DNA from: Bacteriovoracia bacterium
GTDB lineage: Bacteria; Bdellovibrionota; UBA1018; CAIPTA01
Assembly (NCBI GenBank): GCA_050246755.1
Contig: JBFWVL010000005.1
Coordinates: 160,001-224,000, forward strand
DNA length: 64,000 bases
Reading direction: 5' to 3'
Shown here: piece by piece, positions 1-64,000 of the stretch
How the letters are laid out: each line of letters starts with the position of its first letter
Numbering within the stretch: the stretch's first letter is position 1
Position numbers and translations under genes: made by a program
Notes under the pieces: model-generated
Seen by the model: the letters and a program-made list of their open reading frames with translations, nothing else
Told to the model about the DNA's origin: nothing
Database searches by the model: none

Positions 1-422
1 GTGTACTTGTCCATCAGCGCGCACTGATTGAGCCGCATCTGCGACATGAAGTTTGCATTGATTTGCGAGTGTTTCAGGATTGCGCACCAAGTGGGACTGA
101 AGTAGCACGCGAGAAGCATCGGCGACCCGGCCATGATGTCTTTTCCCATGTCGCCAAAGTATTTGCTGTCGAGGATGTTTTTGAGAGTGGCCTGAAGCGT
201 GTTCTTGAAGTCCACGCGTCCGCAATCGGAGCCGATCCCGAGATTGATGCCAAGATCGACTGTGCGGAACTGATCGAACACCGGATCACGGCGCATCGGC
301 TGGTTTTGGTAGAGATAGTCGCCCGAACCAAGTTCGCTCTGATTCATGTAGTAGTAGTCAGAATCCCTTGCGAACGCGGAGACGGACACCAAACATAGGA
401 GAATTGAGGTAAGTACCTTCAT
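1..422 (-). CDS. Secreted conjugative transfer protein, TraH-like (runs off the window; missing from ORF track)
   Basis: Manual translation MKVLTSILLCLVSVSAFARDSDYYY...GIGSDCGRVDFKNTLQ...MLLACYFSPTWC...NQC. Signal peptide, CG-x-D motif, and ATG overlapping the TraC stop (TAATG). Confidence 0.65.
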   Translation of the reverse strand, partial: MKVLTSILLCLVSVSAFARDSDYYYMNQSELGSGDYLYQNQPMRRDPVFDQFRTVDLGINLGIGSDCGRVDFKNTLQATLKNILDSKYFGDMGKDIMAGSPMLLACYFSPTWCAILKHSQINANFMSQMRLNQCALMDKY

Positions 423-2956
423 TACCGGCCTTCCTTTTCTGCAATCGCGTCGCGATCGCTTTCACTGTTGACCGACGTCTCTCGGTCAAGATCAGATTGG
501 ATGTAGCGGAAAGCTCCTTGATGAGAGCTGTCCTTGTTGGTGTAGAAAACCTCTGCGAATTCATTCACGCGAGTTTCGAGACTGCTCACGATTTCGAGCG
601 CGGCATGTCCAAGAAGCGACGAGGTTTCTTTGAGGTAGCGCACGTTATCGGGGCTCATTTTGAGGAAGAAGAAGTTGTCGGCTCCACCCCAGACTGCCTT
701 TCCAGCTTCCGTCTCGAAAAATACGCGCGGATTCGGCGCGACTCCGAGAAGACTGAATCCCATCTTCCGCATACGTTCTGCCGCTTCGATCACGAATTCG
801 CCGACAATGGGATTGTCTCTTCCGAGGCATCCGAGCTCTTCGATGTAGAGCACGCCACCACGCTTCAGACTCTCGGGCCGAGCCATGATCGACATGATTT
901 CGTTAATCACGCACATGCTCATCAGCACTTTCAGCGTTTCGTCCACGTCGAGCGCTTCGAGGTCGTAAGCATAGAGGAGTTTGTCGTCACTGGACGAACC
1001 TTGGGCCTGACCCCGAAAGAACGGAGCGTAGATTCCATCTCCATAGAACGGCATGAGCCGGGTCACAAGATCGTCAATCGCGTCTTTCAGAGTTTCGAAC
1101 TCTTCTTCCGACGTGAGTGCCGCCATGCTCGAAATCACGTCATCCATCGAGACCGACACATGCGAGCGCTCCTTCAAGTGAATGAGCTGATCGTTTTCGT
1201 AACCGACTCCGACTTCGCGAGCGCGCCGAAGGTAGGCTTCCTTCACGGCGCGAGATACGATTGCGAGGTGGTGACTCTCTTTGTTGAAAGTCTGGCTGGT
1301 CAGCTTTACGGCGGTCAGAATCAAGTTCGTGAGAAACTGCACTTTGCTGTCATCGAAAGCCCCCCGAAACGGAGTGAAGGGCATTTTCTTTCGAGGATCG
1401 AAAACACTGAGGCTTCCGTCGAATTTCGCGCACAGCGCTTCGCAGCTCGCGCGTTTGTCGATTACAAATGCCATCGGTTCGGAACCTGGCCGATTCTTCG
1501 GATTGAGTTTCAGCGCTTGTACGCAGTCGAGGGCGAACTTACTTTTACCCGAGCCAGTGTCGCCGAGGATTGCGGTGTGATTCGAGATCGGATTAGCACA
1601 CCATGAGAAACGCACGAGATTGTTTTCGCGTGAGAGAAAGAGCTGCATGGGGTTCTCGATTCCTCGGTAGGAATCGAAGATCGGGAGCAGATTCGTCGCG
1701 TCCTTGTTCATGATCCTTACGAACCGTTGTGTGGATGCGTCGGCAGCGGGTGTGTAGAAGAGAGGGAGCGAATTCAAGCAAAGCCCGAGCCCAATCAGCT
1801 CCTCTCGAATCACTTCGCACTCCAGGTCGTTGTGAAAGACGCTCGTGATCGCCCGCGTGCGGGCGTTGAGCAGTTCTTCGGTTTCTGCTTCGACGACCAC
1901 GCAAAAGGTCATAAAGAGGCACCGCTCGTCGTGAGCGAGTCGCTCCTGGATCGTCTTCAGCTCTTGGAGCTGGCGCTTTGCCCGAGCGCTTGGACTGTTC
2001 TGGAGAAAAAACTCCTTCGTGTCGAAGTAGCTCTTCACCTTCGCAGGCTTGGGGAAGCTAAAATTGAGGGACAGCCGGAACGGAAAAGGTAGCTGAAGGA
2101 AGTTTGCCATTCCGCCCGGTACGACACGCCGAGGACTCGTCTTGAGCGTGATCGTGCGGGTCTTGATACCCTCGCGCTCTAGCCCTTCTAAGGAGCCTGT
2201 CGGGCCTGCATAGACGATCTGTTCAGAGATCGGGACATGGGGATTAAATGGGGCGAACTCGCGCGCGAGATACTCCTTCGGGTTGAAAAACCGACGAAGG
2301 AAGTCTACTAACCCTGCGCCCGTTAGTCGTGAGAGCGGGACGCGGGAGCTTTCTTGAAACTGCGCCAGGATTTGCGAGAGTTCGGCGACTTCCTTCGTGA
2401 TCGCATTCATTGAATCGAAGAGAAGCCCTTCGCCACGTTCGAGAAGTCGAAGAATGGTCTTTGAGTCACCGGGCTCGGGAAAGTAACGGATCGACAGCAG
2501 CGCACGTCTCCGCATGGGAGAGAGCTTTGAGCGACCTTGGCAGAAGTTGCGAAAGGTTTCGAGCCGCGCCTTGTAGATGGCAGCCGAGACTGGATGCGGA
2601 AGTTTCATGCCGCTCGATTCAAAATTCCAAATCGGATCGCGCGCCGGAATTTCTGCCTGATCGAAAAGAATTTGAAGCGTGCAACGCTCGGGCAAGAAAA
2701 ACCAAGACTTCATGCTCGAAACAAGATCCACGATTCTCTCGGCTTCAAGCGGCTCGTGTTCAATGAGGCCGATTTCGTAGATGGCCCCAAGAGAGCCATC
2801 TTTGAGGACAAACATTCCTGCTTCCGGCAGATACTCTTCGTAGGGCAGAATTTTGGCGAATGAGTCAGGCCGCTCGAATAGGGCCTTTACGAAAGACTTG
2901 CGACTGGCGAGCATACGCTCGATGATCTCGTCGCTCGATAAGCGAGTCCCAAACAT
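422..2956 (-). CDS. traC: VirB4/TraC-family conjugal transfer ATPase
   Basis: 844 aa. N-terminal ILPYEEY typical of F-type TraC, Walker A GDTGSGKS, IDK, YIEE Walker B and MRK motif. Lies in the tra operon. Confidence 0.85.
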   Translation of the reverse strand: MFGTRLSSDEIIERMLASRKSFVKALFERPDSFAKILPYEEYLPEAGMFVLKDGSLGAIYEIGLIEHEPLEAERIVDLVSSMKSWFFLPERCTLQILFDQAEIPARDPIWNFESSGMKLPHPVSAAIYKARLETFRNFCQGRSKLSPMRRRALLSIRYFPEPGDSKTILRLLERGEGLLFDSMNAITKEVAELSQILAQFQESSRVPLSRLTGAGLVDFLRRFFNPKEYLAREFAPFNPHVPISEQIVYAGPTGSLEGLEREGIKTRTITLKTSPRRVVPGGMANFLQLPFPFRLSLNFSFPKPAKVKSYFDTKEFFLQNSPSARAKRQLQELKTIQERLAHDERCLFMTFCVVVEAETEELLNARTRAITSVFHNDLECEVIREELIGLGLCLNSLPLFYTPAADASTQRFVRIMNKDATNLLPIFDSYRGIENPMQLFLSRENNLVRFSWCANPISNHTAILGDTGSGKSKFALDCVQALKLNPKNRPGSEPMAFVIDKRASCEALCAKFDGSLSVFDPRKKMPFTPFRGAFDDSKVQFLTNLILTAVKLTSQTFNKESHHLAIVSRAVKEAYLRRAREVGVGYENDQLIHLKERSHVSVSMDDVISSMAALTSEEEFETLKDAIDDLVTRLMPFYGDGIYAPFFRGQAQGSSSDDKLLYAYDLEALDVDETLKVLMSMCVINEIMSIMARPESLKRGGVLYIEELGCLGRDNPIVGEFVIEAAERMRKMGFSLLGVAPNPRVFFETEAGKAVWGGADNFFFLKMSPDNVRYLKETSSLLGHAALEIVSSLETRVNEFAEVFYTNKDSSHQGAFRYIQSDLDRETSVNSESDRDAIAEKEGR

Positions 2957-3047
2957 ACGGAAACCTCCGTTTGTGGGTCACTCGCCGGATGATCGGTAGA
3001 GAGACTCTGGAAAATTCACCCTCTTGAGTAGTAGAAGGGCTGAAACT

Positions 3048-3440
3048 CTAGGCCGCTGGTGCAACTGGCTTTGGTGGAGCCTTGGATTTTTTCGGAGGAG
3101 CGGCTTTCGGACGATCTGCTGTGCGTTTCGACTTTTTGTCGGTCTTTGGCACATCGACCTTAACCATCGCCCAACTCTCGTCTTCAACGACGACCGAAAG
3201 CCATGACCCCCAGAAGTAGACCTTCGAGGTCATGTCGTGCGGGAATAGCCAGCCGACGACGACCTTTTCAGGGACTCGTGTGGGAACGTACTTCACGCCG
3301 CCGCTTGCACCGAGGCTTCCAAGAGGAGGTCCCTTCACATCGTAGCCTGCGCGCTCCTCAAGAACGGTCTTCGTCGGAGCCGAACTACAGGCCACTAGAC
3401 TAATCGAGAATGCGAGTGAAATAAGAGTAGATACCTTCAT
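3048..3440 (-). CDS. traV: TraV-like lipoprotein
   Basis: Lipobox LVAC and PTRVPEKVVVGWLFPH motif. Lies between traB and traC. Confidence 0.7.
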   Translation of the reverse strand: MKVSTLISLAFSISLVACSSAPTKTVLEERAGYDVKGPPLGSLGASGGVKYVPTRVPEKVVVGWLFPHDMTSKVYFWGSWLSVVVEDESWAMVKVDVPKTDKKSKRTADRPKAAPPKKSKAPPKPVAPAA

Positions 3441-4641
3441 TGCTTTCCGTCCTTTCCTTTTTGAAAAACTCTTCGGGCAGGCTCACTTTGTCTTTCATTA
3501 CGATCCACACGTCGCGACCGGAGCCGACTTCGACCGTCGGCGAGAGACTTTGCGCCTGTTGGAGATACCACTGCGCCACCATGCCAGCGGCGTTCGCTGC
3601 ACCTCCCGCGACCATGTACTTCGTCGAATCGCCGGTAAGAACCGAAGATGAGCCTCCGAGGGGATTAACGCTCTGTGAAGTCTGCGCAGCTTGTACGGCC
3701 TGGCCGACACCTTGAACGATGCCCGAGAGAAACGCCATTGAAGCGACGCGACCTTGCTTCGAGTTTACTTTTCCTTTCATGGCGAACGAGCCGTCTTTGT
3801 CGTCAGCAATGAACCCATTCACATCGCGCTCGAACATTTTTCCCTTGCGAGAAACGCAACTCATTTTCGTCGCTTGCATTTGCACACGCTCGGTCGAGAG
3901 ATTTCCCTCGGCCTTCGCGATCATAAAACAGCCAGACAGATCAATCTTGTGATCGTTCGGAGCGACGTAGGAAAAGTCGAGCACCATCAGGACCGGATAC
4001 GTTTTCCCTTCAGGCACATCGACGCCCGTAAGAATTTTCGCTTTGACGTAACTACCGGCTGGAAGCATCACGCCATCTGTCTTTGCGTCTCCCTTTACTG
4101 GAAACGCGATCAGGTCAGGGCCACTGCTTGAACCGCGGACTCGCGCCCTTCGTGGTACGCCCGCGCTTTGGGATTCGCTGATGCGGGTTCCTTGAAATTC
4201 CTCCGTCGCCGAGTAGGTTTGGATTTCGCCATTCGTCACGGGAGACGCCGATCCACCGATGGAAGTCTGAGCTCCGTTTGCGGGTACGGTTGCGGGCGCC
4301 GCCGACATTTTCTTTTCTAGCTCTGCAAGGCGCGCCGCGATCTGTGCCTGTGCATCCATCATGGCTTGAGCCTTTTGCGAAAGCAGCCGTTCCTTTCCAT
4401 AATAGAACGTGCTTTCGCGGTCATTCAGGATGCGACCGTTTTGGAAATTCACATCGGCAGGCCGCTCGACAAATCGGCTCTCCTGCTGACTGCCAATTCC
4501 TACGATGTTAACGAGGAGAAGAACTCCCAGAACGGCGCCGCCGACCAAAAGCGGCTTCGTCTTAAAAATGTCTTTGAGGCGCTCCTCGTGGCGCTTCCAA
4601 TCAATACTCTTGAATGAACTAACCACTTTCGCCATTTCCAT
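3400..4641 (-). CDS. traB: TraB/VirB10-family core complex protein
   Basis: N-terminal TM and coiled coil, LPAGSYVKAKILTGVD, GCF...GNLSTERV, PTVEVGSGRDV. Confidence 0.85.
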   Translation of the reverse strand: MEMAKVVSSFKSIDWKRHEERLKDIFKTKPLLVGGAVLGVLLLVNIVGIGSQQESRFVERPADVNFQNGRILNDRESTFYYGKERLLSQKAQAMMDAQAQIAARLAELEKKMSAAPATVPANGAQTSIGGSASPVTNGEIQTYSATEEFQGTRISESQSAGVPRRARVRGSSSGPDLIAFPVKGDAKTDGVMLPAGSYVKAKILTGVDVPEGKTYPVLMVLDFSYVAPNDHKIDLSGCFMIAKAEGNLSTERVQMQATKMSCVSRKGKMFERDVNGFIADDKDGSFAMKGKVNSKQGRVASMAFLSGIVQGVGQAVQAAQTSQSVNPLGGSSSVLTGDSTKYMVAGGAANAAGMVAQWYLQQAQSLSPTVEVGSGRDVWIVMKDKVSLPEEFFKKERTESNEGIYSYFTRILD

Positions 4642-4643
4642 TT

Positions 4644-5483
4644 CTATTCACCTTTCTTCTGCGAGGCTTGCGCATCGGGCTCCAGCGCTTCCATCGCGAG
4701 AATTACGTCGCGGCTCGATGAGGTATTTTTCGCCACCACGCGAACCAGTGTTTGATGGGTGCCTTTGCCTTTCGGGAAAAGCCGCTCTTCATCACTCTGT
4801 GCCAAAATGGCGAGGTTTGGATCGCCGACGGAAATATGGCGAACGTCAACCTCAACGGTCTTTCGCCAGCTAGTGTTCGTGACGCGATAGACATACCCAT
4901 TGAAGGGCGAGCCTTTGTAAACGCGGAGCAGTTCGACGGAAGCACTATTAAGCTTCGAAGGCATGTCACTCATAAGGCGCGTGACTTTGTATCCGGATAC
5001 TTCGTCGTCTCGGACCATTGCCTTAAGAAGCTCAACCTCCGAGATTTTGGGCGCATTAGGATCGGACTGGTCAGAGTCGAGAGCATCGCGAGGTTTGAAC
5101 TCATAGAAACTATCAGCGGCGGGGTCGCTCGGGCTGACGACGATCTTGGTTTTGATAACAGTGCCGTCAGCCAGAAAGAACGCGACCTCATTCACGCCGT
5201 TCGTGAACCGAGGAGTGACCGACAAAACCGTGTACGTCGGATCGGCGTCGTTGGCGGGCTTGATCGTAAGCCGGCCAGCCCCAGTTATTGTTTGCACAGC
5301 TTTTTGAAAGCGGAAAATCGTAGAGCTACCGTGCCGAATCCTCACTTGTTCTGCGGTCGATCCATAGAAGACCGCCTTTGCGACAGCTTCATCGGGCATT
5401 GCCACTTCGAGGGCAAGCACGAAAGATGAGCAGAAGAGAGCTGCCTTTAAGAGCTTTTCAATTTCTTTGTTTCGCTTGTGCAT
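4644..5483 (-). CDS. traK: TraK-like secretin/VirB9-like protein
   Basis: Signal peptide, ELLKAMV...GY and GYVYRVTN motifs. Start moved to ATG 5483, which follows GGAGG. Confidence 0.7.
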   Translation of the reverse strand: MHKRNKEIEKLLKAALFCSSFVLALEVAMPDEAVAKAVFYGSTAEQVRIRHGSSTIFRFQKAVQTITGAGRLTIKPANDADPTYTVLSVTPRFTNGVNEVAFFLADGTVIKTKIVVSPSDPAADSFYEFKPRDALDSDQSDPNAPKISEVELLKAMVRDDEVSGYKVTRLMSDMPSKLNSASVELLRVYKGSPFNGYVYRVTNTSWRKTVEVDVRHISVGDPNLAILAQSDEERLFPKGKGTHQTLVRVVAKNTSSSRDVILAMEALEPDAQASQKKGE

Positions 5484-5496
5484 ACGCGCCTCCAAA

Positions 5497-6228
5497 TTAC
5501 TTGCCGGTTTTCGGTTGATTGATCGGTTGCGCAGCTTTGAAACCATCAGCGCGCGACCGCTTTAACGAAGTGATTTCGAGATACCACTCCTTGCCCTTCA
5601 TGGGCGGTACAAGCCGCATCGTCAGTTCAATCACTTCATCGACACGACCAAGACTCTCGCTATTCGAATAGCGTTCACGGTTCGCGATGGCCGTCATTTT
5701 GTAGAAGCCTTCGCCCGTGGCGACAGCCTCACGATCAGTGATTCTCAGAATCTCTGAGATATTTTCGTTTTTGACCGTTTCTCGCCACTCAGCGACTTCT
5801 GCCTCGAACTGAACGCGGAGCTCGGGAGCCATGAACGTCGCCAGGCGCTTATACTGCTCGTCGATGTTTGCGGCATTTACGTTTCCGAGCATCGAGAGGA
5901 AACTCATTCCGGCATTTACGACATAGGAATCGCTAACGGTTTGCGGAGCCGCCGTCGTGAAATCCATCACACCAGGAGCGAGGATGTATTCCTTCTCGCG
6001 CAGTTTCTTTTCCAGTCCATGAATCTCGATTCGCGAGAATGCGAAATTTGCGGCGAACGCGGCGACATGGATTGCGAGGATGTATTGGAGAGTAAGACGC
6101 TCTTTCAGCATCGCCGCTTTGAATGCCACAAACTTCGGGAGCACCCGCAAATCGACGCCTTGATAGACGCCGACCGGCCGGGTCGCGACTTGCGCTGCTT
6201 CAATGCCCTTATCCATTGCTGTCAGCAT
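5497..6228 (-). CDS. traE: TraE-like (VirB8-like) transfer protein
   Basis: Single TM, then VSDSYV...LGNVNAANIDEQY. Position upstream of traK. Start estimated at ATG 6228. Confidence 0.65.
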   Translation of the reverse strand: MLTAMDKGIEAAQVATRPVGVYQGVDLRVLPKFVAFKAAMLKERLTLQYILAIHVAAFAANFAFSRIEIHGLEKKLREKEYILAPGVMDFTTAAPQTVSDSYVVNAGMSFLSMLGNVNAANIDEQYKRLATFMAPELRVQFEAEVAEWRETVKNENISEILRITDREAVATGEGFYKMTAIANRERYSNSESLGRVDEVIELTMRLVPPMKGKEWYLEITSLKRSRADGFKAAQPINQPKTGK

Positions 6229-6448
6229 CTCGTTTGCCTTTCCGCTTAGTTGACTTCTCAGTCGCTGGAGTGGCGGCTCCAGGCGCCTCGACAGCGCGAT
6301 TCTTAGCGATAACGTCAAGGTACTTAGCCGAGACGATCCAAGTTTCCACGCGCTTGAAAATCCAGTAACGACCATCGCGAGAAAGGCGCTGAGTAAGTTC
6401 GAGATTAGGTTTGCGCTCGAAGCGTTTCGGGTTGTCTCCATTTTCCAT
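6209..6448 (-). CDS. Small hypothetical protein (79 aa, MENGDNPK...)
   Basis: ATG 6448 preceded by GGAGG. Fills the gap between traL and traE. Confidence 0.55.
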   Translation of the reverse strand: MENGDNPKRFERKPNLELTQRLSRDGRYWIFKRVETWIVSAKYLDVIAKNRAVEAPGAATPATEKSTKRKGKRDADSNG

Positions 6449-6498
6449 TGGGCCTCCATTTGGTCTTGTTTTACGCTCACGTTTAAGTCCTCTCTTGG

Positions 6499-6813
6499 TT
6501 AGTCCGAGTACAGCCGCTCGCGGCCTCTCGGATTGATTACGCCCGGCAGGTCCATTCGCAGACGTGCGTAGGGCCAATGAAAGAAAATCCCCTTCGGATA
6601 CTTCCGCTTGATGACCGGGCCTGCGCCGAGACAAAGCAAGAGAAGCGTGAACATCGTTCCCCATGAGTAAAAGAGGACGCCGAAGATCAGGATGATGAAG
6701 AGCGCAATGAACACGTCTTGAAGTTCCCAGAAATCGAACACCATAATTGGCGAGTCGATTGTCTGGCTTACAAGTGAGGCGTGGCGCGCTTTTAGTAGTT
6801 CTTGCTTACGCAC
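6499..6813 (-). CDS. traL: TraL-like (VirB3-like) membrane protein
   Basis: IDSP..FWELQD, two TM segments, KRKYPKGIFFHWPY. Directly downstream of the pilin. GTG start estimated. Confidence 0.75.
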   Translation of the reverse strand: MRKQELLKARHASLVSQTIDSPIMVFDFWELQDVFIALFIILIFGVLFYSWGTMFTLLLLCLGAGPVIKRKYPKGIFFHWPYARLRMDLPGVINPRGRERLYSD

Positions 6814-7255
6814 GCATGGTCTCCACGGAGATAGCGGGCGCACTCATGGAAAAGATTCCGCCACCGCCGCCTATGTCGAAAATGTTCTTTACCCAAGTAG
6901 GTGCGGTTCCGAGAACGATGGCCGCTACGATGCACAGAACGGCGATCCCGAATCGTTGCTCCTTCAGATTCCAACCGGCTGACATCACGCAAAGACCCGC
7001 AAAGATTCTGGCTCCCCAGGAGAACAGAACGGAATCGACGATGCGGAGAAGAGTTCCCGCCGCCTCAAGTTTGTCGCTCGCGTCTTGCCCTGGAATACGG
7101 ACTGTTGCCCCGAAGGCTTGCGCGTGCGCAAACCAAAGGAGCAGCATTGTAATCAGCAGAAATAAAAACCATTCCTCACGTTGCCGAGGATTGGGACTCT
7201 TCAGATGTGAACCGTGGATTAATGATCCACACAGCAATAGGCGCTCTCCGAGCAT
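6806..7255 (-). CDS. Conjugative pilin (TraA/VirB2-like)
   Basis: Long signal ending AQAFG, then two hydrophobic helices. Position upstream of traL. Confidence 0.7.
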   Translation of the reverse strand: MLGERLLLCGSLIHGSHLKSPNPRQREEWFLFLLITMLLLWFAHAQAFGATVRIPGQDASDKLEAAGTLLRIVDSVLFSWGARIFAGLCVMSAGWNLKEQRFGIAVLCIVAAIVLGTAPTWVKNIFDIGGGGGIFSMSAPAISVETMRA

Positions 7256-7363
7256 AGGAATTCTCCTTCGTCGGAAGCCCGCTCGCCTTTGGTGGTGGAG
7301 AGACTTCTAAATTAGATTTTTTAGCTTCTGCACTTGGTAGTGGTGAGCAGAAGTCGTTTCATA

Positions 7364-8128
7364 TCAACCGCGACTGGCCTCGCGAAGCAGCGCCATCACT
7401 TCTTCGAATTCATGGTAGCCCTGAATTCCTGGGAGAAGCGCCTTTCTCTTCAGATCGGCGATCACCAGGAACGGAACTGCCGTTCCTCCATGACTCTTCA
7501 GCTCCGCAAGATTGGCTTTGCCTATCGGCACGCCTTTTTCATCCGGAGGCACTTCTCCGTCATCGAGTTGAAGGGCTTCGATTTTGTAGCCTTCGTCTTG
7601 CAGCCGCTTCAGTACGGAGAACATTCGCCGACAATGAGGACAATGAGAGTCGAAGTACATTCGGATTCGGAATCTCGACGGATCAGGCCGCACCTGTGGA
7701 GCGACTTTCGCATCATTCTTTGCAACCCGAGTGGCTATCTGAACCGCAAGGCCTGGCCCTTCTTGCTTGCTGAGATACTCTTGCATTCGAGTTTCGAGCC
7801 GCGCGGCGAGTTCGTTTTTTCGTTTCATAAACTCGAACCAGTTCTTGAGGTTCTCGTCCGACGGGTCCTTCGCAACTTCCATGAATGGCTCTGGCGGCGT
7901 ATAGTCGCCTTCCTTAAAGAACTCCTTGTTCTTCGGGTCGAGGTAGGTCTTCCAAGGGAATGAACCCTTTTCTCCTCGCTCGGGAACAAGTGGAGAAGGA
8001 ATGTCCTTTGTTTGAGCCTGAACACGTCCTTCGTTCCAGTAGTCGATCTTTTGATCGAAGTATTGGAGTTCACCGGCGCTCGCTGCGGTTGAGAATAAGC
8101 ACAGCGAGAAAACCCATTGGCTAATCAT
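7364..8128 (-). CDS. TraF/TrbB-like thioredoxin-fold protein
   Basis: Signal peptide, DPSDENLKNW helix, FDSHCPHC CxxC and cis-Pro AVP. Start at ATG 8128 overlaps the upstream stop. Confidence 0.7.
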   Translation of the reverse strand: MISQWVFSLCLFSTAASAGELQYFDQKIDYWNEGRVQAQTKDIPSPLVPERGEKGSFPWKTYLDPKNKEFFKEGDYTPPEPFMEVAKDPSDENLKNWFEFMKRKNELAARLETRMQEYLSKQEGPGLAVQIATRVAKNDAKVAPQVRPDPSRFRIRMYFDSHCPHCRRMFSVLKRLQDEGYKIEALQLDDGEVPPDEKGVPIGKANLAELKSHGGTAVPFLVIADLKRKALLPGIQGYHEFEEVMALLREASRG

Positions 8129-9302
8129 TCGCACGCGACACCTCCAGGGAATCAATTTCTCCGCGAAGGACGCGCGCAAGGCGGGCCTCGTGGATCGTTT
8201 GGTGAACTTTGACGATTTTCTTTCCCTCTGCCGGTTCCATCGTTGCCCACTCAAGAACAGGAACACGCCCGCGAATCCCAGCGCAGCAGTTCGAGCATCC
8301 TTGCTCGAACCGCTCGCGGGCTCGCATTGCGGAAGGTCTCTTTCGGCGGTCGATGCGTTGGAGCCATGCAGCCGTATCCATTGAGGGCTCAATCGCGCAA
8401 TCTGCGCAAAGCCGCTGTTCCAAACGCTGCGCAATCGAGAGTCTCAGATTCGATTCCATCACGATACGTTCGACGCCGAGACCTGCGAGACGCTCGATAA
8501 CTTCGAGCGAACCGTTTGCGTGAAGTGTTGTGAAAACAAGATGCCCGGTTTCCGCCGCTTGAAAGCAAAGTTTTGCCGTTTCGGCATCTCGAACCTCGCC
8601 GACCAGGATCACATCGGGGTCCTGCCGTAGCACGGATCGCAGAGCATCGGCGAAGCTCATCTTGCGGCTGACCTGCACTTGATTGAGTCCTTCAATGCGG
8701 TATTCGATGGGATCTTCCAGCGTCACTATGTTGAAGCGCTTGGGGTTGATGGCTTTGAGGCACGCATAGAGAGTTCGCGATTTTCCACTTCCAGTCGGCC
8801 CGGAGACGACTACAACGCCATCTTCGAGTGAAATGGCTCGCCTAAGAGCGGCGATCTCGTTCTCCAGGAAGCCCAGGCCATCCAGCTCGAATGTCGCATC
8901 GAGGTTGAGCAAGCGCATGACGATCTTTTCTCCGAAGTGAGTAGGCAGAAGACTTACGCGTACATCCATTCGGAGACTTGGCATCGACGCGCGCCCATCT
9001 TGCGGGCGACCGCTAACGCCAATCGAGAGACCGAAAATTCGTTTGGCTTCTAAGATCAAGCTCTCCCTGTGCTCCAGTTCGACCTGCTTTTCAAGGATGA
9101 GATTTCCGTCCACGCGGAGTCTTAAATCAACTCCGCTCTCATGCGGCTCAATATGCACGTCACTCGCGCCGCGAGCCTTCGCCGCTTTCATCAGGTCGTG
9201 AAAGAGGCGCGCATAGGGACCGCTCTCCAAAAGCAACTGCTCGCTCGTTCGCCGTTTGGCGACGCTTACGCCGTGTTCCTTCTCAAGCATTATTTCCGTC
9301 AC
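8121..9302 (-). CDS. GspE/PilB-family secretion ATPase
   Basis: ASDVHIEP, RVDG, PQDGR, GPTGSGKS, TLEDPIEY, LRQDPDVILVGEVRD, TGHLVFTTLH, CxxC pairs. Confidence 0.9.
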   Translation of the reverse strand: MTEIMLEKEHGVSVAKRRTSEQLLLESGPYARLFHDLMKAAKARGASDVHIEPHESGVDLRLRVDGNLILEKQVELEHRESLILEAKRIFGLSIGVSGRPQDGRASMPSLRMDVRVSLLPTHFGEKIVMRLLNLDATFELDGLGFLENEIAALRRAISLEDGVVVVSGPTGSGKSRTLYACLKAINPKRFNIVTLEDPIEYRIEGLNQVQVSRKMSFADALRSVLRQDPDVILVGEVRDAETAKLCFQAAETGHLVFTTLHANGSLEVIERLAGLGVERIVMESNLRLSIAQRLEQRLCADCAIEPSMDTAAWLQRIDRRKRPSAMRARERFEQGCSNCCAGIRGRVPVLEWATMEPAEGKKIVKVHQTIHEARLARVLRGEIDSLEVSRAND

Positions 9303-12300
9303 TGCGCACCTGCGCAGGCTGCGGGGATTGCGAGAGCTGCCGCTTGCGCCTGAACCGCAGTCGGCATTTCTTTACAGGCAGTGGTGCGGTTCCAGATCAC
9401 GAACAGATAGCCCTTCAGTTTGCCGCTCGCTAGCCGCATGGTCTCGCGTGAATTTTTGATCGTTTCGAGCAATCCTATATTTTGTCCTTCTCGGAAACAT
9501 GAACTCGATTGAGGGTAGATCATCTGCCACTTCTCATCCGGGCCGCTCGGCATTGTATGAAGGACTTCGGCAGACAAACTCTTGATTCGCGAGGCAATCA
9601 TAAGAGCGCCGGCCATCGAAGCAGGTCCCGTGTATGTGCCGTAGCGCGGATAGAAAGTCCCCCAGCCATTGCAGGCCGGATGCGAACTGGGAGGAAGAAC
9701 ACCGATATTCGGCATCGGAGTGCCGCACATTGCGGAGTCCGATGAGTAGCTACTTCCAGGCGTGCCGGAAATGCTTGTGGCCGCGCCTGCAAGAAGACAG
9801 GCTTTCGGACTCAGGCTCCAAGCCAAGAAAAGTGGCTGGGTCAGATCACCTTTGCCAGTGTTCCAATGGCTGCCAAAGTCTTCGCTCATCCCATCGAAAC
9901 ACATTTTCTCGTTGCGCGTGCCGCCTGCTGGCATGAGCTTAAAGGTCATACTAGCGAACGGCACCGCAATCGTTCGAGCCTGGAAGCTTTGCGTATCATC
10001 ATCGGCCTCCGCGCCAAAAGGCATCGGAGTGACCTTCGAGAGCTGCGCCGCCGCTCCCGGAATGGCCGTGAAGTAGCTCGTCTTTGCCTCCGGCCAGACC
10101 TCAATGAACGTCTGAGGAACGTAGTACGAAATGAGTGCGCACGGATGCGGCGGGTATCCGCAGGTACAACCGCCAACTGCCAACTCAAGGCAGGACGAAA
10201 AGGCCGGACTACTTGCAACCGAACACACGTTCGGAATTCCTGCGGCTTGGACATTTCCGGCAAGCAGGAGTGACGCGGCTACTGCACGAGAGTTCCGAGA
10301 AAAGCTTTTGAGCCACGCCACAAAGCCTCCCTTTTTTGTTACCCGAAGCATTTCGAGAACCGTTTCGTGCTTCGTATTGACCGCCTTCAAGAAGTCGGGC
10401 TTGAGGTAAAGCTTGAGGAACTTCGTCTCGATGCCATCGAAAACTTGCGCGAACGCCTCAAAGGTTCGGAGGCGCGAAAATTCTTTGCCGGTCAGAATGT
10501 CTTCCCGGCGTGTGCCACGGCTCACGGCCTCGTTGAGACTGGAGTTCTTGGAATCGAAACCACCCGCAAGAAGATTTAGCTTCGCGGATTGCGCCGTTTC
10601 GGAAAACGAATGCGTCTGCGACTCCACATCTTCTTTTCCGGCGAGAGCTTGAAACATTTTGATCGTTTCAAGATCGGAAGAATGACAAGCAACGCGCGTC
10701 CGGAAGTTCTGCACGAGTTCAAGCGCTGGACGCTCTCTGCCGACGGTGTTCATCAAACTACTGAGCGACTGAGTTGCAACGATCACGGCAGGCTTTGATT
10801 CGCGGGCTTTAGCCATAAAGGAATCGTCTCCAAGCGTTCCTCCGCCTCCGCAGGTAACTACGTCCTGATACTCGTCAATGATGAGCGCCGAGGTTACCGG
10901 CATGTTCTTTTCTTTGAGCTCGGACAACAGATTCAACACAGCTTGCTCGTAGTGCAGCTTTATGAACGTGCCCATTGACCGCGCGAGGCCAGGCTGCTGA
11001 ATATCGAACAGTAAAATTTTTCCGCTCCGAACAAAGTCCTCCATCGAATGAATCGAAAGGTGTTCCTTGCGCGGACAGAAAATCCGACTGGCCGCAAACT
11101 CCTGAAACTGGTTCACAAAAGCAGTGCTCGTTGCCACGATTCCGGTACGAACGCGGTCTTCAAGTTGCGAGTATTCGTTCTCGAAATACTCGATGGCGCA
11201 ACCGATGTTGAACGCCTCTTCTTGCGTGAAGTTTTTCTCTTTGAGCACTTTTCGCAAATCGTCGGCCAAGTTGTTCTTCGCTGCGCGCACGATTGTTCGG
11301 TATAGATCGAGGAGCGTAAAGTATCCGTGAACCGCCGAGCAGTACGCGATGGTGTTGCGAATCAAATGGGAAGAAGACACGTCCCAAAACGGCGAATCAG
11401 ACGACTTGCCCATAAAATTCACAGCCGCGCAGCGAACCATCTCAGCGAGTGCTACAAACTTCGAGTCTTGCAGCGGATTCTCCATGAAGACTGGGTTGAA
11501 GCTTACGTTTCCCTTAAGTGAGAGTCTGACGATGCGATCCCCAAGACCGAGACGCCGGATCATATTCTCTGCTTCACGCAGGAACGTGCCTTTAGGGTCG
11601 ATGGCGAGGATCGAGGGAGGTCCCTTTGGTTCCGCGAGAAGCTGGCGAAGGTATCGCAGAATTGTGCCTTGGGTTTTCCCACTACCAATGCTTCCAGAAA
11701 TGAACACGCCACCGTGTACGCCGCGGCTAGGGATCGTTACCCATTCTTCGCGATCCTTATCTTCGACAGCTTCAAGCGCCCCGGGCGTTGTCCCTAACAC
11801 CATGTCTCCGCTTTCCTGAACAGGGCGTTCTAGCTTATGTGTGTCGGAAAGGTTGAATCGCAGGCTCCCTGCCAGCCTTAAGATCATTCGACACACGAAA
11901 TAGAACGCACCCGCCAGATTCGCAGAAAGTCCTACTTCGGCGAGCGACGTTGCGTTTGCCGAAATGAGCCGAAGAAAAAATGGAGCAAGGTCAACGACCA
12001 CGCTTCGCTTCGCCCCGAGGTACGCAACGGCTGAGAAAATTGCGGCGAGAATCTCGGCACGAGTGATAGCCCATCGCTCGGCCTTACCTTGTAGAATCTG
12101 AAGTTTGCTTCCTTGGCGTTCAAGGCCCACGCTTCGCTTCAGGAAAATTCCGAGAAAAGAAAGGTTGCAGGCGAACGCCACGACCGACCACCACCAGAAG
12201 GCACCGTGCTGCTGCAAGAGCTCTTCAACGACGAGCATCTTCGCAGGTTCAAACCGCAGGAAGTTTAGATAAACGTATCCCGCTGCTACTACGACGAATG

Positions 12301-12352
12301 CCATCACAGCAATCGAAAGCGGAACATCGTTTTGGGTCTTGGCAGTGTTCAA
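9299..12352 (-). CDS. Type IV coupling protein (TraD/VirD4-like) fused to C-terminal TraU-like domain
   Basis: N-terminal TMs, GSIGSGKT, IDPKG, PFW, IIDEYQ, ATQS. After about aa 700 a Cys-rich domain with GWGTFYPRYG, KWQMIYP, YLFVIW. Confidence 0.8.
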   Translation of the reverse strand: MNTAKTQNDVPLSIAVMAFVVVAAGYVYLNFLRFEPAKMLVVEELLQQHGAFWWWSVVAFACNLSFLGIFLKRSVGLERQGSKLQILQGKAERWAITRAEILAAIFSAVAYLGAKRSVVVDLAPFFLRLISANATSLAEVGLSANLAGAFYFVCRMILRLAGSLRFNLSDTHKLERPVQESGDMVLGTTPGALEAVEDKDREEWVTIPSRGVHGGVFISGSIGSGKTQGTILRYLRQLLAEPKGPPSILAIDPKGTFLREAENMIRRLGLGDRIVRLSLKGNVSFNPVFMENPLQDSKFVALAEMVRCAAVNFMGKSSDSPFWDVSSSHLIRNTIAYCSAVHGYFTLLDLYRTIVRAAKNNLADDLRKVLKEKNFTQEEAFNIGCAIEYFENEYSQLEDRVRTGIVATSTAFVNQFQEFAASRIFCPRKEHLSIHSMEDFVRSGKILLFDIQQPGLARSMGTFIKLHYEQAVLNLLSELKEKNMPVTSALIIDEYQDVVTCGGGGTLGDDSFMAKARESKPAVIVATQSLSSLMNTVGRERPALELVQNFRTRVACHSSDLETIKMFQALAGKEDVESQTHSFSETAQSAKLNLLAGGFDSKNSSLNEAVSRGTRREDILTGKEFSRLRTFEAFAQVFDGIETKFLKLYLKPDFLKAVNTKHETVLEMLRVTKKGGFVAWLKSFSRNSRAVAASLLLAGNVQAAGIPNVCSVASSPAFSSCLELAVGGCTCGYPPHPCALISYYVPQTFIEVWPEAKTSYFTAIPGAAAQLSKVTPMPFGAEADDDTQSFQARTIAVPFASMTFKLMPAGGTRNEKMCFDGMSEDFGSHWNTGKGDLTQPLFLAWSLSPKACLLAGAATSISGTPGSSYSSDSAMCGTPMPNIGVLPPSSHPACNGWGTFYPRYGTYTGPASMAGALMIASRIKSLSAEVLHTMPSGPDEKWQMIYPQSSSCFREGQNIGLLETIKNSRETMRLASGKLKGYLFVIWNRTTACKEMPTAVQAQAAALAIPAACAGAQ

Positions 12353-12366
12353 TCAAATTCCTTTCT

Positions 12367-12411
12367 AAAAAACCCACCTCGGAGGCCGGGGGAAACTGCC
12401 CCCGAGGTGGG
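12367..12411 (-). terminator. Intrinsic terminator-like hairpin between lipoprotein gene and T4CP gene
   Basis: CCCACCTCGG...CCGAGGTGGG stem followed by T6 on the minus strand. Confidence 0.55.
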
Positions 12412-12431
12412 AAACACAGGAGGAAGAAAGA

Positions 12432-13445
12432 TCAGCGGTAGGTATCGGTCAGGTCGTCGGTAATAAGATCGCTAGGATAGAACTTCATCGAGACGGACTT
12501 TCCCATCATCGGAAGCGAATACGCCTTATCATTCGTGAACACAGTGAGATCACGAGTGAAGCGAAGAGTAGCCTCGTCATCGCCGAATCCCAGGTTCAGA
12601 ACGCCGTTGTACAGTTTGAGCGAACCGTTCACTCGGCTCCAGTAACCCGTGTCGATAATGTACGTCGTTACGAATCCCACGGTTGGCGCAGCTCCTTGCG
12701 CCACGATCGCGTATGAGCCGTCATTCTGAAGAATGAGGCGCATGTTCTTGATGAAGAATCCGTTGACGTAAATCTGCTGGTCTGAGTAGAGAGCGTTCAG
12801 TTGGATCGTCGAGCGGTCCGCACGCGCTTGAAACTTCTGGAACTCTCCAAGAGTGTCTTCCGGATTCGGGCACGTCTCACGCTCAGACTTGATCGCCGAA
12901 GTAGACCAAACCATGTGGCCCATAACCATGCGTCCACCAAGACCAGGGCTCATCATATCCTTCTTGTAAAGGATGTTCGCCTGAATCCGCTTATCGACCT
13001 CTCGACCGACAATCTCCATTACGTCGCCGAGAACGAGCTTCCCGTTCACTTGAGAGTAGTTTCCGGACACCACGCGCGATTTCATTTTCTTGTAGGCGTA
13101 ACCGCTGTCGGTGTACTTCAGGATGTATTTCTCGGTAATCTCCACTTCGAAACGCTTGTTCGGATAGAGCAGAATTCGCGAATCGACCATCACGTCCTGG
13201 CCGTCTCGCTGACCGATCACCACGTCGTCGGCAGTCAGGAGCTTGAAATAGAATCCTTGCTGTCCGCAGACTCCGCTCGTGTCGTAGAGGAAGCGGTTGT
13301 AGTCGAATGCTACGACGGGCTTCGGTTGATTCCCGGAATCGTCCGGCACGCCGACGCCACCGACGGTCTCGCTGGATTCGACTCTACCTGAGCACGCTGC
13401 GAGGGTGAGGGCCATCATCAAGAGGGCTGTGATCTTGAACTTCAT
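12432..13445 (-). CDS. Lipoprotein of unknown function with two similar beta-rich domains
   Basis: Lipobox LAAC and RBS AAGGA. 337 aa. Confidence 0.8.
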   Translation of the reverse strand: MKFKITALLMMALTLAACSGRVESSETVGGVGVPDDSGNQPKPVVAFDYNRFLYDTSGVCGQQGFYFKLLTADDVVIGQRDGQDVMVDSRILLYPNKRFEVEITEKYILKYTDSGYAYKKMKSRVVSGNYSQVNGKLVLGDVMEIVGREVDKRIQANILYKKDMMSPGLGGRMVMGHMVWSTSAIKSERETCPNPEDTLGEFQKFQARADRSTIQLNALYSDQQIYVNGFFIKNMRLILQNDGSYAIVAQGAAPTVGFVTTYIIDTGYWSRVNGSLKLYNGVLNLGFGDDEATLRFTRDLTVFTNDKAYSLPMMGKSVSMKFYPSDLITDDLTDTYR

Positions 13446-13594
13446 ATCAGTTGTTCCTTTCAGATTCGTTGTTGTTGAAAAATGCCTTCAAACAAATCAT
13501 CGCGCGCACAAGGCGCACCGTTTGGCGCACGAGTGAGCGATTGCGCTGGCGCTCGGCGTCCGAAATCTTGTCGAGGACCCTTTGGAGTTGCGTC

Positions 13595-13858
13595 TCAATC
13601 GCCTGATCCATCGCGCGCCTCCTTTTGCTTCCTCGGCCCCGCGAAGCGCTCTGGACTCATGTAGCTTTTCTTGCGGGGCCAGTCTTCGACCCCTTGAAAG
13701 CGGCCGTCGTGGAAGATGAACCGGAAGCTGCCGAAGAGAAGGCCGCTGCCGGTTTCACGCGTATGCTGCGCCTGAAGCCGAGCGGCGGCCTCTTCCAGAA
13801 TTCGCGAATCTGGAATTTGGGCGAGCGTCGTGGAATCGTGTTTTGAATCCATATTCAA
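13595..13858 (-). CDS. Small hypothetical protein
   Basis: RBS AAGGAG. Co-oriented with neighbours. Confidence 0.55.
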   Translation of the reverse strand: MNMDSKHDSTTLAQIPDSRILEEAAARLQAQHTRETGSGLLFGSFRFIFHDGRFQGVEDWPRKKSYMSPERFAGPRKQKEARDGSGD

Positions 13859-14040
13859 ACTCCTTGTCGGGCGAGCATCTGTTCGAGAACTCCGATTTCA
13901 AACGCAAGCTCACGGTTTGCAGCCAATTCCTTTACCGAGATCATTCCGTACCATTTGCGAAACTCGCGCTTCAGCACCGCCAAAGCAGATCGCAGACAGT
14001 AGTTAGAAAACCTTTTCGACTTGCTGTTCATAAGCGCACC

Positions 14041-14247
14041 TCAGAAATGACCGATAAGTCGCATCGCCTTGACACGATTTTGTTCGATATATTCCTGCTC
14101 AGGGGGCGCCGTAAAAATTGCGGTCAGGAGCCACCCAATCGGCCTCCAAACAGCAACGATCACCACTTTCACAGTCCTGGCTATCGCCTTCACTTCCAGG
14201 TACAGATTCGGTCGGTTCTGAACTACGAACGGTAGAATCTCTTGCAT
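14041..14247 (-). CDS. Small hypothetical protein
   Basis: RBS AAGGAG before ATG. 68 aa. Confidence 0.55.
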   Translation of the reverse strand: MQEILPFVVQNRPNLYLEVKAIARTVKVVIVAVWRPIGWLLTAIFTAPPEQEYIEQNRVKAMRLIGHF

Positions 14248-14266
14248 GACTATCTCCTTGAGTTTG

Positions 14267-14488
14267 TTAAACAGCGGCTCCGAGCGCGTATTCTTTCTCT
14301 CTGGGAAGAATCTCGCTCACGATTGATTTTGGTTTCACGGTCTTGAGAGCTGCGAGTGCCCAATCGGGAACAGCGCAGAGCTCTTCGGAGTGGGTCTCGT
14401 CATAGTTGCAGTTCACACAAAAGGCGTGAGTGCTGAATCTTTCCAAACCACGCTCACCACAACGGGGGCACATACAGAACTTGTTCAT
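14267..14488 (-). CDS. Small zinc-ribbon protein
   Basis: CPRCG...CVNCNY and RBS GAGGAG. Confidence 0.65.
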   Translation of the reverse strand: MNKFCMCPRCGERGLERFSTHAFCVNCNYDETHSEELCAVPDWALAALKTVKPKSIVSEILPREKEYALGAAV

Positions 14489-14544
14489 GGGAATCTCCTC
14501 TCTCTGAGAGGAAGGTTTCCAGTTGCTCCTCTCACAAATATAAA

Positions 14545-14561
14545 TTGCAAGAAGATGCCCG
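14545..14561 (-). promoter_or_regulatory. Possible sigma54 promoter for the small-gene/transfer region
   Basis: CGGGCATCTTCTTGCAA fits GG-N10-GC with a good TTGCA, but the -24 element is non-canonical. Confidence 0.35.
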
Positions 14562-14636
14562 AAATGGTCACAGCAGATAAATAGTGGGATTGCTGAAGGA
14601 ATCCGTAATCTCGGAAAAAACGAACTTTCTTAAATG

Positions 14637-14755
14637 GTCTATCTAAATAGACCCGAGTCTTTTGAAATAGACCCGCGCCAGATTTTCTGGCTCAGGTCTT
14701 CGCTGCTGCGATCTGGATAAAGGGATCTTAGAGAAATGAGTCTACAAAAACAGAC
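14637..14755. promoter_or_regulatory. Three GTCT-N8-AGAC palindromic sites (putative enhancer/UAS)
   Basis: 14637-14652 GTCTATCTAAATAGAC, 14657-14672 GTCTTTTGAAATAGAC, 14740-14755 GTCTACAAAAACAGAC. Confidence 0.65.
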
Positions 14756-14773
14756 TCGGGGTACGCGAACGCG

Positions 14774-15802
14774 TTAGCGTGCTGCGGAACTGAATGTCCT
14801 GCCGCCGAGAGACGCGGAAACTTCGCTTCCTCGAACTTGAACGGAGAAATCCGAATTGGATAGGGAGCATCCTTTGTCATTACTCAATAGCTTCGCAATG
14901 TAGAGGAAGCCTGTGGGCATCAGCGACGCGATTCGCCCTGAATTTAAAAGCTCCGAGACTAAAGACGCTTCACGGGCCGCGCCCTTCTCGAAAACAGCCG
15001 GAAGAGTCACGGGCAAGTAGTTGTCGTGCTGGTCTGAATAGGCATGAACCTGCGCTTCACCTACGAACTTAAAGAAATAGGGAACGTCACCTCGTCCGAG
15101 TTGCTCGACCTCGGAATCAAAAAGCGGAATTTCGGGTGGCTTCTGAAAAGCTAAGCGGTAGTGGATTGTATCTCTTAAGATATGGCGAATCGGAATCTTC
15201 TTGAACGTAGCTTGCTGGTCTTCGAACACGCGCTGTATCCCCGCAAGGTTCGAAGTGATGCACGAAAGTACGTCATAGTAACCGCGAAGAACAATCTCGA
15301 TTTGCTCAGAAGAAACAATCGCAAGGCTCAATATTGACGAAGCACCGCAGAGGTCGGCGTCGACTTCCTTAAACGGCAGTAAAAGCGTCTCATGCGGAAG
15401 CAGCAAGCGGGAAAGAACCACTTCAGCATCAACGACTTGAATGTGCGTCTCCGTCTTTACCACGTTATTTCTGTGCAAGTCGCGGATTCCGAAAACATAG
15501 CAGTATCCGAGGAGCACACCGAGACTGTACAAATGGGAGCCTGTACTTGGACCCATAGACGCGCGCACTTCCCGGGAAGACCCCTTGAAGTCAGCGCCCA
15601 TCTCTATTTCGAGATTGAAAATCGTCTGCGCAGGGGAAGCTGAGAACGTCGAATTTTTGAAGAAAAATGAGAGTGGACTGTCCTTACCAAAGAACAGCCA
15701 CTCCCAATAGATTGGGCGAGGTTTCTGAAAGATCATTTCAGAACCCCGTCCTATCTTTTGGACCGATTGTCCAAAATTATGGAAATCAGCCTCGAACTTC
15801 AT
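14774..15802 (-). CDS. Stand-alone LanM-type dehydratase domain (DUF4135)
   Basis: DFHNFG, KPR, DLHRNN, VDAE, LLP, RHILRDTIHY and GDVPYF match the LanM kinase/elimination motifs. No LanC cyclase domain. Confidence 0.85.
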   Translation of the reverse strand: MKFEADFHNFGQSVQKIGRGSEMIFQKPRPIYWEWLFFGKDSPLSFFFKNSTFSASPAQTIFNLEIEMGADFKGSSREVRASMGPSTGSHLYSLGVLLGYCYVFGIRDLHRNNVVKTETHIQVVDAEVVLSRLLLPHETLLLPFKEVDADLCGASSILSLAIVSSEQIEIVLRGYYDVLSCITSNLAGIQRVFEDQQATFKKIPIRHILRDTIHYRLAFQKPPEIPLFDSEVEQLGRGDVPYFFKFVGEAQVHAYSDQHDNYLPVTLPAVFEKGAAREASLVSELLNSGRIASLMPTGFLYIAKLLSNDKGCSLSNSDFSVQVRGSEVSASLGGRTFSSAAR

Positions 15803-15808
15803 TGGCAG

Positions 15809-15889
15809 TTAGTTTGAGCTACTGCCAGAGATGTAAGAGTCTGCTTCGGCCTCAAGTGCCGCCAGATTAATTACGATTTGCTCTTGCAT
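15809..15889 (-). CDS. Putative RiPP/autoinducer precursor peptide MQEQIVINLAALEAEADSYISGSSSN (26 aa; not in ORF track)
   Basis: AAGGAG RBS 5 nt before ATG. Fills the gap between the kinase stop and the DUF4135 start (6 nt after TAA). Ser-rich C-terminus. Confidence 0.8.
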   Translation of the reverse strand: MQEQIVINLAALEAEADSYISGSSSN

Positions 15890-15910
15890 GGTCTCTCCTT
15901 TCTTTCTTGT

Positions 15911-17704
15911 TTAGATAACACCCAGAAAGGAAGCCTTTTCAGGCTGCCCCCCACTAATAACCGGTACAATTCCTAAATAGTCTTTCGACAGCCAACGCAC
16001 TCCGAGGCGGTTTGTCCGACTTCGTACTTCAGCGTTTTCCGCCATGCCCGAAATTAAGATACTTTCAAAAGACAGGCCAAATCTCTCGATCAAATCGAGT
16101 CCGCTCGCGTCCTCATCCTTCAAATCACAATCGAACAGATAAAGTCTTTCGCCGAATTCTCCATGACCATTGGCTTCAATCCAATTGGTGAACGCCTCCA
16201 CTGAGGAGAGGTGAACTACTTCTGAAGGTATGGTTCCGAGCTCAGATAGCCTTCGCTGCCAGAGCGAATGAATCAGCGAGTCGTCATCTACAATGACAAC
16301 CTTCCCCTTGGCGGGAAGTTCAACGCAGTCCAGGAAGAGGTCTACTTTCCTAGAAAGTGGAATTCTCACCGCGACAGTTGTTCCTTCACCGATGGAAGAC
16401 TCAATTTGAATTGAGCCTCCAACCTTTTGCAGAACTTCTTTCGCATGGGTGAGCCCAATGCCGTTGCCGTGAGGTTTGCCAAAAGTAATCCTCTCGCTAA
16501 GAAGTTTCGAAAGAACTTCCTGCGGAATTCCTGTTCCATTGTCCTTAAAACGTATTTCCAAAGTCTCTTCGACTTTAGTTCCCGCTATGGTAATTCGTCC
16601 GCCTGTCCCAATGGCCTCGAAAGCATTGTCCAGGATCGTTGCGAACACCGTTTCGAGATCGCCGAGTGTCATGGCGCAAAATGAACCGAAGAACGCAGAT
16701 TCGTTTACGAACTCAACAGACGCTCGGAGGCTGGCGTACTGCGCCCGCTTTGAATCAGAAACGGTTTTGATTGTAGATAAAATGTGAATCGGCTCTTGGG
16801 TGGAAATCGATTCCGCCAAAACATTCGCGGCGGAGCTGCGATTCAACAAGCTGCCCGAAACGTCCTTTAAAGATGCAACGCAATCATTTAGGCTACGCTT
16901 GTCCTTCAACGAAAGATTCGGGATTTCATTGATTCTTAGCTGGAGAGTCGCAATCACGCCCTTAATAGCGTGTGCAACTTGCTCAGCCAGAGCCAAACGC
17001 AACTTATCCATTCCGACTGTTGCTAGATTCCTTTCCAGAACGACAATCTGCTTTAGTAACGTGGAAATCGAAGTAGTCAGCTCCTCAATCTCAAGAATTT
17101 GCGAGCGAGCGACTGGAGGCTCCTGTGCATGAGCAGAGTCAGGAAGCCCTTTTGCTACAAATTTGAGCCACTGAATTCGATTTTCGAGCGGTCCAATTAC
17201 CAGGTTGATGGTCATTCGTCTCATCCACCACATCAAAACCAGGAATACGCATCCAATGAACAGCGCAATCGAGGCAAGCAGTAGAACTCCGGATTGGATG
17301 AAACTCGCCAGGCTGACCTCTACGATGATCGAAAGCATCTGACCGGAGGGAAGGGGCGTTGTCTCTTCCACTCGCGAATGGAAAATTCCGAAGGGCTGCA
17401 ATTGCCCAGCATGGCTAATCAGCTTGCCGTCGAGTGAAATGTCCACGCGTAAATCCAAGTCTTGGGTCTCTTTCCACGTTTGTGTGAATCGCGCGATCTC
17501 CTTGTCGATCTCGTTCACGTTCTGGGAGTTCACGCCTGCTTCGGCCAACGCCGCAACATGATTGGTTACGAATCGCATTGCTTGGGTTTCTGTCTTCTTC
17601 AGCGAGTAAACGGAGTATGCGAGCAAAGCCAAGCCCGCAGCCCCAAGGCTCAGGGCCAGGCCGCGTTTTAGAATGCTGAGAATGACAGAGTAGATCGAGG
17701 TCAT
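15911..17704 (-). CDS. Hybrid sensor histidine kinase (2 TM, HATPase, C-terminal receiver)
   Basis: QVAHAIKG H-box, DNAFEA, DNGTG, GNGIGL. Receiver VDDD...D...SG...K. Confidence 0.9.
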   Translation of the reverse strand: MTSIYSVILSILKRGLALSLGAAGLALLAYSVYSLKKTETQAMRFVTNHVAALAEAGVNSQNVNEIDKEIARFTQTWKETQDLDLRVDISLDGKLISHAGQLQPFGIFHSRVEETTPLPSGQMLSIIVEVSLASFIQSGVLLLASIALFIGCVFLVLMWWMRRMTINLVIGPLENRIQWLKFVAKGLPDSAHAQEPPVARSQILEIEELTTSISTLLKQIVVLERNLATVGMDKLRLALAEQVAHAIKGVIATLQLRINEIPNLSLKDKRSLNDCVASLKDVSGSLLNRSSAANVLAESISTQEPIHILSTIKTVSDSKRAQYASLRASVEFVNESAFFGSFCAMTLGDLETVFATILDNAFEAIGTGGRITIAGTKVEETLEIRFKDNGTGIPQEVLSKLLSERITFGKPHGNGIGLTHAKEVLQKVGGSIQIESSIGEGTTVAVRIPLSRKVDLFLDCVELPAKGKVVIVDDDSLIHSLWQRRLSELGTIPSEVVHLSSVEAFTNWIEANGHGEFGERLYLFDCDLKDEDASGLDLIERFGLSFESILISGMAENAEVRSRTNRLGVRWLSKDYLGIVPVISGGQPEKASFLGVI

Positions 17705-19227
17705 TCAACGCTCATTTCGACGCTTTCAAGAGGGAGCGTGTGAATCCCAAGCGGATGCGACGGCACTGACTTCACCCGACGGCTCCAAAGCCCAGAGGCT
17801 TCAGATCCGAAAAAAAGCGGAATCACAGTATTGTGTGCCAGAATTTTCTTTTGGATGTCCTTGTAGGCGTTCGCTCTGTCTTCTGGATCAACAATTTGAA
17901 TCACGTTGAGCAGAGCACTATCGACAGCTTTATCATCGACGTAAAAGTAATTAGATTCGTATTTGCCTTTGAAATAACCAAGGACAGAAAAGCCATCGGG
18001 GTAGTCCATCGCTTTTCGTGCGATGATAGCTTGGGACTTTTTCCCGAAGAGGCGCTGGAGTTTCTCACCCTTTGACAGTGCATTGAGCTTCACGGTTACG
18101 CCAAGTAGCGCCCACTTCTCTTTTAGAAAAAGTGCCGTCTTCTCTTCCAAGTTTGATGCGCCCTCGTAGTCCATCTCAATGACGATTGGCTTCGACGGTT
18201 TTGCCGACTTCATCGACTTCAACTGCTCCACGTCGGTTGCACTAAGTTCTCCGGCTAGACCAAATGGAATCAGGCCAAATGCCGCGCGATAAGACTGATT
18301 GCCAAGACTGCGAATGATTTCTGCGGAATCTACGGACGAATAGAGCGCGCGCCGCACATCACTCGGGACCTTCTCAGGATTGAAAACTACAAAAACTTCT
18401 CCCGCAAGTTCAGTAGCGGCGGCGGCCCAGCCCTGCTTTTGGAGTTTGGCCTTCTCGATATCGTCGATCCGATAGTGGTCGAGTGTATCAATCTTTTCAG
18501 CCAGCGCGAGCTCAACGGGTTTCTCGGCGACCATCGAATACGAAATGGATTTAGGAGGCAATGGGCTGTCCAGAGCGTCAGGTCTCCATTTCTCGATGGT
18601 GAGATTGGTCTTTGTTACTTCGCCGACGAGTTTGTAAGGGCCGCTAAACGCTCCCTTTGCTGAAATCTCCGGATTCTGTTTGAAGTCGTCAATCGGAAGG
18701 ATTGAGCAATCGGCTACAGCGAGTTGCTTCAGGAAAATGGCCGAGGGCTCGCTCAGTCGGAATTCGACAGTTTGATCGTCGATTGGAACCACTCCGAATT
18801 TTCCGATCTCCTGCTGGGTCTTGAATGCCCTCGCACCAGAAATGTAGTCAATGTCAGCGGCCATCGACGCTCCGACAAGAAACATCCTAGCGAACGTCAT
18901 TTGGACATTCTTGGCGGTGATCGGTTTTCCATCGGAAAATGTGGCTTTGCGTATTTTGAAGCGGTACGTCTTGTGATCTTCCGATTCAGTCCACGATTCC
19001 GCCAGGTCAGCGCGGATATCTCCGGTCGTGTTGTATCGGAGAAGCCCACGGTACAACTGAGTAGCCACAGCCATCGAGTACGCGTCTTCCATTTTCTGCG
19101 GATCGAGATTCATCGCCACCGCCGGCAAATGAATTCGCAACCCTTCAATCGCAGGAGTTTTAGATTTTGTGCAACTGACCATCACAGCTCCTAAAAGGAT
19201 GAATGCAACACCTCTACAAACGTGCAT
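17701..19227 (-). CDS. Family-5 (OppA/DppA-like) solute-binding lipoprotein, no cognate permease
   Basis: Lipobox MVSC, LDP, LYRGLL, DLAESW, FSDGKPITA, SGPYKL. Confidence 0.9.
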   Translation of the reverse strand: MHVCRGVAFILLGAVMVSCTKSKTPAIEGLRIHLPAVAMNLDPQKMEDAYSMAVATQLYRGLLRYNTTGDIRADLAESWTESEDHKTYRFKIRKATFSDGKPITAKNVQMTFARMFLVGASMAADIDYISGARAFKTQQEIGKFGVVPIDDQTVEFRLSEPSAIFLKQLAVADCSILPIDDFKQNPEISAKGAFSGPYKLVGEVTKTNLTIEKWRPDALDSPLPPKSISYSMVAEKPVELALAEKIDTLDHYRIDDIEKAKLQKQGWAAAATELAGEVFVVFNPEKVPSDVRRALYSSVDSAEIIRSLGNQSYRAAFGLIPFGLAGELSATDVEQLKSMKSAKPSKPIVIEMDYEGASNLEEKTALFLKEKWALLGVTVKLNALSKGEKLQRLFGKKSQAIIARKAMDYPDGFSVLGYFKGKYESNYFYVDDKAVDSALLNVIQIVDPEDRANAYKDIQKKILAHNTVIPLFFGSEASGLWSRRVKSVPSHPLGIHTLPLESVEMSVE

Positions 19228-20392
19228 AACCAGCTCTTTGCTTCGCCTGAAATCTCGGCAATGTCATAAGGCCGAGTACGATCGCGCAAAAGGCTCCTCG
19301 CCACAGTCCATCGGCAAATACCGGGAGAACCTTGCTCCACGATCCCACCAGGAGTTCGCCGCTCGCAAGAATGACAACCATTTGAGTCATGCGCGCACTC
19401 GTGACTGCTCCCATCTTTTCCTGGGGTGTATCCATCTGAATGTGCGCTGAGATTCTATGAAGAATCAGCCAGTAAAACGTATCTTTGGAGAGAGCGAGAG
19501 CAACCGTTATCCAGCCCATGCCAGAAAAGTAGCCGAGCATGCCATAAGAGACCGCAAGCCCGATCCAAAGAGACGATGAACGCTCACTAAGGGAATTGGA
19601 CCGCTCGATATATCCGGCAAACCACACGGCGACTCCGTAGATACCAATTAGAAGTGCCATCCACTTTTGATCGTCGCCCACCAGACGAGCTGTGAAGGAG
19701 GTCGTTCCCATCATTGAAATGGCCAAGAGCAAATCTAAGACGGCAGCGCGACTATTGTATCTGTAGAAGTCGGCGAACTTCGCGAAGACACTCTCGGCAA
19801 ACGAAGCTGCTCGCTCAATCGTGGGCTCCGCAATTGGCAAGAAGAATACAATGATTCCATTTGCCGTGAATGTCGCGAGATCGAACCAGATCGCAGTTTC
19901 GAATGTCGAATACTTAATGATGGGCCACGCGCAAAGACCGGCGAAAAGTGTAGCTCCTTGAGTTGCCTTGTTGAACCAGATTGCGTGACTTGCATTCGAG
20001 GCATACGAAGTGTCTGCCAAGAGCTTCGTGATCTTCGCTTTGCTGCCTGCCTGGAACGAAACGATGGAAGTTTTGAGTAGACTGAAAGCAACGAGTAGCC
20101 AGTATCCGTGGTGGCCCTGTTCCCAGGCCCAAAGAATACCGAGTGAAGCCGCAGCCGCACCAAGTTCAGCTACAACGATGGTCAGCCGCGGAGAAATAGA
20201 ATCGGTAACATGCCCGAACAGGCCAGCAATGATTATGGGTACTAACCGCTGAAGACCTAGAATTAAACTGATGTGAAAAAGGTCAAAGCCCCCCTGAACC
20301 ATGAAGGCAACCAAGCAGATATTGAACGTGAAACTCCCAATGGAAGAAAGGAGCGTGCCCAAGTAAAACCAAGAGGCTAGGTTCATTTTCAT
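19214..20392 (-). CDS. MFS transporter (putative peptide exporter)
   Basis: About 12 hydrophobic segments, GHVTDSISPR motif A-like, PQEKMGAV. Confidence 0.85.
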   Translation of the reverse strand: MKMNLASWFYLGTLLSSIGSFTFNICLVAFMVQGGFDLFHISLILGLQRLVPIIIAGLFGHVTDSISPRLTIVVAELGAAAASLGILWAWEQGHHGYWLLVAFSLLKTSIVSFQAGSKAKITKLLADTSYASNASHAIWFNKATQGATLFAGLCAWPIIKYSTFETAIWFDLATFTANGIIVFFLPIAEPTIERAASFAESVFAKFADFYRYNSRAAVLDLLLAISMMGTTSFTARLVGDDQKWMALLIGIYGVAVWFAGYIERSNSLSERSSSLWIGLAVSYGMLGYFSGMGWITVALALSKDTFYWLILHRISAHIQMDTPQEKMGAVTSARMTQMVVILASGELLVGSWSKVLPVFADGLWRGAFCAIVLGLMTLPRFQAKQRAGYARL

Positions 20393-21870
20393 GATACTGC
20401 CTCCTCGGTCTCCGCAGACTCGCCGAGAAGACGTTTCTTTCTGTTGAAGTAAGCTGCCTTCGACATTCCGAGAAGCGTATAGAGGAATCTGTTATTCCCA
20501 TCGAAAAGCTTCAATCCGCTGGCTAGATACAAGCGTTCCATCCATTCGAGGGCCGACTGAAATTGCGCTGCGGAAACATCCTCCTTCGAGCGCGGAAGCA
20601 GTCCATCGGGAATGAAAATTAGCTGATCCGGCGAAACAGCATTCGGATCAAGGCCAAGGTGTTCAGGTTTCAACACGGGCCTGGAGGAACCCTTGATGTC
20701 AATGTAAGCGCGTTCAACCGCATTCTGAAGCTCTCGAATGTTCCCACGCCAAGGATATGCAGCGAGCACCTTGCGTGCGGGCACGGAAATCTTTCCCATT
20801 GGAAGTCGGCGCTTCAAAAACTCCTCGGCCAAATATTCGATGTCCTCTGGACGCTCTCTCAGCGCCGGGACGCGAAGGGAAATCTGATTGAGACGGTAGA
20901 AGAGGTCTTCTCTGAAACGTCCCTTTTTGATTTCGGCTTCCAGGTCTCGGTTTGTAGCCGCAATCACGCGCACATTCACGGTAACGGGCTTGATGGCACC
21001 CACTGGAGTAAAGGTTTGTTCTTGGAGAACTCGCAAAAGCTTAGCCTGCATTTCCAAGGGAACTTCACCGATCTCATCGAGAAAGATGTCACCACCGTCG
21101 GCAAGCTTGAATTGGCCCTGCTTCGCCTCTGATGCCCCGGTGAAGGCGCCTTTTGCGTGACCAAACAACTCACTCTCGAAAAGGTTCGCCGGGATCGCGG
21201 CGCAATTGACGGCAATGAATGGTCGCGAGGGATCGTCTTCTTGAAGGTTGAGATTCCTGGCTACTAGCTCTTTTCCGGTTCCGTTTTCTCCAGTGATAAG
21301 AACGTAGGAATGTGTTCCCTTCATTCTCAGGATGTCGCGACGAAGCTTCAAAGTAACTTCGGAAACGCCCAATATCTCGTATGAACGAACATGCGTTGCG
21401 AGCTTGGCCGTTAATTTCCGATTTTTCTCAAACTGCGTTTCGTTTTCCTGAATCAGAGTCCGATTTCGTCGAAGGATCGCAGCTTTCTCCAATACGTTTG
21501 CCACGCGAAATTTTAGGTTTGCTGCAAATTCATCCGAGCCTTTGATGACGAAATCGGCCGCGCCAGCCTTCATCGTTTCAATAATGGTTTCGGGCTGACT
21601 ATTTCCGGTCAACATCACGACAGGGAGCTCGGGCATTCGGCGCTTGAGGAGCTTCAAAAATTCCAGCCCTGAAATTTGAGGTAAACCAAAGTCGAGAAGA
21701 ACTAGATCGGGCCGGAACTGGCCGAGGACCCGCATCGCTTCAGTCGGCTCATGGACCGTCGATACCTCGTGCTCCTGGCGAAAAAGAGCTACAACGGACT
21801 CAGCGAAACGCTTGTCATCGTCTACGAGCAGAATCCTTAAAGCTGGTGTTCCTTCTGGGCTTTCCGGCAT
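20389..21870 (-). CDS. Sigma54-dependent response regulator (NtrC-like)
   Basis: Receiver domain, GENGTGKE, ESELFGH-GAFTGA, FLDEIGE, FREDLFYRLN, WRGNIREL, C-terminal HTH. Confidence 0.95.
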   Translation of the reverse strand: MPESPEGTPALRILLVDDDKRFAESVVALFRQEHEVSTVHEPTEAMRVLGQFRPDLVLLDFGLPQISGLEFLKLLKRRMPELPVVMLTGNSQPETIIETMKAGAADFVIKGSDEFAANLKFRVANVLEKAAILRRNRTLIQENETQFEKNRKLTAKLATHVRSYEILGVSEVTLKLRRDILRMKGTHSYVLITGENGTGKELVARNLNLQEDDPSRPFIAVNCAAIPANLFESELFGHAKGAFTGASEAKQGQFKLADGGDIFLDEIGEVPLEMQAKLLRVLQEQTFTPVGAIKPVTVNVRVIAATNRDLEAEIKKGRFREDLFYRLNQISLRVPALRERPEDIEYLAEEFLKRRLPMGKISVPARKVLAAYPWRGNIRELQNAVERAYIDIKGSSRPVLKPEHLGLDPNAVSPDQLIFIPDGLLPRSKEDVSAAQFQSALEWMERLYLASGLKLFDGNNRFLYTLLGMSKAAYFNRKKRLLGESAETEEAVS

Positions 21871-21883
21871 AAGCCGGAGACAT

Positions 21884-21900
21884 AGCTAGGTTCATGCCAA
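21884..21900 (-). promoter_or_regulatory. Sigma54 (-24/-12) promoter of cassette 1
   Basis: TTGGCATGAACCTAGCT = TGGCA, GG-N10-GC, just upstream of the regulator gene. Confidence 0.65.
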
Positions 21901-21985
21901 AACGGAGGGCTTTACTCAACTACCTAAAATTGCAGGAGAATGGCTCTGGCAGCGGCTCTCGGGTGATTTCGAGGTATCTAAAAGA

Positions 21986-22001
21986 GTCTATATAGATAGA
22001 C
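21986..22001. promoter_or_regulatory. GTCT-N8-AGAC palindrome (putative UAS) about 90 bp upstream of the sigma54 promoter
   Basis: GTCTATATAGATAGAC followed by CCG, as in the sites at 14637 and 14657. Confidence 0.65.
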
Positions 22002-22090
22002 CCGATATGTAGAACTTTCACGAAACTGACCAATCGGTAGCAGATTGACCCCATATACAAGAACCGTTTCCCAAACAAATTCAGTAGGTC

Positions 22091-22504
22091 CTAACGGAAT
22101 ATGGCGAAGCTCGCTATCAGCTTGAGCAGATCAGCACATGCTCGGCCGCCGATCACAGCTAGGAAAATTTCAGCCCAACGGGGAAAGCGGAAGACCGGGA
22201 ATTCCAATTTCCAAGAATTGAATCCGTACCCACTTCTACGGTGGCCGGAAGCGATTACAGCTTGGGCGTCGATCATGACGAGTTGAGCTTGGTGCATCTT
22301 CTCGGGACCGTAGTGTTGAAAGAGCCGATATAGCTCGCGGCAGGGAATTTCGGACGGCTTTTTTTCAATGTCTAGGAGTCTCGCTTCGGAGATTCCGAGG
22401 GAAGCCGCAACTTGTCCCGCACTTTCTCTTCGCTGCGTTCGTGCGCTGTAAAGAAAGCGACCCAGCTTCCGATTCATCGTAGCCCTTACTAATTCTCTGT
22501 CCAT
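22091..22504 (-). CDS. XRE-like HTH protein with hydrophobic C-terminus
   Basis: LGRFLYSARTQRRES..VAASLGIS...IEK. ATG 22504 follows AAGGAGG. Confidence 0.65.
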   Translation of the reverse strand: MDRELVRATMNRKLGRFLYSARTQRRESAGQVAASLGISEARLLDIEKKPSEIPCRELYRLFQHYGPEKMHQAQLVMIDAQAVIASGHRRSGYGFNSWKLEFPVFRFPRWAEIFLAVIGGRACADLLKLIASFAIFR

Positions 22505-22528
22505 CGTGCCTCCTTCAGCGATCACGCC

Positions 22529-22592
22529 GCATACGATCGTATGCACATTAGTTCAGAAAACCATCGAAAATCAAGTGCATACGATCATATGC
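22529..22592. promoter_or_regulatory. Pair of 16-bp palindromic operators between divergent XRE genes
   Basis: GCATACGATCGTATGC (22529-22544, perfect) and GCATACGATCATATGC (22577-22592). Confidence 0.7.
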
Positions 22593-22605
22593 GCGATTTT
22601 CGGGG

Positions 22606-22854
22606 GTGCAGGTGGCAGAACGTGATTCATTAACCAGTGGCGAAAAAAAGCTACTGAAAGTATTTGGGACCCGCGTCAGAGCTATCAGGGAGCAACAGAA
22701 GAAGTCGGTGTACGACGTTACTGGTGACGACATGCCAATAAAGACTCGGCAACACTGGCAGATGATAGAGGCCGGGAAGAAGAACATTCAGCTCACAACA
22801 ATTTCAAAAATTGCTGAATCGCTGGAGATTTCTTCCGGTGAATTATTTAAGTAG
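22606..22854 (+). CDS. XRE-family transcriptional regulator
   Basis: FGTRVRAIRE...IEAGKKNIQLTTISKIAESLEIS. Confidence 0.85.
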   Translation: MQVAERDSLTSGEKKLLKVFGTRVRAIREQQKKSVYDVTGDDMPIKTRQHWQMIEAGKKNIQLTTISKIAESLEISSGELFK

Positions 22855-22882
22855 GGAACCTGGGCCTCGGAAGAGATGGTTG

Positions 22883-24040
22883 TTAGGGCAGGCTCTTCCC
22901 AAGGCGTTCGCACGCGGCGACCAATTCATTGGGAGTGGACTCGCTAGAGTACTTTACAATCCATTCACGGCGCTCATCCACCAGTTTTGACAGCTCACGG
23001 ATTTGGCTTTGTACATCTGGAACCGTTAGCCGATAGAATCCATGACTCTCACCTAAGACCTCCGCGATCACCTGTTCCATCTGAATTGCAAAACGAATTA
23101 AGTGCAGAGGCTCCTGGTGGTTTGCCAACTCCAAAATTATCTTCTGATTTGAACTTTTCTTTCTCGAAAACAGCTTTGTCAGAAATCCGCGTTCGCTCGG
23201 GTTTGTCATCGTCTTCAAATTCGATTCCATATTGAGGAACCATCGGCAACGAAGCTCCTTGAGCTGATGCTTCATCGCAAAGAGGTGATTCTTGTATTCA
23301 CCGCTATCTGGAGCCGCAAGCCTCTCCTTTAAGCTCTCGTAGATCGCCTCCAACTGCGCACTCAAATCGTTGCCCAGGAGCTCAATCTGCAAATCTACTT
23401 TCTTATCAATTCTCCCGATTTTTTTTGCATTGTCGTACCCCGAAATGATGTGAGCAGTTCCTACAATCAGTGCGCCGATATTCGCAATACGCGAGACGGC
23501 GCTTGGATCGATCTGCTTGGCCTGGGAAATAAACCTGCGACCGTTCTTGTCTACGGCGATTAGTAACTTTTCTCCGTTCTTCGTTACTAACTGAACTGCC
23601 GATTCCTGTTCAAGGAGTTGAGCCGTTGCACTTGGAAACCTCGCCAAGATGAGGTCACGCGCCTGCGCCGAATTGACAACTTCCAGGCCAACAATGAGAG
23701 CATCGGAGGCGCCGTCCGTTAAATGGGAATTCACCTCGCTCAATAGGCGGCCAGAAATTTGCTCACCAAATCTTGCAAAGTGAATCGCATCGCGAAAGCT
23801 AATGCCGGAAGTCGCACGGCTGTATGACCGAGCGAAAGAGCCTTCATCTGCGGAAGTAATCTCCGTCCGACGAGAACTTCTGGCGCGATAGCGTTTCCAA
23901 AATGCGATTGAAAGGGCGGCGCATACGGCGATCGCCGCCAACATCCAAATCATCTGTGCGCTCACACTCTGTATCAAGTTCGATCCCCATGTCTTATCGT
24001 CATTCAGTTGGTCAGACGATTTCAAACGACCCAAATGCAA
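22883..24040 (-). CDS. Hypothetical membrane-anchored protein (start may be later, e.g. 23953)
   Basis: N-terminal TM and helical body. Third gene of the DUF2779-SNF2 operon. Confidence 0.7.
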   Translation of the reverse strand: MHLGRLKSSDQLNDDKTWGSNLIQSVSAQMIWMLAAIAVCAALSIAFWKRYRARSSRRTEITSADEGSFARSYSRATSGISFRDAIHFARFGEQISGRLLSEVNSHLTDGASDALIVGLEVVNSAQARDLILARFPSATAQLLEQESAVQLVTKNGEKLLIAVDKNGRRFISQAKQIDPSAVSRIANIGALIVGTAHIISGYDNAKKIGRIDKKVDLQIELLGNDLSAQLEAIYESLKERLAAPDSGEYKNHLFAMKHQLKELRCRWFLNMESNLKTMTNPSERGFLTKLFSRKKSSNQKIILELANHQEPLHLIRFAIQMEQVIAEVLGESHGFYRLTVPDVQSQIRELSKLVDERREWIVKYSSESTPNELVAACERLGKSLP

Positions 24041-26987
24041 TTAGTTCCGGCTCTGAAGCAATGCTAGTTTTACTTTCCAGCGTAGCTATAAGCTTTTTCT
24101 CGCGGTCTCGGGAGTTCCTGCCAACTTCCGCCAGCTCTTCGTCGATCTTAAGTTGTTTGTCCTTCAGTTTGGAAATCTCAGAATTGATTTCGCTCTGAGC
24201 TTTGAGGGGCAATTTCCGCCGTTCCTTCTTCAGCTCCTCAATGCGCTTTTGGAGGTCGTCTTTCTCATATCTCTTCTGTCTTTCAAGGTCTTCAAAGAGG
24301 TGTTCGATTTTTTCCAATTCTTCATGATACAGCTCCTCCGTGTTTCCCATGAGGATTGCCTTTTGCCGTTCGACTTCCGTTTTTAGAAAATCACGGCAAT
24401 GGGTTCCAGTTGGAGGTGAACATGGTTTTTGGTCCATCTCGCTGCTGACGGTAATAAGCTTCGTAGCAAGTTCGATGTCGAGAGCCTGTTGCCCAATTAG
24501 AAAAATAGGAACTAGTACATCGAAAGACTCGATCCCGTTAATTCTGACTCGATGGAGTTCAAAAGATCCCTTCTGGCCGACGTATGGCTCTAGTAGGGAA
24601 ATCCGGTGACGGCCCGACATATTGAATTTGACGTGACCACTTAACACCGACTTCGGCACTAGGTCTCGAAATCCATTGTGTCCCGAGTGGATAAGCTGAC
24701 AATCGTCGCCACTTGTCTTTACAAATTTGTATAGAACTTCGGCTTCAAGCCCGCGGAAATTTTCTTTCAGCTTCAATTCCTGTCCGTCGTACTGCCTGGT
24801 GGACTCAGGCACTATGGAGAGCACACAGTCGCGAACCAGTGCCTGTTTTGCGTCTATGGCGTCCTTCGCCTTCTGGTGTACGTCTTTCAATCTCTTTTGA
24901 ACGTCTTCGTCAAATTCAGCCAGTAACTTTTCGCGGGCACCTCTTAACCGTTCATCGACGGCCTCGCGATTGTTCTCCATCATTTCGGCGAATTTTCGGT
25001 CGATCTCTTCGGGCGTCCGGCACGAAAGGTAAATCCCAAGGATTTCCTTTTCCACATCTGTACCAGATTGAATTGCCCCTAAGACTTCGTCTGATACACC
25101 GAATGCACCTTCGAAAAGATGGAATTTCTCGTCCAGCAATTCAAGAACACGTCTGTCTGCGTGGTTTCTTTTATTTACGAAATTCACAACCACCACGTCT
25201 AGTTTCTGTCCGTAACGATGACAGCGCCCGATTCGTTGCTCAATACGTTGTGGGTTCCAGGGAAGATCGTAGTTAATAATCAAGTTGCAGAATTGTAGAT
25301 TCAGTCCCTCGGCGCCGGCTTCAGTAGTAAGGAAGACTTTCTTGCTGTCCCTAAATTCATTCACGAGTCTTCGGCGGCTCTCTGCATCGCCGACGCTACC
25401 ATTGAAGAGGACAATATCGTTTTCAAGCGTAAGTCCCATTTGCTGAAGGACGTTGATGACATACTGCTGAGTCGTTTTGAATTCCGTAAAAATGACGGCT
25501 TTTTCCGGCCATCCTTCCGCTCTAGCTTTGCGGAACTGCTCTTCCAAGGCTTTCTTCAGCGCGTCGCCTTTGGTGTTCTCCCGAATCTTTTTCGTTAGGC
25601 AGATAAATTGTAGAACTTGTCTGGCTTCGATTAGAACCGTGTCATGAGACGGTCGTTGCGCAGAGAGATCGTCTCCCAAAGCTTCTTCAAGGTCATCTTC
25701 GTCATAGTTTTCGGAGATTTCCTCCTCTTCGCCGATCAAGTCTTCTAGTTCCGAAGGCGCGACCGATTCTCGCAGACCTTCGTAAGATTTCGGCCGCACG
25801 TTTTTGTAGAGGAGTTTCTCGAAGTCTTCGAGTTCGAGAGAACGCTTACCGTTATCAAGGGTCAGAGTTTTGCTTATTTCAGCCATGAGCTTCTTGTGAA
25901 GCTCACGGTCGTCGGCCTGAACTGCATAGAGAACGAACCGTTTGTAGATTCCGAGGAGACTATTCTTTAGAGCAAATGAAGAACTCGCCAGAAGTTTGCA
26001 GTAGATGAGCTTTAGCAGGTGGGAGGCCATCGGAGGAATACCCAGAATATCATCCCGAGTGAGGTAAGCCTCAAAATCCTTCCGCAGTTCTTCCTCTTCG
26101 TCGTCCGGATCAAATTCCAGCGTTATTGCGTGCCTCTGGGTGTATTTGATGAAGTCGCTGACATTTTTGCGAAGTTCTCTATGAAAGAACTTCTTCATTC
26201 GATACTTGAGTTCCGCAAGGCGCTCCTCGCGATCCTCGTCAGGAATTTTTTGAAAGGTGCGTTGAAAGCTCTCTTGAGTGCCGAGAATCGACTCCTCTAT
26301 GAAGGAGGTCAATCCATAGAGTTCCATCAAGTTGTTTTGCATCGGCGTCGCGGTCAAGAGGACTTTCTTGAAGGGCCGAATCGTTTCTCGAATTAGCTTT
26401 GCTCTCTGAGCCTGCTTTTTACCGGGCCGCCATACGTTTCTGAGCTTGTGCGCTTCATCGACCACGATCAAATCCCAAGCAATGCTCGCCAATTTTCCCG
26501 AATACTTATTAAAGAAGTGCTCATTCGTGATAACGATTTTTTCTTTCGCGTCGAGCGGAGATGGCTGTCCATTCTTCGTCGTTGCCTTGATTGACTGCGT
26601 GTCAATGATCCGGCTTTCCAGGCCAAAGAGATTCTGCAACTCATCTTGCCACTGATGGCGCAGTGATTTTGGCGCCACGATCAGGAATGAGCGTCTACCT
26701 TCTGCCCATAGCTGGCTGAGGACGAGTCCTGTTTCAATGGTTTTTCCAAGACCGACTTCATCAGCGAGAATAACTCCGCCAGCCAATGGATTTCGAAACG
26801 CAAAGGTAGCTGCCTCGACTTGGTGTGGGTTTAGATCGACTTTCGCTTCGATAATTGCTTGGTCCGTGGACTCACGGTCCCATTTTGGTTTTCGAAGCGT
26901 GAGGAGATTCATGTAGTAGAAAATCTGAAGTTCCGAGAGCCGATTATAGGCGGCAGCGCTGTCGCTCTTTGAATCTACGTTCCTCAC
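24012..26987 (-). CDS. SNF2-family helicase with C-terminal coiled coil
   Basis: LNPHQ, LADEVGLGKT, DEAH, TATP, EGLNLQ, YDLPWNPQRIEQRIGRCHRYGQ. GTG start right after the upstream stop is estimated. Confidence 0.9.
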   Translation of the reverse strand: MRNVDSKSDSAAAYNRLSELQIFYYMNLLTLRKPKWDRESTDQAIIEAKVDLNPHQVEAATFAFRNPLAGGVILADEVGLGKTIETGLVLSQLWAEGRRSFLIVAPKSLRHQWQDELQNLFGLESRIIDTQSIKATTKNGQPSPLDAKEKIVITNEHFFNKYSGKLASIAWDLIVVDEAHKLRNVWRPGKKQAQRAKLIRETIRPFKKVLLTATPMQNNLMELYGLTSFIEESILGTQESFQRTFQKIPDEDREERLAELKYRMKKFFHRELRKNVSDFIKYTQRHAITLEFDPDDEEEELRKDFEAYLTRDDILGIPPMASHLLKLIYCKLLASSSFALKNSLLGIYKRFVLYAVQADDRELHKKLMAEISKTLTLDNGKRSLELEDFEKLLYKNVRPKSYEGLRESVAPSELEDLIGEEEEISENYDEDDLEEALGDDLSAQRPSHDTVLIEARQVLQFICLTKKIRENTKGDALKKALEEQFRKARAEGWPEKAVIFTEFKTTQQYVINVLQQMGLTLENDIVLFNGSVGDAESRRRLVNEFRDSKKVFLTTEAGAEGLNLQFCNLIINYDLPWNPQRIEQRIGRCHRYGQKLDVVVVNFVNKRNHADRRVLELLDEKFHLFEGAFGVSDEVLGAIQSGTDVEKEILGIYLSCRTPEEIDRKFAEMMENNREAVDERLRGAREKLLAEFDEDVQKRLKDVHQKAKDAIDAKQALVRDCVLSIVPESTRQYDGQELKLKENFRGLEAEVLYKFVKTSGDDCQLIHSGHNGFRDLVPKSVLSGHVKFNMSGRHRISLLEPYVGQKGSFELHRVRINGIESFDVLVPIFLIGQQALDIELATKLITVSSEMDQKPCSPPTGTHCRDFLKTEVERQKAILMGNTEELYHEELEKIEHLFEDLERQKRYEKDDLQKRIEELKKERRKLPLKAQSEINSEISKLKDKQLKIDEELAEVGRNSRDREKKLIATLESKTSIASEPELIAFGSFEIV

Positions 26988-26988
26988 G

Positions 26989-28998
26989 CTAGGCCACCCT
27001 TTGGAGTTGTTGCTCAATCTCGTTCTTCCAATGCTGGTAAATCATCACCATCGCAAGCGTATCGAGTTCACAATATTTGAGGAGTGCCCGAATTACGAAA
27101 TCGGTCTCCTTTGCGCTTATTTGAGTAAACTGCATTCGAGAATATGCGGTCATTGCAGCTCCTCCGTCTGCAATGCTGCCGTCAGTGATAACTGAATCCA
27201 TTTCCTCTGATGCGAGATCGTCGAAGATCGGCGGCAGAAGCTTGTATGGGTCTACAATCTTCCCGTGTTCGTCCTTTTGAATCCACGCCCAGCCGACAAA
27301 GTTGAGGCTCTTTTGAGAATTTGATCCGTAAGACGCTTGGGAATAGATGCTCTGGAGGTAACTCGATCCGTTGAGAATTGCGGGCAAAACCTTCTTGATG
27401 GAATTTGAGCCCTTGGTTTCCGGGTGATAGTAGAACCGCTTCACTAACTCGCACATATCAACCATCGCGCGAGGCCCTGTCCATGTCGATCCTGCGTCCT
27501 GTTGACCTTCGGTGATGGATTCGATAAACGCGATCAATTCCTCGCGATCTTCGACATCTGCTGCGTTCCGAAGTTGGTTCCGAATTTGACAGAGGACGGT
27601 ATTTTCATGGGTCGCGTAGCGGAAAATGGTGCCGTCGTTCTTTGAGAGGCAATCTCTCAAAGCTCGAACGAACTCGAAATTCGGGAACTGTCCCTTTTTC
27701 GCGCTGATGAACTGGTTCGCATGGCTGATTACTCCATCCTCGGTGATGATATGGTGAGAAAATTGAAATGCAATTTGCTCGTAGGGCCTTCGACCAATAT
27801 GAAACGGAATTGCGGCCAGCGTAGTTTCAAAGTCGATAAAGTTGAGAGGAAATTTCCAGGTGCGCATGTGAGCGGCGAGGCCGTCCACGTCGAGATAAGG
27901 TGACGGATCGGATTTGCGAATTTTTTCGACCTGAAGCCACTGTCGCTCGCTGCTTGAGAGCCCAGGCTTCTTGCGATCTGGGGTGGGAGAGATGTCCTCG
28001 ATGTCAACCTGTGCCATCCAAACCTTGCCAGCATCGAGAAGCTTTGAAGCTTTGCGAAAGTTCCAAATGTCGAAAACAAATGGTTTAACAAAATCGGATG
28101 CGGACAGCTTCTTGTCGTGCTCCCAGCATTTTTCAAATCCGCTTTCGAGTCCAAGTTTCTTCGACTTTTCATCAATCCGAAATTCACAGCTCTTGCAGTG
28201 TGAGCCAACAGTCGGCTTCACGAACTTTGTCTTTTGGCAGACGTCCGAAAGAAACTCTACGAACTCTTCGAATGGTTTTTCTTCAAAGTATTTGGAGCTA
28301 CGAAGCAACTCGATTTCGCGATCGACGCAAATCTTTACTAAGAGTGGTGCGCCCAAGGCTGCTTTTGTGGTTCCTCGCTCCGTTGTGGCGCGGCTTCGTC
28401 CTGACGAGTCTTTCTCAAGAAAGAATTTTTGATTTATTCCGTTAACCGTTGCGACGGCGGATTTGTCCGCCAGCATGAGGTGACTCGACAACTGAATTCC
28501 CGGCAAGCATTTTCGAATCACCAGTGATTGAAATGCGACGTCAATGAGATATGGCGCCCACTCGGAACTGAGTTTAGGATCACCTTTCTTAAGGCTCGTC
28601 TTGTTATAGAAGGGATCTTCTTCCGAAGGGTCGAAGCTTTTCGCTTTCACTTCTATGAGCTCGATTGAATCGCCGTTTTTCACAACAACGTCGGCTCTAA
28701 TGAACAAATTCTCGAAGCGAAATGCCGCCTCGTAAATCGTGACGGATTCTCTTTTCAAGAGCTCTTGAGTTTCCGAAACCGCAGAATCCTTGTCGAGCGT
28801 CGTAATTTCGATGCCGTTCGGGTGATAGACCTTTGCCAGTTCTCCAACTTGGAAACCACCTTCCGCGAGCGCTTCGAGAAAAGAGTTGTCGGTGTTGTTA
28901 TTCCCGAATCTTTTGTCATCGAGGTAGAAGAGTTTGGTTGGGCACTCGTGACCAATTTTAAATCTTGATTTGGTCAGGTATCGACTTTTGTTGCTCAT
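26989..28998 (-). CDS. DUF2779 protein: RecB/Cas4-like nuclease plus DnaQ/RNase H-like exonuclease domain
   Basis: LTKSRF...CPTK, RAD...IEVK, CKSCEF, FIDFET, FQFSHH, SIKKVLP, YCELDTLAM. Confidence 0.8.
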   Translation of the reverse strand: MSNKSRYLTKSRFKIGHECPTKLFYLDDKRFGNNNTDNSFLEALAEGGFQVGELAKVYHPNGIEITTLDKDSAVSETQELLKRESVTIYEAAFRFENLFIRADVVVKNGDSIELIEVKAKSFDPSEEDPFYNKTSLKKGDPKLSSEWAPYLIDVAFQSLVIRKCLPGIQLSSHLMLADKSAVATVNGINQKFFLEKDSSGRSRATTERGTTKAALGAPLLVKICVDREIELLRSSKYFEEKPFEEFVEFLSDVCQKTKFVKPTVGSHCKSCEFRIDEKSKKLGLESGFEKCWEHDKKLSASDFVKPFVFDIWNFRKASKLLDAGKVWMAQVDIEDISPTPDRKKPGLSSSERQWLQVEKIRKSDPSPYLDVDGLAAHMRTWKFPLNFIDFETTLAAIPFHIGRRPYEQIAFQFSHHIITEDGVISHANQFISAKKGQFPNFEFVRALRDCLSKNDGTIFRYATHENTVLCQIRNQLRNAADVEDREELIAFIESITEGQQDAGSTWTGPRAMVDMCELVKRFYYHPETKGSNSIKKVLPAILNGSSYLQSIYSQASYGSNSQKSLNFVGWAWIQKDEHGKIVDPYKLLPPIFDDLASEEMDSVITDGSIADGGAAMTAYSRMQFTQISAKETDFVIRALLKYCELDTLAMVMIYQHWKNEIEQQLQRVA

Positions 28999-29182
28999 CC
29001 GGTTAGTCCGCCTTAGCTGTAAGCCTTTGAATTCACTTAAGCTTATCGGTAGTGCCACGCTAAAGGTTTAGGCCCTACGACGCGTGCAATTTCATCAAAC
29101 GCTGTAGAACGAGGTATTACGCGTTGACACTGTTTCCGTGCGCGTTATACACGCCATCACTAACGAACTGGACGAAGGACAG

Positions 29183-29392
29183 ATGTCGAGGACAAGGGCG
29201 ATCCGATTTTCAAATGATGAGGAGAAGCAGATTGAGGAGTTCCTAGAGAACAACTCGTTTCTGGATTTCTCCTCTCTCGCACGCTTGGCGATCCTGACCT
29301 TCATCAAAGAGCCGAAGATAACCATTCGGCCTAATAAGGAATCGCGCTCGGCGCCTGAACGGAGACAGAGACATGACCAACCAGAACAGTAA
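29183..29392 (+). CDS. Small ribbon-helix-helix-like regulator
   Basis: TRAIRF beta strand followed by two helices (FSSLARLAI). RBS GAAGGA. Confidence 0.6.
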   Translation: MSRTRAIRFSNDEEKQIEEFLENNSFLDFSSLARLAILTFIKEPKITIRPNKESRSAPERRQRHDQPEQ

Positions 29393-29401
29393 GGTATTGC
29401 G

Positions 29402-30892
29402 ATGAACTCTTTAGATAAGGACCCCGGAGTTCTGCTCTCGTTCCCCGAAGGAAGTCCAATTGCATTTCCGATTGAATCTGAAAAGCCCGGCTTCTCGGGA
29501 CCTGTCTCGGGACCCATGTGGGACAGTCTTTCCAAACTTGATTCTTCTTACGACGATACTTTCGATTATTCCGTCTATGACAAGTTGTACGCAAAGTTTG
29601 GCGATAACCAGCCTCGCGGCGGTGTCGTCTTCAAGTCCGCTCTACGGCTTGCCAACTTTCACGATAGCTGCTCGAAGTGTCATTACTCCTTCGAGATCGA
29701 CACTTATGGGCGAGGCTGCGTTCATAATTGCCATTACTGTTATGCGAAGGACAGTCTCACGAAACATGGAGCGTGGAATCGGCCGCATCCTTTTCCGTTC
29801 GACGTAGCGGCGATTCGCAAAATTTTCTACACCGTTTTCGAAACTGATAAAAAGACGAAGTGGCGTGCTGTTATGGGTAGGCGAACGCCACTGAGAATCG
29901 GCTCGATGTCCGATTCTTTTATGTGGATGGATCAAAAGTACGGCGTCACCCTTGAGCTCCTGAAAATTCTTAATCACTATAAGTATCCGCACATCATCTT
30001 CACGCGCTCAGACTTGATAGCGACCGAAAAATATTTGTCCGCCTTGAGACCCGATCTGGCTTCGGTTCAATTCTCTATCTCAAGCAACAACGAGGCTTTC
30101 ACAAGAAAGGCTGAACCTGGCGCGCCCAGTATTCAGCGTCGGCTTCAAGCATTGAAAGTGCTTAACGAAGAAGGATTTAGAACGGCAGTTCGCATTAACC
30201 CGCTGTTTCCCACTTATCCTGATGGATATTTCACCGATCCGGAGAGCATTCGAGCGCGTTTCGGATCGCATGAAAATGCGCCAAAGTTTGGATTCTTTGA
30301 CATTGAGACGGTTGGTGAGTTCTTAGATAAGATCAAGGAATCTAAAACGCCGACGATTCTGGCTGGCTTCGTAAGACTCACTCCTTACACGATTAACCGG
30401 ATGAGAGACATTTCTGGCGTAGACATGAGATCGTTCTTTCGCCCAGAGAACTTCAACACTGGCGTTCGAGGAAACACGGACAAGAATTATTCAGACCGCG
30501 AAATTTCCTTCTATTATAAAAAAATCCACGCAGAAGCCATGAGCCGCGGCCTTCGATTCACAACTTGTTACATTGGAAATGGTTTGAAGGATTATTTTCA
30601 GTACCAAAACCTTTGGAGCAACAAGAAAGACTGCTGCGACGTCAGCGGAAACGTGGCTTCGTTTAAGACTTCCTGCCAAGAAATCAGTTGGGAAGATCGT
30701 GCAAAGCACGCCGCAAAGAAAATGTTTGTCGATCGTGCAATGAAAGAGGAAGCATACTATACGGCTCTTGCTGAACGGGCTACTTCTGGGGTGGCTACTG
30801 TGGCTGAAGAATCCCTGGAATCTTCTACGGTCATTCCAAAATCGAAAATGCGCGAAAAGATCGACTTGTCCACGAACATGGAGAGTCCTTGA
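29402..30892 (+). CDS. Radical SAM protein, spore photoproduct lyase-like family
   Basis: DTYGRGCVHNCHYCYA, IGSMSD, EPGAPS..RRL, RINP. Confidence 0.85.
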   Translation: MNSLDKDPGVLLSFPEGSPIAFPIESEKPGFSGPVSGPMWDSLSKLDSSYDDTFDYSVYDKLYAKFGDNQPRGGVVFKSALRLANFHDSCSKCHYSFEIDTYGRGCVHNCHYCYAKDSLTKHGAWNRPHPFPFDVAAIRKIFYTVFETDKKTKWRAVMGRRTPLRIGSMSDSFMWMDQKYGVTLELLKILNHYKYPHIIFTRSDLIATEKYLSALRPDLASVQFSISSNNEAFTRKAEPGAPSIQRRLQALKVLNEEGFRTAVRINPLFPTYPDGYFTDPESIRARFGSHENAPKFGFFDIETVGEFLDKIKESKTPTILAGFVRLTPYTINRMRDISGVDMRSFFRPENFNTGVRGNTDKNYSDREISFYYKKIHAEAMSRGLRFTTCYIGNGLKDYFQYQNLWSNKKDCCDVSGNVASFKTSCQEISWEDRAKHAAKKMFVDRAMKEEAYYTALAERATSGVATVAEESLESSTVIPKSKMREKIDLSTNMESP

Positions 30893-31338
30893 GTCGTACA
30901 AAGTCGATTCCCGGAATAAATATACAGTGGCCTTGGAGTCGCCTGATTGTTGACGGCAGCAAGACTGTCGAGACACGCCGTTATCCCATTCCTTCGCATT
31001 ATCTCGAAGTGCCGCTCGCGATTATTGAAACGCCTGGCCCAAAGGGAAAGTCGGAAGCCCAGATTCTCAAGGCACAGGTAGTCGGAATCGTCTGTTTTAA
31101 ACGTAGCTTTAGGTATTCAACCGCTGCTGACTGGCGCGACGATTTTAAACGCCATCAAGTGTCGGCAGATTCCCAGTTTCGCTTCGACTCAAAAAAAGAG
31201 ACGTGGGGATGGGAAATCATGTCGGTTACGAAATTCGCAAAGCCGTATCCCGCGCCCTCAAAGCGCGGGATCGTCTTTACTAAAAGCTGCAAAATCTCTA
31301 GCGGCGAGCCGTCTTCTTTTCTGTCGCCGGAGCTCTAA
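30889..31338 (+). CDS. ASCH/PUA-like domain protein
   Basis: INIQWPWSRLIVDGSKTVETR is the ASCH GxKxxExR signature. Confidence 0.85.
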   Translation: MSRTKSIPGINIQWPWSRLIVDGSKTVETRRYPIPSHYLEVPLAIIETPGPKGKSEAQILKAQVVGIVCFKRSFRYSTAADWRDDFKRHQVSADSQFRFDSKKETWGWEIMSVTKFAKPYPAPSKRGIVFTKSCKISSGEPSSFLSPEL

Positions 31339-34300
31339 CCAATCCGGAACACAACTCATCCAAGTCTCCAAGGGCCTTTTGAAGGGCTTTGATTGAGACG
31401 TTGTCTTTTCCTACTCCGGGTTTCAGCTCCTGACGGTCTAGGACATTTCGAATGATCGTCGTTTTGGTGCCGCCCTTTAATAGGTTGCTGACGAGCCCCG
31501 AAATCTGTTCATAGTGCGACACAACCTTTTCCCGAACCGATTTTTGAGTCAGAAGCGTTACAGGAATTGGCAGGCGCGCCAACTGTGGTGTTCCAATCCT
31601 CAGAGCCCCGCCGTTGAGATGCAGCGACTCGAACATATTTGAGTAAATTTCGGTAGCAACAGACGAATTTAGGTAAGCGGCGATTGCCTTCAATTCCTCT
31701 TTGTCGCCGAAAATCATCGTTGTCGAAATTCCAGGCGCATATGATCCGTTGTCGAAATATGCTCGGAGCATTTGGGTCATATTAGGAATGATAATCTTCT
31801 GCGTTTGATACTGCTTCTTTCTCTTATCAATAATTTTAGAAGATGAGAGGTCGAGGTACGGACTTTCGTAGCCGGCCTTCAAATACTGCACTTTCTGTAG
31901 ACCCCAAGTACACGCGAATCCCAGGACGTTTCCGCTAACGATGAATTTCACGGATTGCTTCGGTCGCTTCTCGGTAATGTTCGGCTTAATGCACTTGTAG
32001 GCCTCATCAACGGTCGCGGCTGCCAAGATTTCGAACTTGTCACCCAGTAGGAAACTCTCGAAAGCCTTGATGTCTGTAGCGGCCAATAGTTCCGACAAGT
32101 AGTTTGTCGCCGCGGAGCCTGGAAATTCCTTTTCACTCCAAGCGCAAGCCAAATCAAATTTTAGATCATGCTTACGGTAGCGAATCTTCTTAGGCTTGTT
32201 CGGCGACAACGTCAAAATGATCGGATAAACAGAAGCATCTTCAAAGATCGGCACATGACTTGCGTCATCGACGGCTTCGATGAATGTCTTCTTGTCTTCT
32301 CTAATGAATTCACGCATCCCAACGGCACTATCAACCGCGATTAACTTATTGGGAAGAATGAATCCGATCCGTGATGTCGGCCCAATCCGCCTAGCAACTT
32401 CTACGAACAAGGAGCAAATATCGAATGCGCCTTTTGCAGATGTCAGCTTTGCCTTAATGTCCTCTTTGTAATTAGGATTTCTTTGAAGAATCCGCTCAAG
32501 GAGGAACGTGTTAACGTAAGGGGGATTTCCAATAATCCCGTGGAATCCTCCGGCCTTCATAACAGGGGCGAAAGTCTTTCCGATTTTAACATCGTCAGTG
32601 AGCGAGTCGGCGCAAGTGAGTTGGTCAGCAAGCGGCTCTAGTTCCTGATTTTTCCGCACGGTGTACATCCAAAGGGAGAATTTCGCGAGTTCCACCGCAA
32701 GAGGGTTCAGGTCTATGCCATAGATGCAATTGTGAAGGATTTCCCAACGAACATCTTCGCGGTTGATGTTGGGGTGCGCATCTTCTTTGTAGATTGCGTC
32801 CAACATTCTTTCTTCCAGGTACTTGATCGCACCAATAAGAAAATGCCCAGAGCCCATTGCAGGATCGCAAACTCGCACAGCCAGAATTTCGTCAGTTGAT
32901 TTTGCCTTGCAGAGAGGATCGAGAACTTGCCCCACGATGTAGTCAACGATGTAGCTAGGAGTATAGTACGAGCCAGTGTCTTTTCGACTTCCGGTGCCGT
33001 TCTCAAGAAATAAATCGCCCTTTTCGATGACGGCATCTTTGAGTTTTTGCTTCTTTTGTTCGGTCAATTCTTTCCAGGGTCGGATTTTCTTTCCATCGTC
33101 TACGAGACGTTCAGTTGCACGAACGAGTTTGTAATCCAACAGACCCTCAAAGAGGGAGCCAAGGTGATCCGGTGATAATCTTTTGTAGTCGATGAATTTT
33201 AGATCGCCACCTTCATCATAGGCACATGCTAGTTCTACAATTGCGGGATTCAGTGCAGAATCTGGAATCGTATGGCGCTTGAAGTAGTCTTTTGAGCCAG
33301 ACGAAAACACCTCAGACCCTAAAGTGAAGACGCCAATGGATTTGTCGCCCTTTTCAAGGAGCGCCATCAGTTCGGAAATGTGTTGGTAGGATTTGTTTTG
33401 TGCCGACCACTTACGGCCAATCTCAAAATCCTTCTTTAGATCAAGTGCCAAACTTCTAAGCGAAGATGGGTAGAAGTCTGAAAGATCGTTTACATCGAAG
33501 ATTCCCTTCGCTTCAGCATTCAAAATGAACATCAATCGAAAGAGGTAGTACAGACTGTGCTGATAGATTTCGTTTAAATTTTCGTCGGAGAGATCAGAAT
33601 ACTGCGTAGCGAATCCACGACAGATCGTCTGAGTAATTCGAAAGGCGCGGTGTCGAAGCTGGGTTTCAACTTCCTTCGCATATTGTTCGCCTGATTTGTA
33701 GACGACATCCAAGAATGACTGACTGCTTGGGCCTTTTGAGAGGAATGCCTCTTTGCGGAAGAAGTTGAAGAAGTATTTGAATCGTTCGTCGTCGCGAGTT
33801 GCTAGAGCTTTTCGAATATTGATTTCAAAAAACGTCGAGAACTTTGACTCTGAATTTAGGGAATAGATGCGCCAATACTCGCCGTCAGTGAGTATGCCCC
33901 AAGTTTTTCCGGTGTCTTCCATGTACCGAATGATTTGATAGCTAGGGTTGCTGTTGGTTCTGCCTGTGCCGTCGAGGTTAACGCCCATCGCTTTGGCGTC
34001 GGCGACAGCAAGAACGTGCTTGAAGTATGCGGCATCATTTTTCGCACTTTTGCCGTGAATGTAAGATTTGTCGTCTGCGAAAAGGGAGTAATCTGGAATC
34101 TGCGTCTTGCCGCGTTTCTTCATTCGGTCTTGAACTTCATAGGTCCAGCCGAGACGCTTGAATATCGGGCGAATCCACTTGTCTTCCAGTTGCGCCTCAT
34201 CGAGGTCTTTGTATATGTCTTTGTACTCGTCCCAGGTTGAAAGCATCCATTCGTAGCATTCAGAGAACTCGGGCAGCGCCTCTGTCTCCCAATGCTCTAG

Positions 34301-34462
34301 GACGTAGGCGTCTTTCTTCTCTTCCGGAAGACGATGCAAAAGATAGTTTTCTGAGAACAGGCCATTGTTATTGAAATAGAGTCCCGTGCCATCAGGTCGA
34401 ACTTCTTGTTTCGCTGAAGCTAAGGTTTCCACGCTTTTGAATTTGCTCGAATATGCAGTCAT
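31298..34462 (-). CDS. Type IIG restriction-modification enzyme (Eco57I-like; nuclease, N6-MTase, TRD)
   Basis: PDY...DAK nuclease, ILTDG.YWR, GSYYTP, DPAMGSGHFL, GNPPY, C-terminal TaqI-like TRD. Confidence 0.9.
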   Translation of the reverse strand: MTAYSSKFKSVETLASAKQEVRPDGTGLYFNNNGLFSENYLLHRLPEEKKDAYVLEHWETEALPEFSECYEWMLSTWDEYKDIYKDLDEAQLEDKWIRPIFKRLGWTYEVQDRMKKRGKTQIPDYSLFADDKSYIHGKSAKNDAAYFKHVLAVADAKAMGVNLDGTGRTNSNPSYQIIRYMEDTGKTWGILTDGEYWRIYSLNSESKFSTFFEINIRKALATRDDERFKYFFNFFRKEAFLSKGPSSQSFLDVVYKSGEQYAKEVETQLRHRAFRITQTICRGFATQYSDLSDENLNEIYQHSLYYLFRLMFILNAEAKGIFDVNDLSDFYPSSLRSLALDLKKDFEIGRKWSAQNKSYQHISELMALLEKGDKSIGVFTLGSEVFSSGSKDYFKRHTIPDSALNPAIVELACAYDEGGDLKFIDYKRLSPDHLGSLFEGLLDYKLVRATERLVDDGKKIRPWKELTEQKKQKLKDAVIEKGDLFLENGTGSRKDTGSYYTPSYIVDYIVGQVLDPLCKAKSTDEILAVRVCDPAMGSGHFLIGAIKYLEERMLDAIYKEDAHPNINREDVRWEILHNCIYGIDLNPLAVELAKFSLWMYTVRKNQELEPLADQLTCADSLTDDVKIGKTFAPVMKAGGFHGIIGNPPYVNTFLLERILQRNPNYKEDIKAKLTSAKGAFDICSLFVEVARRIGPTSRIGFILPNKLIAVDSAVGMREFIREDKKTFIEAVDDASHVPIFEDASVYPIILTLSPNKPKKIRYRKHDLKFDLACAWSEKEFPGSAATNYLSELLAATDIKAFESFLLGDKFEILAAATVDEAYKCIKPNITEKRPKQSVKFIVSGNVLGFACTWGLQKVQYLKAGYESPYLDLSSSKIIDKRKKQYQTQKIIIPNMTQMLRAYFDNGSYAPGISTTMIFGDKEELKAIAAYLNSSVATEIYSNMFESLHLNGGALRIGTPQLARLPIPVTLLTQKSVREKVVSHYEQISGLVSNLLKGGTKTTIIRNVLDRQELKPGVGKDNVSIKALQKALGDLDELCSGLVRAPATEKKTARR

Positions 34463-34469
34463 GTTTGCC

Positions 34470-34751
34470 TCACGCTGCCGATTCGGCGGAATTGGAAAGC
34501 TTCGAGCTCTCGAAAGTTTTCTTCGCTTTGGAAATTGATTCGCCAGGGACTAAGGCGACCGATTTTGCACACTTCGCATGAGTGATTTCTTCGTTCATTG
34601 TGAATTGGACGAAGCGACCTTCGAGCGTTTTAAAGCGGGCGTGATCGGGAAAAACCGAGGCGTTGAAATAGAATTCGCATCCTTGGTTGTCGGTAATAAC
34701 GCCTTCTTTGTCTCGGCGATCCCACCATAAAATCTTTCCTAGTTGCTTCAT
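34470..34751 (-). CDS. Cold-shock-domain-like protein
   Basis: GKILWWD...EGVITD...FYFNAS...LEGRFVQF. ATG follows GGAGG. Confidence 0.65.
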   Translation of the reverse strand: MKQLGKILWWDRRDKEGVITDNQGCEFYFNASVFPDHARFKTLEGRFVQFTMNEEITHAKCAKSVALVPGESISKAKKTFESSKLSNSAESAA

Positions 34752-35068
34752 CTGCCCTCCCTGGAACTTCAATTTGTGAAGCTCGATATGGAGACCTATC
34801 GGCAGATTGGAAAATCTCTTAACGGCTTGGAATGATTTGAATTTTCCGTGTCAAAGACCTCCCGCTGAACGGCCTGCTTCGGGAGATTTCTTCTTTTTAT
34901 TCGTGTAGTTAGGACCGAAGAAACTGAGCGAATGAGTTTCGAATAGCGGCCATTGTCAGGCTTTTTGTCCAGCGCTAGATCGTCGGTACTGAAAAATTAA
35001 TTACGGTAACGCGTAGTCATACACTGCAATCGCAAACTTCTACGAGCCGATCTAAGAGACGTCCTGTA

Positions 35069-35701
35069 TTAGAATCCATCCTTTAGGAAAAACTCGACTC
35101 GGCTCTTTAGCTGAGTGTCCTTTCGGTACTCATCCAAGAAGCCGTACTTGTTCAGCAGCGGCCAAGCCAATTTCCAAGTTTCTTTTATGGTAGCCGGGTC
35201 TCTCCCGCGATTGCTCCGAGGAATCATGGTTTCCACGAAGAGGTAGCACACCGCGATTTTCAGAAATTGCTTTTCGTTCTTCGGAACGTCGTGCGAGCTC
35301 GAAATCTTACTTTTCAAGTGACGAAAAAAATCTTCAGCAGTCCATTTTTCAAAAGGACTCCGAGGCGGCTCGAATTTTCGCGCAGGCGCTTCCCACTTTT
35401 TCTCAGGGACATACTTCGGGTCGCTCACTCCAATAAAGGAAATGATTTCCGGCCAAATTGCGTGATCGAGACGGGCTTGTTCGAACAGCCCACAGCCGCG
35501 TGTCTCGCTTTCAAATTCAGCCCATCGTTCCCTTATCAGCTTTTCGTCGTGCTTCCGGTCGCGGTCGCAAAGCGACTGGGTTTTAAAGTAATTGAGGCGA
35601 TGGACAAGGTTCTCTTTAAAGGACCGAGGCACGGCTAGCTTTTCGCAACTGGAGATCATGCGGTCGAACGCCTGACTTGCGTGCATGAACTTGCGTACCA
35701 T
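35069..35701 (-). CDS. Hypothetical protein
   Basis: 210-aa ORF with GAGG RBS. No motif recognised. Confidence 0.6.
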   Translation of the reverse strand: MVRKFMHASQAFDRMISSCEKLAVPRSFKENLVHRLNYFKTQSLCDRDRKHDEKLIRERWAEFESETRGCGLFEQARLDHAIWPEIISFIGVSDPKYVPEKKWEAPARKFEPPRSPFEKWTAEDFFRHLKSKISSSHDVPKNEKQFLKIAVCYLFVETMIPRSNRGRDPATIKETWKLAWPLLNKYGFLDEYRKDTQLKSRVEFFLKDGF

Positions 35702-35866
35702 AGATGCCTCGGCGGGATTTTGGCGCCGCGCGCCAGAGCGTGACCAGTTTCCCGAATAGCGTGTAAGTTATGTGTAAGTCAACGAGCGCGAGGTCTAGCC
35801 GCGCCGCCTTGGCCTCAGAGCGGCTCATCTGGTAGAAGTGAGGCGTCATGAACACCGGAGATTGCC

Positions 35867-36826
35867 ATGTGTTATTCAACGATGGTCGAGCGAGACATTC
35901 GAAAACTTGAACGCCAATACGGCGCAAAGATCGCTTACGATTCTTTTCGAGAAATCTATCAGATGCGCGGAATGAATCGCGATCTGAGGATTCCTAAAGG
36001 CCTAGACGCTTTTTTTCAAAACATTGAATCGCCGGTCTCGGATGAAATTCGCAACCTCATCGTGGAGCACGAAAAATATGTGGCCGAGAAGCGAAAATCA
36101 GAAATTGCAGCAACCGAAAAAGAAATTCAAGAGCTCGAATCCAAAATAAAAAAGAAACCCACCAAGACAGCCGAAAAAGACCTTGGTGTGAAAACGCGAA
36201 AACTAGAATCCTTATTAAAAAAGAACGCGGCATCCGAGTTGCCAAAAATCTCCAATAGCCTTCAGGGGACTTATCGAATTTATCCTTTCGACTTCGTGCC
36301 CGTAGTTCAACTCGAAAACGGAAAACGAATCGTTCGGCCCATGCGATACCGTGTTCTACCAAAATCGGGTGTTGAAATTCCAAGCAAGTACAATCTTTTT
36401 AACGCCAGAAGGGATTCGATTTTTCACGAAACGAAACCTGGGGAGCGCGACAAAATTTGGAAATCTATGATTGGAGAGACTCATGCTGTTTTCCCCTTCG
36501 TTCGATTCTACGAATGGGTTGAAGGAGAAAACGGAAAGAGCGTAGAAATTTTCTTTACTGCCAAGGGCTTTGATTCAATGTGGTCAGCAGCGCTCTTCGA
36601 GGAAACAAAGACTCCCTATGGTCTCGTGCGCTCCTTCGCAATGGTCACGGACGATCCTCCACCCGAAGTCAGGGCTGCCGGCCACGATCGTTGTCCGGTA
36701 TTTCTTCAGCCCGACGCGGTTGACTTGTGGCTCGATCCCGATGGAAAGACTCTCAAGCAGTTGGAGGCGCTTCTCGATAAAAAACAGGATACCTACTTCA
36801 ATCACGAAGTCGCGGTGGCTGCATGA
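35867..36826 (+). CDS. SRAP/HMCES-family abasic-site processing protein
   Basis: N-terminal MC, FNARRD, FYEW, GHDRCPV. Contains a coiled-coil insertion. Confidence 0.9.
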   Translation: MCYSTMVERDIRKLERQYGAKIAYDSFREIYQMRGMNRDLRIPKGLDAFFQNIESPVSDEIRNLIVEHEKYVAEKRKSEIAATEKEIQELESKIKKKPTKTAEKDLGVKTRKLESLLKKNAASELPKISNSLQGTYRIYPFDFVPVVQLENGKRIVRPMRYRVLPKSGVEIPSKYNLFNARRDSIFHETKPGERDKIWKSMIGETHAVFPFVRFYEWVEGENGKSVEIFFTAKGFDSMWSAALFEETKTPYGLVRSFAMVTDDPPPEVRAAGHDRCPVFLQPDAVDLWLDPDGKTLKQLEALLDKKQDTYFNHEVAVAA

Positions 36827-37608
36827 AATATGCTGTGACTCAGGGGCAACGAGGAGAAGCCGAGCCTGGCCTTACGGGCGCGTGCCCTAGCTGCGGCCAC
36901 GCAATGATTGCGAAGTGCGGAGAATTGAAAATTTGGCATTGGGCTCATTCTGGAAAGCGCATCTGTGACCCTTGGTGGGAAAACGAAACGGAATGGCACC
37001 GAAAATGGAAAGCTCACTTTCCGAAAGATTGGCAGGAATTCGTTCAGCGTGCAGAAGATGGCGAAAAACACATTGCCGACGTAAAGACCGAACAAGGTTA
37101 TGTAATTGAATTTCAACACTCTCACATAAAACCAGAAGAGCGACAGGCACGCGAAGACTTTTACAAAAAAATGCTTTGGATTGTCGATGGAACAAGGCGC
37201 GTGAGGGACAAAGATAAATTTCTCGACGGTTGTGAATTTGCCGGTCGGATCGACGGAAGAGATGACCTTCGCGCCTCGCCTGGTGGTGGCGCATTGCTAA
37301 GAGATTGGGGCGATAGGACTGTTCCCGTTCTTTTCGATTTTGGTGACGATCATTTATGGGGTCTGTTACCGAAAACGCAAGAAGGCAGAGAGTATGGATT
37401 CAGGGTCGAACGTAACGCCGTTATTGAGGCTCTTCATCCGTCCGCTGAATCGAAATCCAGCTTTGACGGATTGTTAAGGGGCTTCATCGGAACAATCTCG
37501 GCGCATGAATGGCATCTTAAGCTGATGAGAGAGAGATCATTCCGCGATCCACTTCAGGGATTTCATCTTCCAAACAACAGGTATTCTTCTCGTCGCCGAT
37601 CATTTTAG
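36823..37608 (+). CDS. CoiA-like nuclease
   Basis: CPSC...KCG..KIWHWAH, ETEWH, HIADV, IEFQHS. Confidence 0.85.
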   Translation: MKYAVTQGQRGEAEPGLTGACPSCGHAMIAKCGELKIWHWAHSGKRICDPWWENETEWHRKWKAHFPKDWQEFVQRAEDGEKHIADVKTEQGYVIEFQHSHIKPEERQAREDFYKKMLWIVDGTRRVRDKDKFLDGCEFAGRIDGRDDLRASPGGGALLRDWGDRTVPVLFDFGDDHLWGLLPKTQEGREYGFRVERNAVIEALHPSAESKSSFDGLLRGFIGTISAHEWHLKLMRERSFRDPLQGFHLPNNRYSSRRRSF

Positions 37609-37644
37609 ATTCATGTGAAAACGCCCATCCGTGGGCAGCCACTC

Positions 37645-37800
37645 TTACGAGTGGCGTTTAATCGCATAGGCGATCAATTGAATCGCTCCAACAACCAGAG
37701 CGACAATCCAAGTGCGTTTCATCCCGAGCACCATTCGGTAGTCCTTCATCTGAAGACGAAGATTCATTTCGATTGTTATGTAGTTTGAGTTTTGGTCCAT
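37645..37800 (-). CDS. Small membrane peptide (51 aa)
   Basis: AAGGAG RBS before ATG 37800 and one C-terminal TM helix. Confidence 0.45.
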   Translation of the reverse strand: MDQNSNYITIEMNLRLQMKDYRMVLGMKRTWIVALVVGAIQLIAYAIKRHS

Positions 37801-38213
37801 GAACGATCTCCTTTTGCCCTGCAAGCCGGGAGGCCCTTTGAAGGAGATCGGCTCAGGGGCCAAACGCTCTTCAAGCGATTTTCGTTCGTCTGGATCAGGA
37901 AACCGATTTGCCTGATACGTCGTGATGATTTCGGTGCCGCGCGATTCGTTGAGGAATTTCAGTCTTGATGGCGTCACGCGGGAAAATTTGCTTTTTCAAT
38001 TCTCCTTTGCCGTTTGTCGGTCGCTACGGGCGTCAGCTCTGATCCGCGCCTGCGCTCGGCTGCGCCATCCACTTCGTTCCTGTCACACCCGACGCCGCGA
38101 GTACGCTTACGTCGCGGGATCTGCCGCCCTTCGCTCCCTGGCTTGCACCATTGGGGCCTGATTCACTTTGTGAAGGCCCCAAATGGTTGGAGCCCAAACT
38201 AACGGAGAAAATT

Positions 38214-38462
38214 ATGAAAAACCAAATCAACACCAGCGTGAAACTGTCCCAAGACAAGAAGACCATCATCGTATCTAAAGGCGGCGTGCCCGCATTCATC
38301 AGCGTCAACCTCATCAAGCACATGCTTGATATTCCCTACACAAAGAAAGACGGAACGAAGGTGTCGGTAGAAGAGATTCAAGCCATGAAGCAAATGGCCT
38401 CTAGCGCCTACGCAGAAGCCGTAGTGAGAAATTCCCAGGCTCTTGCAGCCGCTGGAGCGTAA
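38214..38462 (+). CDS. Small hypothetical protein (leading-region-like)
   Basis: GGAG RBS. Preceded by a long hairpin and followed by a terminator. Confidence 0.75.
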   Translation: MKNQINTSVKLSQDKKTIIVSKGGVPAFISVNLIKHMLDIPYTKKDGTKVSVEEIQAMKQMASSAYAEAVVRNSQALAAAGA

Positions 38463-38474
38463 TGGCTCCTTCAG

Positions 38475-38508
38475 GCTCCGTAGGTCTCACGACCTGCGGA
38501 GCTTTTTT
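38475..38508 (+). terminator. Intrinsic terminator
   Basis: GCTCCGTAGGTC-TCAC-GACCTGCGGAGC followed by T6. Confidence 0.8.
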
Positions 38509-38788
38509 ATTTCATTAAAGGTCAAGGGCGCGTCCCTGCGCCCTTGTTTGAAGAATATTGGTCGAATCTGTCACGCCTTGCATTTTCGCCCGCTTTTTTC
38601 AGAGCCTCGCGCCAACTTCGTTGTCACTCCCATCTGAAACGGCCTTCGGCCTAAAAAGCGTTCGAGCAAGACGCGCCAGAATTCTCCTTATTTTTTCCCC
38701 CTCACCCCTACGGGGGCGAATGGTGCGGGGGAAAAAATGTTTTTTTAGGGAGCAATCCAGTTCCCGGAAACATCGAGGAGAACAGACC

Positions 38789-39316
38789 ATGAACACGATC
38801 AGAATTTACGTTGCTTGCCTTGCTTCCTATAATGCCGGAACTCTTTTCGGAAAATGGATTGATGCGAACCAATCCGCCGAAGAAATTCACGCCGATATTT
38901 CGGCGATGCTTCGGGGGTCGCCCGAAGCGGGAGCCGAAGAGTGGGCCGTCCACGATTACGAAGGCTTTGGGGAAATTTCCTTAAGCGAATGGCCGGACAT
39001 TTTCCGAGTCTCTACGCTTGCGAGACTACTCGAAGAGCACGGAGACGCATTTTCTCTTTGGTACACGAACCAGGACGGTCAGAACGTGGACTTAGAAGAA
39101 GTAGAGGAAAAATTCTTGGAGCAATGGCAGGGCGCTCACGACTCGAAAGAGGCCTTTGCGGATTACTTGCTTGATTCTACCGGGCAGCTTTCGGAGTTGC
39201 CGGAGTTCGCGCGCCGCTACTTCAATTTTGAATCCTACGCCCGCGATCTTGAATTGAGCGGCGATTACTCTTTTGTGCGTGCGAATGGGCAGGTTTACGC
39301 CTTTTCGAGCCACTAG
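38789..39316 (+). CDS. ardA: Antirestriction protein ArdA
   Basis: IYVACLASYNAGTLFGKW, EEWAVHDYEGF, YFNFESYARDL. Acidic protein with GAGGAG RBS. Confidence 0.92.
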   Translation: MNTIRIYVACLASYNAGTLFGKWIDANQSAEEIHADISAMLRGSPEAGAEEWAVHDYEGFGEISLSEWPDIFRVSTLARLLEEHGDAFSLWYTNQDGQNVDLEEVEEKFLEQWQGAHDSKEAFADYLLDSTGQLSELPEFARRYFNFESYARDLELSGDYSFVRANGQVYAFSSH

Positions 39317-39389
39317 ACAGCCAATTGCGGATTGCATGGAAAGTAACATTTTACTTCAGAAATGTTGCTTTTCATGCGATACTCTCTTT

Positions 39390-39962
39390 ATGACAGGCAA
39401 CCAAGCCGCGAGCCTTAAAAAGCTCGGGATATTCAATTTAAACCAGGCCAAACGGCTGGGCTTTGACCAGCCAACCGTTTCACGCCTCGTCAAAGCAGGT
39501 GAACTTAACCGCGTCGGGCGCGGCCTCTATATGCACCCGAAAGCGCCCGTAGGCCGCGAATTCGGCTTTCAACTCGCGTGCGCCAAGTTCGGCCCCGAAG
39601 CCGCAGTCGGAGGGCTTTCGGCGCTCTTTTACTACAACCTAATTGAGCAGGTACCACAGCAGACGTGGGTTCTCGTTCCCCCAAGCACCGTTTCAAGGGA
39701 GCGGGGCTACCGCCTGATGAGAACAAAGACCGACCTAAACGCTTTTATTCTCTCCAAAGATAGCTACCGGATCGTCACCATTGAGCGCGCCATTGTCGAG
39801 GGCCTCAGATTTGCCACAAAGATCGGCGAACGAACCGCAATCGGAGCCGCCAAGCGCGCAATCTCCCAAAAACTTACGACGATGCAAAAAATTGGAAAAG
39901 CAGCCAAGGACCTTGGACTAACGGCGGCTGTTGATAATTTTTTTGAGGCGATAGTCGCATGA
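39390..39962 (+). CDS. abiEi: AbiEi antitoxin (type IV TA)
   Basis: wHTH LNRVGRGLY, LSALFYYNL, TIERAIVE. Overlaps abiEii. Confidence 0.85.
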   Translation: MTGNQAASLKKLGIFNLNQAKRLGFDQPTVSRLVKAGELNRVGRGLYMHPKAPVGREFGFQLACAKFGPEAAVGGLSALFYYNLIEQVPQQTWVLVPPSTVSRERGYRLMRTKTDLNAFILSKDSYRIVTIERAIVEGLRFATKIGERTAIGAAKRAISQKLTTMQKIGKAAKDLGLTAAVDNFFEAIVA

Positions 39963-40801
39963 GTATGAAATCGAAAGGCGACTCCATCCGGCAACGACTC
40001 GCAAACCTTAGCGCACAAAGGAAGGTGCAGTTTTCAAATCTCGAAACCGCATTTCTGCTCGAACGCTTGGTTGCCCGCATCGTCGCAACGCCGTCACTCC
40101 AGTCTGCAATTGTTTTTAAAGGTGGCTTCGTAAGCCTCACGGTTTATGACTCTCCTAGATACACAATTGATCTCGATGCACTCCTCGTAAAGTCGAACCT
40201 CGAAAAAACTCTCACTGAAGTTAAGTCGGCGGCGGAGACTGACATTTCTGATGGCGTTTGGTTTCACTTTGAAAGTCAAATTGATCTCAAAACCCAAGGC
40301 GAATATGGCGGCGTCAGGCAGGTCTATCGCGCAGGACTTGGCGAAAAATTAAAGAATCTTTCCAAGGCTCAGGTTATCAACTTCGATTTAGGAATTGGCG
40401 ATCCCGTTACGCCGGGACCGCGCAAATTGAAAATCAAGTCGCTACTTTCTGATGAGGAATTGAGCTGGAGTGTCTATCCAGTTGAGACAATCATTGCTGA
40501 GAAGATTCATGCTCTGATTGCAAACGGTGATTTCAATTCGCGCTCTAAAGATGTTTACGACCTGAGTATTTTTTTGGACGCCGCCGACCCGAAGATTTTG
40601 GCTGGCGCGATTCAAAAAACATTCAAATTTCGTGAGACACAAGTGCCAAAGTCCATTGCTGTAGACCTTCTTGCTTTGCGAACGGATCGCCTCGAAAAAG
40701 GCTGGAAGTCTGCGACAGCCTCGGTAGCCAATGCGCCAAGTTTCCTGGACGCCCTTCATTCTGTAATTTCAAAGATTCGTCAGATAGAAGCTAAGTTTTA
40801 A
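39959..40801 (+). CDS. abiEii: AbiEii nucleotidyltransferase toxin
   Basis: FKGG...RYTIDLD, ETIIAEK, NSRSKDVYD. Confidence 0.9.
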   Translation: MSMKSKGDSIRQRLANLSAQRKVQFSNLETAFLLERLVARIVATPSLQSAIVFKGGFVSLTVYDSPRYTIDLDALLVKSNLEKTLTEVKSAAETDISDGVWFHFESQIDLKTQGEYGGVRQVYRAGLGEKLKNLSKAQVINFDLGIGDPVTPGPRKLKIKSLLSDEELSWSVYPVETIIAEKIHALIANGDFNSRSKDVYDLSIFLDAADPKILAGAIQKTFKFRETQVPKSIAVDLLALRTDRLEKGWKSATASVANAPSFLDALHSVISKIRQIEAKF

Positions 40802-40858
40802 GCTGCATTCGAATCGGCGAAACGCGCCACAGCTCTGCGCGTTCCGCCGCACTTTTCT

Positions 40859-41224
40859 TCACGCAACAGCAGCGACTTGCATCTTGCTTTGCTCGGTCAA
40901 GAACTCCGCAAATTCAGCGGACATCATAAAACCCGTGAATTCATCTTTAGAGATTGCGCCACGAGCTGCGATGTACTTTTGGCGCAGAATCTCCTTTCGA
41001 TCTTCGTTCGTTAGGGAGTCTTCCTGTAGCGTTCTGATTTGCTCTTGCTGAATGAGTGCGAGGCCCGCTTGCAGCACTTCGTCCAATTTAATTTTGCGTC
41101 CGGTCTCTTTGTCGTTAGCAGTTTTCAAAATTCCTTCTGCTAATTTTCTCGTTTCACTTGAGACACGAACGGAACACCAGAGTTTCACTTTTCGTTTTTC
41201 GGAATGTAACTTTTTGCTCGACAT
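40859..41224 (-). CDS. Hypothetical protein, possible RHH-like DNA-binding N-terminus
   Basis: AAGGAG RBS and SVRVSSETRK. Last gene before the tRNA. Confidence 0.65.
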   Translation of the reverse strand: MSSKKLHSEKRKVKLWCSVRVSSETRKLAEGILKTANDKETGRKIKLDEVLQAGLALIQQEQIRTLQEDSLTNEDRKEILRQKYIAARGAISKDEFTGFMMSAEFAEFLTEQSKMQVAAVA

Positions 41225-41545
41225 AACTTGCTCCTTCGGTTTTTGCGTTTGTCCCGAAGTTCAGTGGCAAAGTTAATACGGCTGTCTGTGCAAAACGCTG
41301 CTGGTTTTGGAACACCATAACCAGAGCTTGTTTGGTTCAAAGGAAGCCCCCGCACCGCCGTTTACCGATGTTGGCAGCCAAGCGAATTCTTGGAAGACAA
41401 CTGGTAGCCAGAGCGGCAGCCACCATAGGTGACTGAGAGTGACTTAAAGTGACTGATGAAAGACCCAGATCAATTATAGGACCTGTAGGAGTCTTTAGTG
41501 TTTTCGTGATGTTGGAAAAGGCCTGGTCTTTTCTCAACTGAAGAA

Positions 41546-41622
<77 letters not shown>

Positions 41623-41766
41623 TCAATTTGTGTTCCGAATAGACCACGTTTCGTATCGTGAAGTCAACCGAGGAAACGCCCCGAGATTTTCCCTTGAGGA
41701 AAGCCAATGTTGCGCCGCGTCTTTTGCTCTATTGCCCGAATAGAAAAATCCGCTTAAGGTGATCCC

Positions 41767-42276
<510 letters not shown>

Positions 42277-42278
42277 GC

Positions 42279-43901
42279 ATGCAGTCTCTTCCCGATATCC
42301 TGCGCGAAATGGCCTTCTTGGCCGAGCTAAAGGACGAGAATCCCTTCAAGGTGCGCGCGCTGGAAAATGCGGCCGCTGCGCTCGAGGAAAACGGGAATTC
42401 CATCGAAGCGCTGGTAAGCTCCGGCGAAATTAAGAAAATAAAGGGCGTAGGCAAGGGCACGCAGGCGATCGCGCAGGAATTCGTCTCGAGCGGGAAAGTG
42501 GCCGAGCACGAAGCGCTGAAGAAGGATTTTCCTTCCACGATTTTTGAGTTACGCCAAATTTCGGGACTTGGCCCTAAAAAAGTAAAAGTGCTTTTCCAGG
42601 AGCTCGGCACCGCCAGCCTTTCCGAATTGGAATATGCCTGCCAAGAGAATCGCCTGGTGGATCTCAAGGGCTTCGGCGAAAAGACCCAGCAAAATATTTT
42701 GAAGAGCATCGCGCGGCTGAAGAATTACCAGGGGAAGGTGATCCTGCCGGTGGCAATGCAGGAAGCCGAGCTCGTGCGGGAAATGCTCGGCGAGGTGGAG
42801 GGCGTTAAGCGGGTGGCCGAGACGGGGGAGCTGCGCCGGCATACCGAGGTGATGGGCTCGATCGATTATCTGCTCGAGGGAGATTCCGCGAAAATTTCCG
42901 CCGGCCTGAAGAAACTAGGCTGGAAATCGCCGGATGATGCCGGCTATTTTACGTCTACTTCCGAAAACGGAATTCTTTTGCGGGTTTGGATTTCTTCTCC
43001 TGCCGAGTTCGGCTCGAAGTGGCTCGAGACCACCGGCCCGACCGAGTTCGTGGAGAAAATGGGAAAACTGGTGCCCGCCTCCGAAGAAGAGTCTTTGTTT
43101 CGCTCGCGGAAAATGGAATTCGTTCCACCCGAATGCCGCGAGCTCGGCCTGCACCCGAAATCGCTGCTCGAGGCGGAAGAGATCAAGGGCGTATTTCACC
43201 TGCATACCAATTGGAGCGATGGCAAGAATACCCTCGACGAGATGGTGGCCGCCGCGGTGGATCTTGGGTACGAATATATCGGCGTATCCGAGCATTCTCA
43301 GACGGCGTTCTACGCCCATGGGCTGGACGAGAAGCGCGTACGCGCGCAGCGGGAGGCCATCGATACATTGCAGGAGGCCTATCCCCAGATCCGGATCTTC
43401 CAGGGAATCGAGAGCGATATTTTACCCGATGGTTCGCTGGATTTTCCCGATTCTTTCCTGAAGAAATTCGATTTCGTGATTGCCTCGGTGCACGGGCGCA
43501 TGAAGATGACCCGCGAAGAGATGACCAAGAGGATTTGCCGGGCGCTCGAGCATCCGGCCACCACCTGGCTGGGGCATTGGTCGGGGCGTTTGTTGCTGGG
43601 GCGGGATCCTTATGAGTTCGATATCGAGGCCGTGCTGAAAACGGCGGCGAAAGAGAGAAAATCGATCGAGCTGAATTCGAATCCCTACCGGCTGGATATC
43701 GACTGGCGCCACCTGCCACGGGCCGTAGACCTCGGCGTGCCGATCGGGATTTTTCCCGATGCCCATAGTACCGGTGGCCTCGCCGACGTGAAATACGGGG
43801 TATGGATGGCGCGCAAAGCCGGGCTGAACCGTGAGAATATCGTGAACACGAAATCGCGCCGGGAGATGGAAGTTTGGCTGGAAGAAAGAAAGTTTCGCTA
43901 G
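42279..43901 (+). CDS. polX: DNA polymerase X / PHP 3'-5' exonuclease
   Basis: ENPFKVRA, HhH GVGK/GLGPKK/GFGEK, PPECRE. PHP motifs HLHT..SDG, EHS and DAH. Confidence 0.93.
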   Translation: MQSLPDILREMAFLAELKDENPFKVRALENAAAALEENGNSIEALVSSGEIKKIKGVGKGTQAIAQEFVSSGKVAEHEALKKDFPSTIFELRQISGLGPKKVKVLFQELGTASLSELEYACQENRLVDLKGFGEKTQQNILKSIARLKNYQGKVILPVAMQEAELVREMLGEVEGVKRVAETGELRRHTEVMGSIDYLLEGDSAKISAGLKKLGWKSPDDAGYFTSTSENGILLRVWISSPAEFGSKWLETTGPTEFVEKMGKLVPASEEESLFRSRKMEFVPPECRELGLHPKSLLEAEEIKGVFHLHTNWSDGKNTLDEMVAAAVDLGYEYIGVSEHSQTAFYAHGLDEKRVRAQREAIDTLQEAYPQIRIFQGIESDILPDGSLDFPDSFLKKFDFVIASVHGRMKMTREEMTKRICRALEHPATTWLGHWSGRLLLGRDPYEFDIEAVLKTAAKERKSIELNSNPYRLDIDWRHLPRAVDLGVPIGIFPDAHSTGGLADVKYGVWMARKAGLNRENIVNTKSRREMEVWLEERKFR

Positions 43902-44545
43902 TTGCGCGCGAGGTGAGGGTGCAGGCGATCGCCTCGGCCCTGAGCCGCGAATTTCCCGAGGCCAAGTGCGCCTTGAATTTCAGCACGCCCGAGCAGTTGC
44001 TTTTCGCCACGATTCTCTCCGCCCAGTGCACCGACGTGCGCGTGAATCTCGTGACCCCCGCCTTGTTCAAGAAATTCCCGGGTTCCAAGCAAATGGCGAA
44101 AGCCAAGCTGGCGGAAGTGGAGGCCGTGATCAAATCAATTAACTTCTTCCGCAACAAGGCCAAGAGCCTCGTAAATGCCTCGAAGCTCATCCAGGAGAAA
44201 TATGGCGGGGAGCTTCCGCGCACGATGGACGAGCTCGTGGAGCTGCCGGGCGTGGGGCGAAAGACGGCCAACGTGGTGCTCGGGGACGCCTTCGATATCC
44301 AGGTGGGCGTGGTGGTGGACACGCACGTAAGGCGGCTCGCCAATCTGCTCGGCCTCACCGAGGAACAGGATCCCGTAAAGATCGAACAGGATTTGATTCA
44401 GATCGTGCCGCAGGCGCTCTGGACAAAATTTTCCCATTGGCTCATCCTGCATGGAAGAAGAACTTGTATCGCCCGCCGCCCCAAATGCGGGGAATGCGTG
44501 ATTCGCGCGCATTGCGATTTTGGCCAGAAGGAGATGTTTTCGTGA
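43874..44545 (+). CDS. nth: Endonuclease III
   Basis: LSAQCTD, LPGVGRKTANVV, VDTHV, C-x6-C-x2-C-x5-C. Confidence 0.96.
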   Translation: MAGRKKVSLVAREVRVQAIASALSREFPEAKCALNFSTPEQLLFATILSAQCTDVRVNLVTPALFKKFPGSKQMAKAKLAEVEAVIKSINFFRNKAKSLVNASKLIQEKYGGELPRTMDELVELPGVGRKTANVVLGDAFDIQVGVVVDTHVRRLANLLGLTEEQDPVKIEQDLIQIVPQALWTKFSHWLILHGRRTCIARRPKCGECVIRAHCDFGQKEMFS

Positions 44546-45546
44546 GATTTTTTTTGCTGCTCTCGCTTCTCTGGCTGGCCACGCCCGCGTTGGCCGAACC
44601 GATGAACGTGATCGGCTGCGGGATTTTCGATTCTGCGGGAAAAGAGCAGAAGGCTTACCTCGGCTGGATATGCGCTTTTCTTCCCAATGGAAAAATGATG
44701 ATCGGAGATGGCTTCACGCTCACCTTTTACGATAAGGACATGAACGTGATTTGGGCGCGGGATGGCCATACCCACCATATGCTCACGTATTCTGCGGCCG
44801 ACCAGACGGTGCTCGTGATATCGTCGCGCATTTTCGGTCCCCAGTCGCGCCTGCGCATCGACGTGCTGGAGGTTTTCGATATCGAGGGGAAGCAACTGAA
44901 GAAGTTTGAGTTCACCCGTGAGATGAGCCGGGCGTTTTTGCCGATGACGTACGATAATTTCGTGATGCCCACGGTGAAAATGGAGCTTACGCACGTGGGG
45001 TCTTTTTACCGTATCGGAAAGAACCGTTCGAAGAGCAAATTTTTCGCCGAAGGAAACTACCTCGTGAACGATAATTTTGGGGCTCTGTATGTGTTTAACA
45101 AAGAGCTCACGAAAGTGATTCATACCTTTGAGACCAATGGCTGGAACCTCGGGATGTTCGGCGACGTGCAGGTGACGCCTGCGGGCAATCTCTTGCTCTA
45201 CAATAATGGGAATCCTCGTGACCCCGCCAGCCGCGCTTCGCTGGTGGAATTCGATCCGTTCACGAAGAGGGTGCTCTGGCGGTACCGGGGAGAGGCCCCC
45301 GATTTTTTGCGGGGGGCCTACGAGGGAAATGTGCAAATTCTTTCTAGCGGAAATATTCTTTTCAGCGAAGCCGTATTTCAGGAGACGGTAGAGCCGCACG
45401 AGCTATGGCAGCGCTCTACCGAGATTACGCGTGCGGGCAAAAAAGTGTGGCAGATGAAGAAAGATCGCTACGAGATTTATGGAATCCCCAACGTGGTGAA
45501 GCGCCTGGATCTATCGGCGTACCGCAAGGCTAAGGGCGCTTACTAG
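44542..45546 (+). CDS. Secreted beta-propeller protein, arylsulfotransferase-like
   Basis: GTG start overlapping the nth stop, signal peptide, HH motif, LLYNNG, GNVQILSSGNILF. Confidence 0.6.
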   Translation: MRFFLLLSLLWLATPALAEPMNVIGCGIFDSAGKEQKAYLGWICAFLPNGKMMIGDGFTLTFYDKDMNVIWARDGHTHHMLTYSAADQTVLVISSRIFGPQSRLRIDVLEVFDIEGKQLKKFEFTREMSRAFLPMTYDNFVMPTVKMELTHVGSFYRIGKNRSKSKFFAEGNYLVNDNFGALYVFNKELTKVIHTFETNGWNLGMFGDVQVTPAGNLLLYNNGNPRDPASRASLVEFDPFTKRVLWRYRGEAPDFLRGAYEGNVQILSSGNILFSEAVFQETVEPHELWQRSTEITRAGKKVWQMKKDRYEIYGIPNVVKRLDLSAYRKAKGAY

Positions 45547-45977
45547 CGTAGAACTCCGGATCCGCTGCGGCGGTCTTCCCGCAGAATGGCCCGGTAGATA
45601 TAGTCGAATTCGTCATGGGACTTACGGAGAATTTCCGAAGTTTTGTCCATGAAGGTGAACGTGGCTTCTAGCTCTTCCTGGGTAAGCTCTGTTATTTTTT
45701 TCTGGAGGGCAGTCTTTTCTTCCGGGGTGATGATTCCCGTTTTCCGTAGGTAAGCCCCTTTTCGCTGAAAGATTTTTTCCCGGATTACGGCGAGTTTTTT
45801 TGCCGTTTCTTGGTATAGCGCCTTCATGCTGCTTTTTTGCTCCGGCGATAGGCTATCGAGCTGGAGAATCATGTCTAGTTCCCGGATATTCGGATCTTGG
45901 GAAATATCCGGTGCGGGCGGCGAGGGTTGCTTGGTGCAGGCGAGAAGGAAAAATGCCAAGAGGAGAATTAGACGCAT
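45543..45977 (-). CDS. Hypothetical lipoprotein
   Basis: Lipobox LLAC and helical body. Confidence 0.7.
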   Translation of the reverse strand: MRLILLLAFFLLACTKQPSPPAPDISQDPNIRELDMILQLDSLSPEQKSSMKALYQETAKKLAVIREKIFQRKGAYLRKTGIITPEEKTALQKKITELTQEELEATFTFMDKTSEILRKSHDEFDYIYRAILREDRRSGSGVLR

Positions 45978-46098
45978 GCGGCTAGAGTACTAAAATTCTC
46001 CTTAAATCCCAGGCCAAACCGCTCCTCGCCCGAAGTTTTCGCCTTGCCCGCCGCTTCATGGTAGAGAATTATTTACGCTTTTAAACCGAGGTTTTCCT

Positions 46099-46824
46099 AT
46101 GCAACGTTCCTTTGAGCGCACCCCTAACGACCTTCGCCCCGTTACCTTTGAGGTAGACGTGAACCGCTATGCCGAGGGCAGCTGTCTCGTTTCCTTCGGT
46201 TATACCAAAGTGCTGTGCACCGCTTCGGTGGAACGTTCCGTGCCGCCGTTCCTAAAGGGCAAGGGCGAAGGCTGGGTAACGGCGGAGTATTCGATGCTTC
46301 CCCGGTCTACGCACACGCGCTCCAAACGGGAGCGGGACAAGGTGGGCGGACGTACCGCCGAGATCCAGCGTTTGATCGGCCGCGCCCTGCGCGCCGCCGT
46401 GGATTTTAAAAAGCTCGGCGAGCAAAGCATCATGGTTGACTGCGATGTGATCCAGGCCGACGGAGGCACGCGCGTGGCCTCCATTTGCGGGGCCTACGTG
46501 GCGCTTGCGATTGCGATCGGGAAAATGAAGCGGGACGGGCTTTTGAAAGAGGATCCCCTGCTTTCGCCGGTGGCGGCCGTGAGCGTGGGTATGCATAACG
46601 GCATTCATCTCCTGGATTTGGATTACTCCGAAGATTCCACCTGCGAAGTAGACATGAACGTGGTGATGAACGCCGCGGGCGGGCTGGTGGAAGTGCAAGG
46701 CACCGGCGAGAAGAAAACCTTCGAGCGTAAAGACCTAGATGCATTGCTCGAAAGCGCTACTTTGGGAATTTCCAAGATCACGGCCCTGCAAAAATCGGCC
46801 GTAGAGCGTGGGCTGAAGGTTTAG
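46099..46824 (+). CDS. rph: Ribonuclease PH
   Basis: [51 protein letters not shown]. Confidence 0.98.
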
Positions 46825-47432
46825 CGATCTTTTTTTATCGTTTCGGGATGCACGCCCGCGGGAATCGGTAGAGGTGGAGCGGGCGCCGGCTCTGATTTTC
46901 GCTCTTCAAATGAAGTGCAGGTTTCCAAGTACTGTTTGATCAAATAGTTCGCGCAGGCCGTCTTGGCTTCCGAGGTGCCGAGGTCGGATTTCTTGATGGT
47001 GGCGAGGTCTATCTTGTCGAGATTTTTACCGTAGGTCTTATTTACGTTCGCCAGAATGCCCATCACGCGGGCTTTGGCTTGGTCGTATTTCTGTAGATCG
47101 TCGGCCCGTTCGTTAAAATCGGCCCCGAACATCGGAGATGGGCAACCTGCGCTCCCGGCGTAGTAGGTGGAGTGCTCGGTAGCGTCGATGGCGGAATATT
47201 GGTCTACGTGGATATTGGCGTCGCAGAGGTTTACTTCCAATTTTTCGCCTTTGCCGCCCATGGTCAAGAAGCGCATCACGCAGCCCGATTTCGTGAGTTT
47301 TAAGAAATTCAGGAAGCTGTCGCTCACGCTAAGCGTGAAGTCGGCGTTATCTAGGCAAACTTCCCAATTGGGGGCAGCCCGGGCAGAAGCGGAAGAAAAG
47401 GCGAGGGCGAGGACTAAAACTGAGAGTTTCAT
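46821..47432 (-). CDS. Secreted hypothetical protein with paired Cys
   Basis: Signal peptide starting [19 protein letters not shown]. Confidence 0.7.
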
Positions 47433-47481
47433 TTTACTAATACCTACGAACGTTTTATCTAAGAGTAGCAATCTTTGGCGT

Positions 47482-47559
47482 CGGGGTATAGCGCAGCCTG
47501 GCTAGCGCACCTGCTTTGGGAGCAGGGGGTCGACAGTTCGAATCTGTCTACCCCGACCA
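47482..47559 (+). tRNA. tRNA-Pro (TGG)
   Basis: CGGGGTATAGCGCAGCCTGGCTAGCGCACCTGCTTTGGGAGCAGG...GTTCGAATC...CCCCGACCA. Confidence 0.97.
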
Positions 47560-47814
47560 ATTTTTTCGAAGGTTTCACGCAGAAATAGAAAATCGTTAGT
47601 CGTTCCAAGTTGTTGTTTTAACAAAGAGTCGAAAGTCCAAAATTCTGAATTGGCTTTCTTCGCCCGCAGATGTCTCTGTAGTTCCCTGACGAATCCCTGA
47701 CCCCGCTGCCTCTCGCTTGGCAAATTTGCCTGACGTTCGGAAATCCGAGATCGCCCGGCAAATTTTCAGTCCGTTCATTTTTCAAAGCACAAACCATGAA
47801 CAAGAGAGGTTTTT

Positions 47815-48390
47815 ATGACCAACTATGGAGTCATTCTTCGCAAGCTACGCTTGCTAAACAAACTACAACTTAGAGCCGCCGCCGCTCGCATAGGGCGAAG
47901 CGCGGGGTGGCTGAGCGAGATCGAAAACGGCAAAGGATCGTCGCGTCTCCACACGCAGGAGTTCGACCGCATCGTTGCCGCCTACGGCGGCGAGGCGTAT
48001 CGCAAGCAGTTCGGCATTTGGGTCGCCAAAGGCCTTCACCTAAACACGCCCCCGGTGGATAAATCGCAAGAGGGCGCGGTCCTCAAGTATCTGCGGAAGA
48101 AAGCCGGACTGAGCCTCGAATCCGCAGCCAGGCAGACCGGGCTTTCTGTGCCCTATCTCTCCCGCCTCGAAAACGGAGAGAGGCGGCTAACCCCCGAGCT
48201 GCGGAACAGGCTGATGCAGCTTTACGGCTACAGCCCGCAGAGCTTCAAGAATTTCACCACGGAGGACAGGCGGGCGAAGAACATCCCGAGCCGCTACAAG
48301 CTCGCCGTGGTGCTCAAGCAGATGGATGAGGGCGGCATCGAGAAGCTGCTGGCCTTCGCGCTCTCTCTGACCGATCAGGAGGCCGCATGA
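47815..48390 (+). CDS. Tandem double XRE-HTH regulator
   Basis: Two HTH_3 units (WLSEIENG; YLSRLENG). Confidence 0.85.
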   Translation: MTNYGVILRKLRLLNKLQLRAAAARIGRSAGWLSEIENGKGSSRLHTQEFDRIVAAYGGEAYRKQFGIWVAKGLHLNTPPVDKSQEGAVLKYLRKKAGLSLESAARQTGLSVPYLSRLENGERRLTPELRNRLMQLYGYSPQSFKNFTTEDRRAKNIPSRYKLAVVLKQMDEGGIEKLLAFALSLTDQEAA

Positions 48391-48596
48391 ACATAGTGAG
48401 CGGAATTTTTGTCGCACTCGCCGTAGTCTTTGGCGGCGGGTACGCTCTCGAAAAAGTCTATGCTACCCTGAGGCAGGTAACTGTGGAGCGTATTTATCGA
48501 GGCCAGCCTTCGTTGGAGCGGTTCACGAATCAGCTCACCTGTGCAAAAATTTCCAAGAGCGGCAATCTCCGCCCGCTCAAATGCAAACGTCATTAG
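48387..48596 (+). CDS. Small membrane protein
   Basis: ATGA overlap, GGAGG RBS and N-terminal TM. Confidence 0.7.
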   Translation: MNIVSGIFVALAVVFGGGYALEKVYATLRQVTVERIYRGQPSLERFTNQLTCAKISKSGNLRPLKCKRH

Positions 48597-48605
48597 CCTC
48601 TCAAG

Positions 48606-48639
48606 GCCGCCCCTAGATCATTAGGGGCGGCTTTTTTTT
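48606..48639 (+). terminator. Intrinsic terminator
   Basis: GCCGCCCCTAG-ATCA-TTAGGGGCGGC followed by T8. Confidence 0.85.
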
Positions 48640-48786
48640 CTGGAGACTGAAGTCGACGGCGCCGTCCTTCCTGCTTCGCTTCATCGAAGCTGCCTAAAAG
48701 GGTCTTTCGCAGAATTTTGCGTTATGCCGCCCCGCAAGGCACTTGCGCTTCTGATAATCTCTCTGCTCAGGAGGAGGGTGAGCTTG

Positions 48787-49506
48787 ATGGATACCCCCAT
48801 CGCAGAAGACCATGGGCTTGCGCTAAAAAAACTATCCGAAGCGGGCTTCGAGGGACAGTTTCGTTCGACCCAAGGAATGCTTCGAGGAGAGGCGCGCTCA
48901 GCGGAACTTGTGCTTCGGCTAACCTCGAATTTCCTAGAGTTTGGCTCCCGCACGATACATAAAATCATCGCGAAGACAAAGCCCGCCTGCAAAGCAGGGT
49001 GCTTCTTTTGTTGTCATGTCCCAGTATCCGCATCGGCGATAGAAGCTCTGGCGGTCGCCCGTTTTCTCAAGGCGGTCTGCACGCAGCACGAGCTTTTCGC
49101 TGTTCGCAGTCAGGTCGAGAGCTATGTCGCGCGGACCAGGCTACTTTCAGCGGACCAGCATATCGCTGCCAGGCTCAGGTGTCCGCTGCTGACCGCTGAC
49201 GGAACCTGCAGGGTTCATCCGGCCCGGCCGATGAGCTGTCGGTGGACATACGCATTCTCGGCAGCTCAATGCGAGGCCGCACTCGATGGCCAGGGTGAAG
49301 GGATCATCGACGCAGACATTCAGTCACTCCTTTGGGGGCGAGCTGTGGTTCAGGGGCTAACCTGTGCGTTGGATGAAGCAGGCCTCGATAGCAAGCGCTA
49401 CGAGCTATGTTCGGCCGTCATCCGCGCCCTAGACACCGATAAGGCAGAAGAGAGGTACATACAAGGGAAACCCCTATTCGAGGGATGTAAGACTCTTGAG
49501 AAGTGA
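48787..49506 (+). CDS. YkgJ/UPF0153 Cys-cluster (CxxGCxxCC) protein
   Basis: CKAGCFFCC, CPLL..DGTCRVHPARPMSCR. Confidence 0.85.
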   Translation: MDTPIAEDHGLALKKLSEAGFEGQFRSTQGMLRGEARSAELVLRLTSNFLEFGSRTIHKIIAKTKPACKAGCFFCCHVPVSASAIEALAVARFLKAVCTQHELFAVRSQVESYVARTRLLSADQHIAARLRCPLLTADGTCRVHPARPMSCRWTYAFSAAQCEAALDGQGEGIIDADIQSLLWGRAVVQGLTCALDEAGLDSKRYELCSAVIRALDTDKAEERYIQGKPLFEGCKTLEK

Positions 49507-49675
49507 TAGGCAGGCCGCAGCTGATTCCAATGGTGTTCTTCCTGGTAGCTTCTTAATGGCGAGCGATCGAGTGCTGCTCAAGAATTTTCGTGCCACCCTG
49601 CTCGCGCAAAAAAACGGCCAAGACATCCCAGTACAAAGCCGTGACCTCAACGCCGAATCATTAAGAATGGGAAAT

Positions 49676-50554
49676 CTATGCGCTTCCCACGCCCCCGAGA
49701 AAGGCAGAGGCTCGTTTTACAATCTCCGGAACTTTCTGTAGCTCCACCTCAAGATCACCCTCCGAAATTCCCAATACCTCCAGGGATGCTTGCGAATACT
49801 CGCTTAGCTCGGACGAGGGGCGTGTTCCGTCCGCCTGCTCAAGGCGCTCGGCCATTGCGGAAGCTAAGTTTAGCGCATGCGGCAACTTTTCCTGGGAGTC
49901 AGGCGCCGAGTAAGTGCGAACCGCGCGGACCATCTCTTCCGAAAACTTCCATCGATTCAAAAGATCGCCCCCCACGGAACAGTGATCCGTTCCAAAAAGA
50001 TTTTTCTCGTCTGCGCGAGAAAGATTCCAATCATGTGGATGAGTATCCTGAAATGCCTGAATGAGAACGATTCTTCCGACAAAATGAAGAAGCCCGGCAA
50101 TGAAAAATTCCTCCGCGATTTCAGGAGGGCATTTTGAGGCCTTTGCGAGACCACGGGCGCAGGCGGCGGTGGTCAAAGAGTGTGACCATGCAGGAAAAAT
50201 CAATTCCTTGAGTTTGTCTTTTCCGCCAATGGACCTCATTACGGCGACGCTCAGCGCGAGATTCTTGATCGTATTTAGCCCCAGGTAGACGACAGCTCGA
50301 TTGAGGCTCGTCACCCGTTCCGCGAGGCTAAAATAGGCAGAATTTACGAGTTCCAAAACACGTCCAGTGAGAACAGGGTCTAAGCGAATGGCGCCAACGA
50401 TTTCGCTAGGTGATGCATTCAACGATCCCGAGAGCTGGACAATTTTTGCGGTAGCAGGGGAAAAAGCCGGTAGAGACTCGAAGTACTCTTTCAGCCTTTC
50501 CGATTGGTCGGAAAACGCGGGTCGCAAAAGGGAATCAAGTGAGTAATCGTCCAT
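49676..50554 (-). CDS. HDOD domain protein
   Basis: LPAF, DPVLTGRVLELVNSAYF, AVVYLG, WSHS, GLLH.VG, GTDH. Confidence 0.9.
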   Translation of the reverse strand: MDDYSLDSLLRPAFSDQSERLKEYFESLPAFSPATAKIVQLSGSLNASPSEIVGAIRLDPVLTGRVLELVNSAYFSLAERVTSLNRAVVYLGLNTIKNLALSVAVMRSIGGKDKLKELIFPAWSHSLTTAACARGLAKASKCPPEIAEEFFIAGLLHFVGRIVLIQAFQDTHPHDWNLSRADEKNLFGTDHCSVGGDLLNRWKFSEEMVRAVRTYSAPDSQEKLPHALNLASAMAERLEQADGTRPSSELSEYSQASLEVLGISEGDLEVELQKVPEIVKRASAFLGGVGSA

Positions 50555-50586
50555 CGAAATTTTCCTCCTAAAAGCACGCCATCTCT

Positions 50587-50997
50587 TCAACCGTCTTTAG
50601 GTGCGAAGAACGGTTTCGTGGAAGACATTCTTGCGAGCGAACCAACCAGTCGCTTCAGCTCGAAGGGTTTTCGGAAAACCAGGTACCGGGATAGATCGCT
50701 TACATCCGCTTCCCCCGTAAAAATCATGACGGGAATAGTTCTATATTCTGGATCAGCCTCTTTCCGCCTAAGAAACTCCCTTCCATTCACGGGGGCCATA
50801 GAAAGGTCGGTGATTACCACATCAGGGCGAGGCATTCTTTGCAAAAGTTCCCAGCCGCTCTGGCCGTCGGTGGCCTCAAGTACAAGGTAGCCTTCGGGCT
50901 CTAGGGCTAAAGAGATCGCTTTGCGAAGGTCGTTATCGTCTTCAACTAGCAACACCACGGCCTGCACTTTTCGCCTCCATTGTCCATTCTCTCCCAT
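50587..50997 (-). CDS. Single-domain response regulator
   Basis: VEDD, TDLSM, TG, KPF. Confidence 0.9.
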   Translation of the reverse strand: MGENGQWRRKVQAVVLLVEDDNDLRKAISLALEPEGYLVLEATDGQSGWELLQRMPRPDVVITDLSMAPVNGREFLRRKEADPEYRTIPVMIFTGEADVSDLSRYLVFRKPFELKRLVGSLARMSSTKPFFAPKDG

Positions 50998-51295
50998 TTC
51001 GCCACGGATCGGACAACCCGATTTGTCGAACTCAGGAATAGCGGCGCGTCGAGCGCCGCCATCAAATTCTATTATTTGCGGCTCAGTCCCACAAAGATCT
51101 AAGCTGAAGCGCGCCTAAAAGTTGCCCGGATTTCTCCAGGCGGCGTCTCGTCTTTCCGTTTCCGGTATTCGGATGGACACGTTTTCGCGAATTTCAACAC
51201 GCTAGCGAGTGGCGGGGCCGTGCATTTTCCGTGTAAAGGAAAATTTCCTGTGTGTTCCCGGGACAATAGCGTAGCCCTGTGATTAAAATAAACCA

Positions 51296-53992
51296 ATGGG
51301 AGGAAGGATTCTTCCCAAGAGGAGGCGCCGCGCAATGCGGGAAAAGTCAGGAAGACGCAAGCTCATCTACTTACAAATCATCAAAAATTCACTTGCATCT
51401 TCTATAAATATTTTTTCATATACTTTTTTAAAAAGATACCCCGCTCTTCGGATTGAGAGAAAAGCTAAAATTGGATTTGGAATCTACCGGTCGGGTTCGT
51501 GCCACCTTCGTTCGATAGTTACACATCGAGGACCATTTCTCGGCCGCCTACTGGGTGGTTTGAGCCTAGCTTTAGTCGCAGTATTTTTGCCGACAGGTAC
51601 AGCAATGGCTGTGACCGAAAGCGTCCGGAGTTCAGCCATCATCGTTAAAGCCGAAGCATGTCTAAATCGCGGCGACTTTGTGAGCGCAGAGGGCCTGTTC
51701 CGCTCCGCACGCGAGCGGAAAGAGCTTCTTCGGGAGGCCACGATTGGCCTTGCTGCCGCCTTGGCCGGTCAGGGAAAGGTGAATCAAGGGATTGAGATAC
51801 TGCGCGAAAATATTGCGAACTTTCCATCCGATGTACAGTCACACCTGAAGTTATCAGATCTATTTTTAGATTCTGGGCAGGCAGAGGCAGCTAAGAATGA
51901 GCTAGAAAAGGTGAAGTTTCTCCGGCCTGGCCATCCAGAATTGAGGGAGCGCGAAGGGCTCATAAGAGCGGCAATGGGGAAAAAATCTGAGGCCATTTCA
52001 ATATTGGAAAGCTTGCGCGAAAAGGAGTCTCTTTCGGAGACCTCGTTCACAAAGCTTGCAAAGCTGCAGCTAGATCAAGGTAATAAGGCTGATGCATTGA
52101 GGGTGCTAGAAGATCGCGAGAGCCGATATGCGCCGTCGAAAGAGGCCTATCTACTTACGGCCGCTACTCTGAAAGCGCAGAAAAAATTTCCAAAAGCAGA
52201 AATCTATTACCGGCGTGCCGTTCAGCTCGAAAGTGATGATCCTGCGCTGTGGTTCTCCTATGGGGAGTTTTTGCTAGAGGCAGGGAGAGTGGAAGAGGGA
52301 AGGGAAACTCTGGAAAAAGGTTTGCGGCTAGATCCGAGCCCAGCCCATTTAACGAATGTTGCAAGCATTTTCGAAAGAACGGGGCTTCAGCAAGCGGCCG
52401 TGGATACTTACGCGCGTGTGTTGCAGCTTTCTCCAGGAAACGACAAGGCCATGTTCGGTATCGTGCGGATTGAGGAGAAGCGCGGGTATATTGATAGAGT
52501 CGGGAGCCACCTTCAGAACTGGAATGAAGAGTTTCCGAAAAAAGTTTGGGTAGCGCTTAGCTACAGTCGCCTCCTTTTGGCGGTTGGCCAGAAGACGAAG
52601 GCCCAGGAGATCGCGAAGAATGCCCTCGCGGTTTCACCGGACAACAGTGAGTTAGGTGAGTTCCTCGCTAGATTAAAGGGAGAACAGCCTATGAACTTAC
52701 CGAGGGTCGAAATTGACTCTCCGAAGCCTGAAAGTATACGGAGGGAACCTGCAAAAGAAACTCGCAATACTTACATCGTAGGCCCGGGCGAGGTACTGGG
52801 CGTGATTTCTTCCAAGGTATATGGAACCTCAAAACTTTGGAGGAAAATCTTTGATGCGAATCGGCGCCTGCTGAGTTCTCCAGACTCTGTAGAGCCGGGC
52901 ATGAAGCTTAAGATTCCCGAAGTTCGAGGGAGAAACATCCTACTTCCTGATGAGTCGTCTATCCCCCGTGCTCGGAAGCATTTTGTAAAAAAAGGCGAAA
53001 GCCTGCGCTCAATAGCCAAGAAGGTTTACGGTTCTTCGGGGCACTGGAGGGTGATTTATAAAGCAAATCGACAAAGGCTCAAGAAGGCGAATAATCTCCA
53101 TGCTGGCATTAAGCTACTGATTCCTCAGTTATCAAAGGAGAGCGAAGGCAAAGAGGCGGCTGGCCCCCAAGTTTCCGCCTTCACAGATCATGTCCGCATT
53201 TTTCAAGCTGCGCCAGAACGCGGTAAGCGCCAAGAGAGTATTCTGGTGAGTCCTGATTCGGTGAAGTTGCCGGAGGTCCCTACCTACCCAGAGCAGCAGC
53301 CCGTCTCGAACCAGGAACGGGAGGCTCGCGATGAAGTGTTTGAGACCAGCGCATACGGCGGAGCCCAGCTCTCCTCCTACTCGCTTTCTGGCGAAAACGG
53401 ATACTTCGCAAAGCTTCCATTAACCGTTGGTTCGTTACTTGGTGCCAGGGTCGCGGTTAGGCCACGGAACTGGCCAAGAATAGGATTATCTGCAGAAAGA
53501 GTCGCGACCGATTTCCCGATCGTGCCAGGAGTGACCACGGCAGCCATATCACTTTCCGAGCTGAATATCTCCCTGGATGGAGAGTTCACCTCGGGTCAGT
53601 TTAGCTTTCGGCCGGGGTACCGTATCCACAAGAGAAAGCTTGGTGCGCCCTATAGACTAGTTCCCGGCTCCGAGCAGCACGGGCCATTTGTGCGAGTAAT
53701 TTATATCCCACTGCAATCGGCCGAGTGGAATGCGTCGGTGTTTGCGGACTTGTTCTTTCCTATTTCTTACTCTGAAAATGACGTTAGCTCGGGAAGTTCA
53801 AAGCTCCGGTACGCCGTCGTTGTGGGAGGCTCGCTCTTTTGCCGCTTGAGCAAGAGCTTCGAACTTGGAACGTCGCCCAAATTTTCTTACTTTTATACCT
53901 CCTTTTCTGGCACGGGCTCGCGATCGGTTTCCAACGTTAAGGAGAGTTGGATATCCGTCTCGGTTCCATTGGAGGTTCGATATGCGTTCTAA
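51296..53992 (+). CDS. TPR-repeat + two LysM + C-terminal outer-membrane beta-barrel protein (true start probably later)
   Basis: Signal-like segment ending TAMA, many TPRs, two LysM (YIVGPGEVL..ISSKVYG; VKKGESLRSIAKKVYG), amphipathic strands ending RYAF. Confidence 0.8.
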   Translation: MGGRILPKRRRRAMREKSGRRKLIYLQIIKNSLASSINIFSYTFLKRYPALRIERKAKIGFGIYRSGSCHLRSIVTHRGPFLGRLLGGLSLALVAVFLPTGTAMAVTESVRSSAIIVKAEACLNRGDFVSAEGLFRSARERKELLREATIGLAAALAGQGKVNQGIEILRENIANFPSDVQSHLKLSDLFLDSGQAEAAKNELEKVKFLRPGHPELREREGLIRAAMGKKSEAISILESLREKESLSETSFTKLAKLQLDQGNKADALRVLEDRESRYAPSKEAYLLTAATLKAQKKFPKAEIYYRRAVQLESDDPALWFSYGEFLLEAGRVEEGRETLEKGLRLDPSPAHLTNVASIFERTGLQQAAVDTYARVLQLSPGNDKAMFGIVRIEEKRGYIDRVGSHLQNWNEEFPKKVWVALSYSRLLLAVGQKTKAQEIAKNALAVSPDNSELGEFLARLKGEQPMNLPRVEIDSPKPESIRREPAKETRNTYIVGPGEVLGVISSKVYGTSKLWRKIFDANRRLLSSPDSVEPGMKLKIPEVRGRNILLPDESSIPRARKHFVKKGESLRSIAKKVYGSSGHWRVIYKANRQRLKKANNLHAGIKLLIPQLSKESEGKEAAGPQVSAFTDHVRIFQAAPERGKRQESILVSPDSVKLPEVPTYPEQQPVSNQEREARDEVFETSAYGGAQLSSYSLSGENGYFAKLPLTVGSLLGARVAVRPRNWPRIGLSAERVATDFPIVPGVTTAAISLSELNISLDGEFTSGQFSFRPGYRIHKRKLGAPYRLVPGSEQHGPFVRVIYIPLQSAEWNASVFADLFFPISYSENDVSSGSSKLRYAVVVGGSLFCRLSKSFELGTSPKFSYFYTSFSGTGSRSVSNVKESWISVSVPLEVRYAF

Positions 53993-56483
53993 GGGCTTCA
54001 AGACCGTACTTCGAATATTCTGGCGAACTGCACTCGTCTTGGCTCTGGTTTCTTGTGGTGGGTCTTCAGCGAATCTGCCGAATTCTACGAGCACGACCCC
54101 AGGATCGTCTTCCTCATGTGGGGAGACAGTAGTGGACTATGGTCAGAAGGGGGTGGCTGCCGCAACCGTTAGAGGTATCTATACCGATATCGCCATGGTT
54201 CCGGGAACTACCAAGACGGCCATGGCCTACTTCGATACGGCCGCTCTCGGAGTGAAGTTCACGTATTGGAATGGATCGAGTTTTTCCACGGAGATGGTTT
54301 CCGCTGGGACAGCCACCTGGGTGCGCTTGGCATTTTTGTCGAATGGCAAGCCAGTGGTGTTTTGGTCTACTGGAAGCACTACAGTATTGGCTTCTTTTCG
54401 GTCGGCCGCTCCTGGGACAAGCGGAACTTGGAATACAGGTATCATTGATACTTTCACTGGAGGCCAAACGAGGGCGGTTTCCGTATCGGTGAGTCCGCTT
54501 GACGCGATCGCATTGATCTATATCAGCACTGCTGCCGCGACGGGGCGTCCACGCTTTCTCTATTGCGATGCGAACTGCTCTTCCCCCAGTACTTTTCAGG
54601 CAATGTCGTCTACCGAAACCATTGAAGCGGCAAACGTTACTGCAAACGAAATGGCGACGGGTATTGGCTGGTGCAAGGCAAGTTCCTCTCTTTATTATCC
54701 TGCCGTGACGTATGGTCTTTCCACTGCCAGTGGAACTCGTTATGCAATTTGCCAGCAGGCTAGCCTCTCAAGTTGCCTCGCAGCAGCGAATTGGACCAAA
54801 CAGACAATCCAGGCCACGGCGAGTCTTGTCGGATCTCGGCTTTACTTAGATCCCACTGTAACTGGAGACGTTCCAAAGGCCATGGTCAAGACCGCAGCCG
54901 GGCTGGTGCTTTACCAAATGGGTGCTTCGACCGCCTGCACGGCCGCGCCCGTGGCCTTCGGCGCAGGCTCCACGTTGGGGGATGCCAATACTGGAACCGC
55001 CTGGGCAAGTCTTCTCGCTGATTCTTCCGGAAAGTGGCATGTTGTCGCGAATCAAAGCACTACGAATGTTCGCTACTACAATAGCCAAACCACTTCGATC
55101 ACGGGTGCTTGGAATGCCGTAGGAACCGTTGTTACTAACACGCTCAACAGCGTGACTGCTTCGTCAGCCGGAGCCGCGATCTCTAATTCGGATGGTCGCC
55201 TTCACGCCGCATACGGAATTAACGCGGCTCCTTTCAATGTTCAGCTCAGTACCCTGGCGGATTATACTACTGCTTCGAGTAGTGCGACCTTTAGCACGCA
55301 AGCCCCGGATTCAACGGGAAACGTACTAATGACGGCGGCCCCGGTGCGAAACGTGGCAACGGCTATAACCTCAACGGGCCGGGCGGCGGCAGCGTATGTT
55401 GATTTCTCTGCCGGCACAGTTACGGCAGGAAAACTCAAATATGCTATTCGCTCCGGAACTGATGCCACTTCTACCTGGACCAGCTTGACCGTACCAGGCC
55501 CAACAAATCCGCAGTTCCCATCAATTGCTTTCGACGGCGATAATCATCCTTGGATCGGCTTCTTTGATCAAACGATAAATCGCTTTTATCTGGCCACGAA
55601 CTCTAGCGTCGAGGGAACAGGGTCTTGGTCGATTTATACTTTTCCTGTAACGCCTAGTGGAACATATGCGTTGCCCGCCGCAAACGAAACCGCTGTCGCG
55701 ATGTATAAGAGCGGCACCACCTATTATCCGGTGATGCTTGCCTTGGATGCGACCAATACGAATACAACTCCGGGGCTTAAATCAGCGATGTTTAATCCCT
55801 CTTCGTCTACTTGGTCAAATGTCAATGATGGTACGCCGGTGTATGCCTTTGGTGCCTCCGACGGGAATTCGCTCTCCGCAGATTTCGACTCTTCAGGCAA
55901 TGTAGTGGCAGCGTACTGGGATATTACGACGACAAAGGTTCTCTACTTTCATTCCTCTAACGGCGGCCAAACCTGGACCTCCGGCTATGCTGTTACCTCC
56001 GCAGGCGACGGAGAGGGCGCCTCGGTTAGCCTTAGCGCTGCGACGGGCTATTCCGGCCTTTCTTATTTCGATAGAGCCAACAATCGAGTTTACTATGCCT
56101 ATTGCAACAACTCACCGAGCACTTGCGCCTCCGGGGGGTGGGCTTCCACGAGGCTCGAATCTACAGCGGGTGTTAGTGGGCTTACCACTTCGACCGGCCA
56201 GGTGTTGGGAACTGGCGTAGGATTCGACTCAAGCGGCAATGCTTCGATTGCCTACGTTACTGGGCAGGCCGGACTTGGCAGCCTGAAGCTTTGCACGCAA
56301 AGTGGATCAAATTTCAGCTGCTCTACGGTTTCCGAGGGGGCCGGGGGAAATACAGTTGGCGCGGCAGCCGTAAACTACGGAATCAGTGGTTGGAACGTCA
56401 GGATGACGAGAAATTCTTCTGGCGGGCTGGCAGCAAACTATATTGGGCCGGCAGGCTGGCTATACAACTATTCTTGCCAGTAA
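53982..56483 (+). CDS. Large Ser/Thr-rich lipoprotein with repeated beta-propeller-like blades
   Basis: GGAGG RBS, lipobox LVSC, repeated IAYxD...LKY...W units. Confidence 0.8.
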   Translation: MRSKGFKTVLRIFWRTALVLALVSCGGSSANLPNSTSTTPGSSSSCGETVVDYGQKGVAAATVRGIYTDIAMVPGTTKTAMAYFDTAALGVKFTYWNGSSFSTEMVSAGTATWVRLAFLSNGKPVVFWSTGSTTVLASFRSAAPGTSGTWNTGIIDTFTGGQTRAVSVSVSPLDAIALIYISTAAATGRPRFLYCDANCSSPSTFQAMSSTETIEAANVTANEMATGIGWCKASSSLYYPAVTYGLSTASGTRYAICQQASLSSCLAAANWTKQTIQATASLVGSRLYLDPTVTGDVPKAMVKTAAGLVLYQMGASTACTAAPVAFGAGSTLGDANTGTAWASLLADSSGKWHVVANQSTTNVRYYNSQTTSITGAWNAVGTVVTNTLNSVTASSAGAAISNSDGRLHAAYGINAAPFNVQLSTLADYTTASSSATFSTQAPDSTGNVLMTAAPVRNVATAITSTGRAAAAYVDFSAGTVTAGKLKYAIRSGTDATSTWTSLTVPGPTNPQFPSIAFDGDNHPWIGFFDQTINRFYLATNSSVEGTGSWSIYTFPVTPSGTYALPAANETAVAMYKSGTTYYPVMLALDATNTNTTPGLKSAMFNPSSSTWSNVNDGTPVYAFGASDGNSLSADFDSSGNVVAAYWDITTTKVLYFHSSNGGQTWTSGYAVTSAGDGEGASVSLSAATGYSGLSYFDRANNRVYYAYCNNSPSTCASGGWASTRLESTAGVSGLTTSTGQVLGTGVGFDSSGNASIAYVTGQAGLGSLKLCTQSGSNFSCSTVSEGAGGNTVGAAAVNYGISGWNVRMTRNSSGGLAANYIGPAGWLYNYSCQ

Positions 56484-56564
56484 AGCGAGTTAGTCGGTTG
56501 CCTGTGAAGAAATCAGCTAAAGCTGAGTGCTTTCGCTGCCGAAGCGTTTTCAGTGGAGCTTTGT

Positions 56565-57512
56565 ATGACGGATCATACAACGAAAAATCGCCAGGGATGG
56601 GCACGAAGTGCCTTGATGGTGTTTTTCTGCGCTTTGATCGCCAGTGCGTGCGGCAAAGTTCTCCCTAAGAATGGCTTGCTCACCCCCCCAACGAGTACGT
56701 CTAACCCCACCTACTCCAATTACATTGTAGTCGGAAGCAGCACCAATCAATCTGTGGTGCTCCTCGATCCTGATGGAAGATTTGTTCGTGAGCTACTCGT
56801 CCTGGACGGAACTACAACGGACGCGCCCACTGGCATTGGGATCTTCGATGCTGACTACATTCTCGTGGCAGTAGACGGGGTAGACCGTGTGGTTAAGGTT
56901 AATCTCAATTCTGGAAATGATAGCGCCCAGAATCTAATCCTCAACGCGAACTTGACGGGGACACTAGGCAACGTGACCCGCTTAGTAAGCGGCGATATCT
57001 TGGTGGTAGAAACCAGCAACGTAGAGCGATTCACCGCCGCTGGCACTCGCGTGACGAGCGGAAGCTGGCCGAAGGCGCTTCAAACCACGATGAGCGGAAT
57101 GGAAAAGCTGCCTGGGGGCGGGTTCGTGGCCTGCTCTACTGGTACGGACGTGATTCGGACCTATTCTGATGATGGCACCCAGACGGCCACGGCCTCCTCG
57201 GGCATTGGTGGAACTACCGACGTTCGGGATTGTGCCGCCGCCGCAGATGGGCGCGTTGCTGCCGCGTTCAATGGGACGACCGACACAATTCGAATTTACA
57301 CAAGTTCCACATTGGGCGCCGTATCCTGCAACTTTTCAGATACATCTTTGCTCGGCGATCCGCGTGCGATCGCTTTTAGGCCAAATGGAAACCTATTGGC
57401 TACCGACGGAACCGCCAATACGATCATTGAAATCGACTCGTCCTGTAATTTCGTGAGAGCCATGTCGTCTTCCGCCTTGGCTACCCCAGTGGCGATGCGG
57501 GTGGTTCAATGA
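56565..57512 (+). CDS. Lipoprotein with NHL/SMP-30-like beta-propeller
   Basis: Lipobox ASAC, PTGI and PRAIAFRPNGNLL repeats. Confidence 0.75.
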   Translation: MTDHTTKNRQGWARSALMVFFCALIASACGKVLPKNGLLTPPTSTSNPTYSNYIVVGSSTNQSVVLLDPDGRFVRELLVLDGTTTDAPTGIGIFDADYILVAVDGVDRVVKVNLNSGNDSAQNLILNANLTGTLGNVTRLVSGDILVVETSNVERFTAAGTRVTSGSWPKALQTTMSGMEKLPGGGFVACSTGTDVIRTYSDDGTQTATASSGIGGTTDVRDCAAAADGRVAAAFNGTTDTIRIYTSSTLGAVSCNFSDTSLLGDPRAIAFRPNGNLLATDGTANTIIEIDSSCNFVRAMSSSALATPVAMRVVQ

Positions 57513-58108
57513 CGGGCATGCGATTTGTCATCACACTGCTTCTGTTACTCCCATTGATGGCGAACCATGCAGCCGCGAGAGAGCGCAGCCAATCTGGAAA
57601 CATGGCAGTCCGAATTGGTGTGGGCGGAGGATACGAAGCGACAAATTTTACCAGGCCTGCAGGCGGAGATGCCGTGTTTTCCGGTTCAGGTTTATCTACC
57701 TGGTCTGAGATGAAAGCAAACACAAATGGGTACGGGTTAGGGCTAAAGTTCTCGGTTGACTCGATGAAGCTAGGAAACACTTCGAACTCGGATCTCGCGG
57801 CAGAAAACTTAAAAGGAATGTACTTTTCCTTGGTACCAAGGCTCTATGCCCTTGACTTATATTTTGGTCTAGGACTGACCTATTCCTCCGTGGCATACAT
57901 TCGAAACGTATCGTCAGTGGTCACGGAAGACTCCTATTCGGGCATCGGCGTTAGATTGGAACTAGGCTATGATTGGTATTTCGCGAGTCGAGCCTACCTG
58001 ACCCCACTCTTGACCTACTCAGTTTCTAAAGTTCGCGCGGCATCAGCGACTGGATCATACTCATATATCCCGTTCAGTGCGGGATTGGGGCTGGCGATTG
58101 AGTTTTGA
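57509..58108 (+). CDS. Outer-membrane beta-barrel protein (OmpA-like small barrel)
   Basis: Signal peptide, alternating strands and terminal Phe. Confidence 0.8.
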   Translation: MTGMRFVITLLLLLPLMANHAAARERSQSGNMAVRIGVGGGYEATNFTRPAGGDAVFSGSGLSTWSEMKANTNGYGLGLKFSVDSMKLGNTSNSDLAAENLKGMYFSLVPRLYALDLYFGLGLTYSSVAYIRNVSSVVTEDSYSGIGVRLELGYDWYFASRAYLTPLLTYSVSKVRAASATGSYSYIPFSAGLGLAIEF

Positions 58109-58133
58109 AAGCGATTAATGCCGAAAGGATACA

Positions 58134-58466
58134 ATGAAACGGATTACCCTTAAGTTTAATGATCGGCAAGGAAACGAGAGCTTTGCTCAGATACAAAAAA
58201 TTGCGAGTGCTTGTTTCCTAGCGATTCTGCAACGAACGGACTCGATTGAACATAGCGAGAAGTTCGTTACCATCGAATTAGAGGGTACAGGAGAAGCGAT
58301 AGAAGCAGCCAAACAGCGCTTGGTTCGCTTTCCTGCAATTTCAGTTAAGCGAGAAGGAGCATCTGCGATAGGAAGCGATTTGATACTGAAGCAGATTGAA
58401 CATAGTCGCCCTTCCATGCACTTCGACGTTTTCGCTCGCTCGCGGCGATATCGGAAAATTCAGTAA
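58134..58466 (+). CDS. Hypothetical protein (ACT-like fold possible)
   Basis: AAGGA RBS. Co-oriented with the upstream operon. Confidence 0.5.
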   Translation: MKRITLKFNDRQGNESFAQIQKIASACFLAILQRTDSIEHSEKFVTIELEGTGEAIEAAKQRLVRFPAISVKREGASAIGSDLILKQIEHSRPSMHFDVFARSRRYRKIQ

Positions 58467-58628
58467 GCCGGCGGGTAGCGAAAGCACCAATGTCATCGTC
58501 GAAATGGGCGACATTTTCAAGCTGGTCAGGGGCGCTACCTGCGTTGAAGAAATTGCCCGAGTTTATCCGCTTCAGGGGCCGCAGCAGAATCTGTTTGCCT
58601 CGGGCTTTGCTTGTTGAAATAGCCACAA

Positions 58629-59006
58629 CTAGTGGCTATCGGTAGGTTTGAGGTACTCTGCTGTCTCGGTTGAGCGGGGTGAGGGCGTCACCCTCGGTCT
58701 CTGTGCTTTCGTCCGCATGGGCTTTGACTTTGGCATTAGCGCATCGGCGATGAGAAGCCTTTTTCCCTCGATTACGAGAGCAATCAAGCGCCGTGTGCTC
58801 GCTCCATAAATGGCTTTCAGCTCCCAAAGTTTTTTGGTCGGCGGCGCGGCGATGCCGCGTTCGAAATTCGAGATGAACTGTGCGGAGGAATATCCTAGCC
58901 GTAGGCTGACCTCCCGTTGCGTAAGGTTCTTTTTTATCCGAAGTTCTTGTAGATAGGCTCCGAGCGCCGTGAATCTGCGAGCAATTAGGTACTCTCGTCC
59001 ATGCAT
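58629..59006 (-). CDS. XRE-family regulator
   Basis: LTQREVSLRLGYSSAQFISNFERG. Confidence 0.85.
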   Translation of the reverse strand: MHGREYLIARRFTALGAYLQELRIKKNLTQREVSLRLGYSSAQFISNFERGIAAPPTKKLWELKAIYGASTRRLIALVIEGKRLLIADALMPKSKPMRTKAQRPRVTPSPRSTETAEYLKPTDSH

Positions 59007-59255
59007 GTAGAGTCTTCCTTTCTTTCGGATGTTTCCACGATCGATGTAGCGCTAGTTTCGAATGGATGCCAACTTGAAGCCGCTTTTACCATGGCGGTGC
59101 CAAATTTCTTTGTAGATCTTTACAACCTGAACTTCCATTCCTCCCCGAATCCCTCCGGGATTTCGCGCCACGCGCACGGCTCTCCCCGCGCCCTCGGGTA
59201 ACTTCGCCCTTGTCAATTTTCACTGATTGACGCCGTTTTCTCAAGAAATGTGGCC

Positions 59256-59287
59256 ACGGCTACGTCTACCGCAGTAGACGCAGCCGT
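59256..59287. promoter_or_regulatory. Long inverted repeat between divergent XRE genes (operator or hairpin)
   Basis: ACGGCTACGTCTAC-CGCA-GTAGACGCAGCCGT; the core GTCT-N8-AGAC is at 59264-59279. Confidence 0.55.
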
Positions 59288-59333
59288 TTTTTATCATTCG
59301 TAAACTGGAGTAGACGATCCAGAGGCCGCCGAT

Positions 59334-59588
59334 TTGAGTCAACTATCGAAAAAGAAAGCACAGGCGCAGTATCAACGCGCTTTCGGAAAACACCTCGCGC
59401 TGACGATTGAGCGCCGGGGCTATTCCTCGATCTACGACTTCTGGATTCGGAAGGCGGGCGACCACCTCTCGCGGGCCTCGATCAACTTTCTCGTTCTCGG
59501 CGAGAAAGACCCGAAGCTCTCGACCATCAGAATCCTCGCGCGCTTGCTGAACGTCGCCCCGAAAGACCTGCTCGACTTCGAGAAGTAG
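59334..59588 (+). CDS. XRE-family regulator
   Basis: FGKHL...GEKDPKLSTIRILARLLNVAPKDLLDF. Confidence 0.8.
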   Translation: MSQLSKKKAQAQYQRAFGKHLALTIERRGYSSIYDFWIRKAGDHLSRASINFLVLGEKDPKLSTIRILARLLNVAPKDLLDFEK

Positions 59589-59761
59589 GGCACGGCGGCG
59601 CGATCGGGACGGCAAGCGCGAAGCCCCTGCATACCACACGAGGCGTGCGCCTGCGCCTGGGCAGCTTCTTAAATCAGTGGGGGGAAGGGGCGCTTAACCA
59701 TTTGCCTGCTGTCAACTCCGTGAACGAAATGAACCGGGAAAGTCTTCCAATAGATCCGCGT

Positions 59762-59945
59762 GGCCGGCGCGCCGGTCAGCGCCAGATTCTCTTTAAATGA
59801 CTATATATTCTATAGTTGTGTGTCTTATGCAGCGATAACTCTTCCCGGTGGCCGGAATCCTGGCCGGGTAGATAAACAAAAATCCTCTTTGTTTTCGGAC
59901 TCGTTTCCAAAGCATCACCTGGGCCGTGGCCAGAAATCTGGCCAC
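59762..59945. promoter_or_regulatory. GGCC-N8-GGCC palindromic sites (putative UAS of cassette 2)
   Basis: 59926-59945 GTGGCCAGAAATCTGGCCAC, 59850-59865 GGCCGGAATCCTGGCC, 59762-59777 GGCCGGCGCGCCGGTC. Confidence 0.6.
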
Positions 59946-59993
59946 TTCGCTACCAGTTCGCGGCCATTGCCCAAAATAAAGGCAGCTCGAGGG

Positions 59994-60009
59994 TGGCACG
60001 CTCCTTGCC
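59994..60009 (+). promoter_or_regulatory. Sigma54 (-24/-12) promoter of cassette 2
   Basis: TGGCACGCTCCTTGCC matches TGGCACG-N4-TTGC exactly. Confidence 0.85.
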
Positions 60010-60041
60010 CTTAGCAGCACACGCAAGAGAGGTAAGAGCCT

Positions 60042-61460
60042 GTGAAGTATAGGATTTTGCTAGTTGACGATAACAAGCTAGACATCGAGACGACGCTCGG
60101 AGAGTTCGCGGGTGAGGGCGATATGGAGTTCTCCACCGCGCAGACCGCCGAGCATGCGTTGACGCTCGTGAAGCAATCCCCCGACGCCTTCGCCGTTGTC
60201 CTGCTCGACTACAATCTGGCGGGCACCACCGGCGACAAGGCAGCAAAAGACCTACTTGCCATCAACGCCCGGCTCAACATCGTGATTCTCTCGGGCGATA
60301 ACACGCGCGCCGCCGCGATCAACACGCTCAAGGCCGGGGCGGTGGATTTCATCGACAAGACACTACCGCCGGAGGAGAAGATCGCGTCCGTCCGGGGCTA
60401 CTGCCGCAAGTTCGACGAAGTGGCGCGCGTAGTGACTTTCGAGGCCGATGGGTCGGCCCGCGCCAAGATCATAGCCGACGCCGGGCTTATTATCGGCCGC
60501 TCGAAGGCCCTAGCCGAAGTGGCCCAACAAATCCTGCGGATCGGCGGCAGTAGCTCCACCGCGCTCGTGCGCGGGGAATCCGGTACGGGTAAGGAAGTCG
60601 TGGCGCGAGCCATACACGACCACTCCACGCGCAAGGGAAAGGCATTCGTGCCCATCAACTGCGGCGCGATCCCCGAGAACCTGATCGAAAGCGAGCTATT
60701 CGGCCACGAGAAAGGCACGTTTACCGGCGCTCTTACGAAAAAGGTCGGAAAATTCCAGCTCGCGCACGGAGGGACCATCTTCCTCGATGAGATCGGGGAA
60801 ATGCCGCTCAATATGCAGGTGCGCCTCCTGCGGGTTTTGCAAGAGGGAACGATCGACATGATCGGCGGCCGGATGCCGATGCCGGTTGACGTTCGCGTGA
60901 TCGCGGCCACGAATCGAGATCTCGAAGAAGCCGTAAAAAAAGGCCAGTTCCGCGAAGACCTCTACTACCGCCTCAACGTGATTCCGTTCTACGTGCCGCC
61001 GCTCCGAGAGCGCAAAGAAGACATTGAGCCGCTAATCTCTCATTTCGTGCGTAACCACCCAACGGGTTCCGGCAAAAAGTTCCTCTACAGCACACTAAGA
61101 TACTTCCTTGATTATCCGTGGCGCGGGAACGTGCGCGAGCTGGAGAACACCATCGACCGCGTGCTTACCCTCACGCCGGATGAATACATTTCCCCTCGGC
61201 ACCTGGAACCAAAGTTTTTCGGCAACGACGCCTCGGGCCTGGACTTCGATTGCGATTGGCAGACGTTTCTCGACCAGAAGAAAAAGCGCGAGGACGAGCT
61301 GGATCGGAAATTCATTTCCTACCATCTGACGAAGCACAAGTCGGTGCGCGATCTCGCCAAGTCGAAGCTCAAGATGCCGAAATCCACTCTCCAGACTCGT
61401 ATCAACGAGCTTGAAATCGACGCCGAGGAACTTACGAAGTCGGAGGAGGAATATGCTTAA
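60042..61460 (+). CDS. Sigma54-dependent response regulator (NtrC-like)
   Basis: Receiver domain, GESGTGKE, ESELFGHEKGTFTGA, FLDEIGE, FREDLYYRLN, HTH. Confidence 0.95.
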   Translation: MKYRILLVDDNKLDIETTLGEFAGEGDMEFSTAQTAEHALTLVKQSPDAFAVVLLDYNLAGTTGDKAAKDLLAINARLNIVILSGDNTRAAAINTLKAGAVDFIDKTLPPEEKIASVRGYCRKFDEVARVVTFEADGSARAKIIADAGLIIGRSKALAEVAQQILRIGGSSSTALVRGESGTGKEVVARAIHDHSTRKGKAFVPINCGAIPENLIESELFGHEKGTFTGALTKKVGKFQLAHGGTIFLDEIGEMPLNMQVRLLRVLQEGTIDMIGGRMPMPVDVRVIAATNRDLEEAVKKGQFREDLYYRLNVIPFYVPPLRERKEDIEPLISHFVRNHPTGSGKKFLYSTLRYFLDYPWRGNVRELENTIDRVLTLTPDEYISPRHLEPKFFGNDASGLDFDCDWQTFLDQKKKREDELDRKFISYHLTKHKSVRDLAKSKLKMPKSTLQTRINELEIDAEELTKSEEEYA

Positions 61461-62538
61461 GCAGGTTTCCGAATCCTTGGAGCGCGCGGTGTTGGGTTGG
61501 ATCAACGTGGACCGCTACCTCCCGCTCCAGATCGACATTACCAACGCGTGCAATTTACGCTGTAAACATTGCTACCACCCGCACCACAAAAACGCGGGAG
61601 CCCTTGAGCTAAGCGATTGGCTGGCGATCCTCGACCAATACGACGCCCTGACGAGAAAGCTCCGCTTCCGCCCGAACGTAGTCATCTGCGGAGGCGAGCC
61701 GTTCTTGAGCCAGCACTTCGAGACAATCCTGCAAAACCTGCTCTCTCGTGAGAGGCCGTACCGCCTATCCGTGCTCACTAACGGCACGATCGTTGACCCG
61801 GCGAAGCTCGCGCTCCTCAAACAGTTCCCCGAGCTGAGCGTGCAGGTCAGCCTAGACGGCCCGAATGCCGAGGCTCACGATTCCGTGCGCGGGGCCGGCA
61901 ACTTCGCGCGGGCGCTGAATGGGATTCGTATTTTCCGCGAGCGCGGAATCAGGGTTCACCTCTCTGCGGTTCTCTCGAAGCGCACCTCCCGCTCGATCGG
62001 GGAGTTCTTCGACCTCGCCCGAGAGCTCAACGTGACCGGTATGGGCTTCGCCCGCCTGATCGTGCAGGGATACGCGCAGAAGCTCGTTACCGAAAACGAA
62101 GACCGCCCGCTCTCGCCGCTGGAGTTGCGGGACGCCTACCGCGCCCTCATCATGGATGCCGCCCGCACCGGGATAAAGACGAGCACTAACTCGCCGCTGT
62201 TCCACCTCGTGCAGCCGGGCCTCGGGCGTAACGGCCGCTTTTGGGAAGGAATCGTGATCGACTACCGGGGAAACTATCTTGCCAGTAGTCGCTCGCGCCT
62301 AATCCTGGGCCACGCCCTTACCGAAGGGATCGAAAATATTTTCCTGCGGCACCCGCTCTTGCAGCGCCTGCGTCGGCAGGATGTGAAAGTTTGCGGGGCT
62401 TGCCCGCACTACGCCGTGTGCGGCGGTGATCGGAATGCGGCTTACGCCGATTCCGGCGACTTCCTGGGGGCCGATCCCGGTTGCTGGCTTTTGACGAAAC
62501 AAAATCAAACAGCTGAGGAGAAAATATGCGCTTCCTGA
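61453..62538 (+). CDS. Radical SAM/SPASM-type peptide maturase-like enzyme
   Basis: CNLRCKHC, GGEP, SLDG and C-terminal CGAC...C...DPGC. ATG follows GGAGGA. Confidence 0.9.
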   Translation: MLKQVSESLERAVLGWINVDRYLPLQIDITNACNLRCKHCYHPHHKNAGALELSDWLAILDQYDALTRKLRFRPNVVICGGEPFLSQHFETILQNLLSRERPYRLSVLTNGTIVDPAKLALLKQFPELSVQVSLDGPNAEAHDSVRGAGNFARALNGIRIFRERGIRVHLSAVLSKRTSRSIGEFFDLARELNVTGMGFARLIVQGYAQKLVTENEDRPLSPLELRDAYRALIMDAARTGIKTSTNSPLFHLVQPGLGRNGRFWEGIVIDYRGNYLASSRSRLILGHALTEGIENIFLRHPLLQRLRRQDVKVCGACPHYAVCGGDRNAAYADSGDFLGADPGCWLLTKQNQTAEEKICAS

Positions 62539-62864
62539 AAAAACTGACCCTGACCGTTCTTTCCGTCATGCCCATCGCCTCGATTTCCACCGTGGCCTAC
62601 TGCCAGCTCAACGAGCTGGTCGGTGAGGAACAGAACGATCTGCTGCGTGGGCAAATCTCTTCGGCTCACGCGCTCCTGATGGCTCCCGGTACGGTTTCGA
62701 CGACTGAGGAAGAATCGAAGGTCTATCTTTCTCAGCAAACCGGCATCACCGACCCCAAGGAGCTTGAAGACGAGTTCCAGCGGCAACTGCGTGTGCTGGT
62801 GGAAAAGGGATTGGTAGAGAAGAACGAGAGGAACATCACTTCTAAAATTCCAAGCGAATGGTAG
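62526..62864 (+). CDS. Secreted 112-aa protein, candidate signal/RiPP precursor (C-terminus NITSKIPSEW)
   Basis: GAGGAG RBS, Sec-type signal peptide. Lies between the rSAM and binding-protein genes. Confidence 0.75.
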   Translation: MRFLKKLTLTVLSVMPIASISTVAYCQLNELVGEEQNDLLRGQISSAHALLMAPGTVSTTEEESKVYLSQQTGITDPKELEDEFQRQLRVLVEKGLVEKNERNITSKIPSEW

Positions 62865-62869
62865 AGTGA

Positions 62870-64000
62870 ATGAGGCGCGTTTTCGTTCTCATCACTTTGG
62901 GTTTGGCGCTCGGAGGTTTTTGTATGCAGCAGCTCGAAGGACAGAAGAGAAGAATCCGCGTGGCGTTTGGAAGCCCCTGGAAGACGACTCATCCGGGACT
63001 CCAGCACACGCTCGTCGGCGATCTTGTCCTGAGCAACCAGTACGAGGCGCTGGTCGGCATGAATGAGTTCGGCGTCGCCGTACCTCTCGCCGCGAAGTCT
63101 TGGGACGCGAGCGAGGATTTCAAGACGTTCACCTTCCATATCGACACGAGTAAGACGTTCTCCGACGGTGAGCACCTTTCCGCGCGGGACTTCAAGCGGT
63201 CTTGGGAAGATGCCTTGGCGCTGGAGCCGAAGTCGAGCAATAGCAGCCTCCTCGACATTATGTATAAGATTCGGGGCTTCTCGGATTTCCCGAAAACGAA
63301 AACCATTTCTGGCATCGAGGTCGTGGACGACTCTACGCTCCGCATACACTTCGACTCCGCGTTCCGCATGGCCCTGAGCCATTTCATGGGAAACCGTTTC
63401 GCCGTCTATAAGGAGAAGGATGGTAAGTTCCTCGGGACGGGAAAGTTCGTGATCGACGAGCGGGCCGAGAATGATCTGCTGTTCGCGCCGAATCCCCGCG
63501 ATCCCGACGCGAAAAATCTGCCTTCCATCGAGGTTTCAGTCGTGAGAACCGACGAGGCGACGGCGCGCCTGCTCGATGGTACGATCGATGTTTTCGCCTA
63601 CGGGCGGGGCTCTTCCGTTTCGCCTACGATCAAAGAGAGCGGAAAGCTCTCCGTGGTCGTTGGTCAGGATGCCCTGCACGAGACGACGATCCTGAACCTT
63701 AAACATGGAAGGTTCTTTCACAACCGCCAGTATCGCCTGGCGATGCAATACCTCATCCACAAGAAGTTTTCCGCGGAGCCGGCGCTGCTCGGAAACACGG
63801 ATTACTCGTCAGTGGACGCGCAGGTGTTTCTGCCGCTCCAGCCGGGCCGGATTCCAGATCAAGACGTAGAAAAAATCATCGACAGTGGCGAGCGTTTCGT
63901 GCTGGAAATGATCGCCGCGACCAAGAAGCACCCGCTGCTGGTCTACACTTCGGAAAGCGACGATTGGCTGCTCCCATTTCTCCGCGAGATCGGCGTGGCC
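62870..64000 (+). CDS. Family-5 solute-binding protein (runs off the window; missing from ORF track)
   Basis: Manual translation MRRVFVLITLGLALGG...QYEALVG...PLAAKSW..SEDFKTFTFHI...FSDGEHLSARDFKRSW...GTGKF, open to the window end. Confidence 0.85.
   Translation, partial: MRRVFVLITLGLALGGFCMQQLEGQKRRIRVAFGSPWKTTHPGLQHTLVGDLVLSNQYEALVGMNEFGVAVPLAAKSWDASEDFKTFTFHIDTSKTFSDGEHLSARDFKRSWEDALALEPKSSNSSLLDIMYKIRGFSDFPKTKTISGIEVVDDSTLRIHFDSAFRMALSHFMGNRFAVYKEKDGKFLGTGKFVIDERAENDLLFAPNPRDPDAKNLPSIEVSVVRTDEATARLLDGTIDVFAYGRGSSVSPTIKESGKLSVVVGQDALHETTILNLKHGRFFHNRQYRLAMQYLIHKKFSAEPALLGNTDYSSVDAQVFLPLQPGRIPDQDVEKIIDSGERFVLEMIAATKKHPLLVYTSESDDWLLPFLREIGVA

Follow-up and report, generated by a model that had tools for sequence, protein, structure and literature searches.

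Introduction

Rap-Phr, pheromone and LuxR systems are established cases in which a signal controls conjugation. In the TraR-TraI system of the Ti plasmid, an autoinducer-responsive activator turns on the transfer genes. A different arrangement is found in Vibrio, where the binding protein LuxP feeds the sensor kinase LuxQ, which controls the sigma54 activator LuxO. The locus described here differs from LuxPQ-LuxO by its family-5 peptide-binding protein, by the lack of a visible LuxU and by its output, and the LuxO model scores only 282.7 bits on its regulator, far under the cut-off of 800. In ICEMlSym R7A an autoinducer-responsive activator likewise turns on transfer (PMC5812530, available text). 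That element and the Ti plasmid rely on an acyl-homoserine lactone and a LuxR protein, whereas a peptide, a two-component relay and sigma54 are involved here. ICEBs1 with RapI-PhrI (PMC5812530, available text) and pLS20 with Rap-Phr resemble the present locus in that an element-encoded peptide reports carrier density and controls transfer. However, their peptides carry no modification and are taken up again by Opp; a cytoplasmic Rap protein and a repressor then mediate the effect, and the hosts are Gram-positive. For the present locus, in a diderm host, the predicted route leads from a modified peptide through a solo binding protein and a membrane kinase to a sigma54 activator.

Sigma54 promoters of the NtrC, NifA and Nla28 type, as described in the accessible part of PMC7057263, share with this locus an activator composed of receiver, AAA+ domain with GAFTGA and Fis helix-turn-helix, palindromes 100-200 bp upstream and canonical -24/-12 boxes, here those of the cassette. 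The differences are that a mobile element's conjugation operon is targeted, that the site differs between elements and that most transfer promoters lack a correctly spaced consensus -24 box. Neither conjugation run by a sigma54 enhancer-binding protein nor described regulation of an integrative conjugative element (ICE) in Bdellovibrionota was found in the literature covered, to which most subscription papers and supplements did not belong. The accessible parts of PMC12715929, PMC12316311, PMC12642874 and PMC12096077 contain nothing on this system. The comparison of sequences presented below suggests that four palindromes are probably binding sites of the ICE's own sigma54 regulator, which would activate its signalling operon and a second operon that continues into the transfer genes in response to a peptide that the element makes itself and probably dehydrates.

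Results and Discussion

The element and its signalling cassette

The four sites are located in the window, i.e. the whole 64,000-nucleotide stretch analysed, on an ICE of about 49 kb from a Bdellovibrio-related bacterium (Table 1). Genes for an integrase, a relaxase, a coupling protein and VirB4/TraC as well as att repeats at a tRNA gene identify the element as an ICE. BLAST revealed no long att repeat, only the 11-bp core at the 3' end of tRNA-Met. The tra region runs off the window and continues with TraG, MobC, the relaxase, an excisionase-like gene and the integrase.

Table 1. Features of the element in window coordinates. Centres of sites are relative to the predicted start of the respective promoter.
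Feature	Position	Strand	Remarks
tRNA-Met, predicted att end	41546..41622	-	3' 11 bp repeated at G000:C5:152180
XRE-like gene upstream of cassette	22091..22546	-	weak HTH matches; unneeded to explain the sites
Single palindrome, predicted upstream activator sequence of cassette promoter	21986..22001	.	centre -120.5
Cassette promoter, canonical sigma54-type	21885..21899	-	GG-N10-GC; predicted start ~21873
Sigma54 enhancer-binding response regulator	20389..21870	-	receiver, AAA+ with GAFTGA, C-terminal Fis/NtrC-type helix-turn-helix (Pfam, alignment, model)
MFS transporter	19214..20392	-	weak MFS_1 match under cut-off; conserved in cassette
Solo family-5 solute-binding lipoprotein, OppA-like	17701..19227	-	SBP_bac_5
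Membrane histidine kinase	15911..17704	-	HATPase_c
26-aa precursor peptide	15809..15889	-	conserved between kinase and dehydratase genes in most homologous loci
Stand-alone LanM-type dehydratase domain, DUF4135	14774..15802	-	CylM match
Distal palindrome, transfer promoter	14740..14755	.	centre -212.5
Tandem site 2, transfer promoter	14657..14672	.	centre -129.5
Tandem site 1, transfer promoter	14637..14652	.	centre -109.5
Transfer promoter, handicapped sigma54-like	14547..14561	-	TTGCA -12 perfect; predicted start ~14535
C4 zinc-finger protein, 73 aa, first gene of transfer operon	14267..14488	-	conserved across Bdellovibrionota
Four small co-oriented genes, 54-87 aa	13447..14247	-	gaps <=19 bp; homologues in F-type relatives
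Lipoprotein gene, inserted cargo	12432..13445	-	absent here in L162, L164, L170, L180
Strong intrinsic-terminator-like hairpin and T run	12372..12411	-	between lipoprotein gene and virD4
F-type tra genes: VirD4/TraD fusion, PilB-like ATPase, TrbB-like, TraE, TraK, TraB, TraC	3..12352	-

The cassette is headed by a canonical sigma54 promoter and runs in the order regulator, MFS transporter, binding protein, kinase, peptide and dehydratase. The element links its own predicted genes for signal synthesis, export and reception to tra genes, the gene content of a quorum system. The regulator has the domains of a cognate sigma54 activator. Comparison of predicted models by VIA-align search gave NtrC4 as counterpart of its DNA-binding domain with a modest score (best Z 6.8, rmsd 2.8 over 67 residues), and HTH_8 was matched in 3 of 17 regulator homologues. 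The MFS protein is likely the peptide exporter and the solo binding lipoprotein likely the peptide receptor. The peptide has a conserved leader and a Ser-Ser close to its C terminus. The dehydratase of 342 aa comprises the dehydratase domain only (32.7 bits against a cut-off of 304); its invariant residues R206 and T212 align with R506 and T512 of CylM, which are catalytic. A class II lanthipeptide cluster was rejected, as a full LanM with cyclase domain is missing and the peptide in the window contains no Cys.

The gene for the zinc-finger protein that opens the transfer operon was found in 60 of 401 genomes. It is followed by a T4SS gene in 59 of 62 loci, and a sigma54 regulator is present at 42 of the 54 loci having at least 8 kb upstream. 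Searches of Pfam and Atlas assigned the protein to no known family and returned only unnamed clusters and weak zinc-ribbon leads. A complex prediction with the host sigma54 (score 0.00, fold of the partner uncertain) speaks neither for nor against an interaction.

Palindromic sites and promoters

The first-pass annotation had reported four GTCT-N8-AGAC sites, two of them repeated with a 20-bp period, and a window scan located all four as described (Table 1). The motif lies far above background frequency. Six exact matches occur in the window against a shuffle mean of 0.73 (none of 100 shuffles reached six) and 27 in 3.55 Mb, and chance would place about 0.003 matches in the pair of intergenic regions where the four sites are found. 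The motif is also fuller than first described and reads R-GTCTAT-N4-ATAGAC-Y. With a matrix derived from five sites of homologous loci outside the window (four from L001, one from L035), the four sites take ranks 1-4 in the genome with 23.3, 22.3, 21.6 and 18.9 bits, the last only thinly ahead of rank five with 18.4 bits. The remaining window matches at 33287 and 59264 fall outside the matrix top 30 and are probably background. No top-scoring site of this genome-wide scan was located near the integrase or relaxase.

Sigma54 enhancer sites are described 100-150 bp (PMC7057263) or 70-150 bp (PMC3844500) upstream in the accessible parts of these papers. The cassette site and both tandem sites lie within about 70-150 bp of their promoters, whereas the distal site is further out. 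An IHF consensus with at most two mismatches was absent from the transfer promoter and occurred once, with two mismatches, in the cassette promoter.

The cassette promoter is canonical, with TGGCAY...TGC-like boxes in which GG and GC are 10 bp apart. In the transfer promoter the -24 box consists of a GG at 10 bp with a degenerate remainder, and a better box, GGGCA, is found at 9 bp. The earlier description of 14545-14561 as a weaker sigma54-like element is thus apt. It may not be an ordinary sigma54 promoter, since its -24 box is degenerate in this copy and, in the majority of relatives, displaced. Only one sigma70 promoter was found between 12000 and 23000 (6.7 expected), and none at the transfer promoter. 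A terminator scan detected no strong terminator between the dehydratase and zinc-finger genes.

Conservation and specificity of the sites

The layout is kept in related ICEs of Bdellovibrionota: the cassette promoter has a single site between -118 and -126, and the transfer promoter has three, near -107/-109, near -128/-129 and between -188 and -222. Of 74 fetched loci (counting duplicates), 25 had the five-gene cassette order, and in 15 the dehydratase gene was followed by T4SS genes. No T4SS match was obtained within up to 10 kb downstream of the complete cassettes L015, L019, L021/L054 and L055. Promoter pairs from the same locus shared more of the motif than cross pairs (16.5 versus 13.1; 12 loci, mis-picks kept), although the permutation p=0.004 is overstated since the loci are related and not independent. 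In a second test of motif sharing, 6 of 10 loci exceeded all 100 shuffles, while L017, L033, L044 and L047 were not significant; the regulator gene of L044 has no recognisable sigma54 box.

The palindrome varies jointly at both promoters and tracks the recognition helix of the regulator. AYFN/HYFN goes with GTCTA (window, L001), HYYR/DYYR/TYYR with GTCTC (L006, L011, L020), KTRYFE with GTTCG (L015, L019, L033), RSFVHE with TGTCGCC (L012) and RNFVHG with TGTAATC (L018). A single genome harbors up to six such elements or remnants, at least five of them with a private palindrome. Within the genome of the window, a neighbouring radical-SAM ICE carries its own palindrome at both its promoters, and five motifs gave zero cross-hits in nine promoter regions, a diagonal that is partly circular because the motifs were derived from those very regions; the C6b element was matched by none of the five. 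As palindrome and peptide are private to each ICE, co-resident ICEs would not cross-activate. The paired variants of helix and site represent a natural set of orthogonal sigma54 activators, and activator, sites and two promoters make up a defined predicted regulon that recurs across a phylum of predatory bacteria.

Reach of the transfer promoter and alternative explanations

The first-pass annotation had proposed that the regulator drives both its own operon and the transfer region. This holds insofar as the sites behave, by their sequence and position, as common upstream activator sequences. The density-dependent transfer also proposed there may result. In this ICE the promoter may fail to reach the tra genes, because of the hairpin between the lipoprotein gene and virD4. 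In one alternative all four sites are bound by the regulator, yet transcription from the transfer promoter is limited to the zinc-finger, small and lipoprotein genes; the hairpin would then cut off tra, or one of the small proteins would control it indirectly. The hairpin is strong (-30.2 kcal/mol over 46 nt, with a T run), and its position 20 bp ahead of the virD4 start leaves little room for a separate promoter. Four F-type relatives lack both lipoprotein gene and hairpin, so this copy may be dampened. However, only 3 of 60 relatives have anything resembling a terminator on the way from the zinc-finger gene to the first T4SS gene, and the gaps are short, which indicates that the family is designed around a single operon. 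Related DNA from other studies also contains the lipoprotein gene, which suggests that the arrangement is tolerated. This alternative as a whole is unlikely. A conserved terminator or antitermination between zinc-finger and T4SS genes was rejected as a family trait, since the 3 of 60 do not exceed coding controls. DNA contigs of related elements, which cover the region in pieces, showed no joint skipping the lipoprotein gene, a result that favours neither view. The C8 remnant carries a similar hairpin.

The regulator could also repress the transfer promoter, or park inactive sigma54 holoenzyme there, with transcription left to another sigma factor or to read-through from the cassette. The displaced or degenerate -24 box of most transfer promoters and the stretch behind the dehydratase gene, where no strong terminator was detected, would fit this, as would the 3.2- to 11.1-fold lower activity of a Myxococcus sigma54 promoter after a 1-bp spacer deletion (PMC7910581, accessible part). 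Repression or parking is nevertheless improbable, as the sites are at activator distance without overlapping the promoter, their position is tied to the -12 TTGC box whichever of the two spacing classes described below a promoter belongs to, and a sigma70-like promoter is missing there. Moreover, many cassettes point away from the tra operon, which makes read-through impossible in these loci.

Binding of an XRE-family protein, encoded at 22091-22546 or elsewhere, instead of the regulator had been named as an outcome that would contradict the first reading. Only 90 bp separate the 21986 site from the end of the XRE-like gene, the regulator is preceded by HTH_3-type genes in L011, L019, L044 and L047, and the similar palindrome at 59264 adjoins an HTH_3 gene. 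However, the site occurs without a conserved XRE gene. Among the 74 fetched loci there is no homologue of the 22091-22546 gene, L001 retains the GTCTA motif with an oxidoreductase gene upstream, and L006 shares the motif of L011, and L015 and L033 that of L019, although their upstream ORFs have no Pfam HTH match. Conversely, the C8 remnant has an XRE homologue of 32% identity but a different palindrome. XRE operators are therefore highly improbable.

That the palindromes are merely RNA hairpins terminating upstream genes, or chance repeats, is hardly credible: the distal site follows the dehydratase stop by 19 bp and the 21986 site the XRE stop by 90 bp, and a simple scan scores both as terminator-like, but the stems are weak, the scan total is at chance level (12 versus 12.9), the arm sequence beyond pairing is common to both promoters, and the position is fixed to the promoter despite upstream genes of differing kind and direction.

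Under activation by the element's own regulator, the dehydratase would modify Ser residues of the 26-aa peptide and the MFS protein would export the product, which the binding protein may present to the histidine kinase. Phosphorylated regulator would then bind the sites via its Fis-type helix-turn-helix and remodel the host sigma54-RNA polymerase. The cassette promoter, with one site and canonical boxes, would fire first and establish an amplifying loop. The transfer promoter has three sites and an impaired contact at -24; it would require a larger amount of active regulator and so set a threshold. Full tra expression in this ICE would also require read-through of the hairpin behind the lipoprotein gene. 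As the ligand switches kinase activity off in LuxPQ, the signal might act in either direction here, with activation at high signal slightly favoured over shut-off by the signal.

Spacing of sigma54 boxes in transfer promoters

Sigma54 promoters are known to follow a strict 10-bp rule between their boxes, which PMC7910581 backs. In MerR-type promoters, which are sigma70 promoters with an over-long spacer, MerR binds between the boxes. The cassette promoters obey the 10-bp spacing in 12 of 15 homologues, while transfer promoters across the phylum are mostly mis-spaced, which is new here. In 49 of 70 the sigma54-like boxes are about 20 or 8-9 bp apart (33 at 19-21 bp and 16 at 8-9 bp, next to 6 canonical and 15 other). 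None of the 56 transfer promoters with TTGC has a full -24 box at 10 bp. For either class of spacing, the sites keep a constant distance from the -12 TTGC box. The likeness to MerR promoters would lie in a conserved mis-spacing as regulatory lock; in contrast, no protein or site between the boxes was identified here. Small deviations in spacing may be tolerated, as a search in PMC11997794 (accessible part) allowed 4-7 nt between the motifs.

Bdellovibrionota ICEs might possess a non-canonical class of sigma54 promoters, with the -24 box shifted away from the -12 box by a helical turn (20 bp) or towards it by 1-2 bp. Such promoters would fire only when an enhancer complex activated by the peptide occupies several sites, perhaps aided by a helper that the ICE encodes, and act as a locked, element-specific conjugation switch. 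This reading is tentative; if it is true, sigma54 can initiate from spacings held to be forbidden. Conserved as they are, the 20-bp and 8-9-bp spacings concern a basic rule of how sigma54 recognises its promoters.

The spacing was not attributed to an altered or additional sigma54, an explanation that was rejected since a single RpoN is present here and in each of the 41 genomes sampled from the class. Among ORF clusters, none that is widespread was restricted to one spacing class; only small clusters from close kin were. A clonal artefact was also rejected: in a quick VirB4 tree (48 rows, limited to those with a long VirB4 match; the careful search was not completed), the 20-bp class requires 12 changes, of which strong branches force at least 10. 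The identity of the spacers averages 0.39. The distance from the HTH to the RpoN box is 72 aa in all 31 RpoN proteins read, about one residue longer than in PDB proteins.

Palindromic sites at both promoters

The first-pass annotation had reported GTCT-N8-AGAC palindromes ahead of a signalling cassette and of conjugation genes, and had proposed that one sigma54-dependent regulator drives both. Its four sites are present and are among six matches in the window, against 0.73 expected; none of 100 shuffles had as many as six. The four fall within two intergenic regions of about 500 bp, against 0.003 expected. With 27 exact matches in the whole genome, the 8-base pattern on its own is not rare. 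All four sites share a longer consensus, R-GTCTAT-N4-ATAGAC-Y. A scoring matrix built from five sites at other, homologous loci (L001 and L035, the latter a close relative) gives them the four highest scores in the 3.55 Mb genome, the fourth by just 0.5 bit over the next match, and leaves the two remaining window matches outside its top 30. Around the second of these lies a long palindrome, directly 5' of an HTH_3 gene and a divergently oriented small ORF; it may serve an XRE or C-protein as operator and have nothing to do with the enhancer sites.

Relative to the predicted transcription starts, near 21873 for the cassette and near 14535 for the transfer promoter, the cassette site is centered at -120.5 and the transfer sites at -109.5, -129.5 and -212.5. 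In relatives, one site precedes the cassette promoter (-118 to -126) and three precede the transfer promoter (about -107/-109, -128/-129 and -188 to -222). These distances match enhancer geometry as described in two reports (PMC7057263, PMC3844500).

Gene order of the element and its relatives

Homologues of the window proteins were found in Bdellovibrionota records. The minus-strand order is XRE-like gene, sigma54 response regulator, MFS protein, family-5 binding protein, histidine kinase, 26-aa ORF, DUF4135 protein (the dehydratase), zinc-finger gene, four small genes, lipoprotein and F-type tra genes, followed beyond the window's left edge by TraG, MobC, relaxase, an excisionase-like gene and a tyrosine integrase. 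The last 11 bases of the tRNA-Met 3' end are repeated just past the integrase, and the two copies would delimit an ICE of about 49 kb. The tra operon includes a PilB/GspE-type ATPase and a VirD4/TraD coupling protein with a fused, Cys-rich C-terminal extension of about 300 aa, TraU/TraN-like by eye; both features recur in L001 and L012. The cargo comprises an SNF2 helicase, a DUF2779 protein, a radical SAM gene, an Eco57I-like restriction-modification fusion, SRAP, a CoiA-like protein, ArdA and an AbiEi/AbiEii pair.

Coordinates of features in the window (plain numbers; the window is C5:160001-224000) and in contigs of the same genome (C1, C5, C6 and C8)
Feature	Position	Strand
Sites, transfer side	14637, 14657, 14740	
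Site, cassette side	21986	
Other GTCT-N8-AGAC matches	33287, 59264	
Cassette promoter	21885-21899	-
Transfer promoter (sigma54-like)	14547-14561	-
Zinc-finger gene	14267-14488	-
Transfer leader, with motif at predicted +1	14486-14535	
Predicted start to first regulator ATG	21870-21873	
PilB/GspE-type ATPase	8121-9302	
VirD4/TraD fusion	9299-12352	
ICE cargo	24012-40801	
tRNA-Met	41546	
Long palindrome	59257-59285	
HTH_3 gene	58629-59006	
Second ICE, cassette	60042 onward	
Second ICE, regulator-side palindrome	59927 (C5:219927)	
Second ICE, transfer-side palindromes	C5:227046, C5:227103	
ICE-like elements or remnants	C1:1314668-1324841; C6:33459-43643; C6:145759-155813; C8:3814-10195	

The dehydratase alignment fetched 74 loci, counting duplicates. 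Of these, 25 have the five genes in the same order and 15 carry T4SS genes, of both F-like and VirB2/3/4 types, 3' of the dehydratase; several complete cassettes had no T4SS match within up to 10 kb. Six distant cassettes (L023, L025, L026, L056, L057 and L060), in which the dehydratase gene diverges from the MFS, binding protein and kinase genes, had none within the fetched DNA. In a sample of 401 genomes from the phylum, 28 carry the dehydratase and 60 the zinc-finger gene. Zinc-finger loci were fetched for 60 of roughly 100 places listed. Of the 62 loci whose DNA extended far enough, 59 continue with a T4SS gene, and 42 of 54 have a sigma54 regulator no more than 11 kb upstream, often belonging to another kind of cassette and often pointing away from the tra operon.

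The sites track the predicted regulator

Between loci, the palindrome changes at both promoters together. Its arms are GTCTA in the window and L001, GTCTC in L006, L011 and L020, GTCCA in L105, TGTAATC in L018, TGTCGCC in L012 and GTTCG in L033, where the tra-side copy is imperfect. Motif sharing was 16.5 for same-locus against 13.1 for cross pairs (12 loci, permutation p=0.004, with automatic mis-picks left in and the figure inflated by kin). In a second test, six of ten loci exceeded all 100 shuffles and four were not significant. The palindrome classes go with the regulator's recognition helix. Within the genome itself, five motifs scanned against nine promoter regions gave zero cross-hits, one element (C6b) matched none of the five, and the neighboring radical-SAM ICE has its own palindrome at both promoters. 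The XRE-like protein, encoded at the head of the gene order, is very unlikely to be the owner of the sites: motif classes persist with or without an upstream HTH gene, and the XRE-like gene had no homologue in the 74 loci. The link to the sigma54 regulator proposed at first appears to hold.

Unusual spacing of transfer promoters

Distances between a GGCA-type and a TGC-type box (GG to GC) were surveyed upstream of 73 dereplicated zinc-finger genes (from 78). Peaks occur at 20 bp (27 loci), 9 (8), 8 (7), 19 (4) and 10 (4), against 0.2-0.3 per distance in shuffles. L011 is an example of 20-bp spacing. The host genome has a single peak, at 10, and 12 of 15 regulator promoters have this spacing. 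Seventy loci offered a -12 anchor: 33 have the GG at 19-21 bp, 16 at 8-9, six at 10 and the remaining 15 at other distances. A full -24 box at 10 bp is absent from all 56 TTGC promoters; the six canonical transfer promoters carry TCGC, TAGC or CTGC. A bare GG at 10 bp within a degenerate box occurs at a few loci, including L001 and the window copy, in keeping with the early remark that the transfer element is weaker than the cassette promoter.

In both spacing classes the enhancer sites stand at a constant distance from TTGC rather than from the displaced box, an indication that TTGC is the working -12. Members of the 20-bp class occur in separate parts of the VirB4 tree, and among them spacer sequences share only 39% identity; the length therefore appears to be under selection. 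Host RpoN is single-copy and ordinary. The displaced box could be read by the RpoN domain one turn out, serve as a loading or decoy site, or require a helper; no precedent for the 20-bp class was found in the literature searched. The 8-9-bp class may simply be attenuated, because a 1-bp spacer deletion lowers Myxococcus sigma54 promoter activity 3.2- to 11.1-fold (PMC7910581).

Transfer promoters share a GTGAGAGG-like motif at the predicted +1. The window leader can fold across the ribosome-binding site (-13.6 kcal/mol), a possible translational lock. Downstream of the dehydratase gene, the zinc-finger slot holds, by eye, a DksA/TraR-type zinc finger in L105 and a sigma region-4-like protein in L013, each preceded by the same enhancer sites and by TTGC. 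The first gene of the transfer operon may encode an RNA polymerase-binding factor.

Continuity of the transfer operon

Genes are closely packed from the zinc finger to traC, but a hairpin (-30.2 kcal/mol) and T run separate the lipoprotein gene from virD4. In four F-type relatives the lipoprotein gene is missing and the last small gene is joined to virD4, and a terminator-like signal precedes the first T4SS gene in just 3 of 60 relatives. Judged from gene arrangement, the family design is one operon; the window copy may be dampened or depend on read-through. The regulator-tracking sites at both promoters favor control of the regulator over its own operon and the transfer region; in the window, the hairpin may limit its reach into virD4 and the tra genes behind it.

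Cassette proteins and proposed mechanism

In alignment, the regulator has a receiver with the invariant Asp and an AAA+ domain with GAFTGA, replaced by GSFTGA in about half of its homologues. Its modeled C-terminal domain (about residues 404-493; pLDDT 82) best matches the DNA-binding domains of NtrC4, Fis, NtrX and NtrC1, with modest Z scores of 6.8 to 5.3. Transcription is predicted to start 3 bp ahead of the first ATG, so the transcript may have almost no leader, or translation may actually begin further into the gene. The small ORF between the kinase and DUF4135 genes is conserved; its leader is constant and its Ser-Ser tail varies. The DUF4135 protein matches the dehydratase portion of CylM, with counterparts of R506 and T512, residues that have a role in phosphate elimination. 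A cyclase is absent and the window peptide has no Cys; the product is likely a dehydrated signal peptide.

Most likely, the peptide would be modified, exported and then sensed via the binding protein and kinase. Once phosphorylated, the regulator would begin by boosting its own operon, from one site and a canonical promoter, and would then act through three sites to open the handicapped transfer promoter. The response to the signal could be activation, as in TraR systems, or a shut-off by the carriers' signal of the LuxPQ or ICEBs1 kind; in LuxPQ, signal means shut-off. For ICEBs1, shut-off by the carriers' signal has been described (PMC5812530). Descriptions of sigma54-controlled conjugation or of Bdellovibrionota ICE regulation were not found in the mostly open-access literature searched. 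The system would work similarly to known quorum-controlled conjugation but is made of different parts.

Other ICEs in the genome

The second ICE, with the radical-SAM cassette, carries TGGCC-N8-GGCCA once on its regulator side and twice before a zinc-finger-like/VirB2-4 operon, whose promoter has 10-bp spacing and GT instead of GC. Four further ICE-like elements or remnants contain sigma54 regulators. The C1 element has TTCAA-N5-TTGAA repeats and 8-bp spacing, and element C6a has TTCAG-N5-CTGAA repeats and 9-bp spacing. The C8 remnant has CTCCG-N6-CGGAG, and its regulator is joined to a kinase through a deletion.

Follow-up and report, generated by a model that had tools for sequence, protein, structure and literature searches.

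A candidate peptide signalling cassette with a minimal LanM-type enzyme on a Bdellovibrionota ICE

Organization and conservation of the cassette

The analysed window is a stretch of 64,000 nucleotides from a predatory-type bacterium, and its features are listed in Table 1. Six minus-strand ORFs were confirmed in 14774-21900 behind a sigma54-type promoter, in agreement with the six co-oriented genes of the initial annotation. The overlapping stop and start codons described for the first four genes were also found (REG/MFS 4 nt, MFS/SBP 14 nt, SBP/HK 4 nt); gaps of 21 nt between HK and the peptide ORF and of 6 nt between this ORF and the DUF4135 gene follow from the coordinates. The proposed location on an ICE is backed by T4SS genes, by cargo genes in the window (ArdA, AbiE and RM-type genes), and by genes for a relaxase and a tyrosine integrase immediately beyond its left edge; a tRNA-Met gene at 41546-41622 also fits this context.

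Table 1. Features of the cassette and the neighbouring transfer region (window positions)
Feature	Position	Strand	Basis
REG, NtrC-type response regulator (REC, sigma54 AAA+, C-terminal HTH)	20389..21870	-	Pfam, GAFTGA
Divergent MFS membrane protein	19214..20392	-	MFS_1, 20.9 bits
SBP_bac_5, family-5 (peptide/opine/nickel type) solute-binding lipoprotein	17701..19227	-	E 1.7e-35
HK, hybrid histidine kinase	15911..17704	-	HATPase_c 1.8e-17
26-codon ORF, candidate precursor peptide MQEQIVINLAALEAEADSYISGSSSN	15809..15889	-	Homologous ORFs, pN<pS
Stand-alone minimal DUF4135 protein, 342 aa	14774..15802	-	Pfam E 7.7e-13
Sigma54-type promoter P1 TGGCATgaaccTAGC	21885..21899	-	Motif kept in 15/15 distinct loci
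Palindrome GTCTAT-N4-ATAGAC, putative UAS of the regulator for P1	21986..22001	-	Genome and window motif counts
Three palindrome copies downstream of DUF4135	14637..14755	-	14740-14755 (2 mismatches), 14657-14672 (1 mismatch), 14637-14652 (exact)
Promoter-like site P2 cGGgcatcttcTTGCAa, GG-N10-GC	14545..14561	-	Motif match
Four-Cys zinc-ribbon protein, 73 aa, first gene after P2	14267..14488	-	Homologues in other loci
Conjugation genes downstream, same strand, probable regulated output	422..12352	-	Profile matches
T4CP	9299-12352	-
VirB11-like ATPase	8121-9302	-
TraE	5497-6480	-
TraK	4644-5546	-
TrbI	3400-4641	-
TraC	422-2956	-
tRNA-Met	41546-41622

As predicted earlier, the arrangement of the genes recurs outside the window, at 20 of 31 related Bdellovibrionota loci. 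The order REG-MFS-SBP-HK-peptide-DUF4135 is complete in 16 of these loci, and four more are consistent with it but cut by contig ends; five further loci hold the same parts in other orders. Among 16 extra loci with distant homologues (22-31% identity), including one (L056) on the same contig as L027, the SBP and/or the HK adjoins DUF4135 in 10. The order DUF-SBP-MFS-HK-MFS-SBP-HK was found in G228. The SBP subfamily was surveyed in 401 sampled genomes of the phylum (E<=1e-60) and occurred in 15, of which 14 also have DUF4135, mostly within ~4 kb; the match in the remaining genome is a 27%-identity paralogue. The claimed pairing holds: members of this subfamily hardly ever occur in a genome that lacks DUF4135.

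The DUF4135 enzyme, the precursor peptide and the sensor proteins

The Pfam match of the DUF4135 protein covers residues 92-132 only; the enzyme profile also matches the LanM proteins CylM (E 3.2e-6) and LicM2 (E 1.3e-4). Residues D108, H110, N113 and D125 align to CylM D347, H349, N352 and D364, and R206 and T212 align to R506 and T512; the alignment of D6, H8 and K27 to the LanM P-loop is based on a weak LicM2 segment plus motif spacing. According to the available part of the CylM study, D347, H349, N352, D364 and K274 serve phosphorylation, D252, H254, R506 and T512 serve phosphate elimination, and capping helices hold the KA domain (PMC4550811). Across 22 homologues none of the nine equivalent positions varies, and 20 distant homologues largely retain them; the equivalents of the elimination residues (D6, H8, R206 and T212) are kept in 18-20 of the 20. 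The alignment begins at CylM ~252, so the part of the N-lobe ahead of the P-loop is lacking, and neither capping helices nor a cyclase domain were found in the enzyme. LanC is absent, as had been claimed: the protein has 342 aa and the genome has no LANC_like match, although the control genomes of this search had none either. The earlier designation as a LanM-type dehydratase needs correction: the protein is no LanM, but a minimal homologue (~340 aa) of the LanM kinase/lyase core only. Judged from these alignments, the enzyme is a predicted minimal LanM-type kinase/lyase core. The available text of PMC10676384 describes DUF4135 otherwise from class II lanthipeptide synthetases, and its network analysis left out proteins below 500 aa.

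The conserved short ORF predicted directly upstream of DUF4135 was found at 24 of 28 loci and in the window. These ORFs have 23-28 codons, a Shine-Dalgarno sequence (GAAAGGAG for the 26-codon ORF of the window), and a stop codon 2-24 nt before DUF4135. Comparison of 23 distinct DNA sequences points to purifying selection (pN 0.38 vs pS 0.79; pN<pS in 250 of 253 pairs); on this sequence evidence, the short ORF is considered a real peptide-coding gene. The leader I-N/D-L-x-x-L-E-A-E-A-E-S-F/Y is kept across the loci; whereas the tail (x-S-S-x1-3) is short and variable, 4-6 residues with Ser(-Ser) near the C-terminus. Ser occupies alignment column 25 in 22 of 23 distinct peptide sequences, Thr-Thr replaces the tail Ser-Ser in L027 and L028, and Cys occurs in just 4 of 25 peptides.

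The nearest solved relatives of the SBP are DppE, AgaA and OppA, and 14 of the 20 N-termini show a lipobox Cys. The genome contains 14 SBP_bac_5 genes and 14 BPD_transp_1 permease matches; none of the latter lies within the window, the nearest on the contig being ~145 kb away, which supports the description of the SBP as a solo binding protein. The MFS_1 match of the window protein is below the Pfam cut-off, which counts against the circuit proposed below; among 15 orthologues, 11 match MFS_1, the best with E 4.5e-13, and no solved relative was found. Neither a leader protease nor any known type of peptide exporter is encoded in the cassette, which also counts against this circuit; the sole C39 match in the genome sits on another contig.

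The HK comprises two TM helices around a ~100-aa periplasmic domain, followed by a DHp-like His245 and the ATPase domain, with a receiver-like domain at the C-terminus. H245, N360, DxGxG, GxGxG, D473/D474, D525 and K574 are invariant in 16 orthologues. Two results count against the signalling circuit proposed below: neither HisKA nor Response_reg was found in the HK by Pfam, and no Hpt protein was found alongside the hybrid kinase. The REG gave Pfam matches to Sigma54_activat (1.2e-65), Response_reg (3.2e-23) and AAA_lid; it scored 283 bits on the NCBIfam LuxO model (cut-off 800 bits), similar to other NtrC-family models. At 60042-64000+ the window contains a second, distantly related REG-membrane-SBP-HK module that has neither peptide nor DUF4135; this sensor architecture therefore needs no self-made peptide.

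Promoters, palindromes and downstream transfer genes

Sigma54-like sequences with <=2 mismatches occur 47 times in the window (52.9 expected), and P1 alone is no better than chance. Nevertheless, TGGCAY-N5-TNGC precedes the REG in 15 of 15 distinct loci, and all 15 have a palindrome or near-palindrome ~105 nt upstream of TGGCA; the genome has one copy of rpoN. This conserved architecture with a regulator-type palindrome supports the sigma54 operon promoter of the initial annotation, and auto-regulation of the operon would fit it. Within the genome (3.55 Mb), GGTCTAT-N4-ATAGAC has just two occurrences, both in this cassette region; with <=1 mismatch the window has 3 palindrome matches vs 0.01 expected.

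The palindrome sequence differs by locus, and each of 10 loci (including the window) repeats its own palindrome downstream of DUF4135, in 2-3 copies of which the last two are 20-21 nt apart. This second cluster was not found in L007, L010, L014 and L020. The recognition helix of the REG HTH groups with the palindrome type, a grouping confounded by relatedness; the half-site of L018 was predicted from its recognition helix and then found. Where cassettes share a genome, their tails and palindromes mostly differ (L002/L021, L006/L009, L008/L018 and L015/L023), L007/L014 being the exception.

At P2, all 10 loci have TTGCA 100-104 nt past the final palindrome copy. Just two of the 10, the window and L002, have the -24 GG at canonical spacing, and the sigma54-dependence of P2 is therefore doubtful. 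The zinc-ribbon protein has homologues in L002, L009, L011, L012, L015, L016, L020 and L023, and nothing in Pfam, NCBIfam or PHROG matched it. In the window, and in 11 of the 24 loci with >=3 kb downstream, the cassette is followed by T4SS genes on its own strand; the other 13 have none, which counts against these genes as output. Since the cassette palindrome is repeated in front of the conjugation genes, they are probably a regulated output, a point absent from the initial annotation.

Proposed circuit, alternatives and known systems

These genes might form a cell-cell peptide signalling module on Bdellovibrionota ICEs, in which a self-made dehydrated or phosphorylated peptide acts through SBP, HK and REG on the cassette and the transfer genes; we consider the chances of this reading about even. 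The minimal LanM-type enzyme would modify the adjacent 26-aa precursor, phosphorylating the tail Ser with ATP and then most likely eliminating the phosphate to give dehydroalanine. A protease would free a tail fragment of ~4-6 residues, which the MFS protein may export. The family-5 lipoprotein would bind the fragment beyond the inner membrane and dock on the periplasmic domain (~100 aa) of the HK; the HK would in turn control whether the NtrC-type regulator is phosphorylated. The REG would bind the locus-specific palindrome ~105 nt upstream of P1, with auto-induction of all six genes, and also the 2-3 copies before P2, which heads the zinc-ribbon and conjugative transfer genes. The sequences show the gene set and its conservation, that the peptide ORF is coding, the catalytic residues and the common cis-elements; we infer modification, export, binding, phosphotransfer and regulated output. 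The signalling loop of the initial annotation is supported in its comparative predictions (gene order, short ORF, SBP/DUF4135 pairing and promoter), but not in the LanM identity of the enzyme.

The signal is somewhat more likely to activate than to inhibit the circuit. The same circuit with the opposite sign is possible, though not probable: the peptide would put the HK in phosphatase mode or lower phosphorylated REG, and the ICE would repress its own transfer when neighbours carry it, as with PhrI of ICEBs1 and iCF10 of pCF10. The SBP, hybrid kinase and sigma54 regulator match LuxP/LuxQ/LuxO, in which the ligand turns the kinase off. Inhibition of transfer by a plasmid-encoded peptide has a precedent in iCF10, as covered in the available text of PMC5552905. 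The mostly different tails and palindromes of co-resident cassettes would also fit such self-recognition. However, all genes including the precursor are behind a promoter that requires an activator, an arrangement typical of positive auto-induction, for example that of the agr P2 type. It is unlikely that the enzyme only phosphorylates, with phospho-Ser rather than dehydroalanine in the signal. In favour of it are the invariant kinase residues and the absence of most of the LanM N-lobe and of the capping helices, which in CylM keep the KA domain in place (PMC4550811), and a mature lantibiotic retaining a phospho-Thr is reported in the available part of PMC10235938; whereas the four elimination residues, invariant in the homologues and kept in nearly all distant ones, would be hard to explain if elimination had been lost.

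The paralogous module without peptide and enzyme, the 14 SBP_bac_5 genes, and the absence of known-type export or cleavage machinery would suit a sensor of external peptides or small molecules from prey, recipients or nutrients; the MFS protein might then import the ligand, and the peptide and DUF4135 would belong to the output and have some other function instead of supplying the ligand. This seems rather improbable, since 14 of the 15 genomes with the SBP subfamily also have DUF4135, and SBP and HK stay beside DUF4135 through changes of order, down to 22-31% identity, as expected of enzyme-product/receptor pairs and not of unrelated cargo. Two-component regulators are frequent in lantibiotic operons, and DUF4135 otherwise comes from class II lanthipeptide synthetases in the available text of PMC10676384; a lanthipeptide-like antimicrobial or toxin, with the sensor in producer regulation or immunity, might therefore be considered. 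It is very improbable: there is no cyclase domain or gene, Cys is rare in the peptides, the variable tail is very short, and the cassette has no ABC/C39 exporter or immunity gene.

A literature search found no published description of such a gene make-up, and the combination of a modified peptide, outside sensing and ICE transfer control proposed here appears not to have been described before. The cassette shares with LanM (CylM 5DZT, LicM2 6ST5) the homologous kinase/lyase core, in which the DxH P-loop, the catalytic Lys, D-x-H-x-x-N, the Mg-binding Asp and the R...T elimination pair align with identical spacing, and a ribosomal Ser/Thr peptide encoded beside the enzyme as its predicted substrate. 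LanM proteins have ~990 aa; whereas the enzyme here has 342 aa without capping helices or a LanC-like cyclase, and its predicted substrates are mostly without Cys, with one or two target Ser. The peptides of pCF10 and ICEBs1 are unmodified, imported and bound by cytoplasmic receptors; whereas the cassette has a dedicated peptide-modifying enzyme and would sense at the membrane via a kinase in a diderm cell. The Firmicutes pheromone systems (cCF10/iCF10/PrgZ/PrgX of pCF10; RapI-PhrI of ICEBs1) are similar in that a mobile element ties a short peptide signal and an OppA-like SBP to transfer genes (for iCF10, available text of PMC5552905).

In the AgrD/AgrB/AgrC/AgrA and ComX/ComQ/ComP/ComA systems, too, a single auto-induced operon encodes a modified ribosomal peptide along with its maturase, a kinase and a regulator, modification and induction being proposed for the cassette. 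They differ in their enzyme chemistry, in direct sensing by the kinase without a binding protein, in their monoderm hosts and in their sigma70-type activators. AioR is sigma54-dependent. A periplasmic binding protein likewise stands at the start of the kinase-regulator pathway in AioX/AioS/AioR and related three-component systems (available text of PMC7565993 and PMC5908839). Their ligand is an environmental oxyanion, without a signal synthesis gene, and the binding protein belongs to a different family. The LuxP/LuxQ/LuxU/LuxO system of Vibrio shares the proposed route from periplasmic binding protein to hybrid kinase to NtrC-type sigma54 activator. LuxP reports self-made AI-2 to the hybrid kinase, which controls the activator, with Qrr sRNAs as output. 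In the cassette, no Hpt protein was found, a ribosomal peptide would replace AI-2, a family-5 SBP stands in for the LuxP type, and the proposed output is transfer genes instead of Qrr sRNAs.

Organization and conservation of the cassette

The cassette consists of six co-oriented ORFs, the first four of which overlap (by 4, 14 and 4 nt), as the initial annotation had described; the coordinates and the domain matches agree with that description. The features are collected in the table.

Table. Features of the cassette and its surroundings in the window.
Feature	Position	Strand	Description
Zinc-ribbon protein	14267-14488	minus	73 aa, four Cys; first gene past the second palindrome cluster
Downstream palindrome copies	14740-14755, 14657-14672, 14637-14652	minus	
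DUF4135 protein	14774-15802	minus	342 aa; starts 6 nt after the peptide ORF; DUF4135 is the sole domain match
26-codon ORF	15809-15889	minus	MQEQIVINLAALEAEADSYISGSSSN; begins 21 nt after HK
HK	15911-17704	minus	HATPase_c; two TM helices enclosing a ~100-aa periplasmic domain, residues 36-136
SBP	17701-19227	minus	SBP_bac_5, E 1.7e-35
MFS-like protein	19214-20392	minus	MFS_1 at only 20.9 bits, under the Pfam cut-off
REG	20389-21870	minus	493 aa; Response_reg, Sigma54_activat and AAA_lid
P1 site	21885-21899	minus	TGGCATgaaccTAGC; not significant on its own
tRNA-Met	41546-41622		at the rise in GC content

The sigma54 response regulator (REG) contains a GAFTGA loop, a Walker A motif, and the receiver Asp (D60) in LVLLDFGLP. 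All features of an NtrC-type enhancer-binding protein were found, including the receiver (REC), the GAFTGA AAA+ domain, the C-terminal HTH and a genomic rpoN, as well as a palindrome upstream of a -24/-12 promoter. The -12 GC of this promoter (P1) lies just 14 nt ahead of the REG ATG in the window, so that the mRNA would be nearly leaderless; elsewhere, a Shine-Dalgarno sequence and an ATG follow 25-45 nt downstream. Where REG truly begins in the window is uncertain. The MFS_1 domain was found in 11 of 15 orthologues of the MFS-like protein (best E 4.5e-13), and no solved relative was retrieved with the MFS profile; the role of this protein in the circuit is a guess.

The solute-binding protein (SBP) has the family-5 fold, and its distant relatives include DppE, AgaA and OppA. 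A lipobox Cys was seen at the N-termini of 14 of 20 SBP orthologues. A cognate permease/ATPase operon was searched for, and no permease occurs within the window, the nearest on the contig being ~145 kb away. In the putative hybrid histidine kinase (HK), the residues H245, N360, DxGxG, GxGxG, D473, D474, D525 and K574 are invariant across 16 orthologues. HATPase_c was the only domain detected, with no Pfam match to HisKA or Response_reg at E<=0.01; the receiver-like C-terminus is recognized from D473, D474, D525 and K574. Neither an Hpt protein nor a leader protease was found for the cassette.

The scan of one genome per species yielded 31 loci. The order REG-MFS-SBP-HK-DUF4135 occurs in 16 of them (L007 and L008 being near-identical), and four more end at a contig edge and are consistent with this canonical order. 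The same parts are rearranged in five loci: three are divergent (L024, L025 and L026), and the other two have the order DUF-SBP-HK (L027 and L028). One locus (L006) is a degenerate cassette, partner genes were not seen in two (L029 and L032), and three (L012, L030 and L031) are uninformative. The isolate from which L012 derives has both DUF4135 and T4SS genes, with a contig end truncating its cassette. In L009 (2898-5564, from a long-read MAG), the MFS gene is in two pieces and the SBP gene in three, possibly by frameshifts or assembly errors.

A DUF4135 homologue is present in 32 of the 401 sampled genomes of the phylum, distributed over 27 of 204 genera, and in none of the other seven genomes of the window's own family in this sample. 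This patchiness is in keeping with a mobile trait. The SBP subfamily (E<=1e-60) occurs in 15 of the 401 genomes; 14 of these 15 also carry DUF4135, and the two genes are usually within ~4 kb. The apparent SBP orthologue without DUF4135, in genome G223, was rejected as a paralogue of 27% identity with no partners nearby. Among the distant homologues of the enzyme (22-31% identity), SBP and/or HK adjoin it in 10 of 16 loci. The association of enzyme, SBP and HK thus persists across deep divergence and several changes of gene order.

The window also contains a second sensor module, a distant relation of the cassette (59994-64000, continuing into L045, G000:C5:219001-234000). Its genes encode a sigma54 response regulator (60042-61460), a membrane protein of 375 aa, a protein of the SBP_bac_5 family and a kinase of 564 aa. 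A perfect TGGCACGCTCCTTGC stands at 59994-60008 ahead of it, with palindromes of the GGCCAG-N4-CTGGCC type upstream. The identity to the cassette proteins is just 44%, 30% and 26%. The module is followed by neither a peptide gene nor DUF4135; the sensor layout can thus serve other ligands.

Putative precursor peptide and DUF4135 enzyme

A peptide ORF of the same pattern (23-28 codons) was found in 24 of the 28 loci examined. L027 and L028 have a variant peptide ending in HTTDF, and no peptide ORF was found at L012 and L029. A Shine-Dalgarno sequence precedes every one of the 25 peptides including that of the window, and their ORFs end 2-24 nt ahead of DUF4135. For the 23 distinct DNA sequences, pN was 0.38 and pS 0.79, with pN<pS in 250 of 253 pairs, and Leu10 is encoded by five different codons. 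As judged from this conservation, the short ORF is a real gene.

The peptides follow the pattern M-x-E-V/I-x-x-I-N/D-L-x-x-L-E-A-E-A-E-S-F/Y-x-A/G-G-x-S-S-x(1-3), in which alignment column 25 is Ser in 22 of 23 peptide sequences. The tail beyond the Gly varies from locus to locus, and a similar peptide is retained at distant loci. The short precursor, the conserved leader, the variable core and the adjoining putative modifying enzyme are the generic features of a RiPP gene.

A profile of 22 homologues of the DUF4135 protein, when compared with all PDB sequences, matched the LanM class II lanthipeptide synthetases CylM (E 3.2e-6) and LicM2 (E 1.3e-4). The residues D108-H110-N113-D125 of the enzyme aligned to D347-H349-N352-D364 of CylM, and R206 and T212 aligned to R506 and T512. 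The N-terminal D6-x-H8...K27-P-R could be placed on the GDSH...YKPR of LicM2 in a weak alignment, and the mapping of the P-loop and Lys comes from this segment and its spacing. In CylM, according to the excerpted text of PMC4550811, K274, D347, H349, N352 and D364 serve in phosphorylation, and D252, H254, R506 and T512 in phosphate elimination. None of the nine CylM-equivalent positions varies among the 22 homologues, and all are retained in 20 distant homologues, save H110 in three and one outlier. The enzyme thus has both the phosphorylation and the elimination residues of the LanM kinase/lyase domain, the P-loop/Lys part being placed through the weak alignment.

The homology begins at the P-loop, six residues from the N-terminus. 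In comparison with CylM 5-279, the capping helices and the N-lobe ahead of the P-loop are missing (domain limits from PMC4550811). A LanC-like zinc cyclase is lacking, as the protein stops at residue 342. The LANC_like search gave no match in the genome, and none in the control genomes either. We conclude from these comparisons that the DUF4135 protein is a putative minimal LanM-type kinase/lyase.

A (methyl)lanthionine requires a core with Ser/Thr and Cys; every peptide contains Ser/Thr, and Cys occurs in only four of 25 (L013, L020, L021 and L025). A true LanM or lanthipeptide cluster was rejected in view of the absent cyclase and the rare Cys. Most likely, the enzyme dehydrates the tail Ser of the peptide. 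The main chemical alternative is that it leaves a stable phospho-Ser product instead.

The word-indexed search gave 189 DUF4135 homologues of similar length, the few named ones being from Bdellovibrionota. The family is large: 273 cluster representatives (50% identity clusters, E<=1e-30) were retrieved by exhaustive profile searching, and the best 150 of the 273 were 151-423 aa long. Among natural forms of the LanM kinase/lyase, the ~340-aa protein appears to be the smallest; if so, it would define the minimal catalytic core, and would be a compact means of placing dehydroalanine or phospho-Ser close to the C-terminus of a peptide. A published DUF4135 survey left out proteins of <500 aa (excerpted text of PMC10676384), and the ~340-aa family would therefore have been excluded.

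Promoter, palindromes and transfer genes

The pattern TGGCAY-N5-TNGC was found ahead of REG in all 15 distinct loci. A chance origin of the P1 site would agree with the single-site statistics, yet the site is conserved, and this explanation was rejected. A palindrome or near-palindrome of 16-18 bp lies ~105 nt upstream of TGGCAY-N5-TNGC at every distinct locus (those of L017, L020 and L018 were assigned by alignment on TGGCA). Most loci also have a TTCAA-N4-TTR motif ~30 nt ahead of the -24 element, which resembles an IHF site.

The palindrome is GTCTAT-N4-ATAGAC in the window and L002, and the other loci have AGTCTC-N6-GAGACT, AGTTCG-N6-CGAACT, TGTCGCC-N4-GGCGACA, AGTCCA-N6-TGGACT or TGTAATC-N4-GATTACA. 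These types sort with the sequence of the recognition helix at the C-terminus of REG. For example, the AGTTCG half-site of L018 was predicted from its recognition helix and then found. The co-variation of palindrome and helix is confounded by relatedness, and is therefore supportive rather than proof.

Elsewhere in the genome, the window palindrome is confined to a single place, where three copies lie 120-250 nt downstream of the DUF4135 gene. Two to three copies of the locus's own palindrome lie downstream in 10 loci including the window, the last two copies being 20-21 nt apart; L023 has a weak copy only, and none was found in the available DNA of L007, L010, L014 and L020. In 10 of 10 loci, TTGCA follows 100-104 nt past the final copy (promoter-like site P2); a GG at the canonical -24 spacing is limited to the window and L002. 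The sigma70 scan of 14000-22300 gave no promoter-like sites, and two terminator-like matches (14738-14757 and 21984-22003) proved to be the palindromes themselves. A small hairpin is possible after the conserved TTGCA...GGTGAGAGG in the window (14476-14538, minus strand), L002, L009, L015, L016, L022 and L023, with a locus-specific stem sequence. No hairpin consensus emerged from RNAalifold for the 5' region that follows P2, and the single-sequence folds of this region had z-scores of only -0.1 to -2.4; a conserved 5'UTR stem-loop was therefore dropped.

The cassette is located on a probable ICE of ~50 kb. Downstream on the same strand are a coupling protein (T4CP), a VirB11-like ATPase, TraE, TraK, TrbI and TraC. 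The upstream cargo (22000-41622) includes an SNF2 helicase, DUF2779, a radical SAM protein, an Eco57I-type methylase, SRAP, a CoiA-like nuclease, ArdA and AbiEi/AbiEii. TraG_N, a MobA/VirD2 relaxase and a tyrosine integrase are encoded immediately left of the window (L046, G000:C5:140001-160000). No att-type repeat of at least 14 nt was found between the flank of the tRNA-Met and that of the integrase, which are the presumed ends of the element.

Homologues of the zinc-ribbon protein occupy the same position in at least eight loci; in L017 and L022, its place is taken by a DksA/TraR-type zinc finger. This protein and the small ORFs around the cassette had no match in PHROGs, NCBIfam or Pfam. 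In the window, L002 and L016, the zinc-ribbon gene is followed by T4CP, VirB11, TraE and TraK, and the transfer genes of other loci include pilin, TraL, VirB4 and VirB9-type proteins. Transfer genes were found downstream in the window and in 11 of the 24 loci having at least 3 kb of downstream DNA.

In L006 (9391-20453), the cassette has shrunk to an HK fragment, the peptide and DUF4135; its neighbours, a 1293-aa AAA+/M41-protease-like protein, an ankyrin-repeat protein and a reverse transcriptase, look like a defence island. Five genomes contain two cassettes (L002/L021, L006/L009, L007/L014, L008/L018 and L015/L023). Four of these five pairs differ in the peptide tail and, as far as the palindromes of both copies are known, in palindrome type as well; L007 and L014 are alike in tail and palindrome.

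Proposed circuit and relationship to known systems

These features indicate that a self-produced modified peptide may control the element itself and its conjugation machinery, because the pair of precursor and enzyme stays tied to an extracytoplasmic SBP and HK, the sigma54 operon is apparently auto-regulated, and an element-specific operator is shared with the front of the transfer genes. Of a quorum-sensing circuit, the analysis covered the cis-element logic (shared palindrome and P1 architecture) and the genetic linkage; we infer all steps from peptide modification to phosphotransfer.

A more far-reaching reading, which we regard as speculative and rather doubtful, is that the cassette represents both a novel class of RiPP and the first pheromone system based on peptides in a diderm phylum. 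The cyclase-free ~340-aa enzyme would convert the C-terminal Ser(-Ser) of the 26-aa precursor to dehydroalanine, giving an electrophilic pheromone of 4-6 residues. Each ICE would have its own tail ('pherotype'), together with a lipoprotein receptor and a pair of regulator and palindrome to match; co-resident ICEs in predatory bacteria could thus steer their own conjugation orthogonally through a relay of SBP, hybrid kinase and sigma54.

Firmicutes are the textbook case of quorum sensing by peptides and of conjugation under pheromone control, and mainly small-molecule signals are known from diderm bacteria. If true, a conserved peptide circuit borne by ICEs in Bdellovibrionota would bring peptide signalling to a diderm phylum, and would give a handle on how mobile elements in predatory bacteria time their transfer. 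The locus-specific pairs of palindrome and regulator, and of tail and receptor, would constitute a natural set of orthogonal signalling channels.

In the full texts of the literature, no description of the cassette or of stand-alone ~340-aa DUF4135 proteins was found; supplements, which may list such clusters, lay outside this search. The cassette resembles several known systems and is a member of none of them. The combination of a binding protein, a putative hybrid kinase and a sigma54 regulator is similar to LuxPQ-LuxO; the presumably modified peptide and its proposed sensor share one operon, as in agr and ComX; and the proposed peptide control of conjugation is comparable to that of pCF10 and ICEBs1. 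The enzyme differs from LanM in two defining features, the cyclase and the N-terminal half, both of which are absent from the cassette protein.

Follow-up and report, generated by a model that had tools for sequence, protein, structure and literature searches.

Between the genes for a hybrid histidine kinase and a DUF4135 protein, the window (the whole stretch of DNA analysed here, 64,000 nucleotides from a Bacteriovoracia bacterium) carries a very short open reading frame (ORF), and the locus raises the question of whether this ORF encodes a peptide that the adjoining enzyme modifies and, if so, what the product is for. A preliminary description, made without database searches, had reported a short ORF with an AAGGAG ribosome-binding site filling the gap between the two genes, and a C-terminal part with five Ser and no Cys. 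Both observations held, the latter by counting in the translation, and the ORF lies on the minus strand.

15809..15889, minus strand: putative precursor peptide gene, 26 aa, stop codon included; MQEQIVINLAALEAEADSYISGSSSN
15900-15895, minus strand: Shine-Dalgarno sequence (AAGGAG), 5 nt upstream of the peptide ATG

The ATG (15889-15887) lies 21 nt after the stop codon of the hybrid kinase, the TAA (15811-15809) lies 6 nt before the ATG of the DUF4135 gene, and the translation between them is exactly that given above. All five Ser fall within the C-terminal nine residues, Cys is absent, and the peptide has no signal sequence.

Conservation of the peptide ORF and its linkage to the enzyme gene

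A peptide HMM run over the six-frame translations of related loci (674,395 bases; 22,499 segments) matched 49 segments at E<=1.5e-6, all of them directly upstream of a DUF4135 gene, on the strand of the enzyme and ending −10 to +11 nt from its start. Nearly half of these matches (21/49) were absent from the set used to build the model, and the next-best matches had an E of 0.0038 (again ahead of an enzyme gene) and, after it, of at least 0.68. When the genome of the window was searched with the model, to which the window ORF itself had contributed, one of the 116,709 six-frame segments was matched, the ORF itself, with the next best at E 0.73.

The equivalent ORF is present in 27 of the 32 assessable genome loci, from which two loci with C-terminal fragments were left out (L033 and L034), and in 21 metagenome loci. 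The check proposed in the preliminary description, to look upstream of DUF4135 homologues for a short ORF with a conserved leader and a variable Ser/Thr end, was thus run and was positive. A purine-rich Shine-Dalgarno-like motif occurs no more than 16 nt upstream of the peptide start in 50/50 related loci. No intact peptide was found at L015, where an IS-like end and the contig edge lie 181 nt upstream and a remnant '...AEEFELGSLG' persists, while L030 and L031 have a divergent ORF ending ...SLESEMKTVHTTDF with an ambiguous start and were scored as rows without a peptide. No peptide ORF was seen at L032 (a Myxococcales MAG), L037 (an Oligoflexia MAG) or L003 (with a radical-SAM/SPASM neighbour), nor in 52 metagenome loci in which the enzyme is 24–33% identical (L065-L072, L074-L117). 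Look-alikes of the peptide were noticed at L058, L061, L062, L063, L064 and L073, by eye only.

Family members share the N-terminal pattern I-[ND]-L-x-x-[LI]-E-A-E-[AS]-E-S-[FY] and vary at their ends, around an almost invariant Ser-Ser, the fuller leader pattern being x-x-[IV]-x-[IV]-[ND]-L-x-x-[LI]-E-A-E-[AS]-E-S-[FY]-x-x-G over the ~22 N-terminal residues. At the mature end, conservation is limited to x-S-S-x(1-3), and the terminal Ser-Ser is missing from the last six residues in 5 of the 40 distinct peptides. The locus has the layout expected of the precursor of a ribosomally made, modified peptide (RiPP), in that a short ORF, conserved in a recognition region and at a modifiable residue, adjoins a modifying enzyme. 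For the window peptide, residues 1 to ~22, ending S-G, are proposed as the leader and S-S-S-N, with the family Ser-Ser, as the core, though conservation is the sole basis for inferring this boundary and which residues are modified.

Across 26 distinct peptide genes, aligned by codon under MAFFT guidance, the invariant Leu is encoded by all six Leu codons, the Ser of column 25 (25/26 genes) by AGC, AGT, TCA and TCT, that is, from both Ser codon boxes, and the Ser of column 26 (22/26) by six codons. The ratio pN/pS is 0.50, with pS near saturation at 0.79, and family peptides differ by compensating one-residue indels. These data bear on the simplest objection, that the ORF arose by chance or is a mere translational-coupling spacer for the enzyme gene. 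In favour of that objection, an ORF of 26 codons would not on its own be unusual in a gap of 96 nt, and the enzyme gene has no Shine-Dalgarno of its own; the enzyme is for this reason probably translationally coupled to the peptide gene. It is all but excluded, however, being contradicted by amino acid conservation through such synonymous change, by a length kept at 23–29 aa across the 40 distinct peptides, and by the presence of the ORF in every locus with an enzyme at least 37% identical to that of the window, save one that is interrupted by an IS-like end.

The amino-acid-level conservation of the ORF and its strict linkage to the enzyme are thus established. That it is a real, translated gene is very likely, with translation inferred in the absence of experimental or expression evidence. 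No RNA run containing the stretch was found, and from a single low-share sequencing run came one contig of 229 nt, within the enzyme gene (15460-15688), and none over the peptide, which is uninformative.

The mini-LanM enzyme and its predicted chemistry

14774..15802, minus strand: stand-alone mini-LanM (DUF4135) kinase/lyase, 342 aa, no cyclase domain

Judged by fold and by catalytic residues, the enzyme is a LanM dehydratase of half the usual size and without a cyclase, its activity being inferred. It scores 48.8 bits on PF13575 (cut-off, 29), with only residues 92-132 aligning, and the same domain is carried by all homologues retrieved (at least 120). A profile search of the PDB returned CylM (6e-7) and LicM2 (2e-5) as the only significant sequence matches, and a Foldseek search with the AF2 model of the enzyme (pLDDT 93.3) likewise found only CylM (E 3.8e-8; TMq 0.58) and LicM2 (1e-7) to be significant. 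Residues D6, H8, K27, D108, H110, N113, D125, R206 and T212 are invariant in 31/31 sequences; D108/H110/N113/D125 align with CylM D347/H349/N352/D364, R206/T212 with CylM R506/T512, and D6/H8/K27 with the 'GDSH...KPR' stretch of LicM2. The equivalence of D6/H8 to CylM D252/H254 was assigned via LicM2 and by position, not by direct alignment to CylM. In CylM, K274, D347, H349, N352 and D364 serve phosphorylation and D252, H254, R506 and T512 serve elimination (eLife 2015), and the enzyme meets the LanM expectation for both the kinase residues (K27, D108, H110, N113 and D125) and the phosphate-elimination residues (D6, H8, R206 and T212). The public gene call for the enzyme is mis-started at 320 aa and lacks the invariant D6/H8.

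No LanC-like zinc cyclase domain occurs in the 342 aa, where DUF4135 is the sole Pfam match. A search of the 95.7%-complete genome for PF05147 gave no match, which is weak evidence as the control genomes gave none either, and the failure to find fused relatives of 600–2000 aa is also weak evidence. The family forms 323 clusters at 50% identity (E<=1e-30), and its best 150 representatives span 151–423 aa. On TIGR03897 the enzyme falls below the full-length LanM model (32.7 bits; cut-off, 304). Its alignment to CylM starts at ~CylM 248-324; the mini enzyme aligns from the P-loop onward and lacks the CylM capping helices (Leu5-Asn131 and Ile180-Tyr200) and most of the N-lobe (Lys135-Ser279). Activity and leader binding may therefore differ from those of LanM.

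That the peptide is the substrate of the adjoining enzyme is likely, with the chemistry inferred. With no cyclase and no Cys, a thioether ring is not expected; the earlier claim that lanthionine cannot form held for the window peptide and for the 35 of the 40 distinct family peptides without Cys. The same description had predicted a linear product, either dehydrated or phosphorylated, which is the right pair of options given that the enzyme keeps both residue sets and that the related EmbM stops at a phosphopeptide, although any modification is inferred and none has been shown experimentally. Its term 'dehydroalanine-rich' was overstated, as only the Ser-Ser pair and not all five Ser are conserved.

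Between the two options, it is possible that the mini-LanM is only a Ser kinase and that a phospho-Ser-phospho-Ser peptide is the active end product, as in phospeptin. In the phospeptin pathway of 'Ca. Eudoremicrobium malaspinii' (Nature 2022), EmbM is the sole modifying enzyme for EmbA and is a cyclase-less, LanM-like protein. EmbM phosphorylates two adjacent Thr of the Cys-free EmbA without elimination, and since EmbM only phosphorylates, the presence of the domain is no proof of dehydration. Elimination could also be impaired here because the mini enzyme lacks the CylM capping helices, by which the KA domain is kept in position. Against this alternative, the residues for elimination are reportedly missing from EmbM, which goes no further than the diphosphopeptide, whereas 31/31 sequences of the mini-LanM family, whose product remains an inference, keep the counterparts of CylM D252/H254/R506/T512 unchanged. 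Further, a doubly phosphorylated peptide would in general be a poor fit for MFS export. On balance, dehydration is preferred to a phosphorylated end product, by a modest margin and by inference.

Gene order and promoter elements of the cassette

The preliminary description had missed that the peptide and enzyme genes belong to a conserved, sigma-54-driven cassette with a transporter, a solute-binding protein (SBP), a kinase and a regulator, which points to signalling.

20389..21870, minus strand: NtrC-family response regulator (RR) with REC domain and sigma-54 AAA+ activator, 493 aa
19214..20392, minus strand: MFS-type transporter (12 TM), 392 aa; 4-nt overlap between its start and the regulator stop codon
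17701..19227, minus strand: orphan family-5 (OppA/DppA/NikA-like) solute-binding lipoprotein, 508 aa; stop overlaps the kinase start (ATGA)
15911..17704, minus strand: hybrid histidine kinase (HK), 597 aa

Cassette gene content and order are conserved. The order over 7.3 kb is sigma-54 regulator, MFS transporter, lipoprotein SBP, hybrid kinase, peptide and enzyme, with stop and start codons overlapping at RR/MFS, MFS/SBP and SBP/HK, and it is collinear in the 15 loci with enough flank. At L026, L027 and L029 the MFS-SBP-HK block is inverted and still adjacent, and the SBP remains with the peptide-enzyme pair through the rearrangements (L026, L027, L029, L030 and L031). Six MAGs have two cassettes each with differing peptide ends, and genomes with two cassettes have two full sets, SBP and kinase included.

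The regulator matches Pfam Sigma54_activat (E 1.2e-65) and Response_reg (3.2e-23), has collinear homologues in 15 loci, and finds its best NCBIfam matches in AtoC/NtrC/LuxO, all under the equivalog cut-offs. The transporter of the window matches Pfam MFS_1 at E 2e-4, under the gathering score, and 10 of 14 cassette homologues match the same model (best E 3.2e-12); it is a candidate exporter of the mature product, both direction and substrate being inferred. The kinase has two TM helices flanking a ~95-aa periplasmic domain (an assignment read from the sequence), followed by a DHp His245, HATPase_c (Pfam E 1.8e-17) and a C-terminal receiver (Asp525), and its H245, N360, D474, D525 and K574 are invariant in an alignment of 17 homologues (A2). 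An Hpt protein is not encoded in the cassette, and five Hpt matches lie elsewhere in the genome.

The SBP matches Pfam SBP_bac_5 (E 1.7e-35), its NCBIfam OppA/NikA/DppA matches being under cut-off, and its lipobox Cys19 is invariant in 12/12 aligned homologues (alignment A3, which excludes L018 because of a stop codon within its SBP coordinates). No ABC permease or ATPase occurs among the cassette proteins. The SBP is a candidate receptor, with ligand binding inferred and nothing tying the ligand to the product of the cassette itself. Complex predictions for the mature SBP (20-508) and the kinase periplasmic domain (36-132) gave 0.50, 0.03 and 0.05 in separate runs against a mark of 0.32, which is evidence neither way.

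An alternative that remains possible is that the SBP, kinase and regulator sense an outside cue (e.g., prey-derived or cell-wall peptides) and that the modified peptide is an exported output, such as an antimicrobial, predation or protective factor. An exporter and a two-component system are common in lantibiotic-type clusters such as those of nisin and subtilin. Family-5 SBPs have a wide range of oligopeptide ligands (NCBIfam OppA/DppA/GsiB matches), and the carriers of the cassette are predatory Bdellovibrionota. Nothing ties the SBP ligand to the peptide. Against it, the conserved mature end, x-S-S-x(1-3), would be very small for an antimicrobial, and neither an immunity ABC transporter nor another recognised immunity gene was found in the cassette by Pfam or NCBIfam. 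The retention of the SBP with the peptide-enzyme pair through rearrangements also speaks against an outside cue, as do the two full sets in double-cassette genomes, which fit cognate signal-receptor pairs.

In agreement with the preliminary description, Pfam and NCBIfam detect no protease family among the six proteins of the cassette, and one unlinked Peptidase_C39 match lies elsewhere in the genome. A further alternative is that the peptide stays cytoplasmic and that its modified form acts as a small regulator or pseudo-substrate, for instance on the cytoplasmic part of the kinase or on a receiver, while the MFS transporter and SBP handle another molecule. The absence of a signal peptide, a dedicated protease and a peptidase-containing ABC exporter would suit this alternative. 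It is nonetheless very unlikely, as the leader-like conserved N-terminus with a short C-terminal modification site is the pattern of a RiPP precursor and as no precedent was found in the literature searched.

Upstream of the regulator gene and downstream of the enzyme gene lie putative regulatory elements.

21884..21899, minus strand: sigma-54-type −24/−12 element TGGCATGAACCTAGCT before the regulator gene, 2 mismatches to TGGCAC-N5-TTGC
21984..22003, minus strand: palindrome GGGTCTATCTATATAGACTC, core GTCTAT-N4-ATAGAC (inverted repeat 21986-21991/21996-22001), ~96 nt upstream of the −24 element
14636..14757, minus strand: three more palindromes of GGGTCTATCTATATAGACTC type (14738-14757 GAGTCTGTTTTTGTAGACTC; 14654-14675; 14636-14653)

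The −24/−12 element and the palindromes are conserved. A scan of the window for sigma-54 elements gave 47 matches against 52.9 expected, so that the single window match is not above chance, and the promoter claim rests instead on conservation, TGGCA[CT]-N5-T-N-GC[TA] being found at −51 to −65 from the REC anchor in 9/9 loci examined. The window element lies only ~15 nt before the annotated ATG; the transcription start, which is inferred and unmapped, would fall within a few nt of that ATG. Palindromes at −157 to −170 from the REC anchor were exact by script in L121, L122, L123, L124 and the window, and imperfect palindromes were seen by eye at the corresponding place in L119, L120, L125 and L126. 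The upstream palindrome is a candidate upstream activator site for the sigma-54 regulator of the cassette, with binding inferred. With rpoN present in the genome (456.5 bits), the components expected of a sigma-54 operon (−24/−12 element, rpoN, AAA+ activator and upstream palindrome) are all in place, their function being inferred.

The three further palindromes sit between the enzyme gene and the next small gene, and two to three palindromes matching the upstream box of the same locus follow the enzyme gene in L004, L012, L014, L020 and L025. They are candidate regulator sites for a downstream output promoter, by inference. In the window and in L004, L012, L014 and L020, the palindromes are followed by a conserved motif resembling cTTGCAATTCTAA; only the window and L004 also have a GG at the right spacing (by eye), and the sigma-54 type of this motif is not established. 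Elsewhere in the window, a palindrome at 33286-33303 was rejected as a regulator site and taken as chance, as it lies inside a 1054-aa ORF.

A proposed signalling loop and its relation to known systems

The reading favoured here, by a narrow margin, is a modified-peptide signalling loop with a leader and a 4–6-residue core (x-S-S-x). In this reading, the N-terminal ~22 residues would act as a recognition leader for the adjoining, translationally coupled mini-LanM, which with ATP would phosphorylate the conserved C-terminal Ser-Ser; the phosphate would then most likely be eliminated to leave dehydroalanine, as the LanM elimination residues are kept. Housekeeping proteolysis after a Gly-rich [AGST][GS] site may release a modified peptide of 4–6 residues, small enough for MFS export and for periplasmic binding by the OppA/DppA-like lipoprotein. 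Loading of the SBP would be sensed by the periplasmic domain of the hybrid kinase and passed on to the NtrC-type regulator, which would activate the sigma-54 promoter of its own operon from the palindromic upstream site, giving positive feedback, and may also act at the second site cluster just downstream of the enzyme gene. Translation, the modified residues, the choice between dehydration and phosphorylation, cleavage, export, SBP binding, SBP-kinase coupling and autoregulation are all inferences.

Whether the loop responds to its own signal, as an autoinducer system would, is a question on which the evidence is close to evenly divided, leaning slightly against. The paralogous cassettes with different peptide ends are as expected for separate signal channels. 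A bolder reading, which we are more inclined to doubt than to accept, is that a tetra- to hexapeptide, made on the ribosome and modified by an enzyme, serves as a diffusible autoinducer in Bdellovibrio-like predators, with the last residues in a dehydroalanine or pyruvoyl form derived from the Ser-Ser, by means of a minimal LanM, an MFS pump, an OppA-like lipoprotein, a hybrid kinase and a sigma-54 activator, the paralogous cassettes forming separate 'pherotype' channels.

The use of modified ribosomal peptides as cell-cell signals is regarded as a speciality of Gram-positive bacteria, and to our knowledge no signal of this kind is known in predatory Bdellovibrionota. The cassette is a complete, testable candidate, with a precursor, one enzyme, a transporter, a receptor, a kinase, a regulator and a promoter (several of these roles being inferred) in 7.3 kb, and if the signalling reading is true it would represent peptide quorum-sensing in a Gram-negative phylum with none known and would add a further biological use to those of the lanthipeptide dehydratase fold. 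The enzyme family defines the smallest natural LanM-type kinase/lyase (~340 aa, activity inferred), and may help to find the parts of LanM on which leader recognition and phosphate elimination depend, as well as serve as a compact tool to introduce dehydroalanine into peptides. No paper on this family of peptide/mini-LanM cassettes was found in the literature searched; the system has gone unnoticed because gene callers miss the peptide and mis-start the enzyme, and because a survey of PF13575 excluded proteins <500 aa.

Among known systems, the closest homologues of the mini enzyme are the kinase/lyase domains of the class II lanthipeptide synthetases LanM (CylM, PDB 5DZT; LicM2, PDB 6ST5). 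As in LanA systems, a short ribosomal precursor lies next to the enzyme and has an acidic leader ending in a Gly-rich dipeptide. Whereas LanM proteins have ~900–1000 aa, the mini enzyme has 342 aa, without the LanC-like cyclase or the capping helices and with little of the N-lobe. The window precursor lacks the core Cys that a lanthipeptide product requires, so that lanthionine cannot form, and the proposed core has only 4–6 residues. Unlike class II lanthipeptide systems, the cassette has no LanT/C39 exporter, belongs to a Gram-negative predator and combines an SBP, a kinase and a sigma-54 regulator.

The phospeptin pathway shares with the cassette a Cys-free linear precursor in which two adjacent hydroxyl residues are the targets (proposed targets here), and histidine kinase and response regulator genes are reported in its cluster. 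The window fits a phospeptin-type pathway in having a cyclase-less LanM-like enzyme and a Cys-free precursor with adjacent Ser/Thr, but not in the loss of the elimination residues. The leader of EmbA is long, of the Nif11 type, and carries a Gly-Gly site, while the window precursor has 26 aa in all. LanM dehydratase domains, stand-alone or re-fused, also make dehydro amino acids without lanthionine in PoyF (polytheonamide) and in CcaM/LanMbC of the dehydrazoles (Nat Commun 2023). Unlike the mini-LanM, these enzymes work in multi-enzyme proteusin or azole pathways on long precursors, and CcaM, at >1000 aa, needs a class III cyclase-like domain and azole-containing cores. The PF13575 survey of the dehydrazole study discarded proteins <500 aa, and the mini-LanM family of 330–420 aa therefore fell outside it.

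In the autoinducing lantibiotics nisin (NisRK) and subtilin (SpaRK), a peptide modified by LanM/LanB-type enzymes switches on its operon via a two-component system with positive feedback, both being large antibiotics with rings that, in Gram-positive bacteria, the kinase senses without an intermediary. The cassette would differ in having a peptide without rings and with a tiny core, an SBP as intermediary and, as proposed, a sigma-54 dependent promoter. In the LuxP/LuxQ/LuxU/LuxO AI-2 circuit of Vibrio, a transporter-less periplasmic binding protein works with a hybrid histidine kinase and an NtrC-family regulator that depends on sigma-54, and the cassette resembles this circuit, in domain content only, through its orphan SBP, hybrid HK and sigma-54 RR. 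The regulator does not qualify as a LuxO equivalog (E 5.2e-84; 282.7 bits; cut-off, 800), this NCBIfam match being under those to AtoC and NtrC, and the cassette has no Hpt (LuxU) gene. In contrast to LuxPQ, the SBP is of family 5 (peptide/opine type) and the presumed signal is a ribosomal, modified peptide from the same operon.

A short ORF between the kinase and enzyme genes

The putative precursor ORF lies in the 3' part of a compact gene cassette, which reads in order of transcription:
20389-21870, minus strand: NtrC-type sigma-54 activator, first in the cassette
19214-20392, minus strand: MFS transporter (MFS_1 weak in the window protein; 10/14 homologues match)
17701-19227, minus strand: family-5 solute-binding protein (SBP), third in the cassette
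15911-17704, minus strand: hybrid histidine kinase, 597 aa
15809-15889, minus strand: the 26-aa peptide ORF
14774-15802, minus strand: the enzyme, a 342-aa DUF4135 protein

The ORF runs from an ATG at 15889-15887 to a TAA at 15811-15809 and translates as MQEQIVINLAALEAEADSYISGSSSN; five of its last nine residues are Ser, and it lacks Cys. AAGGAG (15900-15895) stands 5 nt 5' of the ATG, while 21 nt separate the kinase stop from the peptide ATG and 6 nt the peptide stop from the enzyme ATG. The preliminary description of the ORF held for position, ribosome-binding site, Ser and Cys content and location in the gap, and had left only the strand unstated. The enzyme (protein P0002, 14774-15802, minus strand) is publicly annotated with 320 aa from a Met23 start, which makes the apparent gap hiding the peptide gene larger; this call omits the family-invariant D6/H8/N9, and the family alignment fits the 342-aa start.

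Related loci were obtained from species genomes (34, nearly all Bdellovibrionota MAGs according to record titles) and metagenomes (80 of 159 matching loci). Of the 32 assessable genome loci, 27 have a 23-29-codon ORF with a Shine-Dalgarno-like motif directly 5' of the enzyme gene; in two cases it starts with GTG. An HMM built from 26 distinct peptides (window and genome loci) and run against all six-frame stop-to-stop segments of at least 15 aa from all loci (22,499 segments, 674,395 bases) gave 49 matches at E≤1.5e-6, every one on the enzyme's strand and ending immediately 5' of the enzyme gene, including 21 from metagenome loci absent from the model. The next match (E 0.0038) was again 5' of an enzyme gene and the remainder had E≥0.68; within the window's own genome, the peptide ORF was the sole match among 116,709 segments.

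The peptide is under selection at the amino-acid level, as shown by a MAFFT-guided codon alignment in which six of six Leu codons serve an invariant Leu, the Ser of column 25 (25/26) is encoded by AGC, AGT, TCA and TCT, and the Ser after it (22/26) by six codons. The pN/pS of the peptide genes was 0.50, with pS near saturation. Across 50 loci, with the peptide stop codon at -10 to +11 nt relative to the enzyme start, there were 40 distinct peptides, 26 of them exactly 26 aa long, 35 with Ser-Ser inside the last six residues and five with a Cys. In the closest relative, L038 (75% enzyme identity), A10S is the only change from the window's peptide. The preliminary inference of a Cys-free precursor for a linear dehydroalanine-rich or phosphorylated product is supported, with chemistry, export and sensing still to be shown.

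No peptide of the window's family was found 5' of the enzyme gene in three loci (L032, L037 and L003), nor upstream of it in 52 metagenome loci with enzymes only 24-33% identical. The latter (L065-L072 and L074-L117, on high-GC contigs) form a distant DUF4135 clade mostly aligned over residues 5-258. The peptide is also absent from L015, a Bdellovibrionota genome locus in which its 5' half has given way to an IS-like end and the contig edge (1-204; a transposase C-terminal end by eye, without a family search), leaving the remnant '...AEEFELGSLG' before the enzyme gene. Two loci in which SBP and kinase follow the enzyme (L030 and L031) have no standard peptide. They carry a divergent ORF about 110 nt 5' of the enzyme gene (L030 2398-2547, L031 559-708) with an HTTDF end (...IDMDSLESEMKTVHTTDF), Thr-Thr replacing Ser-Ser; its start codon is ambiguous, with an in-frame stop further upstream in L031.

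The mini-LanM enzyme

The enzyme is rare in close relatives (3/61 same-class genomes, the window's own included) and belongs to a sizeable family of ~340-aa proteins. A word-indexed search returned 189 matches, with PF13575 in at least 120 of them, and a profile search of 1.84 billion representatives returned 323 clusters at E≤1e-30 and 530 at E≤1e-10, the best 150 representatives having 151-423 aa. Pfam recognised DUF4135 alone, and the score against the LanM model TIGR03897 was 32.7 bits (cut-off 304). A 31-member family profile matched the lanthipeptide synthetases CylM (5DZT, E 6e-7) and LicM2 (6ST5, E 2e-5) in the PDB, and Foldseek with the AlphaFold model (pLDDT 93.3, pTM 0.92) found CylM (E 3.8e-8, TMq 0.58), LicM2 (E 1e-7) and no other significant match.

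Residues assigned in the CylM paper to phosphorylation (K274, D347, H349, N352, D364) and phosphate elimination (D252, H254, R506, T512; T512A abolishes elimination) have counterparts in the family. The invariant D108-L-H110-x-x-N113...D125-x-E aligns with CylM D347, H349, N352 and D364, the invariant P-I-R206-x5-T212 with CylM R506 and T512, and the invariant D6-x-H8...K27-P-R with the 'GDSH...KPR' stretch of LicM2. Unlike CylM, the mini enzyme lacks the capping helices (CylM 5-131, 180-200), most of the N-lobe and the entire cyclase domain. No LanC-like match was found in the 95.7%-complete genome, a weak negative since control genomes gave none either, and the equally weak search for longer fused relatives found none.

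A different partnership of the mini-LanM fold occurs in L003 (340-2565, genome G059), where a 30%-identical DUF4135 homologue lies directly 3' of a radical-SAM/SPASM-like gene, apparently split into overlapping ORFs of 272 and 116 aa (by eye, no family search).

Cassette organization, putative promoter and surroundings

Genes of the cassette overlap (regulator/MFS 4 nt, MFS/SBP 14 nt, SBP/kinase 4 nt) or are at most 21 nt apart, and tblastn with the window's proteins recovered this gene order in 15 loci whose flanks were long enough. In three others (L026, L027 and L029) the MFS-SBP-kinase block is inverted, yet adjoins the peptide-enzyme pair. The lipobox Cys of the SBP (C19) is invariant (12/12 homologues), the SBPs have no ABC partners, and kinase H245 and receiver-domain D474, D525 and K574 are kept in 17/17. 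Six MAGs have two cassettes with differing peptide ends (e.g., FEAGFSSGT and FTGGVSSQ; YSGSASSN and YSDGGSSCG). There is no protease gene in the cassette; the genome has one unlinked Peptidase_C39 match.

Regions 5' of the regulator gene in the window and eight further loci share TGGCA[CT]-N5-T-N-GC[TA], 51-65 nt before the receiver-domain 'xxxxDD' anchor (9/9). The window's copy is:
21899-21884, minus strand: -24/-12-type element TGGCATGAACCTAGCT

The single match in the window is not above chance, and the evidence is its conservation across loci; rpoN is present in the genome. About 100 nt 5' of the element is a palindrome (window, GTCTAT-N4-ATAGAC, 21986-22001), with equivalents in L122 (AGTCTCA-N4-TGAGACT) and in L121 and L123 (AGTTCGC-N4-GCGAACT). 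Three further copies of the window's type (14636-14757) follow the enzyme gene, and five related loci (L004, L012, L014, L020 and L025) likewise repeat their own box there. Such an arrangement is typical of activator-dependent sigma-54 operons that control themselves and a neighbouring promoter; binding and transcription starts are inferred.

Behind the three palindromes (intergenic 14489-14773) stands a 73-aa zinc-ribbon-like ORF (14267-14488, minus strand; C-x2-C ... C-x2-C) without a Pfam or NCBIfam family, homologues of which lie 3' of the enzyme gene in L004, L012, L014, L015, L018 and L022 (tblastn) and L019 (by eye); it is possibly an output gene of the circuit. A few kb 3' of the cassette is the gene of a 1017-aa TrwB/TraG-type coupling protein, extended at its C-terminus by a long Cys-rich region (9299-12352, minus strand), which recurs in two related loci (L004 8565-11475, L019 9265-11538). 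In another genome, a remnant (L120 2919-4336) of the sigma-54 regulator and a truncated 168-aa MFS adjoins type IV secretion-like genes (by eye only, no family search). The cassette may move together with an element of conjugative or T4SS-like type. A chance palindrome match falls in a 1054-aa ORF with an NPPY-type motif (31298-34462, minus strand), which resembles a fused restriction-modification (type IIG-like) enzyme (no family search).

Proposed function and known systems

The most economical reading of the cassette is a RiPP-type signal, with chemistry, export and sensing not shown. The conserved N-terminal 20-22 residues would be a recognition leader, and the mini-LanM would phosphorylate the conserved Ser-Ser and then probably form dehydroalanine, a conversion made probable by the presence of the elimination residues; ring formation would be impossible. 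Cleavage C-terminal to the [AGST][GS] dipeptide ([AGST][GS]-x-S-S occurs in 30/40 distinct peptides) would release x-S-S-x(1-3), a size fit for MFS export and an OppA/DppA-type binding protein. The best interpretation of the peptide ORF is that it encodes the precursor in a mini-LanM peptide-signalling cassette that is conserved but undescribed, its chemistry, export and sensing remaining to be demonstrated.

The Vibrio LuxP/LuxQ/LuxO circuit has the same component types as the SBP, hybrid kinase and sigma-54 regulator; the cassette differs in encoding no Hpt, five Hpt matches lying elsewhere in the genome. The literature searched in full text (subscription-only papers and supplementary files lay outside the search) did not describe the enzyme family or cassette, and the papers retrieved on peptide quorum sensing did not mention Bdellovibrio; a PF13575 survey in the dehydrazole study excluded proteins <500 aa. 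In PoyF and CcaM, a LanM dehydratase domain yields dehydro residues without lanthionine. The closest published case is phospeptin (review, preprint and Nature paper), in which the cyclase-less LanM-like EmbM places phosphates on two neighbouring Thr of a precursor without Cys and, reportedly lacking the elimination residues, halts at the phosphorylated stage.
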